A DNA stretch of 32,000 nucleotides from Halomicrobium mukohataei DSM 12286 (GTDB taxonomy: Archaea; Halobacteriota; Halobacteria; Halobacteriales; Haloarculaceae): NCBI RefSeq assembly GCF_000023965.1, contig NC_013202.1, forward strand, positions 2,400,001 through 2,432,000. The letters are read 5' to 3'. Below are positions 1-32,000 of the stretch, one piece after another; the stretch's first letter is position 1, and each line of letters opens with the position of its first letter. The notes beneath the pieces are model-generated. The model did not search any database. It was given only the letters and a program-made list of their open reading frames with translations, and was not told the DNA's origin. The translations under genes were made by a program, and so were the position numbers.

Positions 1-735
1 GTAGACTGGAGCCCCGACGAGTGCGGCCAGTGGCACGGAGAGTGGGTTCTCCGGACCGAGCACGGTTCGAACTATCTCGACGGGGACGACGCCGTGAATT
101 AATGCTCCGAGAACCATCCCGAGGACAAGATACGGAAGGGTATCGACGAAGAACGACCACGCTTCACGCGCGGCCGATTCGAAATGCTGCCGGTGCGTTT
201 GCTCCGTATTCGCCGCTCCGCCGGCACAGCAGTCGACTGTTCCGCCGTCCGCAACGGTCTGACCTGTACTATCCGTAATGTGGACTTCCTTGACGTGGTC
301 GGCCAAGCCCAGCCGACCGATAACGATTCCGCCGAGAACGGCTGCGAGAAACGTTATGAGGACGTACCAGACGGTTACTTCGATTCCGAACAGCCCGATT
401 AGCAACAGTACGGCGATTTCGTTGACGAGTGGCGAAGCGAGGAGGAACGAGAAGGCCAGTCCGAGCGGCGCACCCGCCCGAAGCAATCCGGCCAAGACAG
501 GGACGGTCGAGCACGAGCAGAACGGCGTCACCGCGCCCAGTCCGGCGGCAGCGACGTTACCGGTACCTTCATCGTGGCCGCGGAGTTTCCGCTCGACTTT
601 CTCCGGTGGGAGATACTCCTGTGCTAATCCGACGAGGAACGACGCCCCGATGAACAACGGGACGAGGAGGAACGCGAGGTGGAGAAAGTAGTTCCACGAG
701 TCCAGGAGCGCGTTGCTGAGGCTCGGTGAGAGCAT
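1..735 (-). CDS. ArsP-like / COG0701-type membrane permease; 3' end cut by window edge
   Basis: Absent from the ORF track because it runs off the window. My minus-strand translation from ATG 735..733 stays open for all 245 codons to position 1: MLSPSLSNALLDSWNYFLHLAFLLVPLFIGASFLVGLAQEYLPPEK...GAVTPFCSCSTVPVLAGLL... It has hydrophobic helices and the TPFCSCS vicinal-Cys motif of this permease family. The start lies 2 nt after the arsR stop. Confidence 0.75.
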   Translation of the reverse strand, partial: MLSPSLSNALLDSWNYFLHLAFLLVPLFIGASFLVGLAQEYLPPEKVERKLRGHDEGTGNVAAAGLGAVTPFCSCSTVPVLAGLLRAGAPLGLAFSFLLASPLVNEIAVLLLIGLFGIEVTVWYVLITFLAAVLGGIVIGRLGLADHVKEVHITDSTGQTVADGGTVDCCAGGAANTEQTHRQHFESAAREAWSFFVDTLPYLVLGMVLGALIHGVVPVEIVRTVLGPENPLSVPLAALVGAPVY

Positions 736-736
736 C

Positions 737-1120
737 TCAATCGTCTCCCTCAATGGCCTGGGCGAGGTCGAGCAGGTCGAAGACCGCGGTGTCGGCGATG
801 CGGTAGTAGCTCCACTTGCCCTTCTTGCGGGATTTGACCAGCCCGGCCTCTCTCAGCTTCCGGAGGTGGGTAGCGACGGTGGATTGGGGGGCGTCGAGCA
901 CGATCTGCAACTCACATCCACAGCACTCTGATTCCCGGAGTGCGCTGAGAACGCGGAGGCGATCCTCATTCCCGAGGGCCTTGAACACTGCCTCCTGATC
1001 GGTGACATCTTGTTCGGATGTCCGAATATCCCGTAAGGCGGCGATCCGTTCCTCCGGGTCGTCGTACAACCGTTCAAGTGCGCTGTAGGCCTCGTCGTGT
1101 GATGGATCTGCATCAGACAT
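737..1120 (-). CDS. ArsR/SmtB-family metalloregulatory transcription factor
   Basis: 127 aa. Winged-HTH core LGNEDRLRVLSALRESECCGCELQIVLDAPQSTVATHLRKLREAGLV with a Cys cluster (ECCGCE) at the ArsR metal/metalloid-site position. It directly precedes the permease. Confidence 0.85.
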   Translation of the reverse strand: MSDADPSHDEAYSALERLYDDPEERIAALRDIRTSEQDVTDQEAVFKALGNEDRLRVLSALRESECCGCELQIVLDAPQSTVATHLRKLREAGLVKSRKKGKWSYYRIADTAVFDLLDLAQAIEGDD

Positions 1121-1141
1121 ATTTGTATTTCTCGGTTTGAA

Positions 1142-1294
1142 TTACTCGCAGCAACCCTCTGATTCACGTCCTGACGAGGTGGATTGTGTTTCTTCGATAT
1201 CTGCCCTACAACAGGACCCTTCTTTCTGCCCATAGCGACTCACGAGACGATTCCAGAGTCGGTCGAGGATACTTTTTGCCATCTTCGTCATATC
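1142..1294 (-). CDS. Small Cys-rich hypothetical protein (about 50 aa), possible first gene of the arsR-permease operon
   Basis: Internal ATG of track ORF 1142..1375 gives MTKMAKSILDRLWNRLVSRYGQKEGSCCRADIEETQSTSSGRESEGCCE, with two vicinal CC pairs. A TATA-like TTTCATATAG lies about 20-27 nt upstream on the minus strand. The gene ends 21 nt before arsR. GC3 is only about 50%, like arsR. Confidence 0.3.
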   Translation of the reverse strand, partial: DMTKMAKSILDRLWNRLVSRYGQKEGSCCRADIEETQSTSSGRESEGCCE

Positions 1295-1521
1295 GTAGTT
1301 TCCCGATCTATATGAAAATTGTGGTGGCTCGGATCTTGGTCTCCTTGCCGAGAAGAGGATTCGTGTTGCCACCATTCAGAGCAGTAGAGTAGTCGAAAAC
1401 AGTGATGTACGCGAGTGGGATTTGATCATCTCCATGGATAGCGCCGCCACATTGATATAGCAGTATACAGTTTACGTGTCTACGAGCTGCCGCCGGGTCG
1501 CCGACAAAACAGTGTCGGGCG

Positions 1522-2559
1522 CTAACAGATATCGTACACGTGCTCGTCGTAGACGGTGCGAACGCGGTCGCCCCACTCGTGGGTGTACGTGTCGATCACG
1601 TCCTGGGCCACGTCGCCGCGCAGGTACTTCACGATCCCGCGATCACCAGTTCGATCCCGGAGGTGTGTCGTGAAGAAGTGCCTGAAGTAGTGCGGCGTCA
1701 CGTTCTGGGCCGCATCGCCGCCGTCCTGGTACCAGCCCCGGTCGCGTGCGTGGCGTTCGACGACGTGGTGGACCATGTCCGGCGTGAGTCGTTTCCCCCA
1801 GTCTCCGCTCGTCGACGTGAACAGCGGCTCTGCGGTCGATCTCGGATCTGGGCGGACGGCCAGCCACCGTTCGAGTACGTCGCCCAGTTCCGCGTCGACG
1901 GGGACCGTCGTGTCCCGTTTTCGCTTGTTCGAGGCCGTCCGCTCTTCGCCGTTGACGACCGCGCCACGCGCCGGCTCGGCCGAGACGAACAGCGAATCGG
2001 GGCGCTCTTCGAGCTGTGGCCGAATCGCAGTCCCCGCCGTGACCGCACACTCCGACAGGTGCAGGTCACGAACGTCGAGATTACAGAGCTCGCCCGCACG
2101 CATCCCGGTCTTCAACAGCGTCACGACGACCGCTCGCTCCAGGGGATGGCCGATGTCCCGGACGAACGATCGCATCGCCGGGATAGGGATCTCTCGGCGC
2201 TGGGGGTCGGTGTCGATCGTCTCGTCCATCTCCTCCATCACCAGCGCCATCGGATTCTCCTCGAAGGTTCCGACCTGATTCATGTAGGCGTAGAACCGAT
2301 GCAAGTATGAGGCGTACGTCGCGACGGTCGAGTCACTCTGCTCGTCTCTGAGCCCGTGGACGTACGCCATACAGTCTCGATGGGTCGCTTCGGCCAGTCC
2401 GACCGGCCGGGCTCCGCTGTCGAGGAAGGACTCGAACTCCCGGAGCACGCGCTCGTAGTACTCCCGCGTTCGATCCGTCTTTCCGTGGTAGGTCATATCG
2501 TCCAGGAAGTAGCCGACCGGATCCTCGCTCGCGTCGACGGCGTCGGTGTCGGAGCTCAT
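1522..2559 (-). CDS. Tyrosine recombinase / phage-type integrase
   Basis: Track ORF 1522..2682. The likely start is ATG 2559, which overlaps the upstream gene stop as ATGA. It has an N-terminal SAM-like core-binding region (YYERVLREFESFL...YASYLHRFYAYM). Catalytic signatures are LLKTGMRAGEL (Arg), HYFRHFF (H-x-x-R) and DTYTH (Tyr). Confidence 0.85.
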   Translation of the reverse strand: MSSDTDAVDASEDPVGYFLDDMTYHGKTDRTREYYERVLREFESFLDSGARPVGLAEATHRDCMAYVHGLRDEQSDSTVATYASYLHRFYAYMNQVGTFEENPMALVMEEMDETIDTDPQRREIPIPAMRSFVRDIGHPLERAVVVTLLKTGMRAGELCNLDVRDLHLSECAVTAGTAIRPQLEERPDSLFVSAEPARGAVVNGEERTASNKRKRDTTVPVDAELGDVLERWLAVRPDPRSTAEPLFTSTSGDWGKRLTPDMVHHVVERHARDRGWYQDGGDAAQNVTPHYFRHFFTTHLRDRTGDRGIVKYLRGDVAQDVIDTYTHEWGDRVRTVYDEHVYDIC

Positions 2560-2999
2560 TTCTTGACGTACCCTCCCTCTCGCCCGCTGTATCTGATCTC
2601 GTCGCGCGCTTGGAGATCCTGTAGCGTCTCGTCCAGTTGCGCTTCGATGTCGTCGGTCACTGCCGCGACCAGCTCGTCCCACTCGTAGCTGTCGCCGTCG
2701 GCGAGGGTCGAGAGAACCCGGTCTTCCAGACGCTGACCCTGGGGGTCGGCGTCCGATTGTTCCCCTTCACCGCCTTCAGCTACTGTCGACGGTTCGATCG
2801 AAGACGAGTCGGCAGTAAAACCACGTCTCCCGGCCTGTACCATCGATCTGACGAACTCGCTGAGGCTCATGTCGAGTTCGTCGGCGTGTGCCTGCCACTC
2901 CTGTTTCTGATAGGTCGGAACGTAGGACTGAATCCTCGCCCGGGAGGTGTCGACGCCGCTGTCACGTGCCATATCGATCCCGTCACTTCCCAGCCACAT
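2556..2999 (-). CDS. Ribbon-helix-helix (CopG-like) small DNA-binding protein coupled to the integrase
   Basis: The segment SYVPTYQKQEWQAHADELDMSLSEFVRSMVQAGRRGF looks like an RHH beta-alpha-alpha unit and is followed by an acidic tail. Its stop overlaps the integrase ATG (ATGA). Start is ATG 2999 (leaderless relative to the TATA-like palindrome at 3016..3039) or ATG 2972. Confidence 0.5.
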   Translation of the reverse strand: MWLGSDGIDMARDSGVDTSRARIQSYVPTYQKQEWQAHADELDMSLSEFVRSMVQAGRRGFTADSSSIEPSTVAEGGEGEQSDADPQGQRLEDRVLSTLADGDSYEWDELVAAVTDDIEAQLDETLQDLQARDEIRYSGREGGYVKK

Positions 3000-3015
3000 C
3001 AATCTAACTCACAAT

Positions 3016-3039
3016 CACAGATAAGGTCATTTATCTGTG
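3016..3039. promoter_or_regulatory. Perfect 9-bp inverted repeat CACAGATAA-N6-TTATCTGTG overlapping the TATA-like sequence of the RHH-integrase operon
   Basis: Read directly. It sits in an AT-rich stretch 17-40 nt upstream of ATG 2999. The geometry fits an autoregulatory operator for the RHH protein. Confidence 0.35.
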
Positions 3040-3533
3040 GAAGTGCTGTCCTATAGCAGCCGCCAACTGATATCTTATTTGTGAATCTGTGCTCAGATAG
3101 CACTAAAGATTATATCCACAAATAAGTATTGTTCTAACAGCAGCAACACAACTCGCCGACAGCGCCAATCGATCTGGTCGGCAGCGGCCGCTCGCTGTGG
3201 ACGATGCCGACTGTCGCCGTGTCGGAACACCGCGACTGTGGGTACGCTCTGCGACGCAGGCGCTCTTGCACGACTCGCCGCATCGGACGAGACTCTGGCA
3301 CGGAGCCCATCGCGTACGACTTCGAGAGATCTCTGTGCTCGAACGAGCGACGATCGGATGAAAAGATCCTATCGGACGGCTGCCGGTCGTGGCGACACTC
3401 GATAGCCGGTACGTCACACGATCGACTGTCACCGTGGTTAGCTATTTCCGGCCCTGTGGCCTCCAGTCGTTTACAGAGTCACAGCCGACGGCGGCAATCC
3501 ATGAGGGACCGGTTCGATTCGACGCCGCCACCA

Positions 3534-3611
3534 TACTGCCGGCTGTCCGTCTGTACAGACCGTTGCGACCCCGTGGTCACGACTCTCTCGAAACGGTGAC
3601 AGCCGGCAGTA
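3534..3611. mobile_element. Family-A 78-bp palindromic MITE-like element, copy A1 (diverged)
   Basis: TACTGCCGGCTGT...ACAGCCGGCAGTA termini with an inner hairpin. Flanks are CCA / TCA. The right flank TCA is the TGA stop of the Nudix-like gene on the minus strand. Confidence 0.75.
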
Positions 3612-4109
3612 TCAGTCCAGGAATACGTCCGTCCCCGGAATCACGTCGGCATCTGCGGGCAGTTCGTCGAACCACTCGACCGCGTGGACCGGTTCGCCTG
3701 CCGGTTCCACGGCAGTGAGATCGTACGCTCCCGACATGGGGACGCCGCCGAAGGTGACGAATCCCCGCGTTGCGGTCCGTTCGCCGCCGTCCGTTTCGAC
3801 GGTGACCTGCCAGACGCCTTCGATCGTCGCCCGAACGTGATCGACGATCGCAGTCGTGAACGCCTCGTCCGGTGTCACGCTTTCGACGGGGATCTTCCAC
3901 GAGCAGGTGTCCGTTTGCTGTCGGAGGAGGAGCTCGCCCGCTGGGTTCGTGATGCCCACGCAAGCGAGATCTGGGAGGTCTCTCATCCGGTCGACGACTG
4001 CCCGGTCGACGACGTCTCGCTGCTCGTGATACGGCACTGGATCGTCCGCAGAGAGGCGCTCGTAGTCGACGATCGGTTCGATCTCCGGAGATGGGGTGTC
4101 TGTCGTCAT
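3612..4109 (-). CDS. Hypothetical protein, Nudix-fold-like with a degenerate Nudix box
   Basis: 165 aa, acidic. The segment WKIPVESVTPDEAFTTAIVDHVRATIEGV aligns loosely to GX5EX7REUXEEXGU, but the catalytic Glu residues are not conserved. It is bracketed by elements A1 and A2. Confidence 0.5.
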   Translation of the reverse strand: MTTDTPSPEIEPIVDYERLSADDPVPYHEQRDVVDRAVVDRMRDLPDLACVGITNPAGELLLRQQTDTCSWKIPVESVTPDEAFTTAIVDHVRATIEGVWQVTVETDGGERTATRGFVTFGGVPMSGAYDLTAVEPAGEPVHAVEWFDELPADADVIPGTDVFLD

Positions 4110-4196
4110 GGTGGGTGGGTTGTGGCGTGGCTCGACCGAAGCGAGCGTTCCCGGCGGACGTTCGAGCGAGGCCCCGCGAAATCAGTGTTCGACTGA

Positions 4197-4274
4197 TACT
4201 GCCGGCTGTAAGTCTGTACAGAATTTCGCGACCACGAGGTCGCGAATATCTTGAAACAGTTACAGCCGGCAGTA
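4197..4274. mobile_element. Family-A element, copy A2
   Basis: TACTGCCGGCTGTAAGTCTGTACAGAATTTCGCGACCACGAGGTCGCGAATATCTTGAAACAGTTACAGCCGGCAGTA. Perfect TGA direct repeats flank it at 4194..4196 and 4275..4277. Confidence 0.85.
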
Positions 4275-4835
4275 TGACAAGCGGCGGACTAATGAATGTA
4301 CCGGCAGTTCGGAAGGCGGATCCGTGCCGGATATCCTCCCGTCGATCGGATAGGCCGGCACAGATCCGCCAACTGCACCTCGGCCTTTCACCCCCAGGGC
4401 TTTCGGTGCTGTCAGTTGCTTCGGCCAATCTCCGCACCTTCGGACAGTCGATCGTCGCCACAGCCCGGCGCTTGGCGACGGATCTCGACGCCACTACCGA
4501 CGACGGTCGGTGCGGACGAGCCTCTCGCTGGTCTCTCGACGGCTCGATCCGTCCTCGTCGGCTGCCGTCCGGCAGCGGATCGCGAGTGTGACTCTAGGGC
4601 TGGCGTCTTCGATCGTTTCTCGTCTGTGGTCGCCATATATGATCAAGTTCTTTCATTTCTGCCCATCAGAAGTGGCCGCAGTGAGACTGATAAATTGCAT
4701 AGCGCTATACAGAAGTGAGCGTGCGAACGACAGTGAACGCTACGTTTCGCACGGATCGGTGTCGCCCTGGACCGGATCGATCGCACGACGATGTTCGACC
4801 GTGAGAACGGCGACGAGCGTCCGTACCAGAGGTGG

Positions 4836-4919
4836 GGTCAGTACAGTAGCGAGTCAAGAGGCCAGTACAGTAGCGAGTCGAGAGGCCAGTACAGTAGCGA
4901 GTCGAGAGGCCAGTACAGA
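4836..4919. repeat. 24-bp tandem repeat, about 3.5 units (GGCCAGTACAGTAGCGAGTCGAGA)
   Basis: Units at 4836, 4860 and 4884, plus a partial unit at 4908. Units 2 and 3 are identical and unit 1 has 2 mismatches. The period of 24 is divisible by 3. Confidence 0.9.
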
Positions 4920-5032
4920 ATATCGCCGACGCTCGTAGACGGCGAGGATCATCCCGGTGGTGCCGAACACTCTGCTCGCGTTCGAGGCGCACGCTTCGCC
5001 GTCGGCGTCGTCACAGCCCCCGACCCGCCTCA

Positions 5033-5109
5033 TACTGCCGGCTGTACGTCTGTGGAGAGTTTCGCGACCCCGTGTCGCGAATACGTTGAAACAGTGATAG
5101 CTGGCAGTA
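5033..5109. mobile_element. Family-A element, copy A3 (77 bp)
   Basis: TACTGCCGGCTGTACGTCTGTGGAGAGTTTCGCGACCCCGTGTCGCGAATACGTTGAAACAGTGATAGCTGGCAGTA. Flanks are TCA / TCG. Confidence 0.8.
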
Positions 5110-5165
5110 TCGGGAGAGAGGGTCCCAGCGATGCGGGACACGATAGCGCGTGTCCGTCGGGGTGA

Positions 5166-5243
5166 TACCGCCGGCTGTACGTCTGTATAGAATTTCGCGA
5201 CCCCGTGGTCGCGAATATCTTGTAACAGTTACAGCCGGCAGTA
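5166..5243. mobile_element. Family-A element, copy A4
   Basis: About 6 mismatches to A2 over 78 bp by hand alignment. Flanks are TGA / CGA. Confidence 0.85.
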
Positions 5244-5309
5244 CGAGAAGCGTGGTCCCGACGGCATCGCCGAAACGACGGATCGAGACGAGAATCCGGA
5301 ATTACGTCG

Positions 5310-7193
5310 TCACTCTTCGCTCTCTTCTTGCGTGCGCGTCGTCTGTGACGGTCCGCCGGAGAAGACGAACTCGTGTTCGGCTTCCGTCTCGAAGCGGTCG
5401 AGGATGTCCCCGAGCGGTCGAGCGTACCGTTTCAGCTGTTCGGCGCGCGAGGATACTTCGTTGAGTTCGGCGGCCTGTTCCTCCGCGGCACCGGCGACGG
5501 TCTCGGACTCGGACATCATCTGCTCGCTGGTGTCTGCGGCCTCCTGCAGCTGGGTCGCGACGGTGCGGAACTGGGTGAGCGAGTCGCCGAGGTCGACTGC
5601 TTGCTGCTCCGCTTCGAGGGCTTCGAGCGTCTCGACCAGTTCGTCGAGATCCTCGGAGATCGTCTGTAGCTGGTCTTTCTGCTCGTAGGCGTCGTCGGAG
5701 ATCTTCTGGATGGACTCGGCGACCTGTTCGGAGGCGTCACGGACAGACTCGGCACTTTGCAGCACCACGTCACCGGATTCCGCGACCTCTTCGGAGAAGC
5801 TCTTGAGCTGGCCGGTCGTCTTCTCCAACTCCTCGATCATGGCGTTGAACTCGCTCGCGATCGTGTCCATCGCTTCGTTCTCGCCGTCCTGCTCCATTCG
5901 CGTGGTCATGTCCCCGCCTGCGGTCTTCTCCATGGCGACGGAGAACTCGGTGGCTTTCTCCTGGAGGTAGTTGCTCATCTCCATTGCTTCCGCGCGCGAG
6001 ACCTCGGCCTCTTTGCGTGCGCGCTCGGCTTCGTCGATCTGCTCTCTGAGCGCGTCGCGCATGTCGGCGAAGCCGTCGTACAGCCGACCGATGTTGTCGA
6101 TCCGTGACGTGTCCAGTTCGACGTCGAGATTGCCCTCCCGCATCTCTTCGGTCTTCCGGGTGAGCGTATCGATCGACGACGAGGTGCTCCAGCCGAGGGC
6201 CGCACCGATACCGCCGATGAAGACGACCAGACCGGCCGTCGCGATCAGGCCGTACAGCTGCACGTCCTCGACGAAGCCAAACACCGTCGAGGACGGTGCG
6301 TGGGTCAGGACGACCCAGTCAGTCCCAGAGACCGGCGCGTAGCCGACTGTGTACTCCTCGTTCAGTCCGAGGTCGGCGTTCGGTGCCATCGTCGTCTTGA
6401 CGCTGGCACTCTCCTGTGTGCCCCGCAGGGCGTTCGCGTCGTCGACCGTCTGCTGGACGGGGTACGTCGACAGCGTCATCCCCTCTCGGTCGCTGTTGCT
6501 GGCGTAGGCCTGGTCGACGACGACCGTGCGGTGGCTGTCGACGACCTGTGTGAATCGCGCGGACTCGTCTTCGGCCGGACTGATCGAGTCGGCGAGTTCG
6601 TCGAGCCGGTACTCGACGACCAGGATGCGGTTCTGGGAGGCCGGCACCGGGCTGGCGAACCCGATGGTCGATTCGCTGTCCTGGCTGTCGCGGTAGGCGT
6701 CGGAGACGAGTACCCGACTGGTGTCGCTGAGCTCCGTCTCGGACGTCCACTGGAGGTTCCCGGACAACGCCGACGAGTCCGCACGGAGGCTCGTACTGGC
6801 GACGACGGACGATCCCGACGGCGTCGTCTCCAGCAGGTGGACGTTCTTGGCGTCGGCCGACAGCCGCGACAGCTCGTTTTGGAGAGCGAGTTCGAGATCT
6901 GCCTCGTCGTCACCCCACTGGTCCTGATTGGAGATGAGCTTCGTCGACAGCTTGTTCTGCGTGACCCACTGCTCGACGATGTCACTCTGCTGGACGGCCG
7001 TGTTCTGGAACTGTCCTTCGACGTTGTCCTGTGTCTGGGTCCGGACCTCTTCGGTCGCCGCGAACCCGATGATGCCGACCGACAGCCCCATCACCAGCAG
7101 GACGAGCCCGAACTTCAGTGCGAAGCTCCGCCTGAGGAAGTTGGGCGTGATCTTCTGGAGAATACCTTCGGAAGACGACTCTGTGTCGCTCAT
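5310..7193 (-). CDS. Membrane-bound Htr/MCP-like transducer with two TM helices, a large extracellular domain, HAMP modules and a shortened signalling domain
   Basis: 627 aa. TM1 is FALKFGLVLLVMGLSVGIIGFAA. An extracytoplasmic region of about 275 aa follows, then TM2 LYGLIATAGLVVFIGGIGAALGW. HAMP-like segments and methylation-helix-like heptads (SIQKISDDAYEQKDQL, AEEQAAELNEVS) are present. The QTNxLALNAxIEAAR tip motif is absent. Confidence 0.8.
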   Translation of the reverse strand: MSDTESSSEGILQKITPNFLRRSFALKFGLVLLVMGLSVGIIGFAATEEVRTQTQDNVEGQFQNTAVQQSDIVEQWVTQNKLSTKLISNQDQWGDDEADLELALQNELSRLSADAKNVHLLETTPSGSSVVASTSLRADSSALSGNLQWTSETELSDTSRVLVSDAYRDSQDSESTIGFASPVPASQNRILVVEYRLDELADSISPAEDESARFTQVVDSHRTVVVDQAYASNSDREGMTLSTYPVQQTVDDANALRGTQESASVKTTMAPNADLGLNEEYTVGYAPVSGTDWVVLTHAPSSTVFGFVEDVQLYGLIATAGLVVFIGGIGAALGWSTSSSIDTLTRKTEEMREGNLDVELDTSRIDNIGRLYDGFADMRDALREQIDEAERARKEAEVSRAEAMEMSNYLQEKATEFSVAMEKTAGGDMTTRMEQDGENEAMDTIASEFNAMIEELEKTTGQLKSFSEEVAESGDVVLQSAESVRDASEQVAESIQKISDDAYEQKDQLQTISEDLDELVETLEALEAEQQAVDLGDSLTQFRTVATQLQEAADTSEQMMSESETVAGAAEEQAAELNEVSSRAEQLKRYARPLGDILDRFETEAEHEFVFSGGPSQTTRTQEESEE

Positions 7194-7361
7194 CGTGTCC
7201 CACCACCAGTGGGAGCTTGTTCGCCGCGAACGCGCACGCCCGTTGCTGTGCCATCCGCTGGCGACACGTCGCTGTTTCGCATAGCTTTGTGTGTATTATT
7301 TGAATACAAAAGCCTTTGGAGTGTGTCACAGTACGGGACGCCGACTCCGGAATCCGGCGGA

Positions 7362-7368
7362 TTTTATA
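7362..7368 (+). promoter_or_regulatory. TATA box (TTTTATA) for kdgK, leaderless geometry
   Basis: Its centre is about 28 nt upstream of ATG 7393. The inverted repeat CCGGA-A-TCCGG (7347..7357) lies immediately upstream. Confidence 0.5.
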
Positions 7369-7392
7369 CCGGGGGCGAGTTGACGCACCTAT

Positions 7393-8346
7393 ATGACGGA
7401 TCTCGTTACCTTCGGGGAAACCATGCTCCGGCTGTCGCCGCCGGGCGACGAACGGATCGAAACCGCAGACCAGTACGTCGTTCGCGCCGCGGGTGCAGAG
7501 AGCAACGTCGCAGTCGCCACACAGCGGCTGGGCCTCGACGCGACGTGGGTGTCGAAGCTCCCGGACTCCCCGGTCGGCCGGCGGGTCACCGGCGAACTCG
7601 CGAGCCACGGTGTCGAGACCGATATCGTCTGGAGCGACGAGGGGCGTCAGGGGACCTACTACCTCGAATCGGGAGAGTCCCCACGCGGGAACAACGTCAT
7701 CTACGACCGGGCCGACGCGGCGGTGACGACGGCGACGCCGGACGAGCTACCGGTCGATCGAATCCGATCGGCGTCGGCGTTTCACACCACGGGTATCACC
7801 CCGGCACTGTCGGAGACGCTGGAAGTGACGACCCAGACGCTGCTCGAAGCGGCTGCCGACGCCGGCACGCTGACGAGCTTCGACGTGAACTACCGGTCGA
7901 AGCTCTGGGAGCCCGAGGTCGCCCGTGAGACGCTCACCGAACTGTTCCCCCACGTCGACGTGTTGATCGTCGCCCAGCGAGACGCCGAGAACGTGCTCGG
8001 GCGCACCGGGGAGGCGGCGTCGATCGCCCGAGAGCTGGCCGAGGAGTTCGACTTCGAGGTGACGATCCTCACGCGCGGGTCCGAGCCGGCGCTGGCAGTC
8101 GCCGACGGGACGACCCACGAACAGCCGACGTTCGAGGCGACGAGCGCCCACCCCGTCGGCACCGGCGATTCCTTCGTGGGCGGTTTCCTCTCGCAGTACG
8201 TCGCGGGCGAGAGCGTCGAAACCGCGCTGGAGTACGCCGCTGGGACTGCCGCGCTCAAGCGATCGATCCCCGGCGACATCGCCGTCGTGACGCCGACAGA
8301 GGTAGCGGCCGTCATCGAGGGCGGAACCGCGGACATCTCTCGGTGA
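7393..8346 (+). CDS. kdgK: 2-keto-3-deoxygluconate kinase (PfkB/ribokinase family)
   Basis: 317 aa. N-terminus LVTFGETMLRLSPPG...AGAESNVAVA is typical of KDG kinases. The C-terminal PfkB signature GTGDSFVGGF is present. Confidence 0.75.
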   Translation: MTDLVTFGETMLRLSPPGDERIETADQYVVRAAGAESNVAVATQRLGLDATWVSKLPDSPVGRRVTGELASHGVETDIVWSDEGRQGTYYLESGESPRGNNVIYDRADAAVTTATPDELPVDRIRSASAFHTTGITPALSETLEVTTQTLLEAAADAGTLTSFDVNYRSKLWEPEVARETLTELFPHVDVLIVAQRDAENVLGRTGEAASIARELAEEFDFEVTILTRGSEPALAVADGTTHEQPTFEATSAHPVGTGDSFVGGFLSQYVAGESVETALEYAAGTAALKRSIPGDIAVVTPTEVAAVIEGGTADISR

Positions 8347-8460
8347 CCCACGGCGTCGACGCCGCAGCATTCGTCTGGTCGATAACCTTCTTATTCCCTG
8401 ACCGGGTACCCCCTCGTATGGTTGTTCGGAAGCTCTCTGCAATCGACGGAGGACGACCCG

Positions 8461-10206
8461 ATGCGTAGCGCGAAGATCGTCTGTACGCTGGGACCGGCGA
8501 CGGAGTCGGTCGAACAGATTCGCGGCCTCGCCGAGGCCGGTATGTCCGTGGCGCGGCTCAACGCCAGCCACGGCACCCCCGAGCACCGCCGCGAGATGCT
8601 CGACCGGATCCGAGAGGTCGACGCGACCACGGAGCGACCGGTCGCGTCGATGCTCGACATGCCGGGCCCGGAGGTGCGGACGGCTCCGATCCGCGACCCG
8701 ATCCAGCTGGACGAGGGCTCGACGGTCGAGTTCGTCCAGTCGGACGAGGCGACGCCAGAGCGCGTCGGTCTCTCGCTGTCGATCACGTCCGTCCAGCCGG
8801 GCGACCGCGTGTTGCTCGACGACGGGCGGATCGAGACGACGGTCGACCGCGTCGACGGCGACTCCGTCTACGCGACCGTCGAGAACGGCGGCGAACTCGG
8901 TGCCCGGAAGGGCGTCAACGTCCCCGGCGTCGAGCTCGACTTGCCCGCAGTCACGGACAACGATCGCCGAGAGCTCGACGTCGCCGCGGAGAAGGAACCC
9001 GACTTCGTGGCCGCCTCCTTCGTCCGGTCGGGCAAAGACATCTACGAGATCGAGGCCGAGATGGAAGCGCGCGGCATCGACATCCCGATCATCGCCAAGA
9101 TCGAGCGGGCCGGCGCGGTCGAGAATCTCGACTCGATCGTCGACGCCGCCTACGGCGTGATGGTCGCGCGTGGGGACCTCGGCGTCGAGTGCCCGCTCGA
9201 AGACGTGCCGATCTTCCAGAAGCGCATCATCCGCAAGTGTCAGGAAGCCGGCGTGCCCGTGATCACGGCCACGGAGATGCTCGACTCGATGATCCACGAG
9301 CGCCGACCGACCCGTGCGGAGGCCTCCGACGTGGCCAACGCCGTCCTCGACGGCACCGACGCCGTGATGCTGTCGGGCGAGACCGCGATCGGCGACAATC
9401 CGGTCCGCGTCGTCGAGACGATGGACCGCATCGTCCGCGACGTCGAGTCGGCTCCCGAGTACGACCAGAACCGCGAGCAACAGGTTCCGGCCGCGGGCGA
9501 GACGCGGACAGACGCACTGGCACGGTCCGCGCGGTTCCTCGCTCGGGACATCGGGGCGTCGGCGGTCGTCGCCGCCTCCGAGTCGGGCTACACCGCCCTC
9601 AAGTCGGCCAAGTACCGGCCGTCGATCCCGATCGTCGCCTCGACGCCCAGCGACGAGGTGCGGCGACAGCTCGCCCTCTCGTGGGGGATCATCCCCGTCT
9701 CGACGGAGTACACGACCCAGGGTGCGGACGCGATCATCCAGAACGCCGTCCAGGCGGCCCTGGACACGGAGGCAGCGGACGGTGGCGACACCGTCGTCGT
9801 CCTCTCCGGGATGATGACCGAGCTCGAAGGGATGAACACGGCGAACCTCCTGAAGGTCCACGTCGCGGCCGAGCGGATCGCCAACGGCCGCTCGGTCGTC
9901 GACGGGCTGGTGTCGGGGCCGGTCTATCACGTGCCCGACGGCGACCTCTCCGACGTGCCCGACGGTGCGGTGATCTCCATCGCCGCGGACTTCGACGGCG
10001 AGTTCGACGGCGAGGTCGAGCGGATCGGCGGCATCGTCGACGCCCACGACGGGACGACGGGATACGCTGCGATCGTCGCGCGCGAGCTCTCGATCCCGAT
10101 GATCGCCAACGCCGAACTCCCGGACCTGGCGGACGGAACGCAGGTCACGCTCGACGCGGAGCGTGGCATCGTCTACGAGGACACCACCGAGGACGACCGC
10201 TCGTAG
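8461..10206 (+). CDS. pykA: Pyruvate kinase with a C-terminal PEP-utiliser mobile (swivel) domain
   Basis: MRSAKIVCTLGPAT...ARLNASHG...MVARGDLGVE...TATEMLDSM are canonical PK motifs. The C-terminal roughly 90 aa (GIVDAHDGTTGYAAIVARELSIPMI) resemble the PEP-utiliser domain. A GGAGGA lies 7 nt before ATG 8461. The alternative upstream start is 8422. Confidence 0.9.
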   Translation: MRSAKIVCTLGPATESVEQIRGLAEAGMSVARLNASHGTPEHRREMLDRIREVDATTERPVASMLDMPGPEVRTAPIRDPIQLDEGSTVEFVQSDEATPERVGLSLSITSVQPGDRVLLDDGRIETTVDRVDGDSVYATVENGGELGARKGVNVPGVELDLPAVTDNDRRELDVAAEKEPDFVAASFVRSGKDIYEIEAEMEARGIDIPIIAKIERAGAVENLDSIVDAAYGVMVARGDLGVECPLEDVPIFQKRIIRKCQEAGVPVITATEMLDSMIHERRPTRAEASDVANAVLDGTDAVMLSGETAIGDNPVRVVETMDRIVRDVESAPEYDQNREQQVPAAGETRTDALARSARFLARDIGASAVVAASESGYTALKSAKYRPSIPIVASTPSDEVRRQLALSWGIIPVSTEYTTQGADAIIQNAVQAALDTEAADGGDTVVVLSGMMTELEGMNTANLLKVHVAAERIANGRSVVDGLVSGPVYHVPDGDLSDVPDGAVISIAADFDGEFDGEVERIGGIVDAHDGTTGYAAIVARELSIPMIANAELPDLADGTQVTLDAERGIVYEDTTEDDRS

Positions 10207-10309
10207 CGACACGAGCCGGCAGTGATACCGCTGGCCGTCGCTGGGGGATGTCCACCCGAGATGGGAAACTGCGTCACGGATAGACGGCCGGCGGTGTGAA
10301 TATGTGCAG

Positions 10310-10316
10310 TTAAGTA
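10310..10316 (+). promoter_or_regulatory. TATA-like TTAAGTA for the glucokinase gene
   Basis: Its centre is about 29 nt upstream of ATG 10342, a leaderless spacing. Confidence 0.35.
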
Positions 10317-10341
10317 TCGAAGGGTTCACCCATCCAGTATC

Positions 10342-11304
10342 ATGGCTGCATACGCAGGGGTGGATCTCGGCGCGACGAACATTCGTGCTGTCGTCGGCGA
10401 CGAGTCCGCCCGTGAACTCGGGTCAGACACGCAGGCCACACCGCGGGGGCCGAACGGGATCGCCGTCACCGAGGCGATCCTCGACTGTCTCCGCAACGCC
10501 TGTGACGACGCCGACGTATCGCCAAGCTCCGTCGTCGCCGCCGGTATCGGATCGATCGGACCACTGGATCTCGCCGAGGGAATCGTCGAGGGACCCGCGA
10601 ACCTCCCGGATTCGATCGGTCGGATCCCACTGACCGGTCCCGTCGGCAACCTGATCGACTCGGAACGCGTGTATCTGCACAACGACACCAACGCCGGGGT
10701 GATCGGCGAACGCTTCTTCTCTGACCGCAACCCCGACGACATGGTGTATCTGACGATCTCCTCGGGGATCGGTGCCGGCGTCGCCGTCGACGGCAACGTC
10801 GTCGACGGCTGGGACGGCAACGCCGGTGAGGTCGGGCACATGACCCTCGACCCGGCCGGCGTGATGACGTGTGGCTGTGGCTCGGACGGCCACTGGGAGG
10901 CGTACTGTTCGGGCAACAACATCCCGAAGTACGCGACGCAGCTCCACACGGAAGACGGGATGGAGACTGCGCTCCCAGTCGAGAGCGGTGACTTCGACGC
11001 GGCGGACGTGTTCGACCGTGCGCGAGACGGCGACGACTTCGCACAGTACGTCATCGGGCAGGTCGGCCACCTCAACGCTATCGGGATCGCAAACGTCGTC
11101 CAGGCGTACGCCCCGCTCGTGGTCTACGTCGGCGGAGCGGTAGCGCTGAACAACCCCGACGCCGTCCTCGATCCGATCAGAGACGAACTCTCGGAGATGG
11201 TGTTCGGAAACATCCCGGACGTGAAGCTCACGACGCTCGGCGAAGACATCGTCGTCATGGGCGCGCTCGCCTCGGCGATCACCGACGGCACCGGCGAGCG
11301 GTAA
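10342..11304 (+). CDS. ROK-family sugar kinase (glucokinase)
   Basis: 320 aa. It has the N-terminal ATP motif GVDLGATNIR, plus DTNAGVIGE. The ROK zinc motif is GHMTLDPAGVMTCGCGSDGHWEAYCSG. Confidence 0.85.
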   Translation: MAAYAGVDLGATNIRAVVGDESARELGSDTQATPRGPNGIAVTEAILDCLRNACDDADVSPSSVVAAGIGSIGPLDLAEGIVEGPANLPDSIGRIPLTGPVGNLIDSERVYLHNDTNAGVIGERFFSDRNPDDMVYLTISSGIGAGVAVDGNVVDGWDGNAGEVGHMTLDPAGVMTCGCGSDGHWEAYCSGNNIPKYATQLHTEDGMETALPVESGDFDAADVFDRARDGDDFAQYVIGQVGHLNAIGIANVVQAYAPLVVYVGGAVALNNPDAVLDPIRDELSEMVFGNIPDVKLTTLGEDIVVMGALASAITDGTGER

Positions 11305-11314
11305 TCGTCGACGC

Positions 11315-12523
11315 TTATCCCCGTTCCAGGTCGTAGAGGCGGCGAAACGCCGCCGGTGGAAAGCGCAGTTCCACGCGGCTGGGCGGTCGCCCCTTCCCGC
11401 TTTCGAGGCCGGACTGGACGCGTTCGACGATCCCGCCTTCGGCCATCTCGTAGAGGTACCGCTTGACCGTTCCCGGTGAGAGGTCGACAGTCGCTTTCGC
11501 GGCGATCGCCTCCGTGGTCGCGGTGACGGACTCTCGGTCGGTCGAATCGAGTTCGACGACTTCTCGCAGGACGCGCTGTTTGTTGTCTGGCAGCGCGAGC
11601 ACCCTCGCCAGCGACACCGAGGGGCGTGGGATCTGCTCGATTGCGGCCTCGACGTCGTCCTGGCCGACGCGCGTCCCCTCTCGTTGACTCGCGTCGTCGG
11701 CCGCGATAAACAGCGCTGCCAGCGCGTCGTGTGCGTTGCCGTCCGCCCACTCGGCGATCGTGCGGGCCTGTTCGTGGCTCAGTGCCTGGGGAGCGAGTCC
11801 GTCCGAGGCGCGCGTCATCAACACGTCGACGAGCATCTGTCGACGGTACGGTTCGACCGGGATCGTCGTCGCCGTGTACTCGGTCAACAGCGTCTCTTCG
11901 GGGTCGTCTCGTCCGATCGCCAGCCAGCTCACGTTGCTGGGCAGTCCCGCGAAGAGGTCGATCAGCGCCTCGGCGTCGGTGCTGCCCTGTTCGCCGACGT
12001 GGTCGACGGCGATCACGACGCCGATGCTCGCGGCACCGAGCATCTCGTGGAGCCGACGGCGAAGCTCCGACGTGCTGATCCCGTGTTCCGGGACTCGGTC
12101 GTCGACGAGTCCGTCGAGCACGCGGTGGTAGAACGCGAACCGACTCGTCGTCTCACGCAGATCGACGTAGACGAACTCCGGAGAGGGCGGCGCTGCCGCG
12201 CGGGTACTCGTGTGAATGACCGACCGCTGTTCGGTCGAGAGCCGGCCGAGCCGCCCGAACAGCGCCGTCACGATCGCCGACTTCCCGGAGCCAAACGGGC
12301 CCGACACGTAGGCGTTGGGCGGTAAGCGGCCGTCGAACACCGGATCGAGGTGATCGAGCAGTCGCTCGAAGACCGGACCCCGGTCCGACGGGTCGTCGAT
12401 GTGTGCAACCGGGGACAGCGATTCGTAGTCCTGGATCAGTCGGGGGCCACCACCCCGGCGCTGCCGTCGTTTTATCCTCTCATCGATGTTCATGATCCGC
12501 TCTCTACGGGTTGACAACGGCAT
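11315..12523 (-). CDS. Divergent Orc1/Cdc6-family AAA+ protein with a C-terminal winged helix
   Basis: Walker A is GPFGSGKS. The Walker-B-like strand VVIAVDHV has His where Glu is expected. The C-terminus LSPGTVKRYLYEMAEGGIVERV is wHTH-like. The alternative start is ATG 12493 (MNIDERIK). Confidence 0.75.
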   Translation of the reverse strand: MPLSTRRERIMNIDERIKRRQRRGGGPRLIQDYESLSPVAHIDDPSDRGPVFERLLDHLDPVFDGRLPPNAYVSGPFGSGKSAIVTALFGRLGRLSTEQRSVIHTSTRAAAPPSPEFVYVDLRETTSRFAFYHRVLDGLVDDRVPEHGISTSELRRRLHEMLGAASIGVVIAVDHVGEQGSTDAEALIDLFAGLPSNVSWLAIGRDDPEETLLTEYTATTIPVEPYRRQMLVDVLMTRASDGLAPQALSHEQARTIAEWADGNAHDALAALFIAADDASQREGTRVGQDDVEAAIEQIPRPSVSLARVLALPDNKQRVLREVVELDSTDRESVTATTEAIAAKATVDLSPGTVKRYLYEMAEGGIVERVQSGLESGKGRPPSRVELRFPPAAFRRLYDLERG

Positions 12524-12706
12524 CTGAGCGGAACTCCATCGATATCGACAGCAGTACTTGCCCCGCCCGTAGACGCGTTGGCGATAGACGCTCGTGTTCT
12601 GTGCATCGATTGTTCCTGTGAGGTGTTTGTGAGTGGGATTCCCGGTCGCATATCAGTTTCCACATCCTGGTCCGTGAGTTCTGCATTGCTGTCCGATGAC
12701 CGTGCG

Positions 12707-13474
12707 TTACAGTGCGTGATACAGCCCGGCCGCGAGGAGCGCTCCGATGATCGGACCGACGATAGGCACCCAAGAATACGCCCAGTCCGACGAGCCCTTG
12801 TGTGGAAACGGGAGGACCGCGTGTGCGATACGCGGTCCGAAGTCGCGTGCAGGATTGATCGCATAGCCGGTCGGGCCACCCAGAGAGAGCCCGATTCCGA
12901 GCACGACCAGTGCGACCGGAAGCGCTGACAGCGCGCCGAGACCGAATCCGACCTCTTGACCGTCGATCGTGATCGTTCGGAGGAACTCACCGGAAGCGCC
13001 GTCCAAGAATCCGGCGGAGTTCAGATACAACACCCCGAAGACCAGCACGAACGTACCGATGACCTCGGTCAGCATGTTTGCCCGATAGTTTCGGATTTCG
13101 GGACTCGTCGAGAAGATAGCGAGCTTCACGTCTTCGTCTTCCGTCGCGGCAAAGTGATCCTTGTACGCCAGCCAGACCACCACACCACCCAGGAACGCCC
13201 CGAGCGTTTGAGCGGCGATGTAGATCGGGACCTGTGCCCAGTCGAACAATCCGGCCGCAGCCAGTCCGATCGTCACGGCGGGATTGATGTGACCGCCGCT
13301 GACCTGACTGATCGTGAACACGCCCATGAACACACCGATAGCCCATCCCCACGTGATGACGATCCAACCGCTTTCGTGCCCTTTCGTCTCGTTGAGGACG
13401 ACGTTAGCGACGACACCGCCACCGAAGATGATGAGGATCGCAGTACCGATGGCTTCCGCGATGTACGGATTCAT
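12707..13474 (-). CDS. glpF: Aquaglyceroporin / glycerol uptake facilitator (MIP family)
   Basis: 255 aa with two NPA boxes (HINPAVTIG, AINPARDFG). It starts 3 nt after the glpK stop. Confidence 0.9.
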   Translation of the reverse strand: MNPYIAEAIGTAILIIFGGGVVANVVLNETKGHESGWIVITWGWAIGVFMGVFTISQVSGGHINPAVTIGLAAAGLFDWAQVPIYIAAQTLGAFLGGVVVWLAYKDHFAATEDEDVKLAIFSTSPEIRNYRANMLTEVIGTFVLVFGVLYLNSAGFLDGASGEFLRTITIDGQEVGFGLGALSALPVALVVLGIGLSLGGPTGYAINPARDFGPRIAHAVLPFPHKGSSDWAYSWVPIVGPIIGALLAAGLYHAL

Positions 13475-13477
13475 CGG

Positions 13478-15010
13478 TTACTCTTCATGTGCCCAGTCTC
13501 GGGACCGCTCGACGGCGTCGTCCCAGCGTCCGTACATCTTGTCCGCCTGCTCCGGTGCCATCTCGGGCTGGAAGTTGCGATCGACCTGCCAGTTGTCCCG
13601 CAGCTCGTCGATCGTGTCCCAGTAGCCGACGGCGAGGCCGGCGGCGTAGGCCGAGCCGAGCGCGGTCGTCTCGTCGACTTCCGGACGGGAGATCTCCGTC
13701 TGGATGATGTCGGACTGGAGCTGACAGAGGAAGTTGTTCTTGACGGCCCCACCGTCGACGCGCAGCGTCGTCGTCTCGACGCCGGAGTCGGCTTCCATCG
13801 CTTCGGCGATGTCTCGGGTCTGGTACGCGATAGATTCGAGCGTCGCACGGACGATGTGCTCTTTCCGGGTCCCGCGGGTCATACCGACGATCGTCCCGCG
13901 TGCGCGTCCGTCCCAGTGTGGCGCGCCGAGCCCGGTGAAGGCCGGCACCATGTACACGCCGTCCGTCGACTCGACCGAGCGGGCCAGCTCTGCGGTCTGT
14001 GCGGCGTTCTTGATGAGGTCGACGTCTTCGAGCCACTCGATCGCCGCACCCGTGATGAAGATCGACCCCTCCAGTGCGTACTGGACCGGTTCGCCGGACA
14101 TCTGGAAGCCGATCGTGGTGAGGAGTCCGTGATCGGACTCGACGGCCTCTTCGCCGGTGTTCATGAGGTAGAACGAGCCCGTGCCGTAGGTGTTCTTCGC
14201 GTCGCCGGCATCGAAGCAGGTTTGACCGAACAGGGCGGCCTGCTGATCGCCCAGGGCACCGGCGACGGGGACTTCGGCACCGAGGAAGCCGTCGGGGTCG
14301 GTGGTTCCGTACGTCGCCTCGTCGGAGGACGGGCGCACCTCGGGCAGCATCGATTCGGGGATGTCGAACTCTTCGAGGAGTTCCGCGTCCCACGACAGCC
14401 CCTCGATGTCGTAGAGCATCGTCCGAGAGGCGTTGGTCACGTCGGTGATGTGGTTGCCCGTGAGGTTGTAGATCAGCCACGAGTCGATCGTCCCCATCAG
14501 GAGTTCCCCGTCGCGGGCACGCTCACGGAGGTCACGCGTGCGGGCACTCTCCAGCTTGAGGGGTTCGGCGTTGTCCAGGATCCACTCGGTCTTTGTCGCC
14601 GAGAAGTAGGCGTCGGCCTCCAGCCCGGTCTTCTCGCGGATCATCTCGATCTTGCCGGCTTCTTCCAGCTCCTCGACGCGGTCGGTCGTCCGTCGGTCCT
14701 GCCACACCAGCGCGTTGTGTATCGGCCGCCCGGTCTCTCTGTCCCACACGATCGTGGTCTCTCGCTGGTTCGTGATCCCGATCGCCTCGAGCTGGGTGGC
14801 ATCGAGGTCGGCGGCGTCGAGGCCAGCGGTGACGACGGCCTTCGTGTTCTCCCAGATCTCGGTCGGATCGTGTTCGACCCAACCGGGTTTCGGATAGATC
14901 TGTTCGTGCTGTTCGTACGAGTTGGCGACGACGTTGCCGCTGTGGTCGAACACCATGAAGCGGGTGCCCGTCGTCCCCTGATCGATCGCACCGACGTATG
15001 TGTCTGGCAT
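13478..15010 (-). CDS. glpK: Glycerol kinase (FGGY family)
   Basis: 510 aa. YVGAIDQGTTGTRFMVFD...GWVEHDP...ITNQRETT...GDQQAALFGQ are canonical GlpK motifs. Confidence 0.95.
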   Translation of the reverse strand: MPDTYVGAIDQGTTGTRFMVFDHSGNVVANSYEQHEQIYPKPGWVEHDPTEIWENTKAVVTAGLDAADLDATQLEAIGITNQRETTIVWDRETGRPIHNALVWQDRRTTDRVEELEEAGKIEMIREKTGLEADAYFSATKTEWILDNAEPLKLESARTRDLRERARDGELLMGTIDSWLIYNLTGNHITDVTNASRTMLYDIEGLSWDAELLEEFDIPESMLPEVRPSSDEATYGTTDPDGFLGAEVPVAGALGDQQAALFGQTCFDAGDAKNTYGTGSFYLMNTGEEAVESDHGLLTTIGFQMSGEPVQYALEGSIFITGAAIEWLEDVDLIKNAAQTAELARSVESTDGVYMVPAFTGLGAPHWDGRARGTIVGMTRGTRKEHIVRATLESIAYQTRDIAEAMEADSGVETTTLRVDGGAVKNNFLCQLQSDIIQTEISRPEVDETTALGSAYAAGLAVGYWDTIDELRDNWQVDRNFQPEMAPEQADKMYGRWDDAVERSRDWAHEE

Positions 15011-15135
15011 CGTTGTGTACTCCGTGGGGCGGAACTTTATCTACCGTTCCACCCTACCGATAAACAACATAGGCGATCATTATAAATGTTACTGGCGCTG
15101 TCGAACCGTCAGTAAATCATCCGCAGAAACGACCG

Positions 15136-17688
15136 CTACTGGTACGAGTCGAGCGTCGCTGCGATCTGCTCGTCGATCGATTCCAGCGTCTCGGCCGTCG
15201 AGTCTGTGGTATCCAGCCGTTCGACGCCCTCCTCGATAATCGTCCGAACCGTGTCGAACGGGCCGATCTGCGCCCCACGGGTCCCGATCGTGTCGGTCGT
15301 TTCCATCAGCTGGTCCAGCGCCGTCGCGTAGTGGGTGTTCTCCTCGAACCAGCCCGCCGCCCGTAGTTCCGGAATCGCCCCTTCGTGAACCGGGAAGTAG
15401 CCGGTCTCGCGGTGCCAGCGCTGCTGTTGTGCGGGCTGGGTGAGCCAGGTCAGGAACTCGCTGACCGCGTCGTGGACGGCCGTCGAGTGGTCGTCCCCGA
15501 CCCACAGCGACGCCCCGCCGACCAGCACGCCCGTCCTGTCGTCGAGCACCGGGAATCGTCCCGTCTCGACCGGGAACGCCGCGCCCGACTCGATCTCCGT
15601 CAGCGAGGAGGTCGATCCGATGAGCATCGCGGCGTCTCCGTCGTGGAACGCGGTTCTGGCAGCGCCTCGTGCCTCGATGCCGGGGTCGTAGTGATACCCC
15701 GATTCGGACATGTCGCGCCACCACTCGAACAGCGACTGGCCGAACGAACCGCTGAGGTTCGCCGTCGTCGGCCGTCCGGCGCGTCCGTTGTCGTTGTCGA
15801 CCAACGGCTCGTCCGCCTCCGCGAACCACTGTTCGACGAACCACGAGTAGTTCGCGAACGTGATGCCGTACTCGGAGACGCCAGCGTCGACGATGCGCTC
15901 GGAGGCGTCACGAACCGCCGAGAGCGTCTCCGGCGGCCGGTCGGGATCGAGCCCCGCGCGCTCGAACGCGTCGCGGTTGTACACCAGGACCGGATTCGAG
16001 GCGTTGAACGGGAGCGAGTGCAACGTCCCGTCGAACCGGTAGTAGTTCGCCACGGGATCGAGGAGCGAGTCGACGTGTTCCTGAGAGAGCAGCCGTTCGA
16101 CCGGCACGAACTGGCCGCTGTCGCGCGCTCGCGTGGTCCCGATCTCGAAGATCTGGGCGATCGCCGGCGGCGATCCGTTCTCGGCCGCCGTCAGTGCCGC
16201 GTCGAGGGTCCCGCGATAGCTCCCCTTCGACGACAGCGAGATCACGACGCCGTCTGTCTGGGCCTCGAACTCGCGGGCCAGTTCCTCCAGCAACAGCCCC
16301 TTCTCGCCGCCCATCGCGTGCCAGAACTCCACGACGGTCGCGTCTTCGTCCGCGGTCTCGTCGGCGAGTTCGTAGTCGTCGAACGTCGATTCGAGCGTCC
16401 CAGCCCGCTCGGACAGCGTCGAGACGCGCGTCGACACCTCGGCCAGCTCGGTCGTCTGTGTCCGGGCTGCCGTCGCCGCGACCTCGGCGTCGGAGGCCGT
16501 GTCGTCACTGATGTCGCCGACGGCGTTGACCATCGACACGATCTCCTGGGTGGACTCCGCCTGACTGTCGGTGGCCTCGTCGATCTCCTGGATGCTCGTG
16601 TCGATCTCCTCGACCTGTCCGACGACGCGTTCGAGACCGTCGGTCACCGATTCGACGGTGTCGTGTGTCCGGTCGACGCTCTCGCTCGTCTCGTGGACGG
16701 TCTCGACGGTCGCTTCGGCCTGTTCGTGGACTCGGTCGATGGAGTCCTCGATCTCCGCCGTCGCTCGCTTCGTCTCGCTGGCGAGCTCTTTGACCTCGCT
16801 GGCCACGACGCCAAAGCCCTCGCCGTCCTCGCCCACGCGGGCGGCCTCGATGTTCGCGTTCAGCGCGAGAACGTTGGTCTGGTCGGCAACGTCGGTGATG
16901 AACTCGACGATGTCTTCGATCTCGGTCAGGAGGTCGTTGAGCCGCTCTATCTGCTCGACGGTTTCCGAGGAGCGCGCCGCGAGGCGTTCGAGTTCGGTCC
17001 TCGCCTCCGTCGCCGAGGACCGGGCCTGATCGCCCTGGGCCGCGGCGTCGCCGGTCGCCGTCGCGACCTCGTTGGCCGAGGCCGCGATCTCCTCGATCGT
17101 CGCCGAGAGGGCCTCCATCTCGTCGGCGATGTCGTTGATCCGCTCGTTCTGTCGGCGGGAGCCCGACGAGATGCCGTCGACCGCGTCGCTCACCTCGCGG
17201 CTCGCACCTTTCACGGAGTCGAGACGCTCGTCGACCTGCTCGGTCGACGACGCCACCTGCCCGCCGAACACGGAGACCGTCTCGACGGTGTCGCGCCACT
17301 CGGCGAGGAGATCCCGGTACGCACTGTACAGCTCCGAGACCGCCGCTACGTCGGCGCCTCCGGGCGTCTCCGTCAGGTCTCCCTCGGCGTTGGCCGCGAC
17401 CACCGAACTCAGGTCCTCGATCGCGCGCTCCAGCGTCTCCGCTCGTTCGCGTTCCGCTGTCAGGGTCTCCCGGACCCGTTCGCGGTCCTCGATGGCTTCG
17501 TCACGCTCCGCGCGTGCCTGGGAGAGTTGCCGTTCGAGCTCCTGTCTCGTTCGTGCCTGCTCGTCCTCTCCGACCGCCTCGCCGCCGTCCGAGCGCGTCT
17601 CCGCTTCGGTCGAACTCGTCGATCGCCAGTCAAACATCGGTAACGCGCCTCCCGATCGTGCTGAACATACGATACGTGCCAGATCCAT
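15136..17688 (-). CDS. Soluble MCP/Htr signalling protein fused to a C-terminal UgpB-like (family-1 solute-binding, sn-glycerol-3-phosphate type) domain
   Basis: 850 aa. The N-terminal half is coiled coil plus an MCP domain with an intact tip ([38 protein letters not shown]). The C-terminal 401 aa (nt 15139..16341) align by eye to E. coli UgpB: [57 protein letters not shown] and [11 protein letters not shown] see no hydrophobic helix or signal peptide. The alternative start ATG 17637 (MFDWRS) is preceded by GGGAGG. Confidence 0.85.
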
Positions 17689-17944
17689 ACCGTACGTATA
17701 TAATAGTTATTGGTGGATGTATAAGGTAGATAAAGATGCTGCATCGGTGTCTAAAGCGGTGATACAGCCCGATTTTCAGGATAGCTGTCCCAGTCGGCAG
17801 CGCCGAGCGCCAGTGCGACAGTCGGCGTCGGCGAGCATCGTCCTCGTGACGCGCCGAAATCGTGTTAACGATCACTAGTTTTACTGTCGGTGTCCGTTCG
17901 TCGGTGAAGTAAAGTGGGTGGCGACCTAACGACTCCGAGTATAG

Positions 17945-19663
17945 ATGGCATCGACACCACGAATCGTCGTCGTCGGAGGTGGCTCGACCGGCGCGGGCGT
18001 CGCGCGAGACCTCGCGATGCGCGGGGCCGACGTGACCCTCGTCGAGCAGGGGAACCTCACACACGGCACGACGGGGCGCATGCACGGACTGCTCCACAGC
18101 GGCGGCCGGTACGCGGTCTCCGACCAGAAGAGCGCACGCGAGTGTATCGAAGAGAATCGCGTGTTACGCGACATCGCGAGCCACTGCGTCGAGATGACCG
18201 GTGGCATGTTCGTCAAGCGTCCGGAAGACTCCGAATCGTACTTCGAAGAGAAACTACAGGGGTGTGCCGACTGCGACATCCCCGCGGAGGTGATCTCGGG
18301 CGAACGCGCACGCGAACGCGAGCCCCACCTCGCGACGGACGTCGACAAGGCGATCTCCGTCCCCGACGGCGCGGTCGATCCGTTCCGGCTCGTCGTCGCC
18401 AACGCCGCCAGCGCACAGGAACACGGTGCCCGGATCGAGACCCACTCGAAGGTCACCGATCTGCTCGTCGAGAGCGGCGAGATCGTCGGCGTCGAGGTCG
18501 AACACGGGGCCAAGTCCGGCGATCGCGTCCACGGCGTCCAGTCGGGTCGAGAGACGATCCGGGCCGACCACGTCGTCAACGCGACCGGCGCGTGGGCCGG
18601 CCGGATCGGCGACATGGCCGACCTCGACGTGGCCGTACGGCCCTCGAAGGGCGTCATGACGATCATGAACGTCCGGCAGGTCGACACCGTCATCAACCGC
18701 TGTCGGCCCAAGGGCGACGCGGACATCATCGTTCCTCACGAGACGACGGCGATACTGGGGACGACCGACGAGGAGGTCGAGGACCCGGAGGACTACCCCG
18801 AAGAGCAGTGGGAGGTCGACCAGATGATCGAGACGCTCTCGGAACTGGTGCCGATGCTCGCCGACGCGCGCTCGATCCGGTCGTTCTGGGGCGTGCGCCC
18901 GCTGTACGAACCGCCGGAAGTGGGCAGCGAAGATCCGACCGACATCACGCGGGACTACTTCCTGCTGGACCACGAGGAACGCGACGGCCTGCCGGGCATG
19001 ACGACCATCGTCGGCGGGAAGTTCACGACCTACCGGATGATGGGCGAGGAGATCGCCGACCACGTCGTCTCCAAGTTCGGGATGGACGCCGACTGCCGGA
19101 CCGCGGACGTGCCGCTGCCCGGTAGCGAGGAGTTTTCGGTGCTGCGAGACTACATGGACGAGTTCGGCCTGCGCTCGCCGATCGGCCGGCGCAGCGTCGA
19201 GCGACTGGGATCGCGGGCCGAGGAGGTGCTCGGCACCGGCGAGCCGAACCCGGTGCTGTGCAACTGCGAGGGCGTCACGCGCGCGGAAGTACGGGACGCG
19301 ATCTCCCAGGCCGGCGCGGACCTCAACGGGACCCGCATCCGGACCCGAGCGTCGATGGGCAACTGCCAGGGCGGCTTCTGCATCCATCGTCTGGCCGGCG
19401 AGCTCCACCCCGAGTTCGACGAGGCGACGGTTCGAGACTCCTGGGACGACCTGCTACAGGAACGGTGGAAGGGACAGCGCCACGCCCTCTGGGGGAACCA
19501 GCTCCAGCAGGCGATGATCAACTACGCGCTGCACGCGACGACGCAGAACCGCGACCACGACCCGGCGACCCAGCCCGTCGACTTCGCCGCCTTCGACAGC
19601 GGACCGGGCTCGGATCGTCGCCTGGGGTCGGACACCGTCGGGGAGGCCGCAGATGGCGATTGA
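17945..19663 (+). CDS. glpA: Anaerobic-type glycerol-3-phosphate dehydrogenase subunit A
   Basis: 572 aa. The FAD fold is [29 protein letters not shown]-terminal BFD-like 2Fe-2S segment reads [11 protein letters not shown]...CQGGFC. Confidence 0.9.
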
Positions 19664-20921
19664 TTCGGAGGTGCTGGTCGTCGGCGGCGGGCTCGCGGGC
19701 GTGACGAGCGCGGTCGCGGCCGCCCGCGCGGGTGCGGACGTGCGCCTGGTCTCCTACAAGCAGAGCTCGCTCCGGCAGGCCTCCGGGCTGATCGACGTGC
19801 TCGGCTACGTCGGCGACGAGGTCGTCGTCGATCCGTACGACGCGATTCCGGAGCTCCACGAAGACCACCCCTACCGTCTCGTGGGCGTCGAGACGGTTCG
19901 GGACGCGATGGCGCTGTTCGACGAGACCGTCGACGGCTACCACGGCGACCACACCGAGACCAACGCACTGCTCCCGACCCACGGCGGGACGGTCAAGCCG
20001 ACCGCGCGCTACCCCGCCGGAGCCGCCGAGGGCGTCGCCAGCGACGACCGGGACACGCTCCTTGTCGGCTTCGAGCGGCTGGTCGACTTCGACGCACCGC
20101 TCGCCGCGAGTCACGTCGAGGCCGCGGGCGCGCCGTTCTCGGCCGACGGCGTGACGATCACGTTCCCGGGAGATCTCCAGGCCGACGCCAAGGTCACTCG
20201 GTACGCGAAGCTGCTCGACCAGAACAGTCCCGTCGCAGTCGACGGCCAGAAGGTCGACACCCGGACCGCGCTCGCCGAACGGATCGCCCCCCACCTCGAC
20301 GGCCACGAACGCGTCGGCTTCCCGGCGGTGCTGGGCGACGATCACACCGACGCGGTGCGGGCGACGCTGGCCGAGGAGCTCGGGGTGGCCGTCTTCGAAG
20401 TCCCGATGGGGCCGCCCTCGCTGCCGGGACTGCGCCTCGAAGACCGTCTCTTCGAGGCGCTCGACCGGTCCGGCACGCGCTACGAGGTCGGCAACCCCGT
20501 CGTCGACTACGAGGGCGAGGATCGGATCGAACGCGTGGTCGTCGAACGGAACGGCTCTCGGGTCCCCTACAGCGCCGACCAGTACGTCCTCGCGACGGGC
20601 GGGCTGGTCAGCAAGGGCGTCGAGAGCGACCGCGAGGGCGTTCGAGAGCCGATCTTCGACTGTCACGTCCCACATCCGAAAGACCGGTACGACTGGTTCG
20701 AAGACGGCGTGTTCGACGACCACGCGTTCGCGCGCTTCGGCGTCGACGTTGGGAGCGACTTGCGGCCACGTGCGGCCGGCGGAAGCGTGGAGTTCGAGAA
20801 CCTCAGAGCGGCTGGGGCGACGATCGGCGGCTACGACTTCGCGGCCGAGAAGTCCGGCAGCGGCGTCTCGATCGCGACCGGCTACGCGGCCGGGAGAGCG
20901 GCGACGGAGGATCTGACATGA
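19653..20921 (+). CDS. glpB: Glycerol-3-phosphate dehydrogenase subunit B
   Basis: 422 aa. It has the dinucleotide fold [15 protein letters not shown]. It overlaps the glpA stop and its own stop overlaps the glpC start. Confidence 0.85.
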
Positions 20922-22303
20922 GTGATTCAGCTGACACACCGACGGAGGAGTCGTTCGAACCGACGGAACCGAACACGGGCGAGGAGTTCGAGCCGGTCCA
21001 GGTGTTCCCCGACGAGGAGACGATGGACCTGCGGCCCGGCGCGGACTCCTGTACGAAGTGTAGTACCTGCGATACGAACTGTCCGGTCGCGGAAGTCGAC
21101 GACGAGTTCCCGGGGCCGAAGTTCCAGGGACCGGAGCAGTGGCGACTCAAGCAGACCGACGACGGCGACGAGTTCGCCATCGACGACTCCATCATGGACT
21201 GCTCGAACTGCATGCGCTGTGACGACGCCTGTCCCTCGGGTGTCCCGCTCAGCCAGATGCACAACGAGGCCCGCGGCGAGTACGTCGACGAGCAGATGAG
21301 CAAGCTCTCGACGGAGTACTGGCGCAACCGGATCCTCGCCAACTACCGCACGTCCGCGTGGCTGGCGAGCAAGGTCCCCCGGATCGCCAACGTCGCGATG
21401 AACTTCGGGCCGGCTCGCTGGGTCATGGAGAAGACCCTCGGTGTCACGAGCGAGCGGGAGTTCCCCGCCTTCGCGACGGAGACGTTCTCCGAGTGGTGGG
21501 CCGCCCAGGGCGGCGCTGCCGGTTCCCGCGAGCGCGCTCGCGACGCCCGCGAACGCCGCGGCGAACCCCTCGACGCCGACAAGAAGGTCGCGTACTTCCA
21601 CGGCTGTTACTCCGAGTACAACACCCCCGAGGTCGCGCGGGCCCTCGTTCGCGTGTACGAGCACTTCGGCTACGAGATCGTCGTGCCCGAGCAGGGCTGT
21701 TCGGGAACGCCGATGTTCGCAAACGGGATGCTCGACGACGCCCGCCGCCACGCCGAGGTCAACGTCTCTTCGATGGCCGATCTGGTCGAGGAGGGGTACG
21801 ACGCCATCGCCTCCTGTACGTCGTGCTCGCTGGCGCTGCGACAGGAGTATCCCGAGCTGTTCGACATCGACGGCATCGAAGACGTGGCCGAGAACACCTT
21901 CGAGTCCATCGAGTACCTCCGGATCCACGAAGACGTGCGCGGTGCGCTCCAGGACGCCGAGATCGGGGACGAACTCGCCGAAGAGTTCGCCTACCACGCG
22001 CCGTGTCACGCCCGCAACCAGGGGCTCGAACGGCAGGCCGTCGAGCTGTTCCGCGATCTCGACGGCGTCGCAGTCGAGGACGTGGGCGACTCCTGTTCGG
22101 GCATCTCGGGCACCTACGGCTGGAAAGACGAGAAGTACGAGAAGTCGATGGCCATCGGTGAAGAGATGTTCGACCACATGGAGGACGTCGAGAGCACCAC
22201 CGGTATGACCGAGTGTCCCACCTGCTCGATGCAGATGGAACACGGTACTGGCTACGACATCCGACACCCGATCGAGCTGGTCGCGGCGGCGCTGGTCGAG
22301 TGA
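20918..22303 (+). CDS. glpC: Glycerol-3-phosphate dehydrogenase subunit C (Fe-S / CCG-domain protein)
   Basis: 461 aa. Two ferredoxin-type clusters are present (CTKCSTCDTNCP, CSNCMRCDDACP), plus two Cys-rich CCG-like repeats. The stop TGA 22301..22303 doubles as the left target duplication of element B1. Confidence 0.9.
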   Translation: MSDSADTPTEESFEPTEPNTGEEFEPVQVFPDEETMDLRPGADSCTKCSTCDTNCPVAEVDDEFPGPKFQGPEQWRLKQTDDGDEFAIDDSIMDCSNCMRCDDACPSGVPLSQMHNEARGEYVDEQMSKLSTEYWRNRILANYRTSAWLASKVPRIANVAMNFGPARWVMEKTLGVTSEREFPAFATETFSEWWAAQGGAAGSRERARDARERRGEPLDADKKVAYFHGCYSEYNTPEVARALVRVYEHFGYEIVVPEQGCSGTPMFANGMLDDARRHAEVNVSSMADLVEEGYDAIASCTSCSLALRQEYPELFDIDGIEDVAENTFESIEYLRIHEDVRGALQDAEIGDELAEEFAYHAPCHARNQGLERQAVELFRDLDGVAVEDVGDSCSGISGTYGWKDEKYEKSMAIGEEMFDHMEDVESTTGMTECPTCSMQMEHGTGYDIRHPIELVAAALVE

Positions 22304-22383
22304 TACGGACGGTTGTCGGCGTTTACCCAGTCGACCGCACGACGGCGTACGGTCGATCTGGTAACGACCTACAACTTTCCGTA
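22304..22383. mobile_element. Family-B 80-bp palindromic MITE-like element, copy B1
   Basis: TACGGACGGTTGTCGGCGTTTACCCAGTCGACCGCACGACGGCGTACGGTCGATCTGGTAACGACCTACAACTTTCCGTA. Perfect TGA / TGA flanks. Confidence 0.85.
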
Positions 22384-22392
22384 TGAGACGGC

Positions 22393-22398
22393 AAAAAA
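22393..22398 (-). terminator. Oligo-T tract (T6 on the minus strand) after the B2 hairpin; candidate usp terminator
   Basis: The plus strand reads caaaaaag. On the minus strand this is a U-run just downstream of the usp stop and the B2 hairpin. Oligo-U tracts are the known archaeal termination signal. Confidence 0.35.
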
Positions 22399-22419
22399 GC
22401 GAGACGACGCCCGGCCTCA

Positions 22420-22498
22420 TACGGATTATTGTAGCGATTTACCGGAGATCGTCTACTCCGTGGCGACGATCACCGGTAAGCAACTACAATAAACCGTA
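22420..22498. mobile_element. Family-B-related 79-bp hairpin element, copy B2 (same termini, different interior)
   Basis: TACGGATTATTGTAGCGATTTACCGGAGATCGTC...GACGATCACCGGTAAGCAACTACAATAAACCGTA forms a near-perfect hairpin. Flanks are perfect TCA / TCA within C..G. The right TCA is the usp stop codon. Confidence 0.8.
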
Positions 22499-22951
22499 TC
22501 AGTGGTCGCCCCGGACGAAAGTCACCGGGCACGGCGATTCGAGCAGGACGTGCTGGGCCGTCGACCCGAACACGGCCTTGCCGGTCGGTGACCGACGGCG
22601 ACCGCCGACGATCAGGTGATCGGCCCCTTCCTCGGTCGCGAGGTCGACGATCCGTGCGCCGTGTTCGCCGATCCGACCGGTGATCCGGTAGTCGATCTTC
22701 GCGTCCTCCAGCGAGTCCTTGACCTCACGGACGATCGAGAGTCGGCTCGTCACCTCGTCGACGTCCGCGTCGGCCGGATCGCTGAAGTCGAGTCGTTCGG
22801 TCGCGTTGTCGTACTCTTCTGGGGTGAACACGTGAGACAGGATCACCGACGCGCCGGTGGCTCCGGCGATGTCGATGACCGTCTCGGTGAGTTCGTCGAT
22901 GCGTTCGCTGTCGGTGTGTCCGAGTGCCAGCATGACTGTCTCTATCGCCAT
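22499..22951 (-). CDS. Universal stress protein (UspA family)
   Basis: The start is internal ATG 22951 of track ORF 22499..23140: MAIETVMLALGHTDSE...GADHLIVGGRRRSPTGKAVFGSTAQHVLLESPCPVTFV. A TATA (TTTTTGTA on the minus strand, 22974..22981) lies about 27 nt upstream. Confidence 0.85.
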   Translation of the reverse strand: MAIETVMLALGHTDSERIDELTETVIDIAGATGASVILSHVFTPEEYDNATERLDFSDPADADVDEVTSRLSIVREVKDSLEDAKIDYRITGRIGEHGARIVDLATEEGADHLIVGGRRRSPTGKAVFGSTAQHVLLESPCPVTFVRGDH

Positions 22952-22973
22952 GTCCGTGACATCTATGCCACCG

Positions 22974-22981
22974 TACAAAAA
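22974..22981 (-). promoter_or_regulatory. TATA box for usp, embraced by inverted repeat CCACCG...CGGTGG (22968..22991)
   Basis: Read directly. The spacing to ATG 22951 fits a leaderless transcript. Confidence 0.4.
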
Positions 22982-23191
22982 CGTTCGGTGGCCGGTCCGT
23001 AGTGACGAGGCGACGCGCTGAGACCGACCGAGGAGCGATGTCGTGGCGGATACAGACGGTAGGCCAACGCCACCACGGATGGTCGAACGTAGCTTAATTC
23101 TTACACTTTGTGTCGTGTGACGAACGCTGCGATGTTTCAAAAACTGATACGTCCGAACTCTCGCCCGCGTCCGTGCGAAACGTGATGGAGA

Positions 23192-24832
23192 CTACTGTCG
23201 TCGCCGGCCCACGAGTGCCACACCGAGCGCGACGACCGTGAGAGCCAGGTAGACGACCGGGATCCCCGCCGACGCCGTCGACGGCCGGGCGGCGACGTAA
23301 TCGAGCGCGCCGAGTCCGTTGACGGGGCCGAGGTACCACGCCGTCAGATAGGCGATCTCGAAGCTCTTGGATCGCCCGGTCCAGACGCCCAGCGCGAGCG
23401 CGATCGCCGGCAACGACAGGACGGCCGCGAGCCAGCCCGCGAGCGCACCGTCCATCCCGGAGAGGGCGAACCGGACGGGTGCGGGCACGGACACCAACAG
23501 CCCGATCGCGACGCCGGACGCGTAGGTCGCGCCCAAGAGCCGGATCGGTCTGCTGCCGACGAACACCAGCTCTGTCGTCCGGTATCGCCGTTCGCGCGTC
23601 CCGAGTGCCGACCACGCCGAGAGCGGGAGCAAGAGCGCGATCGGGACGACCAGCGTGCGGACGACACCGATCGGCGCGACGGCAGTCGCGAGAACGGCCA
23701 GCGCGGCCGCAGCGTACCACCACCGAGGGTAGCCACGAACCGCCATCCGGAGTTCGGCCAGCAAGACGGGGACGGGCGAGCCGCCGTCGCGGCTGACGGG
23801 TGCGAGGTCGACATCGACCGACGAATCCGCCGTCGTCGACGGTTCGACCTCGTCGTCCGCGGTCTCTCGATCGGACTCCGAGCGAGAGAGGAACGACCAG
23901 CGCGTCGAGTCGTCGAACCGGTCGAACGCGAGCCAGGCCCCTCCGAGGAATCCACACGCGGCGGCGAGTACCGGGAGACGGGCCACGAGCCGCGGCCCGG
24001 TCCAGGCGATCCCGTCCCACGTGAACTCGGCGAGACCGCCCGGATCGTCCGTGTAGGTGAAGCCGAAGACCGACCCGTCGAAGGCGGGATACTGGGCCGC
24101 GATCGACTGGACCATGCTGTCGCGGACGACCGCGAGTCCGACGAGATCCAGCGGCGCGTCCGGTGCGATCCCGGCTACGATGGCGGTCAGCGCGAGCAGG
24201 AAGTAGATCACGGTACCAGCAGTGCCACGGAGCGGTCCGATCGTCTCGAAACAGACCGCGACCGCCGCGACGACGGCCATGGCCGGGATCGTGATCAGGA
24301 GGAACGGCGAGACCAACGCCCAGGGGTCGAACGCGCCCACGCCGACGAAGAGCGAGGCGACGCCGGTCGAAGCGAGCAGGACCAGCGTCCCGAACGCGAG
24401 GACGGCGACGTTGCTCAGCCACTTCCCCAGGAGGTACTGGCCGTTCGACAGCGACGAGGGCGCGATCAGTTCGCTCACCCCCGTCTCCAGGTCCCTGCCG
24501 ATGCTGCCTTTCACGAGGGAGAATCCGAAGAGGACGAGCACCGTCGTGCCGATGACGGCCGTCATCCCAGCGAGCCAGGCGATCGTCGGGCGGCCGGTGT
24601 AGTCGGTGCCGACCACCAGCGTCGAATCGACGGTGACGATCTTCACGAAGTACGCGACCAACAGCGGCACGACGAGGAACTTCGTCGAGCGCGACCGCTC
24701 TCTGAGGTCCGCCAGTGCCACGGCGACGACCGGTCTGATACTGCCGGCTGTAACTGTTTCGAGATATTCGCGAACCCGTGGTCGCGAAATTTCGTGCAGA
24801 CTTACAGCCGGCAGTATGAGTGGCCCGGTCAT
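23192..24832 (-). CDS. ABC-2-type transporter permease (large, multi-TM) carrying an in-frame family-A element near its 5' end
   Basis: The start ATG 24832 overlaps the ATPase stop (ATGA). The protein is long and hydrophobic (LVVPLLVAYFV, GMTAVIGTTVLVLFGF, VAVLAFGTLVLLA...). Codons 6-32 are encoded by element A5. Confidence 0.75.
   Translation of the reverse strand: MTGPLILPAVSLHEISRPRVREYLETVTAGSIRPVVAVALADLRERSRSTKFLVVPLLVAYFVKIVTVDSTLVVGTDYTGRPTIAWLAGMTAVIGTTVLVLFGFSLVKGSIGRDLETGVSELIAPSSLSNGQYLLGKWLSNVAVLAFGTLVLLASTGVASLFVGVGAFDPWALVSPFLLITIPAMAVVAAVAVCFETIGPLRGTAGTVIYFLLALTAIVAGIAPDAPLDLVGLAVVRDSMVQSIAAQYPAFDGSVFGFTYTDDPGGLAEFTWDGIAWTGPRLVARLPVLAAACGFLGGAWLAFDRFDDSTRWSFLSRSESDRETADDEVEPSTTADSSVDVDLAPVSRDGGSPVPVLLAELRMAVRGYPRWWYAAAALAVLATAVAPIGVVRTLVVPIALLLPLSAWSALGTRERRYRTTELVFVGSRPIRLLGATYASGVAIGLLVSVPAPVRFALSGMDGALAGWLAAVLSLPAIALALGVWTGRSKSFEIAYLTAWYLGPVNGLGALDYVAARPSTASAGIPVVYLALTVVALGVALVGRRRQ
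24739..24816. mobile_element. Family-A element, copy A5, inverted relative to A1-A4, inside the permease CDS
   Basis: About 6 mismatches to the reverse complement of A2 over 78 bp. Perfect TGA / TGA duplications lie at 24736..24738 and 24817..24819 within C..G (CTGAG target). Confidence 0.85.
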
Positions 24833-25689
24833 CGTCCGATCGCGTCGAGGTACGCGTCTTCGAGGGTCGGTTCCGCGGGCTCGGCTGCCGGCGTCGGCCG
24901 CGACGCCGAGACGACCCGGACCGCGACGCCGTCGCTGCGCCGGGCCGTCCCGCTGATCGTGTACTCGCGTTTGACCTCGGCGAGGTCGTCGTCGCCCACG
25001 GTCCACTCCCAGACCGAACCCTCGACCTCGTCGAGCAGCGCGGCGGGGGACTCGTGGGCCAGCACGCGTCCGTCGTGCAGGAGGACGATGTCGCTCGCGG
25101 TCACCTCCACGTCCGAGACGATGTGCGTCGAGAGCACCACGATTCGATCCTCGGCGAGCTCGGCGAGGACGTTCCGGAAGCGGACGCGCTCCGTCGGGTC
25201 GAGTCCGACGGTCGGTTCGTCGACGACCAGCAGCTCCGGGTCCGCGAGCAGCGCCTGGGCGATCCCCACGCGCTGGCGCATACCGCCCGAGAATCCGCCC
25301 AGGCGACGATCGGCCGCCGCTTCGAGGTTGACGAGCGCGAGGAGGTCGTCGATGCGCTCGCCGACGTTCGAGACGCCCCGTATCGCCGCCAGGTAGCGGA
25401 GGAACTCCCGAGCGGTCAGGCTCGGGTACACGCCGAACGACTGGGGGAGATAGCCGACCGAGTCCCTGATCGCGCGTGGCTCCTCGCGCACGTCCGTCCC
25501 GTTCCAGCGGACCCGCCCGTCGGTCGGCTGGAGCACGGTCGTGACGATCCGCATGAGCGTGGACTTGCCGGCACCGTTGGGGCCGAGCAGCCCGACGACG
25601 CCCGGTTCGAGCACGAGATCCACGTCTCGAAGCGCGTGTTCGTCGCCGTACCGTTTCCCGATCCCGTCGAGTTCGAGCTGCATCGTCAC
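24829..25689 (-). CDS. ABC transporter ATP-binding protein (ABC-2 / DrrA-like)
   Basis: 286 aa. Walker A is GPNGAGKST, the signature is FSGGMRQR and Walker B is LLVVDEPTVGLD. Confidence 0.9.
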   Translation of the reverse strand: MTMQLELDGIGKRYGDEHALRDVDLVLEPGVVGLLGPNGAGKSTLMRIVTTVLQPTDGRVRWNGTDVREEPRAIRDSVGYLPQSFGVYPSLTAREFLRYLAAIRGVSNVGERIDDLLALVNLEAAADRRLGGFSGGMRQRVGIAQALLADPELLVVDEPTVGLDPTERVRFRNVLAELAEDRIVVLSTHIVSDVEVTASDIVLLHDGRVLAHESPAALLDEVEGSVWEWTVGDDDLAEVKREYTISGTARRSDGVAVRVVSASRPTPAAEPAEPTLEDAYLDAIGR

Positions 25690-25808
25690 CGCCCCCGCCG
25701 CTCGATGCTGTGGACGGACAGTGGGGTCACCGTCGGCGGGGCGATACCGGTGCGGGAGGGCGGTCGGCCGGTGTCACGATCGAACTCGGGGCCAGTGTGG
25801 CGGACCAT
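25686..25808 (-). CDS. Possible leaderless 40-aa leader ORF translationally coupled to the ABC ATPase
   Basis: ATG 25808 lies about 27 nt downstream of TATAAAA (25832..25838, read on the minus strand). Its stop overlaps the ATPase ATG (ATGA). By my count about 33 of 39 codons end in G/C. The peptide is MVRHTGPEFDRDTGRPPSRTGIAPPTVTPLSVHSIERRGR. Confidence 0.3.
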   Translation of the reverse strand: MVRHTGPEFDRDTGRPPSRTGIAPPTVTPLSVHSIERRGR

Positions 25809-25928
25809 ATCCACTGGTGGATCGGATCGAGTATAAAAGCAGAACGAGAGCTTCAGAGTCGGAAGTCCGGTCGAAACCGTCGACCGTCGCTGTCTCACGA
25901 TACCCCCAATCCGGTCGAGTAGGAGGCG

Positions 25929-28625
25929 CTATCCGGTGTTTTTCATGCCGGCGGCGATGCCCTGAACGGTCAGGCGCAGCGTCCGGCGCTCGGTCTCCGT
26001 GAGGTGGCTCTGTGCGAGCAGGCGCACCTGCAGGAGGTTGAGCGGGTCGACGTAGGGGTTCCGGCGGTCGAGGTTCTGTTCGAGCCACTCGCGCTTGAGG
26101 AGGCTATCACGGCCAGTGATCTCCGTGACGATGTCGACGGTGTCCTCGTACTCCTGGCGGATGTCGGGGAAGATCCGTTCCCGGAGGTCGTCGTCGGCCA
26201 GCGCGGCGTACTCCTCGGCGATGTCGAAGTCGGTGCGTGCCAGCGCGAGGGACGCGTTGTCCAGTTTGGTCTGGAAGAACGGCCACTCCTCGTACATCTC
26301 CTGGAGGGTCTCCACGTCGCCGCCGTCGTCGAGATACGCCTGCAGCCCCGTCGCGATCGAGTACCAGCCGGGGATGATACAGCGGGCCTGGGTCCAGGAG
26401 AACACCCACGGGATCGCTCGCAGGTCCTCGACGCTGCGGTCGCCCGAGCGGGAGGCGGGACGAGAGCCCATGTTGAGGTTCTCGATCACAGAGATCGGCG
26501 TCGCCTGCTCGAAGAAGTCGACGAATCCCTCCGTCTGGAGGAGCGATTCGTACTTCTGGCGGGCCGCCTCGGAGGCGGTCTCCATGGCGTCCTCCCACGC
26601 TTCTGGGACCTCTTCGACGGGCTCTTCGAGGGCGTTGTACCGGGAGCGAACCTGCGCGTTGAGCATCTGTTCGAGGTTGCGCTCCGCGATGGCTTCGTTG
26701 GCGTACTTCTCGGCGATGGCTTCGCCCTGCTCGGTGAACTTGATCTGGCCCGTCACGGTCTCGTTGGGCAGGGCCAGCATCGCGTCGTTCATCGGGCCGC
26801 CGCCCCGGGAGATCGAGCCGCCCCGGCCGTGGAACAGTCGCATCTCCACGTCGAAGTCGTCGGTGATCGCCGCCAGTCGCTTCTGGTTGCGGTACAGCGA
26901 CCAGTTGGCGGCGAGGTAGCCGTTCTCCTTGTTGGAGTCTGAGTAGCCCAGCATGATCTCCTGGACGCCGTTGCGGGCCGCCAGTGCCTCCTCGTAGGCG
27001 TCGTTCTCGAACAGCGTGCCCATGATGCGTCGCGCGCCGTCGAGCGCGTACTTCGACTCCAGCAGGGGGACGATGTCGAGCCCGCAGTAGCCCGGCAGAT
27101 CGACGATACCGGCCTGGTCGCCCAGGAAGAGCACTTCCAGCACGTGACTGGCTTCCTCACACCAGCTGATCGCGTAGGTGTCGATGGCGTCGACGCCGAA
27201 CTCGCGCTGCCAGTCGGCCAGCTTGCGGAACCGTCGGATGACGCGGGCCGAGTCGTCAGAGAGGCCGTCGACGTCTTCCATGTCGACGATCTGGCCGTCC
27301 TGCAGGATGGCCTCGGTGAGGAACTCGACGCGCTCGTCTTCGTCCATGTCGGCGTAGTCGATGCCGTCGCGGTCGACGGTCTCCGCGATGGCGTCGGTGT
27401 GCATCTTGCGGTGGTCGCGCATGTCCAGTCCGGCCAGCGTGAAGCCGAACGTGTCGACCTTGCGGACCAGCGGGTCGACGTGGGCCTCGGCGATCACGTC
27501 GGCATCGTTGGCACGGAGGTCGTCGGCGATGGCCCGGAGGTCGGCCAGCAGGTCGCTCGAATCCGAGTAGCCCCCGGAGCGAACGTCGCCCACCCGGAGC
27601 ACGCCTTCCCGCATCAGCTTCAGCTTCTGGCGGTAGGGCTCGTCGGGATAGCGTTCCTCGGCCTCGCTGGCGACGCCCGGCAGCGCTTCCTTGTGGTCCG
27701 CGAGCCGCTCGTCGAAGGCGTCGGTCGTGTCGATGTTGCTGGCGTCCTGGCTCAACACGCCCGACAGCTCCTTGAGGCGGTCCCGGTACAGCGGGAGCAC
27801 GACGTCGCGCTGGCGTTCCAGGGTCTCCTCGGTGATCTCGGGCGTGACGAAGGGGTTGCCGTCACGGTCGGAGCCGGCCCACGAGCGGAACTCGTAGAGC
27901 TTGGGCACGTCGACGTCGCCGTCGTACTCCTCGTCGATTGCGTCTTCGAGTTCGTCGTAGACCTCGTCGATCACTTCGAAGAGGACGTTCTCGATGTACC
28001 ACTGGACGTTGAGCGCCTCGTCGGTCACTTCCGGGCGGCGGTCGCGGACCTGTGGCGTCTGCCAGAGGCTCGTGACCTCCGCGGCGAGGTCGTCCTCGAT
28101 GTCCTCCTGTTCGCTGTCCGTGAGCCGGACCTCGTCGAGCACTTCGAGGTCGCCGGCGACCGACCGGAGCTTGGCCTTGACCGTCTTGCGTCGCGCCTCG
28201 GTCGGGTGGGCGGTAAACGTCGGCTCGATGAGCACGTCGTCGAGGACTCGTTCGAGAGTCTCTGGGTCTGCTCCCCGCTCGGAGAGCTTCTCGACGGCGT
28301 CGGTGACGCTGTCTTCGAGCACGCCCTCCTGGCTCCCCTCGCGGATCTCGCGGACCCGCTGGCGCTCCTCTGCGAGGTTGATCAGTTCGAAGTAGGTGGT
28401 AAACGCACGGGCGACGATGTCCTGCATGTCCGGCGAGAGACGGTCGAGCGTCCGTTCCACGTCGTCGCGGTCGTCGGCGTCGCCGCGGCGGTAGTCGATC
28501 GACGACGTTCGGATGTTCTCGACGGTCTCGAACCCTTCGGTGGACGTCTGTGCTTCGATCACTTCCCCGAGGAGCTCCCCCAGCTCGCGCACGTCCTCGT
28601 TTATTTCCCTGGCGTGCAAATTCAT
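25929..28625 (-). CDS. ppc: Phosphoenolpyruvate carboxylase
   Basis: The start MNLHAREINEDVRELGELLG is at ATG 28625, with a TATA-like TTTTAG about 27 nt upstream. Canonical motifs are present: TAHPTE, GYSDSNKE, FHGRGGSISRGGGP, and the C-terminal GIAAGMKNTG. Confidence 0.93.
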   Translation of the reverse strand: MNLHAREINEDVRELGELLGEVIEAQTSTEGFETVENIRTSSIDYRRGDADDRDDVERTLDRLSPDMQDIVARAFTTYFELINLAEERQRVREIREGSQEGVLEDSVTDAVEKLSERGADPETLERVLDDVLIEPTFTAHPTEARRKTVKAKLRSVAGDLEVLDEVRLTDSEQEDIEDDLAAEVTSLWQTPQVRDRRPEVTDEALNVQWYIENVLFEVIDEVYDELEDAIDEEYDGDVDVPKLYEFRSWAGSDRDGNPFVTPEITEETLERQRDVVLPLYRDRLKELSGVLSQDASNIDTTDAFDERLADHKEALPGVASEAEERYPDEPYRQKLKLMREGVLRVGDVRSGGYSDSSDLLADLRAIADDLRANDADVIAEAHVDPLVRKVDTFGFTLAGLDMRDHRKMHTDAIAETVDRDGIDYADMDEDERVEFLTEAILQDGQIVDMEDVDGLSDDSARVIRRFRKLADWQREFGVDAIDTYAISWCEEASHVLEVLFLGDQAGIVDLPGYCGLDIVPLLESKYALDGARRIMGTLFENDAYEEALAARNGVQEIMLGYSDSNKENGYLAANWSLYRNQKRLAAITDDFDVEMRLFHGRGGSISRGGGPMNDAMLALPNETVTGQIKFTEQGEAIAEKYANEAIAERNLEQMLNAQVRSRYNALEEPVEEVPEAWEDAMETASEAARQKYESLLQTEGFVDFFEQATPISVIENLNMGSRPASRSGDRSVEDLRAIPWVFSWTQARCIIPGWYSIATGLQAYLDDGGDVETLQEMYEEWPFFQTKLDNASLALARTDFDIAEEYAALADDDLRERIFPDIRQEYEDTVDIVTEITGRDSLLKREWLEQNLDRRNPYVDPLNLLQVRLLAQSHLTETERRTLRLTVQGIAAGMKNTG

Positions 28626-28648
28626 ACCAGTGGAGACTCGGGGGAGTC

Positions 28649-28654
28649 CTAAAA
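28649..28654 (-). promoter_or_regulatory. TATA-like element for ppc
   Basis: The minus strand reads AGAGTTTTAGGACTCC. The spacing to ATG 28625 fits a leaderless mRNA. Confidence 0.35.
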
Positions 28655-28864
28655 CTCTAGCGAAAGTCAAAATGTCTGTCGTCCCACTGTAAGCATTCGT
28701 CCATTGTTTATGATTGCCTTGCCACGGAACGTCGCGGTTCGGTCCCAGATCGCCCGTTCGAGGGCGTTCCGTCGAACGGAACCGTCGCGGCGGCCGTCAG
28801 CGTGGAGAGACAGGGTTCACACGTGAACGTCAATGTTGATGGGATATCACGACCAAATGAAACT

Positions 28865-29668
28865 ATGCCAACTGCCACGCACGACGGTGTGACGCTCGCC
28901 TACGAACGCTCGGGACCCGCAGACGCCGAGACGGTCGCGTTCGTCGAGGGGCTGAGCTACGGCACCTGGATGTGGCGCTGGCAGCGCGAGGCGCTCTCGG
29001 CGTCCTACGAGACGCTGGTCTGGGACAACCGCGGGACGGGCGACTCCGACGAGCCGCCGGGGCCGTACACCACCGAGCAGATGGCGGGCGACTTCGAGGC
29101 CGTGCTCGACGACGCTGGCGTCGAGACGGCCCACGTCGTGGGTGCGAGCCTGGGCGGGATGATCGCCCAGCAGTACGCGCTCGACTACGATCGGGCCGAC
29201 TCGCTGACGCTGATCGCGACGACGCCGGGCGGCGAGGCGGCGGTCCCGATTCCGGCGGCCACTCGACAGCAGATGCTGAACGTCCCCGAGGAGTACGACG
29301 AGGCGGCGACGATCCGACACAAGATGCGTCCGGCCGTGACGGACGAGTTCTGGGAGGAACGGTCCGACGTGGTCGACCGCATCGTCGAGTGGCGACTGGA
29401 GACCGATCCCTCCGAGGCGGCCTACGAGTGGCAGAGCGCCGCCGCGGTCGGGTTCGACGAGAGCGACAGGCTCGGAGAGATCGACCTGCCGACGCTGATC
29501 GTCCACGGCACCGCCGACGAGGTGATCCCCTTCGAGAACGCGACCCTGCTCGACGAGGCGATTCCCGACAGTCGTCTGGTGGCCGTCGACGGCGGCTCGC
29601 ACCTCTGTTTCATCGAGCGGGCAGACACCGTCAACGAACACCTCCGGTCGTTCCTCGACGATGTCTGA
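28865..29668 (+). CDS. Alpha/beta-fold hydrolase
   Basis: The start is MPTATHDGVTLAYERSG, an internal ATG of track ORF 28802..29668. It has the nucleophile elbow GASLGGM and a C-terminal GSHLCF (His) motif. It overlaps the next gene by 8 nt. Confidence 0.8.
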   Translation: MPTATHDGVTLAYERSGPADAETVAFVEGLSYGTWMWRWQREALSASYETLVWDNRGTGDSDEPPGPYTTEQMAGDFEAVLDDAGVETAHVVGASLGGMIAQQYALDYDRADSLTLIATTPGGEAAVPIPAATRQQMLNVPEEYDEAATIRHKMRPAVTDEFWEERSDVVDRIVEWRLETDPSEAAYEWQSAAAVGFDESDRLGEIDLPTLIVHGTADEVIPFENATLLDEAIPDSRLVAVDGGSHLCFIERADTVNEHLRSFLDDV

Positions 29669-31223
29669 GCACGGTCCCCAGCGGTGGGTGGGTGACTGGA
29701 GCGCACGCAGGCGGGCGCTGTCGCCCGACCGGATCGGACTGGTCGACGCGACCAGCGGCGCGGAGTACACCTACAGACAACTCGACCGCCGCGCCAACGG
29801 CTGTGCCCGCTTGCTGGCCGATCACGGCGTGACCCGCGAGGGCGGGGCAGATCCGGACGCGGGCGGCCGCGTCGCCGTACTCTCACGAAACCGTCCCGAG
29901 TTCGTCGATCTGTTCTTCGCGACTGGCAAGACCGGCGGCGTGCTCGCGCCGCTCTCCCATCGCCTGGCACCGCCGGAACTCGGGACGCTGCTCGACGACG
30001 TTGCCCCGTCGCTACTCGTCGTCGAGGAGCCCTTCGCCGACGACGCGGCCGAGGCCCTCGCCGACGCCGACATCGACTGTCCGGTGCGCTCGCTGGCGAC
30101 GGCGGGCGAGACGACCTGGGACCGCCTCGACGAATCGCTGCCGACCGACCGATCCCCCTACGACGGACCGACGCTGGAGCCGGCAGACCCACACCTGTTC
30201 TTGCACACCGGCGGCTCGACGGGGACCCCCAAAGAGACCGTCGTCAGCCACGAGGCGATCGTCTGGAACGCGACCAACACCGTCACCGCCTGGGGGCTGC
30301 GACCGGACGACGTGACGCCGCTGACGTTCCCGATGTTCCACACCGGCGGGTGGAACGTGTTGACGGTCCCGGTCTTTCACATGGGCGGGACCGTCGTCCT
30401 CGCCCGAGAGTTCGATCCCGGTGAGGTGCTCGAACTGATCGAGGCGCGGTCGGCCACGCTCCTCGTCGCCGTCCCGGCGGTGTTGCGGATGATGGTCGAC
30501 CACGATCGATGGGCCGAAACCGACCTCTCGACGCTGCGACTCGCCAAGTCCGGCGGCGGCCCCTGCCGAGAGTCGGTGCTGTCGGCGTGGTGGGACCGCG
30601 GCGTCGACCTCTCACAGGGGTACGGGCTGACCGAGTGTGGCCCCAACAACTTCGCGATGCCCGACGACTGGCCCAGAGAGAAGGCCGACACAGTCGGCGT
30701 CCCGAACGTCCACGTCGACGTGCGGATCGTCGACGACACCGGTGTGGAGCTGCCCCGCGGTGAGGTCGGTGAGCTCCATCTCCGGTCGCCCCACGCGGCG
30801 ACGGAGTACTGGCACCGGCCGGAGGAAACCGCCGCGACGTTCCGTGACGACGGCTGGCTCGCGACCGGCGACCTCGCGCGAATCGACGACGACGGCTACG
30901 TCAGTATCGAGGGCCGCAAGAAGAACATGTACATCAGCGGCGGCGAGAACGTCTTCCCCGCGGAAGTCGAGGACGCCGTCTCCGCCCATCCGAAGGTCGA
31001 GGACGCCGTCGTCGTGCCCGTCGACGACGACCAGTGGGGCGAGGTCGGTCGCGCCGTCGTCGTCGGCGACGACTCGCTCACGCTCGACGAACTCGCGTCC
31101 TTTCTGGACGGCCGACTCGCGCGGTACAAGCGGCCGAGAGACCTCGTCTTCGTCTCTGCGCTTCCCCGCAGCGGTCCGGACAAGATCGACCGCGACGCGG
31201 TCGCTGACGAGTACGGTTGCTGA
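29661..31223 (+). CDS. Acyl-CoA synthetase / AMP-dependent ligase (ANL superfamily)
   Basis: 520 aa. The AMP-binding motif is LHTGGSTGTPKETVVSH. Also present are GYGLTE, TGDLARIDDDGY and the C-terminal lysine region SGPDKIDR. Confidence 0.85.
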   Translation: MSEHGPQRWVGDWSARRRALSPDRIGLVDATSGAEYTYRQLDRRANGCARLLADHGVTREGGADPDAGGRVAVLSRNRPEFVDLFFATGKTGGVLAPLSHRLAPPELGTLLDDVAPSLLVVEEPFADDAAEALADADIDCPVRSLATAGETTWDRLDESLPTDRSPYDGPTLEPADPHLFLHTGGSTGTPKETVVSHEAIVWNATNTVTAWGLRPDDVTPLTFPMFHTGGWNVLTVPVFHMGGTVVLAREFDPGEVLELIEARSATLLVAVPAVLRMMVDHDRWAETDLSTLRLAKSGGGPCRESVLSAWWDRGVDLSQGYGLTECGPNNFAMPDDWPREKADTVGVPNVHVDVRIVDDTGVELPRGEVGELHLRSPHAATEYWHRPEETAATFRDDGWLATGDLARIDDDGYVSIEGRKKNMYISGGENVFPAEVEDAVSAHPKVEDAVVVPVDDDQWGEVGRAVVVGDDSLTLDELASFLDGRLARYKRPRDLVFVSALPRSGPDKIDRDAVADEYGC

Positions 31224-31382
31224 TACCGTCGGCTCTCATACGGACGGTTGTAGGCGTTTACCCAGTCGACCGCACGACAGCGTGCGGTCGATCTGGTAAA
31301 GACCTACAACTTTCCGTATCAGTCTGTGATGAACGGGCCACCGCCGGACGGCGACCGTCGTGGGACGGTGGGGGTCGGCAGT
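31224..31382. mobile_element. Possible degenerate family-A element (A6) interrupted by B3
   Basis: After removing B3 and one TCA, about 77 bp remain: TACCGTCGGCTCTCAGTCTGT...GTCGGCAGTA. By hand alignment 18/23 positions at the left end and 10/11 at the right end match family A. The interior is diverged. The element begins right after the acs TGA stop. Confidence 0.3.
31239..31318. mobile_element. Family-B element, copy B3
   Basis: 4 differences from B1 over 80 bp. Perfect TCA / TCA flanks at 31236..31238 and 31319..31321 within C..G. Confidence 0.85.
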
Positions 31383-31485
31383 ACGGTCCGGCGACGGTAT
31401 CAACGCAGTAACACCTCCCTACTACCTTCGAGGGCGGAATTGTTTATCATGGTCTAGCGTGTGGAATAGGGCGGAAGGTCGTCGC

Positions 31486-32000
31486 ATGATCGAACTATCA
31501 ATGGACGTAGAGCAGTACGACTGTCCGTTTATCGATACGACGGCAGATCACGCTCTCTCCTTTTCGGCCGTCCACTGGGACTTCGATCGGCGAACGCGGG
31601 AGTTAGAGACGCGGATGGTCGTCGAGGGTGCCGACCGGGAGGAACTCTCCGTGGGCCTCGAAACGCTGCGCGACCACGGGAACATGAACGACTGCTCGCT
31701 CGTGGCGCGGCGCGACAACGTCGCCCAGATCAGGACGGTCATCGCCGAGACCGACGCGATGGCGACGATCAGGAGCAACGACGGCTACGTCACCGGCCCC
31801 TTCTACATCGAGGACGGGAGCGAGGTCTGGCACGTCGGATTCGACGCGAGTAGCGAGGCCGACAGCGCCCTCTCGGAGCTCGACCGGAACAACGAGTACG
31901 AGGTCGTCGAGCGCACCGACACCTCTCTCCCGGAGATGGGCGATCTGGTGCAAAACGCCGGTGCGGCGATGACGCTGATCGAGGGGTGTCAGGACCTCTC
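31486..32000 (+). CDS. Haloarchaeal Bat/HTH_10-type putative transcription regulator; N-terminal part, runs off the window
   Basis: Absent from the track because it is open-ended. My translation is MIELSMDVEQYDCPFIDTTADHALSFSAVHWDFDRRTRELETRMVVEG...GPFYIEDGSEVWHVGFDAS... The EQYDCPFIDTT N-terminus is characteristic of this haloarchaeal regulator family. Confidence 0.6.
   Translation, partial: MIELSMDVEQYDCPFIDTTADHALSFSAVHWDFDRRTRELETRMVVEGADREELSVGLETLRDHGNMNDCSLVARRDNVAQIRTVIAETDAMATIRSNDGYVTGPFYIEDGSEVWHVGFDASSEADSALSELDRNNEYEVVERTDTSLPEMGDLVQNAGAAMTLIEGCQDL

Follow-up and report, generated by a model that had tools for sequence, protein, structure and literature searches.

The short palindromic repeats in the Halomicrobium mukohataei DNA analysed here (a stretch of 32,000 nucleotides, hereafter the window) are very probably active non-autonomous DNA transposons (MITEs) of the Haloarculaceae, which duplicate a TNA triplet and for which an IS5-type enzyme is the best guess. 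Their reading as MITEs is strongly supported by strain-specific insertions, target-site duplications and element structure. Two families were distinguished by their termini, TACTGCCGGCTGT in family A and TACGGAnnnTTGT in family B, whose ends have the motif TAC-N-G-N5-TGT in common. The 13-mer terminus TACTGCCGGCTGT was found 17 times on both strands of the window when up to two mismatches were allowed, compared with 0.54 matches expected from shuffled sequences. An initial annotation of this DNA had reported five family A copies; all five were located at the coordinates and with the flanking triplets that it gave, as were the inner hairpin TTCGCGACC-N4-GGTCGCGAA of family A and a separate hairpin between A3 and A4. 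The second family, the degenerate A-like copy, the B-like remnant and the association of the elements with stop codons were all missed there. Beyond the five A copies, the window contains a degenerate A-like copy, three family B copies with related ends and a B-like remnant:

3534-3611: A1, family A, 78 bp, flanked by CCA (3531-3533) and TCA (3612-3614)
4197-4274: A2, family A, 78 bp, perfect TGA/TGA duplication (4194-4196 and 4275-4277)
4752-4825: degenerate family B-like remnant within the A cluster (nhmmer match to the family B profile, E 2e-3)
5033-5109: A3, family A, 77 bp with a 1-nt deletion in the central stem, flanked by TCA and TCG
5128-5147: hairpin GGACACG-N6-CGTGTCC, host sequence in the spacer between A3 and A4
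5166-5243: A4, family A, 78 bp, flanked by TGA and CGA
10226-10296: older, degenerate A-like copy, 71 bp, flanked by TGA/TGA
22304-22383: B1, family B, 80 bp, TGA/TGA duplication
22420-22498: B2, family B, 79 bp, TCA/TCA duplication
24739-24816: A5, family A, 78 bp, perfect TGA/TGA duplication at the site cTGAg
25894-25896: unoccupied TCA target
31239-31318: B3, family B, 80 bp, TCA/TCA duplication

The A and B elements are 78-80 bp long and carry a perfect terminal inverted repeat of 13-15 bp. In 110 distinct copies, columns 1-13 paired with columns 66-78 in 92-100%; the metagenomic copies in this set were chosen by their exact ends, and the pairing is no different in those from genome loci. 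Towards the centre, the inverted repeat is followed by two short asymmetric arm segments and then by a GC-rich central hairpin that covaries. Element sizes range from 71 to 80 bp, rare variants reach 95-160 bp, and no transposase gene is contained in them; MITEs in general are shorter than about 500-800 bp. The hairpin at 5128-5147 lies outside the element, since it is not conserved in strains without A3 and A4: in the orthologous spacer of the sister strains L258 and L260, both of which lack these two copies, it does not form. B3 adjoins an apparent stub of an older element, TGA-TACCGTCGGCTC. At the other end of the window, a tyrosine recombinase gene (1522-2559) and a DUF5805 gene are located 1 kb from A1.

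The insertion of the elements was assessed by comparison with sister strains. All eight copies tested (A1-A5 and B1-B3) were missing from at least one sister strain, at sites whose flanks were 83-97% identical, and A1, A5, B1 and B2 gave clean empty sites with a single triplet. The empty A1 site in L258 and L260 reads gccgccac-TCA-gtcca. A2, A3 and A4 are missing from these strains as well, at sites that have diverged (gttcgag-CGA-caggcgg for A2 in L258; gtc-TCA-cgaggg for A3 and caggc-CGA-gaagtg for A4 in both strains), whereas A3 and A4 are found in H. katesii (L259). The B-like segment at 4752-4825 has no counterpart in sister strains. A5, B1, B2 and B3 are missing from L254-L256, in which the flanks are about 97% identical; here the empty sites read ccggtc-TGA-gtggcccgg (A5), ctggtcgag-TGA-gagcgg (B1) and ggta-TCA-gtgatcgc (B2), and the junction at B3 is less clean. 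In a reciprocal case, L254 carries a family A copy at exactly the TCA that is unoccupied in the window. Two plasmids with 93% identity provided five clean empty-site cases, covering both families. The absence of the copies from sister strains and the single-triplet empty sites, in the sister strains as well as in the sister plasmid, indicate recent insertions and not ancestral sequence. The claim of the initial annotation that the repeats represent a transposition footprint is thus borne out by the TNA duplication and by presence or absence at the strain level. The degenerate copy at 10226-10296 has orthologues in L258, L259 and L260 and is therefore older than the split of these strains; its occurrence in all of them indicates that the activity has been long-lasting.

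The proximity of the integrase and DUF5805 genes to A1 could suggest that the repeats are att- or attC-like recombination sites for the tyrosine recombinase. Integron attC sites are imperfect palindromes at gene 3' ends. This explanation is nevertheless scarcely credible, because sister strains without A1-A4 carry this integrase module too, copies are scattered across chromosomes and plasmids away from any integrase, and what is inserted is nothing but the element of 78-80 bp, free of cargo.

A census in about 15 genomes, in two plasmids and in metagenomes of hypersaline habitats yielded 169 further copies among the matches listed. The 222-kb plasmid of H. mukohataei JP60 carries nine family A and nine family B copies, and plasmid pLC1Hm-01 carries 13 family A copies and one family B copy. 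Among the matches listed, the elements are distributed over the Haloarculaceae (Halomicrobium, Haloarcula, Natronomonas, Halovenus and others), copies being present in genomes of Natronomonas, Halovenus, Haloarcula, Salinirussus and Haloplanus; matches elsewhere are isolated (one genome and one plasmid of Haloplanus, one plasmid of Natribaculum). Exact termini were seen at more than 120 loci in metagenomes. No copies were found in the viral contig collection. A scan of the genome collection with the 14-mer ATACTGCCGGCTGT was unspecific, as about 100 of the at least 120 matches were chance matches in unrelated bacteria. The exact terminal sequences are absent from the searchable literature, as are MITEs of Halomicrobium, and no named family with the same termini was found there.

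Perfect direct repeats of 3 bp flank 124 of the 169 copies, and all of them are TNA. They were found at 38 of 56 genome and plasmid copies and at 86 of 113 non-redundant metagenomic copies among the matches listed, whereas about 2% would be expected by chance in either set. The initial annotation had proposed insertion into CTSAG with duplication of TSA. The duplication is real and the flanks are consistent among copies, but the triplet has to be described as TNA, since TAA and TTA occur at low frequency besides the common TGA and TCA. Likewise, the C...G context is preferred (C precedes the triplet in 56-79% and G follows it in 65-68%) but is no rule, and the S-TNA-S of the target logo fits better. 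Because the flanking triplet varies and yet is equal on both sides of a given copy, a duplication is needed to account for it.

These flanks also bear on the possibility that the repeats derive from IS200/IS605 elements (PATEs) or are REP-like, and that a Y1 transposase mobilises them in the form of single-stranded hairpins. PATEs and REP-RAYT systems have subterminal hairpins and insert beside a fixed oligonucleotide. The architecture is indeed rich in hairpins, and TnpB/IS1341-type genes are common in haloarchaea; on the JP60 plasmid, one TnpB gene, with ends unrelated to the MITEs, is separated by 250 bp from a truncated copy. Such an origin appears highly improbable, however, as IS200/IS605-type elements have neither terminal inverted repeats nor target duplications (PMC3119063), whereas here the inverted repeat reaches the element ends and the triplet varies (TGA, TCA, TAA, TTA) and is matched on both sides.

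In many copies the duplicated triplet coincides with a stop codon. The right TCA of A1 (3612-3614) is the stop codon (TGA, minus strand) of the ORF 3612-4109, and A2 lies 88 bp upstream of the start of the same ORF. The left TGA of B1 (22301-22303) terminates glpC (20918-22303), and the right TCA of B2 (22499-22501) is the stop codon of the convergent usp gene (22499-23140, minus strand); in L254-L256 the glpC and usp stops are 19 nt apart. B3 begins 15 nt past the stop codon of an AMP-binding gene (29661-31223) and the degenerate copy at 10226-10296 begins 19 nt past the TAG stop codon of the pyruvate kinase gene. A5 represents an in-frame insertion of 81 bp (27 codons) past codon 5 of an ABC-2 permease ORF on the minus strand, which remains open across the element. 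Overall, the stop codon doubles as one copy of the duplication in about half of the elements. On the plasmids, 10 of 18 copies directly adjoin a stop codon of the annotation. Open frames of 100 codons or more adjoin 37 of 60 copies, compared with a background of 16%, and 45 of 113 metagenomic copies among the matches listed, compared with 13%. Family A sits at the stop codon of a GH2 gene on one plasmid, and family B sits at the same stop codon on the other. The excess at stop codons became smaller once the CTSAG context and the shortness of intergenic regions had been taken into account: 11 of 19 stop sites were occupied, as against 10 of the 34 remaining sites (odds ratio 3.3, p = 0.08), which weakly suggests a homing to stop codons beyond target preference. 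Much of the association with stop codons is a consequence of target preference and selection.

The folding of the elements was examined on both strands. The single-strand fold of each window copy was better than that of its own shuffles, with z from -4.6 to -11 (A2: DNA fold of -31.7 kcal/mol, z -11), and over all copies the hairpin energies ranged from -18 to -32 kcal/mol as DNA and from about -40 to -50 kcal/mol as RNA. For each of the six variable columns of the central stem, mutual information was highest with the mirror partner, and Watson-Crick pairing amounted to 0.836 as against 0.727 in shuffles. On the mRNA sense strand, G:U was not favoured over A:C among the mirror pairs (77 vs 79), and folding of the sense strand was no better than that of the antisense strand (p = 0.33). 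This partner-specific covariation without strand bias indicates a constraint on DNA and not on a sense RNA. Compensatory change in the central stem is not predicted by simple transposase-binding sites and hints at a base-paired DNA intermediate. No match to Rfam at the gathering threshold was obtained in the whole window, and no tRNA lies near the copies.

Taken by themselves, the position and the fold of the copies could mean that the hairpins are selected by the host as 3'-end stabilisers, terminators or protein-binding palindromes, so that their place at the stop is their function. About half of the copies are flush with stop codons, all of them fold and the stem covaries, in line with such a role. 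The strain-level presence and absence and the target duplications nonetheless indicate insertion; the orientation of family A relative to the adjoining gene is mixed (5 vs 5), the sense-strand comparisons and the Rfam search were negative, and some copies are located in promoter regions and one inside a gene. Host selection as the general explanation is therefore very unlikely, and individual copies may have been co-opted secondarily by the host.

The haloarchaeal DNA searched for a partner of the elements amounts to about 1.3 Mb and surrounds more than 200 copies. It comprises the window, some 21 loci from haloarchaeal genomes, the two plasmids in full, four loci from sister strains and metagenomic contigs totalling 784 kb. 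In these genome fragments, which were searched for TAC...GTA ends, no autonomous element with matching ends was found. The searches addressed pairs of family termini 300-4000 bp apart, general inverted-repeat pairs 600-3500 bp apart and, independently of the family, TNA-TAC...GTA-TNA pairs 300-5000 bp apart in metagenomic and genomic loci. Every candidate turned out to be two separate MITEs or a degenerate copy. The Pfam-annotated gene calls of the window and the sister loci (chromosome fragments) include no DDE transposase (PF01609, PF13586, PF13359), and IS1595 and TnpB are the only transposases in the plasmid annotations. The replicons of H. mukohataei are poor in insertion sequences. An intact IS1595 was rejected as the source because of its unrelated ends and its duplication of 8-9 bp, and a large inverted duplication on the JP60 plasmid was recognised as IS1595 debris. 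The ISH3-like insertion sequence beside A3/A4 in H. katesii has ends that do not match, and a 40-kb stretch of an H. hispanica plasmid around one copy contains no transposase. The sequences analysed contain no IS5-type element, and the ends of IS5-family elements usually start with GG or GAG and not with TAC. We infer an IS5/PIF-Harbinger-like enzyme from the TNA duplication, the sole feature of the elements that points to this type.

The repeats could instead be orphan small mobile repeats, comparable to REP/RAYT and the Haloquadratum repeats, that are moved by a single-copy host-encoded, domesticated or as yet unknown enzyme, possibly via hairpin or cruciform DNA. The outcome of the partner search, the scarcity of insertion sequences in H. 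mukohataei and the partner-specific covariation of the central stem with no strand bias agree with this, and Haloquadratum is a precedent for orphans of 80-110 bp with terminal repeats that match no transposon (PMC3119063). However, an exact duplication of 3 bp in which the middle base varies is typical of DDE chemistry, the partners of MITEs are in many cases rare or lost or resemble them over fewer than 20 terminal bases (PMC3852290), and the search spanned genome fragments and required TAC...GTA ends. Orphan repeats are accordingly an unlikely explanation. We give equally little credence to the broader proposal of widespread orphan hairpin transposons that would combine a host-resident or domesticated enzyme encoded outside matching repeats, a base-paired DNA form, as the strand-neutral covariation of the stem would suggest, homing to stop codons as a safe harbour in which each insertion regenerates the stop, and a resulting build-up of arrays at the 3' ends of genes.

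According to the preferred reading as MITEs, the elements insert at a T-N-A triplet, with C/G-TNA-G/C being favoured, and the triplet is duplicated. Such a duplication is the signature of a 3-nt staggered cut made by a DDE transposase acting in trans, presumably an IS5-family enzyme with affinity to PIF/Harbinger (IS1031/ISL2/IS427-like). In DNA that is otherwise rich in GC and densely packed with genes, the stop codons TGA and TAA are themselves TNA triplets, and duplication of the triplet restores the stop. Stop codons are thus the most frequent safe landing sites, and about half of the copies end up flush with the 3' end of a gene.

Comparison with known systems revealed a similarity in design to Tourist-like MITEs (IS5: IS1031/ISL2/IS427; PIF/Harbinger), with which the elements have in common that they are short and non-coding, carry terminal inverted repeats, duplicate T-N-A and reach a high copy number relative to the partner. 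They differ from these by their TAC ends, by a near-perfect hairpin that comprises the whole element with a covarying centre, and by the lack of an IS5-type partner in the 1.3 Mb searched. An archaeal precedent is the MITE of Methanosarcina acetivorans (140 bp, 24 copies, 3-bp duplication), which was assigned an IS5-family partner (PMC3852290). The MITEs and SMRs of Haloquadratum walsbyi (SMR-A of about 110 bp, HqIRS41 of 80 bp) are likewise haloarchaeal, measure 80-110 bp, possess prominent terminal inverted repeats and outnumber transposons (PMC3119063). The SMR repeats match no known transposon, and their strain-specific insertions were taken as evidence of mobility; unlike the elements described here, which duplicate TNA and occupy stop codons and intergenic S-TNA-S sites, they show no target duplication and favour other mobile elements (PMC3119063). 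We found no report of sequence similarity to the Haloquadratum SMRs. Correia elements (Neisseria) and MITEs of the ERIC/IRU type are about 100-150 bp long, are self-complementary over nearly their whole length and duplicate a short A/T-containing target; they are orphans or almost so, are frequently co-transcribed at the ends of genes and have documented roles at the RNA level. These elements differ from ours in that they are bacterial, duplicate TA and are unrelated in sequence, whereas here TNA is duplicated and the sense-strand test was negative. Rickettsia palindromic elements are in-frame insertions inside genes. A5, which adds 27 codons to a membrane protein gene in frame and close to the N-terminal end, resembles them, but it is a single case in a family that is otherwise overwhelmingly intergenic or located at stops.

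With these elements, a MITE superfamily that is active at present in the Haloarculaceae is well documented. Strains with about 97% identity differ in their copies, which makes these useful as strain markers. The elements also break assemblies, as seen in one Logan contig that stops within A4, and hairpins of 80 bp right past stop codons, sometimes inside genes, can mislead gene callers: spurious ORFs cross A2-A4, including one that the annotation of the deposited genome contains. Moreover, the elements could alter the 3' ends of transcripts. In GC-rich and gene-dense DNA such as that of these organisms, a simple preference for S-TNA-S makes stop codons the landing pads of a transposon.

All five copies of family A claimed in the initial annotation were recovered at exactly the coordinates given there, with the flanking triplets as described. 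The window corresponds to about 3.04-3.07 Mb of a Halomicrobium chromosome (GCA_009217585.1, CP045142.1), and the 627-aa transducer protein that it encodes is identical in the H. mukohataei type strain and in strain JP60. In the window, whose G+C content is 65%, the family A terminal 13-mer TACTGCCGGCTGT gave 17 matches on both strands with up to two mismatches, against 0.54 expected, and each copy folded as a single strand far better than its shuffles (z -4.6 to -11). [quoted passage not shown] A third variant, family C, with the ends TACCGTCGGCTGT, has one copy on either side of moaA just beyond the window, one of the two near the moaA stop codon. Families A, B and C have in common TAC-N-G-N5-TGT ends, their overall size and their hairpin plan.

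MITE copies in the window and in its surroundings (L121)
3534-3611, family A, copy A1
4197-4274, family A, copy A2
4752-4825, B-like remnant
5033-5109, family A, copy A3
5166-5243, family A, copy A4
10226-10296, degenerate A-like copy with TGA/TGA flanks, beginning 19 nt past the pyruvate kinase stop codon
22304-22383, family B, copy B1, perfect TGA direct flanks (all three B copies have perfect TGA or TCA flanks)
22420-22498, family B, copy B2
24739-24816, family A, copy A5
31239-31318, family B, copy B3
L121 20607-20677 and 21785-21861, family C, bracketing moaA

The region around these copies has further features. Within a 1-kb gap that lacks genes and is otherwise 65% G+C, an A+T-rich stretch (4620-4720, catatatgatcaagttctttcatttctg...gataaattgcatagcgctatacag) could have a promoter or origin-like role, or could be left over from foreign DNA. 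A 24-nt unit, GGCCAGTACAGTAGCGAGTCGAGA, is tandemly repeated about 3.5 times at 4835-4919, between the B-like remnant and A3. The repeat falls within an ORF annotated in the deposited genome (4791-5165) that reads through A3 and is probably spurious.

Three sister strains (HM KBTZ05, GCA_041530035.1 and IBSBa) have a PEP carboxylase 99% identical to that of the window and flanks about 97% identical. At A5 they all carry the exact empty site ccggtc-TGA-gtggcc. B1 and B2 are missing there, the glpC and usp stop codons lying just 19 nt apart, and so is B3, whose junction next to an older stub is less clean. The reverse case was also found: these three strains hold a family A copy at the TCA at 25894-25896, which is unoccupied in the window. 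Strains HM KBTZ05 and LC1Hm are without A1 to A4; their empty site for A1 is gccgccac-TCA-gtcca, and the 50-nt spacer between A3 and A4 is ordinary orthologous DNA in them. Their A2 site reads CGA. A3 and A4 are kept in H. katesii. Directly past them, this species has a gene for a 576-aa ISH3/IS4-like DDE transposase (locus L259, 12622-14352), where other strains have different genes. Comparison of the H. mukohataei JP60 plasmid with pLC1Hm-01, about 93% identical, gave five clean cases (four family B, one family A) of an empty site with exactly one triplet. The flanks had originally been read as a transposition footprint, and these empty orthologous sites with a single triplet support that reading. 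The copy at 10226-10296 is common to all strains compared; four Halomicrobium strains have it in the same position, which makes it an old insertion. Together with the strain-specific empty sites, it indicates that activity has been long-lasting and continued until very close strains diverged.

Among genome and plasmid copies with both ends intact, 38 of 56 had perfect 3-bp direct repeats (TGA 20, TCA 14, TTA 2, TAA 2) and 13 differed at one base. Among the metagenomic matches listed, 86 of 113 non-redundant copies had perfect repeats (TCA 43, TGA 39, TTA 2, TAA 2) and 25 differed at one base; the chance expectation for a 3-bp flank match is 2%. The 3-bp duplication dominated by TGA and TCA therefore stands as first proposed, but it is TNA rather than strictly TSA, because TTA and TAA also occur among the perfect repeats. 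The reconstructed target is palindromic, with C 56%, G 27% and A 2% at position -1 and G 65%, C 20% and T 2% at position +1. These frequencies agree with the proposed CTSAG context in that C and G are commonest at the two positions, and they make C-TNA-G a preference, not a requirement.

Many insertions coincide with stop codons. In the window, the duplicated triplet serves as stop codon at A1 (ORF 3612-4109), B1 (glpC) and B2 (usp), the latter two on the convergent stops of their genes. On the JP60 plasmid, 10 of 18 copies adjoin an annotated CDS with one duplication copy as its stop codon. The flanking triplet ends an open frame of at least 100 codons in 37 of 60 genome and plasmid copies (background 16%) and in 45 of 113 metagenomic copies among the matches listed (background 13%). 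TAA stops are used as well, with TAA/TTA duplications in pLC1Hm-01, Halovenus and Natronomonas. Each clean family B empty site, three on the JP60 plasmid and one on pLC1Hm-01, coincides with a stop codon. One GH2 glycosidase gene has its stop codon occupied by a family A copy in pLC1Hm-01 (166547-166625) and, in the JP60 plasmid (29966-30099), by a family B copy within the duplication of a decayed A copy, which suggests that one regenerated stop codon was struck repeatedly; a stop restored in this way remains open to insertion, so that arrays can accumulate. Stop codons made up only 6% of unoccupied non-coding TSA sites and 13% of unoccupied non-coding CTSAG sites on the JP60 plasmid (odds ratio 8.5, p = 4e-4). 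Within intergenic regions below 600 bp, a restriction chosen to avoid unannotated genes, occupied CTSAG stops numbered 11/19 versus 10/34 for other CTSAG sites (odds ratio 3.3, p = 0.08). In our reading, the pattern mostly reflects target preference in GC-rich, gene-dense DNA together with selection against insertions into promoters and coding sequence; beyond target choice, some residual stop-codon preference is possible.

A5 lies inside a coding sequence. The ABC-2 permease gene is uninterrupted in sister strains, where an ATGA overlap links its start to the ATPase gene upstream and its frame begins M-T-G-P-L-R-P-V. The window ORF (23192-24832, minus strand) has A5 and its duplication (81 bp) in frame between codons 5 and 6, adding 27 residues, ILPAVSLHEISRPRVREYLETVTAGSI, without a stop to the putative product.

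Structure was assessed on an alignment of 110 distinct 78-nt copies. The terminal repeat pairs columns 1-13 with 66-78. Columns 16-28 and their mirror columns are mostly unpaired, define subfamilies and give the element its orientation. The GC-rich stem, columns 29-39 with 40-50, shows several different Watson-Crick pairs at a given position (columns 34/45: CG 71, GC 18, TA 7). Each of the six variable stem columns had its mirror partner as the top mutual-information partner among 39 right-half columns; the asymmetric arms did not show this, and correlations there tracked subfamily. Stem pairing was 0.836, versus 0.727 in shuffles and about 0.3-0.37 with the partner slid by 1-3 columns. This partner specificity and pairing excess indicate conservation of base pairing as such. 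When copies were oriented by their neighbouring gene, there was no sign of selection in the mRNA sense (77 G:U versus 79 A:C mirror mismatches), sense RNA folded no better than antisense (p = 0.33), and orientation relative to that gene was mixed. The stem constraint therefore looks strand-neutral, acting on DNA or on RNA of either strand. Rfam returned no match.

Full copies were found in at least about 21 haloarchaeal loci by a scan of the genome collection with a 14-mer, itself too unspecific, including Natronomonas, Halovenus, H. katesii, Haloarcula, Salinirussus, Haloplanus and several salt-lake MAGs. Plasmid BLAST located copies in replicons of Halomicrobium, Haloarcula, Haloplanus and Natribaculum. 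The JP60 plasmid (221,861 bp) carries nine family A and nine family B copies by the first search, plus a few weak ones by a refined profile search, and pLC1Hm-01 (223,917 bp) carries 13 and one. Elsewhere on the JP60 plasmid, at 60.4-64.2 kb (L125 11.4-15.2 kb), IS1595-type transposase debris in a large inverted duplication surrounds an AbrB/PIN toxin-antitoxin pair. Exact family A termini 48-56 nt apart gave at least 120 matches in hypersaline metagenomes; a viral contig collection yielded no copies. The 32 kb of the window hold 10 copies and the plasmid about 1 per 10 kb; extrapolated from these densities, the total for a genome is probably a few hundred. One short-read contig (L122, Logan SRR017869_103) terminates within A4, showing that the elements break assemblies.

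In agreement with the initial annotation, no transposase was found among the Pfam-annotated gene calls for the window or for sister loci. Those calls contain a single recombinase, a tyrosine integrase at 1522-2559, which pairs with a DUF5805 gene (1522-3002) beside the MITE cluster; sister strains without A1 to A4 have this pair just as well, so it is unrelated to MITE mobility. Beyond it, this strain has an inserted ArsR/ArsP pair (L121 16074-17415, outside the window) that its sisters lack. A check named in the initial annotation, the search for longer elements sharing these ends, was made in three ways over about 1.3 Mb and returned nothing but MITE pairs. The nearby transposases IS1595 and TnpB have unrelated ends and different duplications, and the ISH3-like element of H. 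katesii likewise differs in both. Duplication of a 3-bp TNA target is characteristic of three groups within the IS5 family (IS1031, ISL2 and IS427) and of PIF/Harbinger, a related superfamily; TAC ends like those of the present elements are not known to be usual for IS5. For archaea, a MITE associated with IS5 and making a 3-bp duplication has been described (PMC3852290). Judged by the TNA duplication, the mover may be of IS5/PIF-Harbinger type.

Haloarchaeal MITEs, PATEs and orphan small mobile repeats (SMRs) are well described in Haloquadratum and Halobacterium (PMC3119063, PMC7002104). The present elements have all structural and behavioural features of MITEs, the partner element aside, and differ from PATE/REP elements and from Haloquadratum SMRs in making a target duplication. 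In a 2024 census, the most MITEs among archaea were in unclassified Haloarculaceae and Halovenus MAGs of the salt-lake study that also yielded two of our loci, L028 and L036 (PMC11602168), so these sequences are almost certainly already in bulk MITE catalogues. The searchable literature yielded no account of this family or of its TNA duplication, stop-codon habit or structure, and no occurrence of its terminal sequences. The MITE observation is confirmed and its interpretation supported; as a mobile element it is solid and unsurprising. Three useful additions are a mobilising enzyme that the searches did not find, stop codons as landing pads and the strand-neutral covariation of the hairpin.

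Follow-up and report, generated by a model that had tools for sequence, protein, structure and literature searches.

What does a chemoreceptor sense when its only recognisable sensor is a transporter-type solute-binding protein (SBP) domain and its gene lies among genes for glycerol catabolism? This question is raised by a fusion gene in the 32,000-nucleotide stretch of Halomicrobium mukohataei DSM 12286 DNA analysed here (the window), which encodes a methyl-accepting chemotaxis protein (MCP) joined to an SBP domain.

Gene structure and start codon

The open reading frame of the fusion gene contains no stop and encodes 850 aa in a single reading frame. The gene and its upstream region comprise the following features.

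15136..17688, minus strand: open reading frame of the MCP-SBP fusion protein as first listed, 850 codons plus stop
15136..17637, minus strand: probable true coding sequence, with an M18 start and 833 aa, from the N-termini of homologues
17638..17944, no strand assigned: divergent intergenic region common to the fusion gene and glpA, presumed to hold promoters

The homologues begin with MxxWxPF, and the corresponding residues of the fusion protein are MFDW at M18. Because of these N-termini, M18 (ATG at 17637), rather than M1, is probably the real start. A TATA-like ATTATATA is located upstream of the fusion gene at about 17697-17704, which is probably too near for the ATG at 17688 to be a likely start. 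A scan of the DNA for sigma-70 promoters and terminators was uninformative, the host being an archaeon. The earlier note had considered that the true start might leave the MCP and SBP parts as separate genes; they form one polypeptide, and the M18 start keeps both. A gene-fusion artefact or a frameshift was rejected, as the continuous MCP-SBP architecture recurs in about 100 independent clusters.

Signalling domain and topology

The N-terminal half of the protein is organised as follows, from the N-terminus onwards.

17569..17637, minus strand: disordered acidic N-terminus (aa 18-40; pLDDT <50)
17581-17592, minus strand: SDGG motif (aa 33-36) in the N-terminus
17386..17568, minus strand: long N-terminal helix (aa 41-101; AlphaFold2 helix 24-84 in M18 numbering, pLDDT 81-88)
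17347..17385, minus strand: conserved G-D-L loop (aa 102-114), homologous to the HAMP position of membrane-anchored relatives
16378..17346, minus strand: MCP cytoplasmic helical hairpin (aa 115-437), from Pfam, AlphaFold2 and the tip motif
17077..17106, minus strand: predicted methylation-site consensus (aa 195-204; regular-expression match)
16510-17022, minus strand: Pfam MCPsignal (PF00015) match (aa 223-393)
16780-16869, minus strand: kinase-control tip (aa 274-303)

The MCPsignal match spans profile positions 5-171 of 172 (E 5e-39, 134.3 bits against a cut-off of 34.6), which agrees with the complete MCP signalling domain first described for this protein. AlphaFold2 places the two helices of the hairpin at residues 98-267 and 269-420 (M18 numbering). 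The hairpin-tip motif LALNAxIEAARAGExGxGFAVVAxEV is present, with tip residues that are invariant in A2, and the tip that contacts CheA and CheW is canonical and intact. The methylation-site pattern, [ASTG][ASTG]xx[EQ][EQ]xx[ASTG][ASTG], has one strict match. The fusion protein therefore has, as judged from its sequence, the MCPsignal match, tip motif and methylation consensus of methyl-accepting chemotaxis proteins. In addition, transmembrane Htrs in the same genera have a collinear hairpin that is 40-44% identical over about 400 aa. Given this collinearity and the canonical tip, the protein would be expected to form a complex with CheW and CheA and to control the kinase. A tblastn search of the window with the MCP part matched only the fusion gene itself and thus revealed no second MCP, and no che genes were found in the 32-kb window.

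Upstream of the hairpin, 51 of the 102 family members have an xDGG motif among their first 90 residues. G86 of the G-D-L loop is invariant, and D87 and L88 nearly so, in A2. This region aligns with the Pfam HAMP match of a related protein (P0056; 26.6 bits, just over the cut-off); the window protein itself gives no Pfam match to HAMP (PF00672) at E<=1.

The Kyte-Doolittle 19-residue maximum of the fusion protein is 0.85, where a transmembrane helix would reach about 1.6. The N-terminus harbors neither a hydrophobic h-region nor a twin-arginine motif, and no member of the family has a transmembrane segment between its MCP and SBP parts. The lack of a signal peptide and of a transmembrane helix, as claimed in the earlier note, is thus confirmed by these predictions, which identify the protein as a cytoplasmic (soluble) chemoreceptor. 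An exported SBP domain was rejected, given that there is no signal and no transmembrane segment and that the domain follows a cytoplasmic signalling hairpin. In the Halohasta-type subgroup, a hydrophobic hairpin is found at the N-terminus.

Structure of the solute-binding domain

The C-terminal half consists of a linker and a single domain.

16339..16377, minus strand: acidic non-conserved linker (aa 438-450), about 13 residues, predicted to be disordered (pLDDT <50)
15139..16338, minus strand: UgpB-clade solute-binding domain (aa 451-850) without a signal peptide, from Pfam/NCBIfam, profile and AlphaFold

An acidic linker had been noticed at first reading, and its extent is here refined to about 13 residues (aa 438-450). 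Most family members have a linker of about 10-15 aa, the outliers being two members with more than 40 Gly/Ser/Ala-rich residues.

Pfam detected SBP_bac_8 at aa 469-787 (E 3.5e-38, 132 bits) and SBP_bac_1 (E 1e-23, 85 bits) so that, together with MCPsignal, every Pfam family anticipated for this protein was matched. The best NCBIfam match is UgpB (NF008211; aa 445-833) with 211.2 bits, which does not reach the equivalog cut-off of 411 bits. A profile of the family matched E. coli UgpB over its full length (282 bits, E 6e-83), the next PDB group scoring about 114 bits. It aligns end to end with 4aq4, the start of the SBP domain lying opposite TTIPFWHSMEG, and the domain begins at the first β-strand of mature E. 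coli UgpB. The AlphaFold model (pLDDT 89.5, pTM 0.87) has a two-lobe fold with more than 1000 PDB matches to SBPs, and its TM-scores to 6x84, 9lff and 4aq4 are 0.92, 0.83 and 0.82, respectively. The alignment with 4aq4 and the TM-score of 0.92 bear out the proposal that the domain starts where mature UgpB starts and matches it throughout. Sequence profiles and the predicted model thus support the assignment of the SBP part to the UgpB clade, and the full-length match and two-lobe fold are those of a family-1 / cluster-D SBP.

Distribution and origin of the fusion

The MCP-SBP fusion was found in about 100 protein clusters (90% identity), in which every named member belongs to the Halobacteria. 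The full-length identity of the window protein with its best relatives is 63-66%, and that of its SBP domain 72%. The architecture itself is not new, contrary to what had been supposed at first. Besides these clusters, a 2022 survey of archaeal chemoreceptors tabulated SBP_bac_8 as a 'Cytoplasmic-C terminal' sensor in Haloarcula and Halorubrum (Table S5, PMC9680633), without proposing a ligand or function for it. The searchable literature yielded no functional study of the MCP-SBP fusion, of haloarchaeal glycerol taxis or of the synteny of the glp cluster, and no binding, expression or behavioural data on the family, which is listed in databases and has never been studied.

The fused SBP domains are monophyletic in a neighbor-joining tree and are sister to stand-alone Tat-lipoprotein SBPs. 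These nearest relatives have a Tat RR motif and a lipobox, and their genes belong to SBP-permease-permease-ATPase operons. With exported lipoproteins encoded in Ugp-like ABC operons as its nearest relatives, the sensor domain is shown by the comparison of sequences to be a recruited transporter SBP, derived from a Tat-exported Ugp-like lipoprotein that lost its signal peptide. In Salinigranum marinum, the fusion gene was lost through a transposase insertion.

Genomic context

Annotation of the neighbouring genes confirmed that the fusion gene lies between glpK-glpF and a divergent glpABC, as first described.

12707..13474, minus strand: MIP-family glycerol facilitator (glpF-like)
13478..15010, minus strand: glpK (glycerol kinase), 125 nt downstream of the fusion gene and on the same strand
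17945-19663, plus strand: glpA, anaerobic-type G3P dehydrogenase (glpABC span 17945..22303)
19653-20921, plus strand: glpB, anaerobic-type G3P dehydrogenase
20918-22303, plus strand: glpC, anaerobic-type G3P dehydrogenase

A TATA-like GATAAAG about 27 nt before the glpK ATG suggests that glpK has its own promoter, so that its co-transcription with the fusion gene is only a possibility. The ORFs of the 32-kb window that were scanned included no identifiable ABC permease or ATPase gene.

The synteny of glpCBA with MCP-SBP-glpK is common to the window and three other loci (L001, L081 from Haloarcula hispanica, and L086), and in Halohasta, Halonotius and A07HN63, too, glpK/glpABC are close to the fusion gene. 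The linkage is limited to two subclades, Haloarcula-type and Halohasta-type, with 7 of about 22 loci among the matches listed. About two thirds of the loci have the fusion gene away from glp genes, these frequencies being those of a sample (at least 14 fused haloarchaeal loci in the contig scan, plus many bacterial SBPs). Unrelated contexts were observed in Halorubrum, Halapricum, Halorhabdus, Haloferax larsenii and a second Haloarcula type; in Halapricum, the fusion gene adjoins glucan phosphorylase, GH77, TrmB and PGI. The phyletic survey suggested by the earlier note thus recovered a family, with the expected linkage to glp genes in two subclades and unrelated neighbours in the others.

Predicted ligand-binding pocket

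In UgpB, the phosphate is contacted by Tyr64, Ser143, Ser266 and Tyr342, the glycerol hydroxyls by Glu88, Gly303 and Arg393, and Trp191 is a clamp residue (PMC12718374). Both sn-glycerol-1-phosphate (G1P) and sn-glycerol-3-phosphate (G3P) are bound in the same pocket, and the first clamp Trp (W169 in E. coli, W188 in Phaeobacter) is important for their binding (PMC12718374). The predicted contacts of the fused domain are Y491, E515, S564, W616, S692, G725, Y764 and R815. Eight of the nine UgpB contacts are kept in 99-100 of 100 fused members, including the Tyr/Ser phosphate quartet (Y491, S564, S692, Y764) and the hydroxyl-binding trio (E515, G725, R815), and the second clamp Trp is present as W616. 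The first is replaced by N613 (of 100 members, 91 have Asn, 6 Thr and 3 Val), which leaves the two-tryptophan clamp incomplete. The conservation of UgpB ligand contacts, singled out early as a point to check, thus holds for all of them except the first clamp Trp.

No positions of the domain are better conserved than the ligand contacts, even between genera with otherwise only 45-65% identity. This would be hard to explain without ligand binding, and it weighs, together with the canonical CheA/CheW-contacting tip, against an SBP domain that binds no small molecule and serves in protein interaction, localisation or array scaffolding, or an MCP-like regulator with a non-CheA output. The flexible, non-conserved linker and the dispensability of the gene in Salinigranum marinum that follows from its loss there would fit such a role, which we consider very improbable.

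As one of the two clamp Trp is Asn, the pocket does not settle which ligand is bound. The same receptor might respond to another phosphorylated compound, such as G1P, a glycerophosphodiester from lipid turnover, DHAP or a small phospho-polyol, and would in that case signal the state of lipid or central-carbon metabolism rather than of glycerol catabolism specifically. The acceptance of both G1P and G3P in one UgpB pocket is consistent with this. The loss of the first clamp Trp also resembles UgpB from M. tuberculosis, which has Leu205 at this position and binds glycerophosphodiesters and not G3P. In addition, most members are unlinked to glp genes, the Halapricum gene lying among glucan and sugar-phosphate genes, and the presumed pocket-lining residues G493, Y614 and R674 were re-tuned after fusion, with Y614 and R674 specific to the fused family. 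However, the hydroxyl-binding acid at the Glu88 position is Glu in the fused members, whereas it is Asp in M. tuberculosis UgpB and in the stand-alone relatives. Moreover, Arg674, in the loop that narrows the cavity, is invariant in fused members and is K/R in UgpB from E. coli and Phaeobacter, both of which bind G3P, in contrast to Trp in the stand-alone relatives. With the gene wedged between glpK and glpABC in two subclades, we regard a different phosphorylated ligand as unlikely.

Unphosphorylated cytoplasmic glycerol could also be bound, in which case taxis would need entry through GlpF and not GlpK. The incomplete Trp clamp would allow for this. One bacterial protein from this SBP clade has its gene in an SBP-permease-permease-glpK-glpD operon, in which the ABC permease genes immediately precede glpK and the glpD-like gene. 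This arrangement fits glycerol import, and the operon also counts in favour of the main reading set out below. Glycerol SBPs of the CUT1 family exist in rhizobia. We nevertheless find this ligand improbable.

Proposed mechanism and significance

The sequence and the predicted structure make it plausible, with about an even chance, that the fusion protein senses a glycerol phosphate (G3P, possibly G1P) inside the cell and so drives metabolism-dependent glycerol taxis. The Asn at the first clamp position, the equivalog score that is not reached, the distance of most sampled loci from glp genes, the probable separate promoter of glpK and the lack of che genes in the window speak against this reading. 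The protein is a soluble haloarchaeal transducer (Htr/MCP). A short flexible linker joins its only recognisable sensor, a UgpB-type Venus-flytrap domain, to the C-terminal end of the hairpin, which places the sensor in the cytoplasm. We infer the ligand, the coupling mechanism, the control of CheA and the sign of the response as follows. Its ligand would most likely be a glycerol phosphate, namely the G3P produced by GlpK and possibly G1P too. Closure upon binding might alter the packing of the SBP domain on the membrane-distal end of the four-helix bundle, at the HAMP-equivalent region, and this change would modulate CheA via the conserved hairpin tip, with adaptation through methylation. The outcome would be an attraction to glycerol that depends on its uptake and phosphorylation.

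More tentatively, and a little short of an even chance, the family may represent dedicated intracellular-metabolite chemoreceptors, in which a domain captured from an exported Ugp-type lipoprotein, and attached in cis at the C-terminal end of the hairpin, reads the cytoplasmic glycerol-phosphate pool and brings about glycerol taxis in hypersaline brines. Such a family would be the first example of wholly intracellular SBP-to-MCP signalling, entering the bundle from the C-terminal helix, and would sense an intermediate directly, a mechanism distinct from redox/PMF energy taxis. Glycerol from Dunaliella is a principal carbon source in salterns. We know of no glycerol chemoreceptor in any archaeon, and to our knowledge coupling of taxis to metabolism other than by redox/PMF sensing is poorly documented. 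The fusion family provides a concrete candidate for a glycerol-taxis receptor: the domain is soluble and purifiable, the solved structures of UgpB allow its pocket to be predicted, fusion genes occur in the genetically tractable Haloarcula, and the glpK and glpA neighbours permit clean epistasis. If the proposal is true, a periplasmic-binding-protein fold has been re-used as a cytoplasmic input on the C-terminal arm of the hairpin, which would be of use for understanding how signals enter MCP bundles and for engineering metabolite-responsive receptors. Since UgpB-type pockets accept both enantiomers, one may also ask how a sensor of catabolism in an archaeon avoids being misled by the lipid precursor G1P.

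Comparison with known systems

UgpB of the UgpBAEC importer (4aq4; 9lff from Phaeobacter) shares the full-length fold of the SBP domain (TM 0.82-0.92, about 29-30% identity). The fusion protein differs from it by the absence of a signal peptide and of adjacent permeases, and by the Asn in place of the first clamp Trp. Export and association with the UgpA/E permeases and the UgpC ATPase, which characterise UgpB, are lacking in the fusion protein and are found in its stand-alone relatives. The closest of these Ugp-like SBPs, from Haloferax mucosum (L014), Halorubrum (L015/16) and Natronomonas (L017), are 46-49% identical and have in common with the fused family the clamp-position Asn and a FANxSWFxEQWFA motif. 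They differ by their Tat signal plus lipobox, their ABC operons, and Trp and H/V in place of Arg674 and Tyr614, respectively.

Among chemoreceptors, recognition of the ligand by a transporter-type SBP is reminiscent of BasB/BasT and CosB/CosT from H. salinarum and of MBP-Tar from E. coli. In those systems a separate exported SBP, lipid-anchored or periplasmic, docks on an extracellular receptor domain, whereas here the SBP is covalently fused, lacks an export signal and is located in the cytoplasm. Helicobacter pylori TlpD is likewise a cytoplasmic receptor with a sensory module after the signalling domain, but differs in its sensor fold and in its stimulus (redox, energy or oxidants). The C-terminal sensor of TlpD is a zinc-binding domain. 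Car (Htr11) from H. salinarum, which measures arginine inside the cell, is also a soluble haloarchaeal MCP that senses a nutrient after uptake, with the same type of Che pathway, and sets a precedent for the proposed reading; it has no SBP fold, in contrast to the complete ABC-transporter SBP located C-terminal to the hairpin in the fusion protein. Finally, glycerol energy taxis in E. coli, reportedly described by Zhulin et al. in 1997, is said to occur via Aer/Tsr and to need metabolism. Aer and Tsr sense a downstream change in redox or PMF, whereas the fusion protein would read a pathway intermediate directly.

Domain content of the fusion

The DNA of the window is high in GC and haloarchaeal in character. 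The ORF at 15136-17688 (-) gives an uninterrupted translation of 850 residues (numbering used below unless stated otherwise) that includes two complete Pfam domains.

aa 223-393: MCPsignal, complete signalling domain (E 5e-39)
aa 467-787: complete family-1 solute-binding domain (SBP_bac_8 and SBP_bac_1)

Because family homologues begin with MxxWxPF, which aligns with M18 (MFDW...), translation probably begins at ATG 17637, for a product of 833 aa. The hydropathy maximum of the protein, 0.85 in a Kyte-Doolittle scan with a 19-residue window, is far under transmembrane values, and the N-terminus lacks both a twin-arginine motif and a hydrophobic core. The gene is flanked as follows.

3' of the fusion gene, same strand: MIP/glpF and glpK
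5' of the fusion gene, divergent: glpA, glpB and glpC

The ORF, domain matches, topology scan and neighbors thus confirm what the earlier note had observed: a single gene combining MCP and family-1 binding domains, devoid of signal peptide and TM helix, located between glpK-glpF and a divergent glpABC.

Distribution of the family

Among some 5.8 billion clustered proteins searched, 101 clusters have both MCPsignal and SBP_bac_8 and are 45-66% identical to the window protein. All named fused members are Halobacteria, from Haloarcula, Halomicroarcula, Halapricum, Halorhabdus, Halohasta, Halorubrum, Halobaculum and Salinigranum. In an exhaustive phmmer search of 1.84 billion representatives, only about 8 clusters (50% identity) span both domains, below which scores fall steeply to single-domain matches; Natronocalculus and a Halorubraceae archaeon are added as named members. 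The majority of the family is soluble, and a Halohasta-type subgroup of about 920-940 aa carries a hydrophobic hairpin at the N-terminus followed by a HAMP domain. No member has a TM segment between MCP and SBP, and the binding domain is thus cytoplasmic throughout the family.

The architecture, for which the earlier note knew no characterised example, had already been tabulated. In Table S5 of a survey of archaeal chemoreceptors published in 2022, SBP_bac_8 (or SBP_bac_1) stands under 'Cytoplasmic-C terminal' for Haloarcula hispanica, Haloarcula marismortui, other Haloarcula and several Halorubrum, with no discussion of the ligand, origin or context of the domain (PMC9680633). Our literature search found no experimental or bioinformatic paper proposing a function for it. 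The fusion is thus a cytoplasmic chemoreceptor with an unusual sensor that had already been catalogued.

P0102 (467 aa) has the family N-terminus (MSKWNPFDS...TDGG) and the SBP domain alone, with no MCPsignal match; internal loss of the signalling hairpin or misassembly may explain it. In Salinigranum marinum (L087, 8001-11691) a DDE_3 transposase splits the gene inside the SBP domain, making it a pseudogene.

Predicted anatomy of the receptor

A full-length AlphaFold2 model, computed from 60 aligned family sequences and with a mean pLDDT of 79.6, comprises the following elements, counted from M18.

1-23: disordered acidic N-terminus
24-84: long helix, followed by a conserved short G-D-L loop
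98-267 and 269-420: two helices of the MCP hairpin
421-433: linker, low confidence
434-833: binding domain, confident fold (pLDDT >90)

The hairpin tip is canonical, and the methylation consensus has one strict match. The linker sequence is not conserved; it spans about 10-15 residues in most members and more than 40, rich in Gly/Ser/Ala, in two, which argues for a flexible tether and not a rigid helical connection. HAMP is detectable only in the membrane-anchored subgroup (P0056, 26.6 bits), with no match in the homologous segment of the window protein. Half of the family (51/102 members) harbors a (T/S/P/A)DGG motif at about residues 14-25 of an otherwise unconserved, disordered and acidic N-terminus. 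In the window copy it reads SDGG (aa 33-36, 17581-17592), and it may serve as a short linear motif for interactions.

The window encodes another transducer-like protein of 627 aa at 5310-7193 (-). It combines two TM segments and about 270 aa of extracellular domain with HAMP (aa 333-384) and a methylation-helix-like coiled coil. It has no MCP hairpin tip and no MCPsignal match, and tblastn detects no resemblance between it and the MCP part of the fusion. In Haloarcula hispanica (L081), an equivalent HAMP-only gene follows a Peripla_BP_6 gene.

Origin of the sensor domain

The C-terminal 390 residues match UgpB as top NCBIfam model at 211 bits, far under its equivalog cut-off of 411 bits. A binding-domain profile matches E. 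coli UgpB (4aq4) from end to end (282 bits, E 6e-83) and Phaeobacter UgpB (9lff) with 272 bits; the next PDB group, including M. tuberculosis UgpB and a U3G-binding protein, scores just about 114 bits. When the domain is modelled with AlphaFold2 (pLDDT 89.5, pTM 0.87), its best structural matches are UgpB proteins, at TM scores of 0.92 (6x84), 0.83 (9lff) and 0.82 (4aq4). The domain thus belongs to the UgpB clade, in line with the earlier note.

Among the matches listed, the nearest non-fused relatives are haloarchaeal (46-49% identity) and carry a Tat RR motif and a lipobox; the one operon examined, from Haloferax mucosum (L014), encodes two permeases and an ATPase. Next come SBPs of Halanaerobiales and other bacteria (38-42%). 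A neighbor-joining tree, calculated without bootstraps, groups the fused domains in one clade with the haloarchaeal lipoproteins as sister group. The simplest history would be that an exported Ugp-like SBP was captured once and its signal peptide lost.

Predicted ligand pocket

Phaeobacter UgpB structures from 2025 define nine ligand contacts: Tyr64, Ser143, Ser266 and Tyr342 to the phosphate, Glu88, Gly303 and Arg393 to the glycerol hydroxyls, and a Trp188/Trp191 clamp (PMC12718374). When 100 fused members are aligned, eight of these positions show 99-100% conservation (Y491, E515, S564, W616, S692, G725, Y764 and R815). At the Trp188 position (E. coli W169), the fused members have Asn (91), Thr (6) or Val (3), Asn being common to stand-alone haloarchaeal relatives. 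Eight otherwise invariant positions distinguish the fused family from these relatives. Three of them (G493, Y614, R674) are sequence neighbors of ligand contacts or belong to the loop by which the cavity of E. coli UgpB is narrowed.

The ligand is likely a phosphorylated glycerol-type compound, judging from these residues, with G3P as leading candidate, ahead of G1P or a small diester. A diester would suit the non-Trp residue at the Trp188 position, which is Leu in M. tuberculosis UgpB, a protein that binds glycerophosphodiesters and not G3P; however, the position of R674 is K/R in the G3P-binding E. coli and Phaeobacter proteins and Trp in stand-alone relatives.

Genomic context

The window shares its gene order, glpCBA <-> MCP-SBP-glpK-(facilitator), with the closest MAG (L001), with Haloarcula hispanica (L081) and with the closest metagenomic relative (L086). 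In Haloarcula hispanica, synteny with the window includes the genes for Orc, ROK, pyruvate kinase and PfkB farther downstream. In Halohasta, Halonotius and A07HN63 the fusion gene is a few kilobases from glpK/glpABC. The glp linkage noted earlier is thus real in two subclades only (about 7 of 22 sampled loci), whereas contexts elsewhere are unrelated, as in Halorubrum, Halorhabdus, Halobiforma, Haloferax larsenii and a second Haloarcula type (Haloarcula laminariae and Haloarcula rara). The Halapricum gene also has an unrelated context: in Halapricum desulfuricans (L083, 3031-14977) it is flanked by glucan phosphorylase, GH77 amylomaltase and TrmB to one side and by phosphoglucose isomerase (PGI) to the other, which hints at sugar-phosphate metabolism rather than glycerol, although the pocket residues are unchanged.

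The same SBP clade has a bacterial member (38% identity) encoded by the first gene of an Atribacterota MAG operon (L023, 1407-8715) ordered SBP-permease-permease-glpK-glpD(-like dehydrogenase), with a pyridine-nucleotide oxidoreductase also present. The arrangement suggests that glycerol or glycerol-phosphate compounds have an ABC route there and ties the SBP clade independently to glycerol metabolism. The glpK gene of the window has a TATA-like element about 27 nt 5' of its ATG, so that co-transcription with the receptor is not implied.

The gene after glpK encodes a MIP/GlpF channel in the window (12707-13474 (-)) and a DUF7973 membrane protein in L081 (14209-15300) and L086 (12306-13448), which looks like non-orthologous replacement of a putative glycerol facilitator. 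An Orc1/Cdc6-family AAA+ gene (11315-12523 (-)) adjoins the glp/receptor cluster and is also kept at L010 (7174-8340), L011 (1601-2764) and L081 (15363-16538); this neighbor is common to the window, Haloarcula hispanica, Halohasta and Halonotius, at 42-45% identity. Positions 1-6000 of the window, with a GC content of 0.60-0.61 vs 0.64-0.69 in the rest and a tyrosine recombinase (integrase) at 1522-2682 (-), probably represent an integrated mobile element or a provirus, at the margin of the syntenic block.

Proposed mechanism and known systems

From these observations we infer a mechanism in which glycerol would enter via the facilitator and be converted to G3P by GlpK. G3P would close the tethered Venus-flytrap domain, altering its packing on the membrane-distal end of the bundle and the HAMP-equivalent segment, where the C-terminal helix ends alongside. 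The change would travel to the hairpin tip and turn CheA activity down or up; methylation would reset the receptor and GlpABC would drain the signal. This glycerol-phosphate hypothesis is reasonable, if unproven.

Like the proposed receptor, Car of H. salinarum measures its ligand, arginine, inside the cell, and BasB/BasT and CosB/CosT likewise use transporter-type binding proteins. The fusion would unite Car-type intracellular sensing and a BasB/CosB-type binding protein in one cytoplasmic polypeptide.

Follow-up and report, generated by a model that had tools for sequence, protein, structure and literature searches.

Hairpin MITEs of the class Halobacteria with an unusual landing site at stop codons

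The two hairpin elements of about 80 nt that lie in tandem at the glpC-usp junction, B1 and B2, are non-autonomous DNA transposons (MITEs) of a superfamily found across the class Halobacteria. Their landing site is unusual, since the triplet that is duplicated around a copy is often the stop codon of the neighboring gene. We consider it likely that these MITEs are targeted by a short motif and survive where their insertion is harmless, stop codons included. The window, i.e., the whole stretch of DNA analyzed here, is 32 kb long.

Results

Hairpin elements in the window

The features of the glpC-usp junction are as follows.

20918..22303, plus strand: glpC, the last gene of glpABC (461 aa; Pfam CCG and Fer4 domains)
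22301..22303, plus strand: left target duplication of B1, TGA, which doubles as the glpC stop codon
22304..22383: B1, an 80-nt family-B hairpin MITE (TAC..GTA) with TGA/TGA flanks
22384..22386: right target duplication of B1, TGA
22387..22416: ancestral glpC-usp spacer of 30 nt, with a weak stem and then a T6 run (22393-22398) on the minus strand
22417..22419: left target duplication of B2, TCA
22420..22498: B2, a hairpin MITE of 79 nt from a second subfamily within B (z -7.7)
22499..22501, minus strand: B2 target duplication on the right side, TCA, read as the usp stop codon TGA on this strand
22499..22951, minus strand: universal stress protein gene (usp), convergent with glpC (Pfam Usp domain; gene call on CP045142.1)

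The positions and flanks that the first-pass annotation had assigned to B1 and B2 proved exact when the sequence was read again. Homologues of the glpC product carry the name G3P dehydrogenase subunit C, and a relative with an 84%-identical GlpC has a 19-nt spacer without an element. The weak stem and T6 run on the minus strand of the 30-nt spacer are probably the original usp terminator; this run had been described as following B2 on the usp strand, but the A6/T6 tract lies in the ancestral spacer, outside any element. Near-identical copies of B2 are present on the plasmid of H. mukohataei JP60 (30020-30100 and 94582-94662).

B1 shows 94% identity to B3, another family-B copy in the window. 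All three elements fold into hairpins of about 35 bp (-41 to -56 kcal/mol, z -5.6 to -10; for B1, -45.3 kcal/mol and z -5.6), and no shuffle equalled them. B1 and B3 do differ at four positions, as had been noted, but the suggestion that B3 restores base pairs was not borne out: because B3 matches the copies of Halomicrobium katesii, it is B1 that lost pairs and not B3 that regained them.

The 32 kb hold eight copies with recognizable termini and one decayed copy, and the common terminal pattern has six matches there versus 0.00 expected. The remaining copies are listed below.

3534..3611: A1, family A; left flank CCA; right flank TCA (3612-3614), which serves ORF 3612-4109 (minus strand) as stop codon
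4197..4274: A2, family A; flanked by TGA/TGA; on the 5' side of ORF 3612-4109, 85 nt upstream of its start
5033..5109: A3, family A; TCA/TCG flanks; right terminus mutated
5166..5243: A4, family A; flanked by TGA/CGA; a HAMP/Cache transducer gene (5310-7193, minus strand) has its stop codon 66 nt away
24739..24816: A5, family A; TGA/TGA flanks; between the ABC ATPase stop codon at 24829-24831 and position 24721, where the next minus-strand gene starts
31224..31383: 'A6', a decayed A-type copy, split by B3, that begins right behind the TGA stop codon (31221-31223) of the acyl-CoA synthetase gene
31239..31318: B3, family B; TCA/TCA duplications at 31236-31238 and 31319-31321

A1 indeed sits on the stop codon of a gene, although the name "Nudix-like" for this gene had to be rejected, as ORF 3612-4109 has neither a Nudix match nor any other Pfam or PDB match. 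A5 probably lies inside an operon spacer. The TCA/TCA flanks of B3 also stand, but its description as an insertion 13 nt past the acyl-CoA synthetase stop is too simple, since B3 is nested in the decayed A-type copy. With B3 excised in silico, the remainder of 'A6' aligns to the A-type copies with a score of 63.5, the best shuffle reaching 37.

Distribution, termini and target of the superfamily

The pattern seen in the window extends far outside it. Families A and B fall under one pattern that occurs in at least 120 stretches (genome contigs) representing about 35 genera of Halobacteria, with subfamilies that follow taxonomy; 17 copies lie on a single 222-kb RefSeq-annotated plasmid. The 136 copies are 76-82 nt long and without coding capacity, and carry conserved inverted repeats (ATAC-K-G-....-Y-TGT) at both ends, the terminal columns being invariant across 81 copies. 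With termini of the form TAC(G/T)G....(C/T)TGTA, almost the whole element is one imperfect palindrome. A search with nhmmer yielded 180 full versus only 5 partial matches. The same pattern gave 0 matches in IMG/VR viral contigs, and no relevant match was found in Rfam at gathering or permissive thresholds.

The likeness between the termini of families A and B that had been reported holds, at 11 of 14 positions instead of about 12 of 15. The two families have termini, duplication, target and genomes in common, and each inserts into the other, all of which fits one putative transposase acting on both.

Identical 3-nt flanks are present in 115 of the 136 copies (62 TGA, 49 TCA, 3 TTA and 1 TAA), so that TSA accounts for 111 of 115. 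These counts agree with the initial proposal of mobile hairpins with a 3-bp TSA duplication in C-TSA-G, and the wider target is the palindrome GnC-TSA-GnC. Copies away from stop codons keep the C at -1 and the G at +1 as well as the symmetric G(-3)/C(+3). The C at -1 is thus not an artefact of codon usage, given that the same symmetric motif occurs at non-stop copies.

Mobility

Filled and empty sites, nested copies and the independent arrival of two families at one orthologous stop codon demonstrate that these elements move. At one site, JP60 reads gcggTCG[element]TCAgacg and LC1Hm reads gcagTCAgacg, with a single triplet; a second JP60 copy is not present in LC1Hm. Turnover among Halomicrobium strains is fast, with two of three compared copies absent and one replaced. 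The stop codon of a GH2 gene carries a B-type element in JP60 and an A-type element in LC1Hm, and the stops of orthologous genes carry B in Natronococcus and A in Haloarcula rara. Nesting takes several forms: an A copy at a TCA inside a family-C repeat that is intact elsewhere, A inside B, and B3 inside A.

Association with stop codons

According to our own gene calls, the duplicated triplet is a stop codon in 55 of the 111 TSA copies, and 9 of the 17 copies on the 222-kb plasmid are on RefSeq-annotated stops. A cruder tally of 71 out of 136 holds false positives from antisense ORFs, e.g., A2, and the resolved gene calls and the RefSeq annotation are therefore preferred. The ORFs stay intact, as the first-pass annotation had stated, since the duplication regenerates the stop codon. 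Common ancestry was rejected as the source of this pattern, because 113 of 115 sites are non-orthologous and hence independent.

The comparison with CTSAG frequency named at the outset gave a mixed outcome. With odds ratios of 5.2 over non-coding CTSAG sites as a whole and of 10 over convergent spacers, stops are enriched, but the enrichment is only marginal over motif-weighted neighboring 3' sites. When all non-coding target sites were weighted by the motif, stops made up 54% of the observed sites versus 28-37% expected (p 2e-8, about twofold), where the number of 'intergenic' sites is inflated because our gene calls span 78% of the sequence only. This residual twofold excess indicates that the motif alone is not the whole story. 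In a local test that took in the 40-100 nt downstream, 63-80% of the motif weight falls on the stop codon, which holds 76-89% of the copies (p 0.02-0.11). Because the excess over neighboring 3' sites is marginal, the target motif together with the loss of disruptive insertions explains most of the stop excess. Only 10 copies are intragenic, though about half of the motif-weighted target is within genes. Divergent, promoter-side spacers show no visible depletion of copies, which makes the simple idea of tolerance at 3' ends only less convincing. About half of the copies lie away from stops, including A5 and some in divergent intergenic regions.

The residual excess would also be expected if the transposase actively targeted gene ends through a cue beyond the motif of about 9 bp, such as DNA structure, the termination zone or a host factor, which would make stop codons true hot spots rather than places of survival. 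Such targeting would account for the independent reuse of identical stop codons by A and B, and the promoter-side spacers, not clearly depleted, make selection alone look insufficient. However, the motif covers nearly all of the preference for the stop over the next 40-100 nt, some of the residual can be due to uncalled genes within the 'intergenic' class, and copies are present in every spacer class; we therefore regard active targeting as quite improbable.

Hairpin and RNA-level tests

The hairpin covaries strongly across the family. Selection on the hairpin, as first proposed, is thus upheld by family-wide covariation and not by the B1/B3 comparison that had been cited for it. This covariation, the over-representation of stops that outlasts motif weighting, and the occupation of the same stop codon by different families in sister strains and distant genera are all compatible with host-retained 3'-UTR modules, in which a post-stop hairpin stabilizes the mRNA, aids termination or insulates convergent genes and positive selection keeps the stop copies. 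Several results speak against such modules. The elements are oriented at random with respect to the adjacent gene (21:20 in family B, 10:6 in family A). Among stop-codon copies, the mRNA strand has 96 G·U and 97 A·C mismatches, a balance that leaves no RNA-level purifying signature. Archaeal termination depends on oligo-T and not on hairpins; no T-run was found inside the elements, and the sole terminator-like site lies in the ancestral glpC-usp spacer. The marginal excess over nearby 3' sites, the rapid turnover between Halomicrobium strains and the location of about half of the copies elsewhere, one of them in an operon spacer, point in the same direction. These data lend no support to the role as terminators or mRNA stabilizers that had been suggested for the stems, and we consider the module explanation unlikely.

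Search for a transposase

An autonomous element with matching ends was not found in about 1.2 Mb of haloarchaeal loci and plasmids. That search included the whole 222-kb plasmid, on which the annotated transposases are one IS1595-family gene and one TnpB only. Likewise, no full-length partner emerged when inverted termini with matching flanks were sought at spacings of 120-6000 bp, and BLAST against plasmids returned MITE-sized matches only. The orphan termini are mostly decayed copies, and the ORFs adjoining the rest contain no transposase domain. On the JP60 plasmid, a half copy has a TnpB gene close by.

The missing multicopy transposase partner and the TnpB gene close to the half copy could fit REP/REPIN-like palindromes that spread via ssDNA by means of a single-copy HUH (RAYT-type) or IS200/IS605-type enzyme, as could the taxonomy-tracking subfamilies. 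REP/BIME and REPIN-RAYT systems resemble the elements described here in being extragenic palindromes that amass at gene 3' ends and in convergent spacers, with a long lineage association, and the present elements are extragenic, often lie at 3' ends and are palindromes over almost their full length. Nevertheless, REPs depend on HUH enzymes, and neither REP/REPIN nor IS200/IS605 elements are known to make a target duplication, whereas the duplication of 3 bp is clear here: whichever base stands in the middle of the triplet (G, C, A, T), 115 of the 136 copies carry it faithfully on either side, and the empty site has one copy of the triplet. This makes a REP-like origin very improbable.

Discussion

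Correia/NEMIS elements in Neisseria and ERIC/YPAL-type elements in enterobacteria are abundant hairpin MITEs, roughly 100 bp long, that make a short duplication of fixed length, are often co-transcribed with their neighbors and have no known autonomous partner. They differ from the present elements in duplicating TA, in having no known relation to stop codons and in their documented RNA-level effects, the RNA-level selection tests being negative here. Other mobile elements insert just past a gene end and leave the product intact, such as Tn7 at attTn7 downstream of glmS and group IIC introns after terminators. These rely on a dedicated recognition protein or RNA and use one or few sites, in contrast to the short stop-containing motif and the many dispersed sites observed here.

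The target duplication of Harbinger is TWA. MITEs of the IS1031 group and the eukaryotic PIF/Harbinger 'Tourist' elements are, like those here, short non-coding derivatives with terminal inverted repeats and a 3-bp TNA-type duplication. Compared with IS1031 and Harbinger, the present target is narrowed to T-S-A in GnC-TSA-GnC, the whole element is one hairpin, and our searches found no cognate transposase. Within the IS5 family, members of the IS1031 group insert at TNA with an exclusive 3-bp repeat, and IS1031-type ends begin GA(A/G)C.. (PMC12016507), whereas the ends here begin TAC... The termini TACGG/TACTG are dissimilar to GAACCTGTC.. of ISLrh, the one IS1031-group end compared.

The same host class harbors the HqIRS MITEs and SMR-A of Haloquadratum and MITEHsal1-14 of Halobacterium. 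Such haloarchaeal MITEs and small repeats are transposase-free, more numerous than transposons and prone to insert into each other (PMC3119063; PMC7002104). SMR-A is about 110 bp long and has no duplication, those MITEHsal elements with given lengths are about 370-410 bp, and the duplications of MITEHsal2/3 are mostly 7 bp (PMC3119063; PMC7002104). None of them is reported at stop codons. A 2024 review lists archaeal MITEs only in Sulfolobus, Halobacterium, Haloquadratum, Desulfurococcus and unnamed 'several other archaeal genomes', with stop codons unmentioned (PMC10969869). A 2024 census counts MITEs in bulk only, with genomes of Haloarculaceae, Halococcaceae and Halovenus at the top among archaea. 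We found no earlier description of these hairpin MITEs in the literature, and the family looks to be among the most widespread archaeal MITE superfamilies so far.

In the motif-targeted reading that we favor, a putative transposase supplied in trans would make a 3-nt staggered cut at T-S-A within GnC-TSA-GnC, and repair would double the TSA triplet, leaving one on each side of the element. In the GC-rich host genomes TGA predominates among stop codons and gene ends commonly read ...GAC/GAG-TGA-G, which makes the stop codon the best-matching target at which insertion is harmless; the duplication rebuilds the stop and the protein remains unchanged. Copies within genes would be lost, leaving about half of the survivors exactly on stops, as at glpC and usp. 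We infer that a cut-and-paste enzyme of the DDE type, with chemistry like that of IS5/IS1031, moves the elements, and that the hairpin either serves the transposition of the element or is a by-product of its formation, instead of meeting a need of the host.

A more far-reaching version, which appears rather unlikely to us, holds that a possibly single-copy or domesticated transposase cutting C^TSAG has evolved toward TGA as a self-repairing safe site for these long-lived, class-wide MITEs, and that their post-stop hairpins, at several percent of genes, may have been recruited as 3'-UTR modules, with an influence on mRNA ends where haloarchaeal genes are closely packed and often convergent.

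For the biology of Halobacteria, a 3-bp duplication that contains the stop codon allows a transposon to settle flush against a gene with the protein unaltered. The elements also account for assembly breaks and spurious small ORFs at haloarchaeal gene ends, and they provide many natural with/without pairs for the effects of a strong post-stop hairpin in archaea.

Hairpin elements between glpC and usp and elsewhere in the window

A single degenerate pattern for both termini of the hairpin elements matched six copies in the window (0.00 expected), and two more were found once mismatches were allowed in this pattern. These copies, a ninth, decayed one and the layout of the glpC-usp site are listed below.

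Hairpin elements and adjoining features in the window
3534-3611, family A (A1)
4197-4274, family A (A2)
5033-5109, family A (A3)
5166-5243, family A (A4)
20918-22303, plus strand, glpC, last of glpA, glpB and glpC, all on the plus strand
TGA stop codon of glpC, plus strand, directly before B1
22304-22383, family B (B1), followed by a second TGA
30-nt spacer between the right TGA of B1 and the left TCA of B2
22420-22498, family B (B2), TCA before and after; the right TCA is the usp stop codon on the minus strand
22499-22951, minus strand, Usp-domain gene (usp), converging on glpC
24739-24816, family A (A5)
Right after the acyl-CoA synthetase stop codon (31221-31223), start of the ninth copy, a decayed A-type, split by B3
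31239-31318, family B (B3)

The stop codons of glpC and usp are 195 nt apart, and excising B1, B2 and one copy of each triplet leaves a convergent spacer of 30 nt. A metagenomic relative (GlpC 84% identical) shows the same layout, element-free and with its two stops only 19 nt apart, and a second relative (GlpC 95% identical) likewise has no element after glpC. The T6 run that the first-pass annotation placed after B2 on the usp strand does exist (22393-22398), but it lies inside the ancestral 30-nt spacer, where it follows a weak stem on that strand; stem and run look like the original usp terminator. Four stop codons are occupied in 32 kb (glpC, usp, the acyl-CoA synthetase gene and ORF 3612-4109), while A2 is placed 5' of a gene, not at a stop, and A5 lies in a probable operon, in the spacer that separates an ABC ATPase gene from the gene after it. 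B1, B2 and B3 each fold as a hairpin of about 35 bp, with a stability far above that of shuffled sequence. A search for further large hairpin families in the window found none.

The window is a piece of haloarchaeal chromosome. GlpC, for which an identical protein is encoded on CP045142.1, belongs to a complete glycerol-utilisation cluster (12707-22303). According to the gene and Pfam table, this cluster comprises glpABC and genes for a MIP channel, a glycerol kinase (FGGY domains) and a transducer that carries a solute-binding domain, and downstream of it is a gene for PEP carboxylase. In short-read assemblies, contigs end right after glpC (loci L002-L004), and gene callers put small hypothetical ORFs across elements or stretch ORFs into them (window 31217-31411; Halomicrobium mukohataei JP60 plasmid 94428-94628 and 144684-145154). 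These ORFs and contig breaks are repeat-caused artefacts of annotation and assembly. About 3.5 tandem repeats of a 24-nt unit (GGCCAGTACAGTAGCGAGTCGAGA) occupy 4836-4918, an apparently non-coding stretch flanked by family-A copies.

Distribution and target duplication

The terminal pattern matched at least 120 stretches in a one-genome-per-species collection. Hosts among the matches listed included Natrinema, Natrialba, Natronococcus, Natrarchaeobius, Natronorubrum, Haloarcula, Halomicrobium, Halovenus, Halorhabdus, Halapricum, Natronomonas, Haloplanus, Halonotius, Halostella and many MAGs, and the nearest relatives of the window elements were on plasmids of Halomicrobium mukohataei and Halomicrobium sp. 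The same pattern found 0 copies in viral contigs (IMG/VR). Among the matches listed, 136 copies had intact termini, and identical trinucleotides flanked 115 of them (62 TGA, 49 TCA, 3 TTA and 1 TAA), all but two at non-orthologous sites. Because the central base varies yet is faithfully copied, the triplet is a genuine target duplication rather than a piece of the inverted repeat. At copies away from stop codons, too, the triplet is preceded by C and followed by G, with a symmetric G three bases before (-3) and C three bases after it (+3); the target is the palindrome GnC-TSA-GnC.

Mobility of the elements

Filled and empty sites, reuse of the same stop by A and B, and nesting prove that the elements move. 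On the plasmid of H. mukohataei JP60, a B copy occupies the stop of an ABC substrate-binding gene (gcggTCG[element]TCAgacg), and the orthologous site of Halomicrobium sp. LC1Hm is element-free (gcagTCAgacg); a second JP60 copy is likewise absent from LC1Hm. The stop of an orthologous GH2 glycosidase gene holds a B-type element in JP60 and an A-type in LC1Hm with the same TCA flanks, and another orthologous stop holds B in Natronococcus amylolyticus and A in Haloarcula rara. Furthermore, an A copy was found within a B copy, B3 within an A copy, and an A copy within a repeat of a third family, C, at TCA, for which five intact C copies represent the empty sites.

Family C is a hairpin repeat of about 86 nt (TATAGTAACAATTGAAACGATTTACACACCGATCGCAC..GTGCGATCGGGTGTGCATTGATTTTCAATGGCTACTATA). 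Copies were seen on the JP60 plasmid NZ_CP039376.1 (L132-L136) at 62861, 106383, 140560, 194609 and 46777 (minus strand) and at locus L137 (about 19935-20100), and an LC1Hm copy is interrupted by an A-type element; the window has none. Its ends, TATAG..CTATA, suggest a TA-type target.

Preference for stop codons

With elements excised in silico and crude GC3-based gene calling (78% coding), 55 of the 111 TSA-flanked copies were placed on the stop of a called gene. The RefSeq annotation of the JP60 plasmid puts 9 of its 17 copies on stop codons, those of 5% of the annotated genes. The first-pass annotation had expected enrichment at stops beyond the frequency of CTSAG, and this held against all non-coding sites: 27 of 93 exact CTSAG sites at stops were occupied versus 18 of 246 other non-coding ones (odds ratio 5.2, p 9e-7), or versus 2 of 53 in convergent spacers only (odds ratio 10). 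For motif-weighted TSA sites, the stop share was 54% against 28% expected (p 2e-8) under a motif model trained on non-stop copies only, the all-copies model giving 37%. When each stop was compared with its own downstream sites within 40-100 nt, the support was weaker (76-89% observed, 63-80% expected, p 0.02-0.11). Only 10 copies lay inside called genes, although genes hold about half of the motif weight. On our reading, the motif ranks the stop codon first among local targets, insertions inside genes are purged, and there is a modest extra preference for gene ends beyond this, which uncalled genes partly inflate.

A lone right terminus (ACAGCAATCCGTA, then TCA) directly follows a TAA stop codon at locus L031 (3886-3906), and may be what is left of a gene-end copy that was deleted.

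Role of the hairpin

Among 81 oriented B copies, compensatory changes occurred at 22 of 34 pairs, with 316 double-change cells versus 130±9 after shuffling and 64-123 with the pairing slid. This excess indicates that pairing, the variable apical stem included, is kept while the sequence diverges. A role as terminator or mRNA stabiliser, as first proposed, was not borne out. An orientation intrinsic to the elements is evident (pairwise consistency 2320:35), and at stop codons they lie either way relative to the gene (B 21:20, A 10:6); on the mRNA strand of these copies G·U and A·C mismatches are equal (96 vs 97); and the elements contain no T-run and match no Rfam family at gathering or permissive thresholds. 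With three tests against a host RNA function, our inference is that transposition itself either requires or generates the palindrome.

Candidate transposase

In about 1.2 Mb of haloarchaeal loci and plasmids, neither a longer element with the same ends nor a transposase adjoining orphan ends was found, and the transposase annotations of the JP60 plasmid comprise only an IS1595-family gene and TnpB. A 3-bp TNA duplication is a hallmark of PIF/Harbinger elements. Within the IS5 family, the IS1031 group is likewise characterised by a duplication that is exclusively 3 bp long and falls at TNA (PMC12016507). Our elements share this duplication, but their termini differ from the single IS1031-type end compared, which makes the IS1031 group a lead rather than an assignment. 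Families A and B match at 11 of 14 terminal positions, have duplication, target and hosts in common, and insert into each other; these features would fit one enzyme for both.

Two A-type halves lie 11.9 kb apart on the JP60 plasmid (L134; left 106848-106898, right 118737-118787), on the same strand and each TAA-flanked, with kinase genes and no transposase between them. They are the parts of a copy that was split, or else the MITE ends that bound a large segment.

Relation to known elements

The haloarchaeal MITEs and small repeats already described differ from these elements in size and duplication (PMC3119063, PMC7002104). A 2024 review of prokaryotic MITEs lists a small number of archaeal cases, with no mention of stop codons anywhere (PMC10969869). 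A 2024 census, in which Haloarculaceae, Halococcaceae and Halovenus genomes were the most MITE-rich archaea, describes no family and probably counted these elements in bulk. MITEs as such are known; we rate this family as new and uncharacterised, and it is notable for the breadth of its hosts and for its landing site at stop codons.

What the first reader, a model, noticed from the sequence alone, without database searches (positions are those of the whole stretch)
24736..24832. Family-A element inserted in frame into the ABC-2 permease gene; 78 bp + 3 bp duplication = 27 codons
The permease ATG (24832) overlaps the ATPase stop, so it is the coupled start. Codons 6-32 (ILPAVSLHEISRPRVREYLETVTAGSI) are exactly element A5 plus one TSD copy. 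Removing them restores CTC AGA, i.e. MTGPL-RPVVAVALADLRERSRS..., a typical ABC-2 N-terminus. Because 78+3 is divisible by 3 and the palindrome is stop-free in the frames seen, insertion neither shifts nor truncates the ORF. The track shows ILPAV...TAGS peptides wherever the element occurs, on both strands. This parallels the Rickettsia palindromic elements that add peptide segments to proteins, which I have not seen described for haloarchaea. Alternatively, translation could now restart at the GTG in ...AVAL... just past the element.
Basis: seen in the sequence. Interest (0 to 1): 0.7.

Follow-up and report, generated by a model that had tools for sequence, protein, structure and literature searches.

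The report
In-frame MITE insertion in permease gene
A 78-bp mobile palindromic element (a MITE) jumped into the sixth codon of a membrane-transporter gene in Halomicrobium without breaking its reading frame; this is a well-documented but ordinary kind of event, and whether the 27 extra amino acids are actually made is still open.

Summary
The window is Halomicrobium mukohataei DSM 12286. At 24739-24816 lies a 78-bp near-perfect palindrome flanked by a 3-bp duplication (TCA on the gene strand).

The element is a typical MITE:
- There are 5 copies in the window and more than 130 in other Halobacteriales genomes.
- The modal length is 78 bp.
- 81 of 93 full-length copies have a perfect TNA duplication, within a target consensus C|TSA|G.

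The insertion adds 81 bp, or 27 codons, with no stop. It falls in the short N-terminal tail, just before the first conserved helix. H. katesii shares it at the same site. Between the two carrier genomes the gene has dN/dS 0.24, so it is still functional.

The comparison with Rickettsia palindromic elements holds only for this one copy. None of the other 113 copies examined is inside a gene, and most copies carry stops in this frame.

Translation of the 27 residues is unproven. GenBank starts the gene at the coupled ATG (546 aa). RefSeq starts it at a GTG after the element (509 aa). I favour the ATG, at about 0.6.

Verdict: a new member of a known kind, of modest interest.

The parts
24739..24816 (-). 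MITE copy A5: 78 bp, TACTGCCGGCTGTAA...TTACAGCCGGCAGTA, a near-perfect palindrome
   Evidence: Absent from the empty allele in L001. RNA hairpin of -41.4 kcal/mol, z = -7.4.
24817..24819 (-). Upstream copy of the 3-bp target-site duplication (TCA on the gene strand, TGA on the + strand)
   Evidence: Filled versus empty site alignment.
24736..24738 (-). Downstream copy of the 3-bp target-site duplication (TCA on the gene strand)
   Evidence: Filled versus empty site alignment.
24830..24832 (-). ATG of the permease, overlapping the ATPase TGA stop (ATGA). This is the ancestral, translationally coupled start; it is the GenBank start for this genome (ACV48628.1, 546 aa) and the RefSeq start for the empty allele (WP_170094466.1).
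   Evidence: Orthologues in other genera start about 10 residues before AVALADFRERSRS.
24719..24721 (-). In-frame GTG (codon 38), 15 nt downstream of the insertion. It is the alternative start used by RefSeq (WP_126967074.1, 509 aa, MALADL...).
23192..24832 (-). Permease ORF (546 codons including the 27-codon insert). It is ABC-2-like: the Pfam match is below threshold here, but orthologues are annotated PF12698/PF12679.
   Evidence: AF2 model: mean pLDDT 87.7, residues 1-30 at pLDDT 47-58, first confident helix at 32-47. dN/dS 0.24 between the two filled alleles.
24829..25689 (-). ABC transporter ATPase gene, upstream partner in the operon
   Evidence: PF00005, E = 1.8e-32. Same gene order in L001 and L122.
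3534..3611 (.). MITE copy A1, intergenic. Its flanking TCA (3612-3614) is the TGA stop codon of the minus-strand ORF 3612-4109.
4197..4274 (.). MITE copy A2 (TSD TGA/TGA), the closest relative of A5 (92%)
5033..5109 (.). MITE copy A3 (77 bp, degenerate right end)
5166..5243 (.). MITE copy A4 (flanks TGA/CGA)

Best explanation
**Shown**
- A 78-bp non-autonomous DNA transposon (a MITE) is present here. It has 15-nt perfect terminal inverted repeats and is almost entirely self-complementary.
- It inserted into the trinucleotide TCA of the sequence C-TCA-G, which spans codons 5/6 (cTC Aga) of the permease gene of a two-gene ABC transporter operon, and it duplicated the TCA.
- The event happened once, in the common ancestor of H. 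mukohataei DSM 12286 and H. katesii DSM 19301. Other Halomicrobium genomes and all other genera keep the empty site.
- Because 78 + 3 = 81 and this copy has no stop in the frame it landed in, the ORF that begins at the ancestral ATG (overlapping the ATPase stop as ATGA) remains open for 546 codons.
- The insertion point is in the short, poorly conserved N-terminal tail. It lies one residue before the conserved Arg and the first amphipathic helix (R-x3-AVALADFRERSRS) and before the first transmembrane helix.
- The gene downstream has stayed under purifying selection since the insertion.

**Inferred**
- Ribosomes that finish the ATPase ORF reinitiate at the overlapping ATG, as shown for overlapping gene pairs in Haloferax volcanii.
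- They then unwind the MITE hairpin and produce a permease with a 27-residue, probably disordered, N-terminal extension.
- That extension is tolerated rather than useful.
- The family as a whole behaves as an ordinary intergenic MITE. This copy survived only because length, frame and position happened to be harmless.
For: **Empty and filled alleles.** They differ by exactly 81 bp with the TCA duplication, and the predicted ancestral N-terminus is found in P0002.

**Properties of the MITE family**
- 99 of 132 copies are 78 bp.
- 81 of 93 have a perfect 3-bp duplication, always TNA (TCA 42, TGA 30, TAA 5, TTA 4).
- The target consensus is C|TSA|G, with C at -1 in 50 of 81 and G at +3 in 52 of 81.
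- The family is spread over Halovenus, Halomicrobium, Haloarcula, Halapricum, Halostagnicola and MAGs.

**Shared insertion in H. katesii.** It sits at the same site with 1 difference in 81 nt, while the gene as a whole differs at 38 of 1641 nt.

**Gene still functional.** dN/dS is 0.24 between the two filled alleles (dS 0.054), the same as between filled and empty alleles (0.25-0.29). Differences by codon position are 8/7/22, p = 0.003.

**Start codon.** Orthologues from many genera start M-x3-R-x3-AVALADF, which supports the ATG as the ancestral start.

**Structure.** In the AF2 model the first 30 residues, which include most of the 27-residue insert (residues 6-32), have pLDDT 47-58, and the rest is confident from residue 31 onwards.

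Against: - There are no expression data. Nothing here shows which start codon is used.
- RefSeq's pipeline starts the protein at the GTG after the element in both carrier genomes.
- The element forms a -41 kcal/mol hairpin that begins 16 nt after the ATG. Its stem is prolonged by flanking complementarity that pairs the AUG itself, which could hinder reinitiation or elongation.
- Only one substitution has accumulated in the insert, and it is non-synonymous (T to I). The sequence therefore carries no signal of selection on the peptide.
- No autonomous parent IS with matching ends was found.
Confidence: 0.6

Rival explanations
1. The insertion displaced the functional start. The permease is now made from the in-frame GTG at 24721-24719 (MALADLRERSRS..., 509 aa). 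The MITE would then be an untranslated spacer between the ATPase and the permease, or it would carry a promoter for a leaderless permease mRNA. Any product from the ATG is minor or absent.
For: - RefSeq models WP_126967074.1 (509 aa) and WP_018258444.1 (515 aa, H. katesii) start at this GTG.
- The GTG-started protein keeps every confidently modelled helix except the first few residues of helix 32-47.
- The strong hairpin, with its stem extended over the AUG, could block use of the ATG.
- For the empty allele too, one annotation (NLV10815.1, 515 aa) chose the GTG.
Against: - The GTG is 111 nt inside an operon mRNA with no recognisable Shine-Dalgarno motif.
- In Haloferax, downstream genes of overlapping pairs depend strictly on termination-reinitiation (PMC6728339).
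- Orthologues conserve about 10 residues, including an Arg, upstream of this Val. A GTG start would delete them.
- The ORF through the element is still open in two lineages.
Confidence: 0.3
2. The insert has been co-opted. Either the 27-residue segment or the RNA/DNA hairpin now has a function, for example tuning the permease:ATPase ratio, and is kept by selection. That would make it a true archaeal analogue of the peptide-adding Rickettsia palindromic elements.
For: - The insertion is retained with an open frame in two species-level lineages.
- Only 1 substitution is seen in 81 nt, where about 4.4 would be expected at the synonymous rate of the gene (dS 0.054). My own Poisson estimate is P about 0.07.
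Against: - The substitution deficit is not significant. It is equally explained by hairpin constraints or by chance.
- The one change is non-synonymous and breaks the terminal repeat.
- Four other Halomicrobium genomes and all other genera do without the insert.
- The first 30 residues, which include most of the insert (residues 6-32), are modelled with low confidence.
- 113 of 114 family copies are not in genes, and the frames are not kept open.
Confidence: 0.07
3. The insertion inactivated the permease, and the ORF is a young pseudogene that merely has not decayed yet.
For: Insertions into coding sequence usually inactivate genes. The Pfam match of the protein is below threshold.
Against: - dN/dS is 0.24 between the two insertion-bearing alleles, indistinguishable from comparisons between filled and empty alleles.
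- Substitutions are biased to third codon positions, p = 0.003.
- The ORF is intact over 546 and 552 codons in the two genomes.
- The weak Pfam match is a property of the whole orthologue family, including the empty allele.
Confidence: 0.03

Closest known systems
Prokaryotic MITEs mobilised in trans by DDE transposases that make TNA duplications (IS5-family IS1031-type; from my own knowledge of ISfinder classes)
   Same: - Short (78 bp), with no coding capacity for a transposase.
- Terminal inverted repeats.
- Fixed 3-bp TNA target duplication inside a palindromic target C|TSA|G.
- Many dispersed, mostly intergenic copies.
- Presence/absence polymorphism between strains.
   Different: - No autonomous partner with matching ends was found in the DNA available here, so the superfamily assignment is inference from the duplication alone.
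- The element ends are TAC...GTA, not the GG/GA ends I recall for IS5-family members.
Rickettsia palindromic elements (RPE; Ogata et al. 2000 and 2002, as summarised in PMC10969869)
   Same: - A palindromic repeat.
- Inserted in frame in a housekeeping-type gene.
- The ORF remains open and the host gene remains under selection.
- The added segment lies where it should not disturb the fold.
   Different: - Nearly half of the RPE copies counted in R. conorii sit in genes, and each encodes a conserved peptide. Here 1 of 114 copies is in a gene, and the frames carry stops in most copies.
- There is no sequence relationship and the domain of life differs.
- This element has a clear target duplication and behaves as a standard cut-and-paste MITE.
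- Translation of the insert is not demonstrated here.
Haloarchaeal MITEs and small mobile repeats (MITEHsal, MITEHwal/HqIRS, SMR-A/B; PMC3119063, PMC7002104)
   Same: - Same host group.
- Transposase-free elements with inverted terminal repeats.
- Strain-specific insertions defined by comparing genomes.
- HqIRS41 is likewise only 80 bp.
   Different: - SMRs make no target duplication, whereas this element does.
- The described Halobacterium MITEs have other duplication lengths, for example 7 bp for MITEHsal2.
- No in-frame coding insertion is reported in those papers.
Intragenic ERIC, Correia, BOX and Anabaena MITEs that create in-frame fusions in bacteria (review PMC10969869)
   Same: Occasional in-frame insertion of a MITE into a gene, with the reading frame kept open. 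The review calls this 'not unusual'.
   Different: Those cases are bacterial and belong to different element families. Here the host is an archaeon, and the insert follows a start codon used by termination-reinitiation.

Membership tests
MITE (non-autonomous DNA transposon) | Short, with no transposase gene | tested here: met
   78 bp. The only reading frames are the 26-27 codon read-throughs.
MITE (non-autonomous DNA transposon) | Terminal inverted repeats | tested here: met
   TACTGCCGGCTGTAA / TTACAGCCGGCAGTA is perfect over 15 nt in A5. The ends are invariant across the window copies.
MITE (non-autonomous DNA transposon) | Target-site duplication of fixed length | tested here: met
   81 of 93 full-length copies have a perfect 3-bp TNA duplication. 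For A5 this is proven against the empty site.
MITE (non-autonomous DNA transposon) | Multiple dispersed copies, with insertion polymorphism | tested here: met
   5 copies in the window. Filled and empty alleles exist within Halomicrobium.
MITE (non-autonomous DNA transposon) | A cognate autonomous IS with homologous ends and the same duplication | tested here: inconclusive
   Solo ends in 121 loci led to ordinary genes or degenerate MITE copies, and no transposase was found. Whole genomes and ISfinder could not be searched.
Rickettsia palindromic elements (RPE-like coding repeats) | Recurrent in-frame insertion of family members into many unrelated protein genes | tested here: not met
   Only A5 of 114 copies lies in a coding sequence. 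The other 9 candidates are upstream of genes or in antisense pseudo-ORFs.
Rickettsia palindromic elements (RPE-like coding repeats) | Family-wide conserved open reading frame that encodes a conserved peptide | tested here: not met
   The frames are open in 35%, 68% and 19% of copy orientations.
Rickettsia palindromic elements (RPE-like coding repeats) | The insert is transcribed and translated as part of the host protein | not testable with these tools
   Only gene models are available, and they disagree: 546 aa versus 509 aa.
REP/BIME elements mobilised by RAYT | 20-40 bp palindromes with a GTAG/CGTC tag and no target duplication | tested here: not met
   The element is 78 bp and has a 3-bp duplication.
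Haloquadratum-type small mobile repeats (SMR) | Inverted terminal repeats without target duplication (PMC3119063) | tested here: not met
   A target duplication is present in 87% of full-length copies.
ABC-2 type transporter permease (host gene) | Pfam ABC2_membrane family match, and an operon with an ABC ATPase | tested here: inconclusive
   PF12698 scores 17.9 bits against a cut-off of 31.6 for P0001. Several orthologues carry precomputed PF12698/PF12679 hits. The adjacent ATPase is PF00005, E = 1.8e-32.

The most novel reading that the evidence does not exclude
The 27 MITE-encoded residues are really translated. Ribosomes would reinitiate at the ATGA overlap, read through a -41 kcal/mol hairpin, and produce a permease with an N-terminal extension that has been kept since before H. 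mukohataei DSM 12286 and H. katesii diverged. As far as I could find, this would be the first documented archaeal protein segment born from a MITE. It would also be a natural test case for how termination-reinitiation copes with strong structure right after the start codon.
Probability: 0.5. Interest if true: 0.45.

Novelty: new member of a known kind. Interest (0 to 1): 0.3.

Why it matters
- It gives a clean, dated example, with filled and empty alleles and an orthologous filled allele in a second species, of a transposable element adding coding sequence to an archaeal membrane protein without killing the gene.
- It exposes a real annotation conflict between the 546-aa and 509-aa models that can only be settled by experiment.
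- It characterises here, from sequence, a widespread Halobacteriales MITE family: 78 bp, TNA duplication, C|TSA|G target, and frequent placement exactly on stop codons. Genome annotators should mask it.
- It does not change our understanding of MITEs or of ABC transporters.

Tried and rejected
1. **Peptide search in the protein database.** I searched the 5.8-billion-protein database with a profile of MITE-encoded peptides in two frames, to count gene-internal copies elsewhere.
   - A 54-aa concatenated profile returned only 3 short hypothetical proteins from 24 candidates and did not even recover P0001.
   - The word prefilter makes this search uninformative, so I draw no conclusion from it.
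2. **Parent IS.** I looked for terminal repeats without a partner 55-100 bp away in 121 loci.
   - L006 3045-4355 turned out to lie inside an acyl-CoA ligase gene.
   - L011 and L047 have ordinary genes next to the solo ends.
   - No transposase was found.
3. **Hairpin-loop targeting.** The A5 site lies in the loop of a native 10-bp hairpin, so I tested whether the MITE prefers such loops. Flank complementarity over 81 copies (3.04) is no higher than with shuffled partners (3.15 +/- 0.11), so the idea is rejected.
4. **Rfam.** No family matches anywhere in the window.
5. **Other possible gene-internal copies.** L117, L054 and L088 all proved to lie upstream of the real start of the neighbouring gene.
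6. **Ancestral segment lost elsewhere.** Rejected, because all other genera lack it and the segment is 92% identical to another MITE copy.
7. **Bacterial promoter/terminator scan.** Not used, because it does not apply to archaeal promoters.

Full report
**Source and locus.** The permease encoded at 23192-24832 on the minus strand is 100% identical to ACV48628.1 of Halomicrobium mukohataei DSM 12286. The gene follows an ABC ATPase gene (24829-25689; PF00005, E = 1.8e-32). The ATPase TGA and the permease ATG overlap as ATGA. The same gene order is found in two other Halomicrobium genomes: PEP carboxylase, ATPase, permease, universal stress protein.

**Checking the observation.**
- On the gene strand the sequence reads ATG ACC GGG CCA CTC A|TA CTG CCG GCT GTA AGT ... 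ACA GCC GGC AGT A|TC AGA CCG.
- The segment TACTGCC...GGCAGTA (24816 down to 24739) is 78 bp. Its terminal inverted repeats are perfect over 15 nt, and almost the whole element is self-complementary.
- The 14-mer end occurs 9 times in the window, against 0.10 expected from shuffles.
- Four further copies lie at 3534-3611, 4197-4274, 5033-5109 and 5166-5243. A5 is 92% complementary to the copy at 4192-4275.
- The decisive control is an empty site. The orthologous gene in GCA_012726095.1 (locus L001) reads GGGCCAC TCA GACCGG, where DSM 12286 reads GGGCCAC TCA [78 bp] TCA GACCGG. The 61 bases upstream are identical.
- The insertion is therefore exactly 81 bp: the element plus a 3-bp duplication of TCA.

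**What the element is.** Almost all were in Halobacteriales: Halovenus, Halomicrobium katesii, Haloarcula, Halapricum, Halostagnicola, Natronomonas and many MAGs.

| Property | Result |
|---|---|
| Copies with the 78-bp length | 99 of 132 |
| Full-length copies with a perfect 3-bp duplication | 81 of 93, always TNA |
| Duplication sequences | TCA 42, TGA 30, TAA 5, TTA 4 |
| C at position -1 of the reconstructed target | 50 of 81 |
| G at position +3 of the reconstructed target | 52 of 81 |

- The reconstructed target is thus the palindrome C|TSA|G. The permease site CTCAG fits it exactly.
- These features define a MITE. A TNA duplication points to an IS5/IS1031-like or Harbinger-like DDE transposase; this rests on my own knowledge of IS classes and was not tested.
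- I could not find the autonomous partner in the DNA at hand.
- MITEs are well known in haloarchaea (PMC3119063, PMC7002104). A 2024 census names Haloarculaceae and Halovenus genomes as among the richest in archaea, and finds 88.9% of archaeal MITEs intergenic (PMC11602168).

**History of this copy.**
- H. katesii DSM 19301 carries the same insertion at the same site. Its protein (P0126) begins MTGPLILPAVSLHEISRPRVREYLETVIAGSIRPVV.
- There is one difference in the 81 nt (ACA to ATA), while the whole gene differs at 38 of 1641 positions.
- Strains GCA_012726095, LC1Hm, IBSBa and KBTZ05 have the empty allele. Orthologues from about 40 other sources, including Natrinema, Halohasta, Halorussus, Halorubrum and Halosimplex, have no such segment.
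- This points to a single insertion in the common ancestor of DSM 12286 and H. katesii.

**Consequences for the gene.**
- The frame in which this copy landed is free of stops, so the ORF from the ancestral ATG stays open (546 codons; 552 in H. katesii).
- The gene was not inactivated. Between the two insertion-bearing alleles dN/dS is 0.24 (dS 0.054, dN 0.013). Filled versus empty comparisons give 0.25 and 0.29. Differences fall 8/7/22 on codon positions 1/2/3 (p = 0.003).
- Orthologues share an N-terminus of the form M-x3-R-x3-AVALADFRERSRS. The insertion lies between residue 5 and the conserved Arg.
- An AlphaFold2 model built on 96 sequences is confident overall (mean pLDDT 87.7, pTM 0.80). 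The first three 10-residue blocks (residues 1-30), which include most of the insert (residues 6-32), average pLDDT 47, 53 and 58. Confidence rises to 93 from residue 31, where the first helix (32-47) begins, followed by the first transmembrane helix (51-68).
- The extra residues would therefore be a floppy N-terminal extension that need not disturb the fold.

**Is the insert translated?** This is the open point.
- GenBank annotates 546 aa from the ATG.
- RefSeq annotates 509 aa (515 aa in H. katesii) from the in-frame GTG at 24721-24719, 15 nt beyond the insertion.
- In favour of the ATG:
  - It overlaps the ATPase stop.
  - The residues between the ATG and the GTG are conserved in other genera.
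- Against the ATG:
  - As RNA, the element folds into a -41.4 kcal/mol hairpin (z = -7.4) that begins 16 nt after the AUG.
  - The flanking sequences GACGAUGACCGG and CCGGUCGUCG extend the stem over the AUG itself.
  - That short flanking hairpin already exists in the empty allele, so the MITE sits in its loop.
- I put about 0.6 on the ATG and 0.3 on the GTG.
- The insert shows 1 substitution where about 4.4 would be expected at the synonymous rate. My own Poisson estimate is P about 0.07. This is too weak to argue for selection on the peptide or on the hairpin.

**Comparison with Rickettsia palindromic elements.**
- The resemblance is real for this copy: a palindromic repeat, in frame, with the host gene still under selection.
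- It fails as a description of the family.
  - Among 114 copies, only A5 lies in a coding sequence. The nine other candidates were upstream of the true start of a neighbouring gene or in antisense pseudo-ORFs.
  - The three frames are open in only 35%, 68% and 19% of copy orientations.
  - The fact that 78 + 3 is a multiple of three has a one-in-three chance on its own.
- In Rickettsia nearly half of the copies counted sit in genes, and each encodes a conserved peptide (PMC10969869).
- The same review calls in-frame MITE fusions 'not unusual' in bacteria.

**Verdict.**
- The functional reading is a tolerated, probably neutral, in-frame MITE insertion.
- It is a new member of a known kind. I found no earlier description of a MITE-derived coding segment in a haloarchaeon, but the principle is established.
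- Interest is modest (0.3). It would rise somewhat if translation through the hairpin were demonstrated.

Noticed in passing
L002-L121 and window 3534-3614: In 31 of 114 family A copies the target duplication is itself the stop codon (TGA/TAA) of a coding-like ORF of at least 100 codons. Only 2.2% of all TNA trinucleotides in the same DNA are such stops. Window copy A1 is an example: TCA at 3612-3614 is the stop of ORF 3612-4109 on the minus strand. This could reflect target choice plus purging of gene-internal insertions, or use of the hairpin as a terminator or 3' stabiliser. The background was not restricted to intergenic sites.
   Followed up: partly
window 22304-22383 and 31239-31318: A second palindromic MITE family (B): 80 bp, TACGGACGGTTGT...ACAACTTTCCGTA, two copies 94% alike. 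It has the same TAC...GTA tips and the same TNA duplication (TGA and TCA), so it is probably moved by the same kind of transposase. At 22301-22303 the duplicated TGA is the stop codon of the 461-aa Fer4/CCG gene. The spacer to the Usp gene is 195 nt here and in H. katesii but only 19 nt in L001, so this region is also polymorphic.
   Followed up: partly
window 3534-5243: Four family A copies are crowded into 1.7 kb of apparently non-coding DNA, between a 165-aa ORF (3612-4109, minus strand) and a 627-aa methyl-accepting-type transducer gene (5310-7193, minus strand). A 24-bp tandem repeat (about 3.5 units, 94% identity) lies at 4836-4918.
   Followed up: no
window 24722-24842 (minus strand); L001 2990-3040: The start codon of the permease sits in a native 10-bp hairpin (CGAUGACCGG / CCGGUCGUCG) that is also present in the empty allele. 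The MITE landed in its 10-nt loop. Targeting of hairpin loops is not a general property of the family.
   Followed up: yes
window 24719-24832; proteins P0001, P0124, P0125, P0126, P0002, P0127: Public annotations disagree on the start of this gene both with the insert (546/552 aa versus 509/515 aa) and without it (525 aa versus 515 aa).
   Followed up: yes
L007 3426-3491 and L038 4033-4102: The end-pair pattern also matched a Chloroflexota MAG and an Acidobacteriaceae MAG, with spacings of 66 and 70 nt. In L007 the right end has GA instead of the TA tip, and in L038 the left tip is TC instead of TA; neither has a recognisable partner end within 55-100 bp. These look like chance matches in GC-rich DNA rather than family members.
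   Followed up: partly
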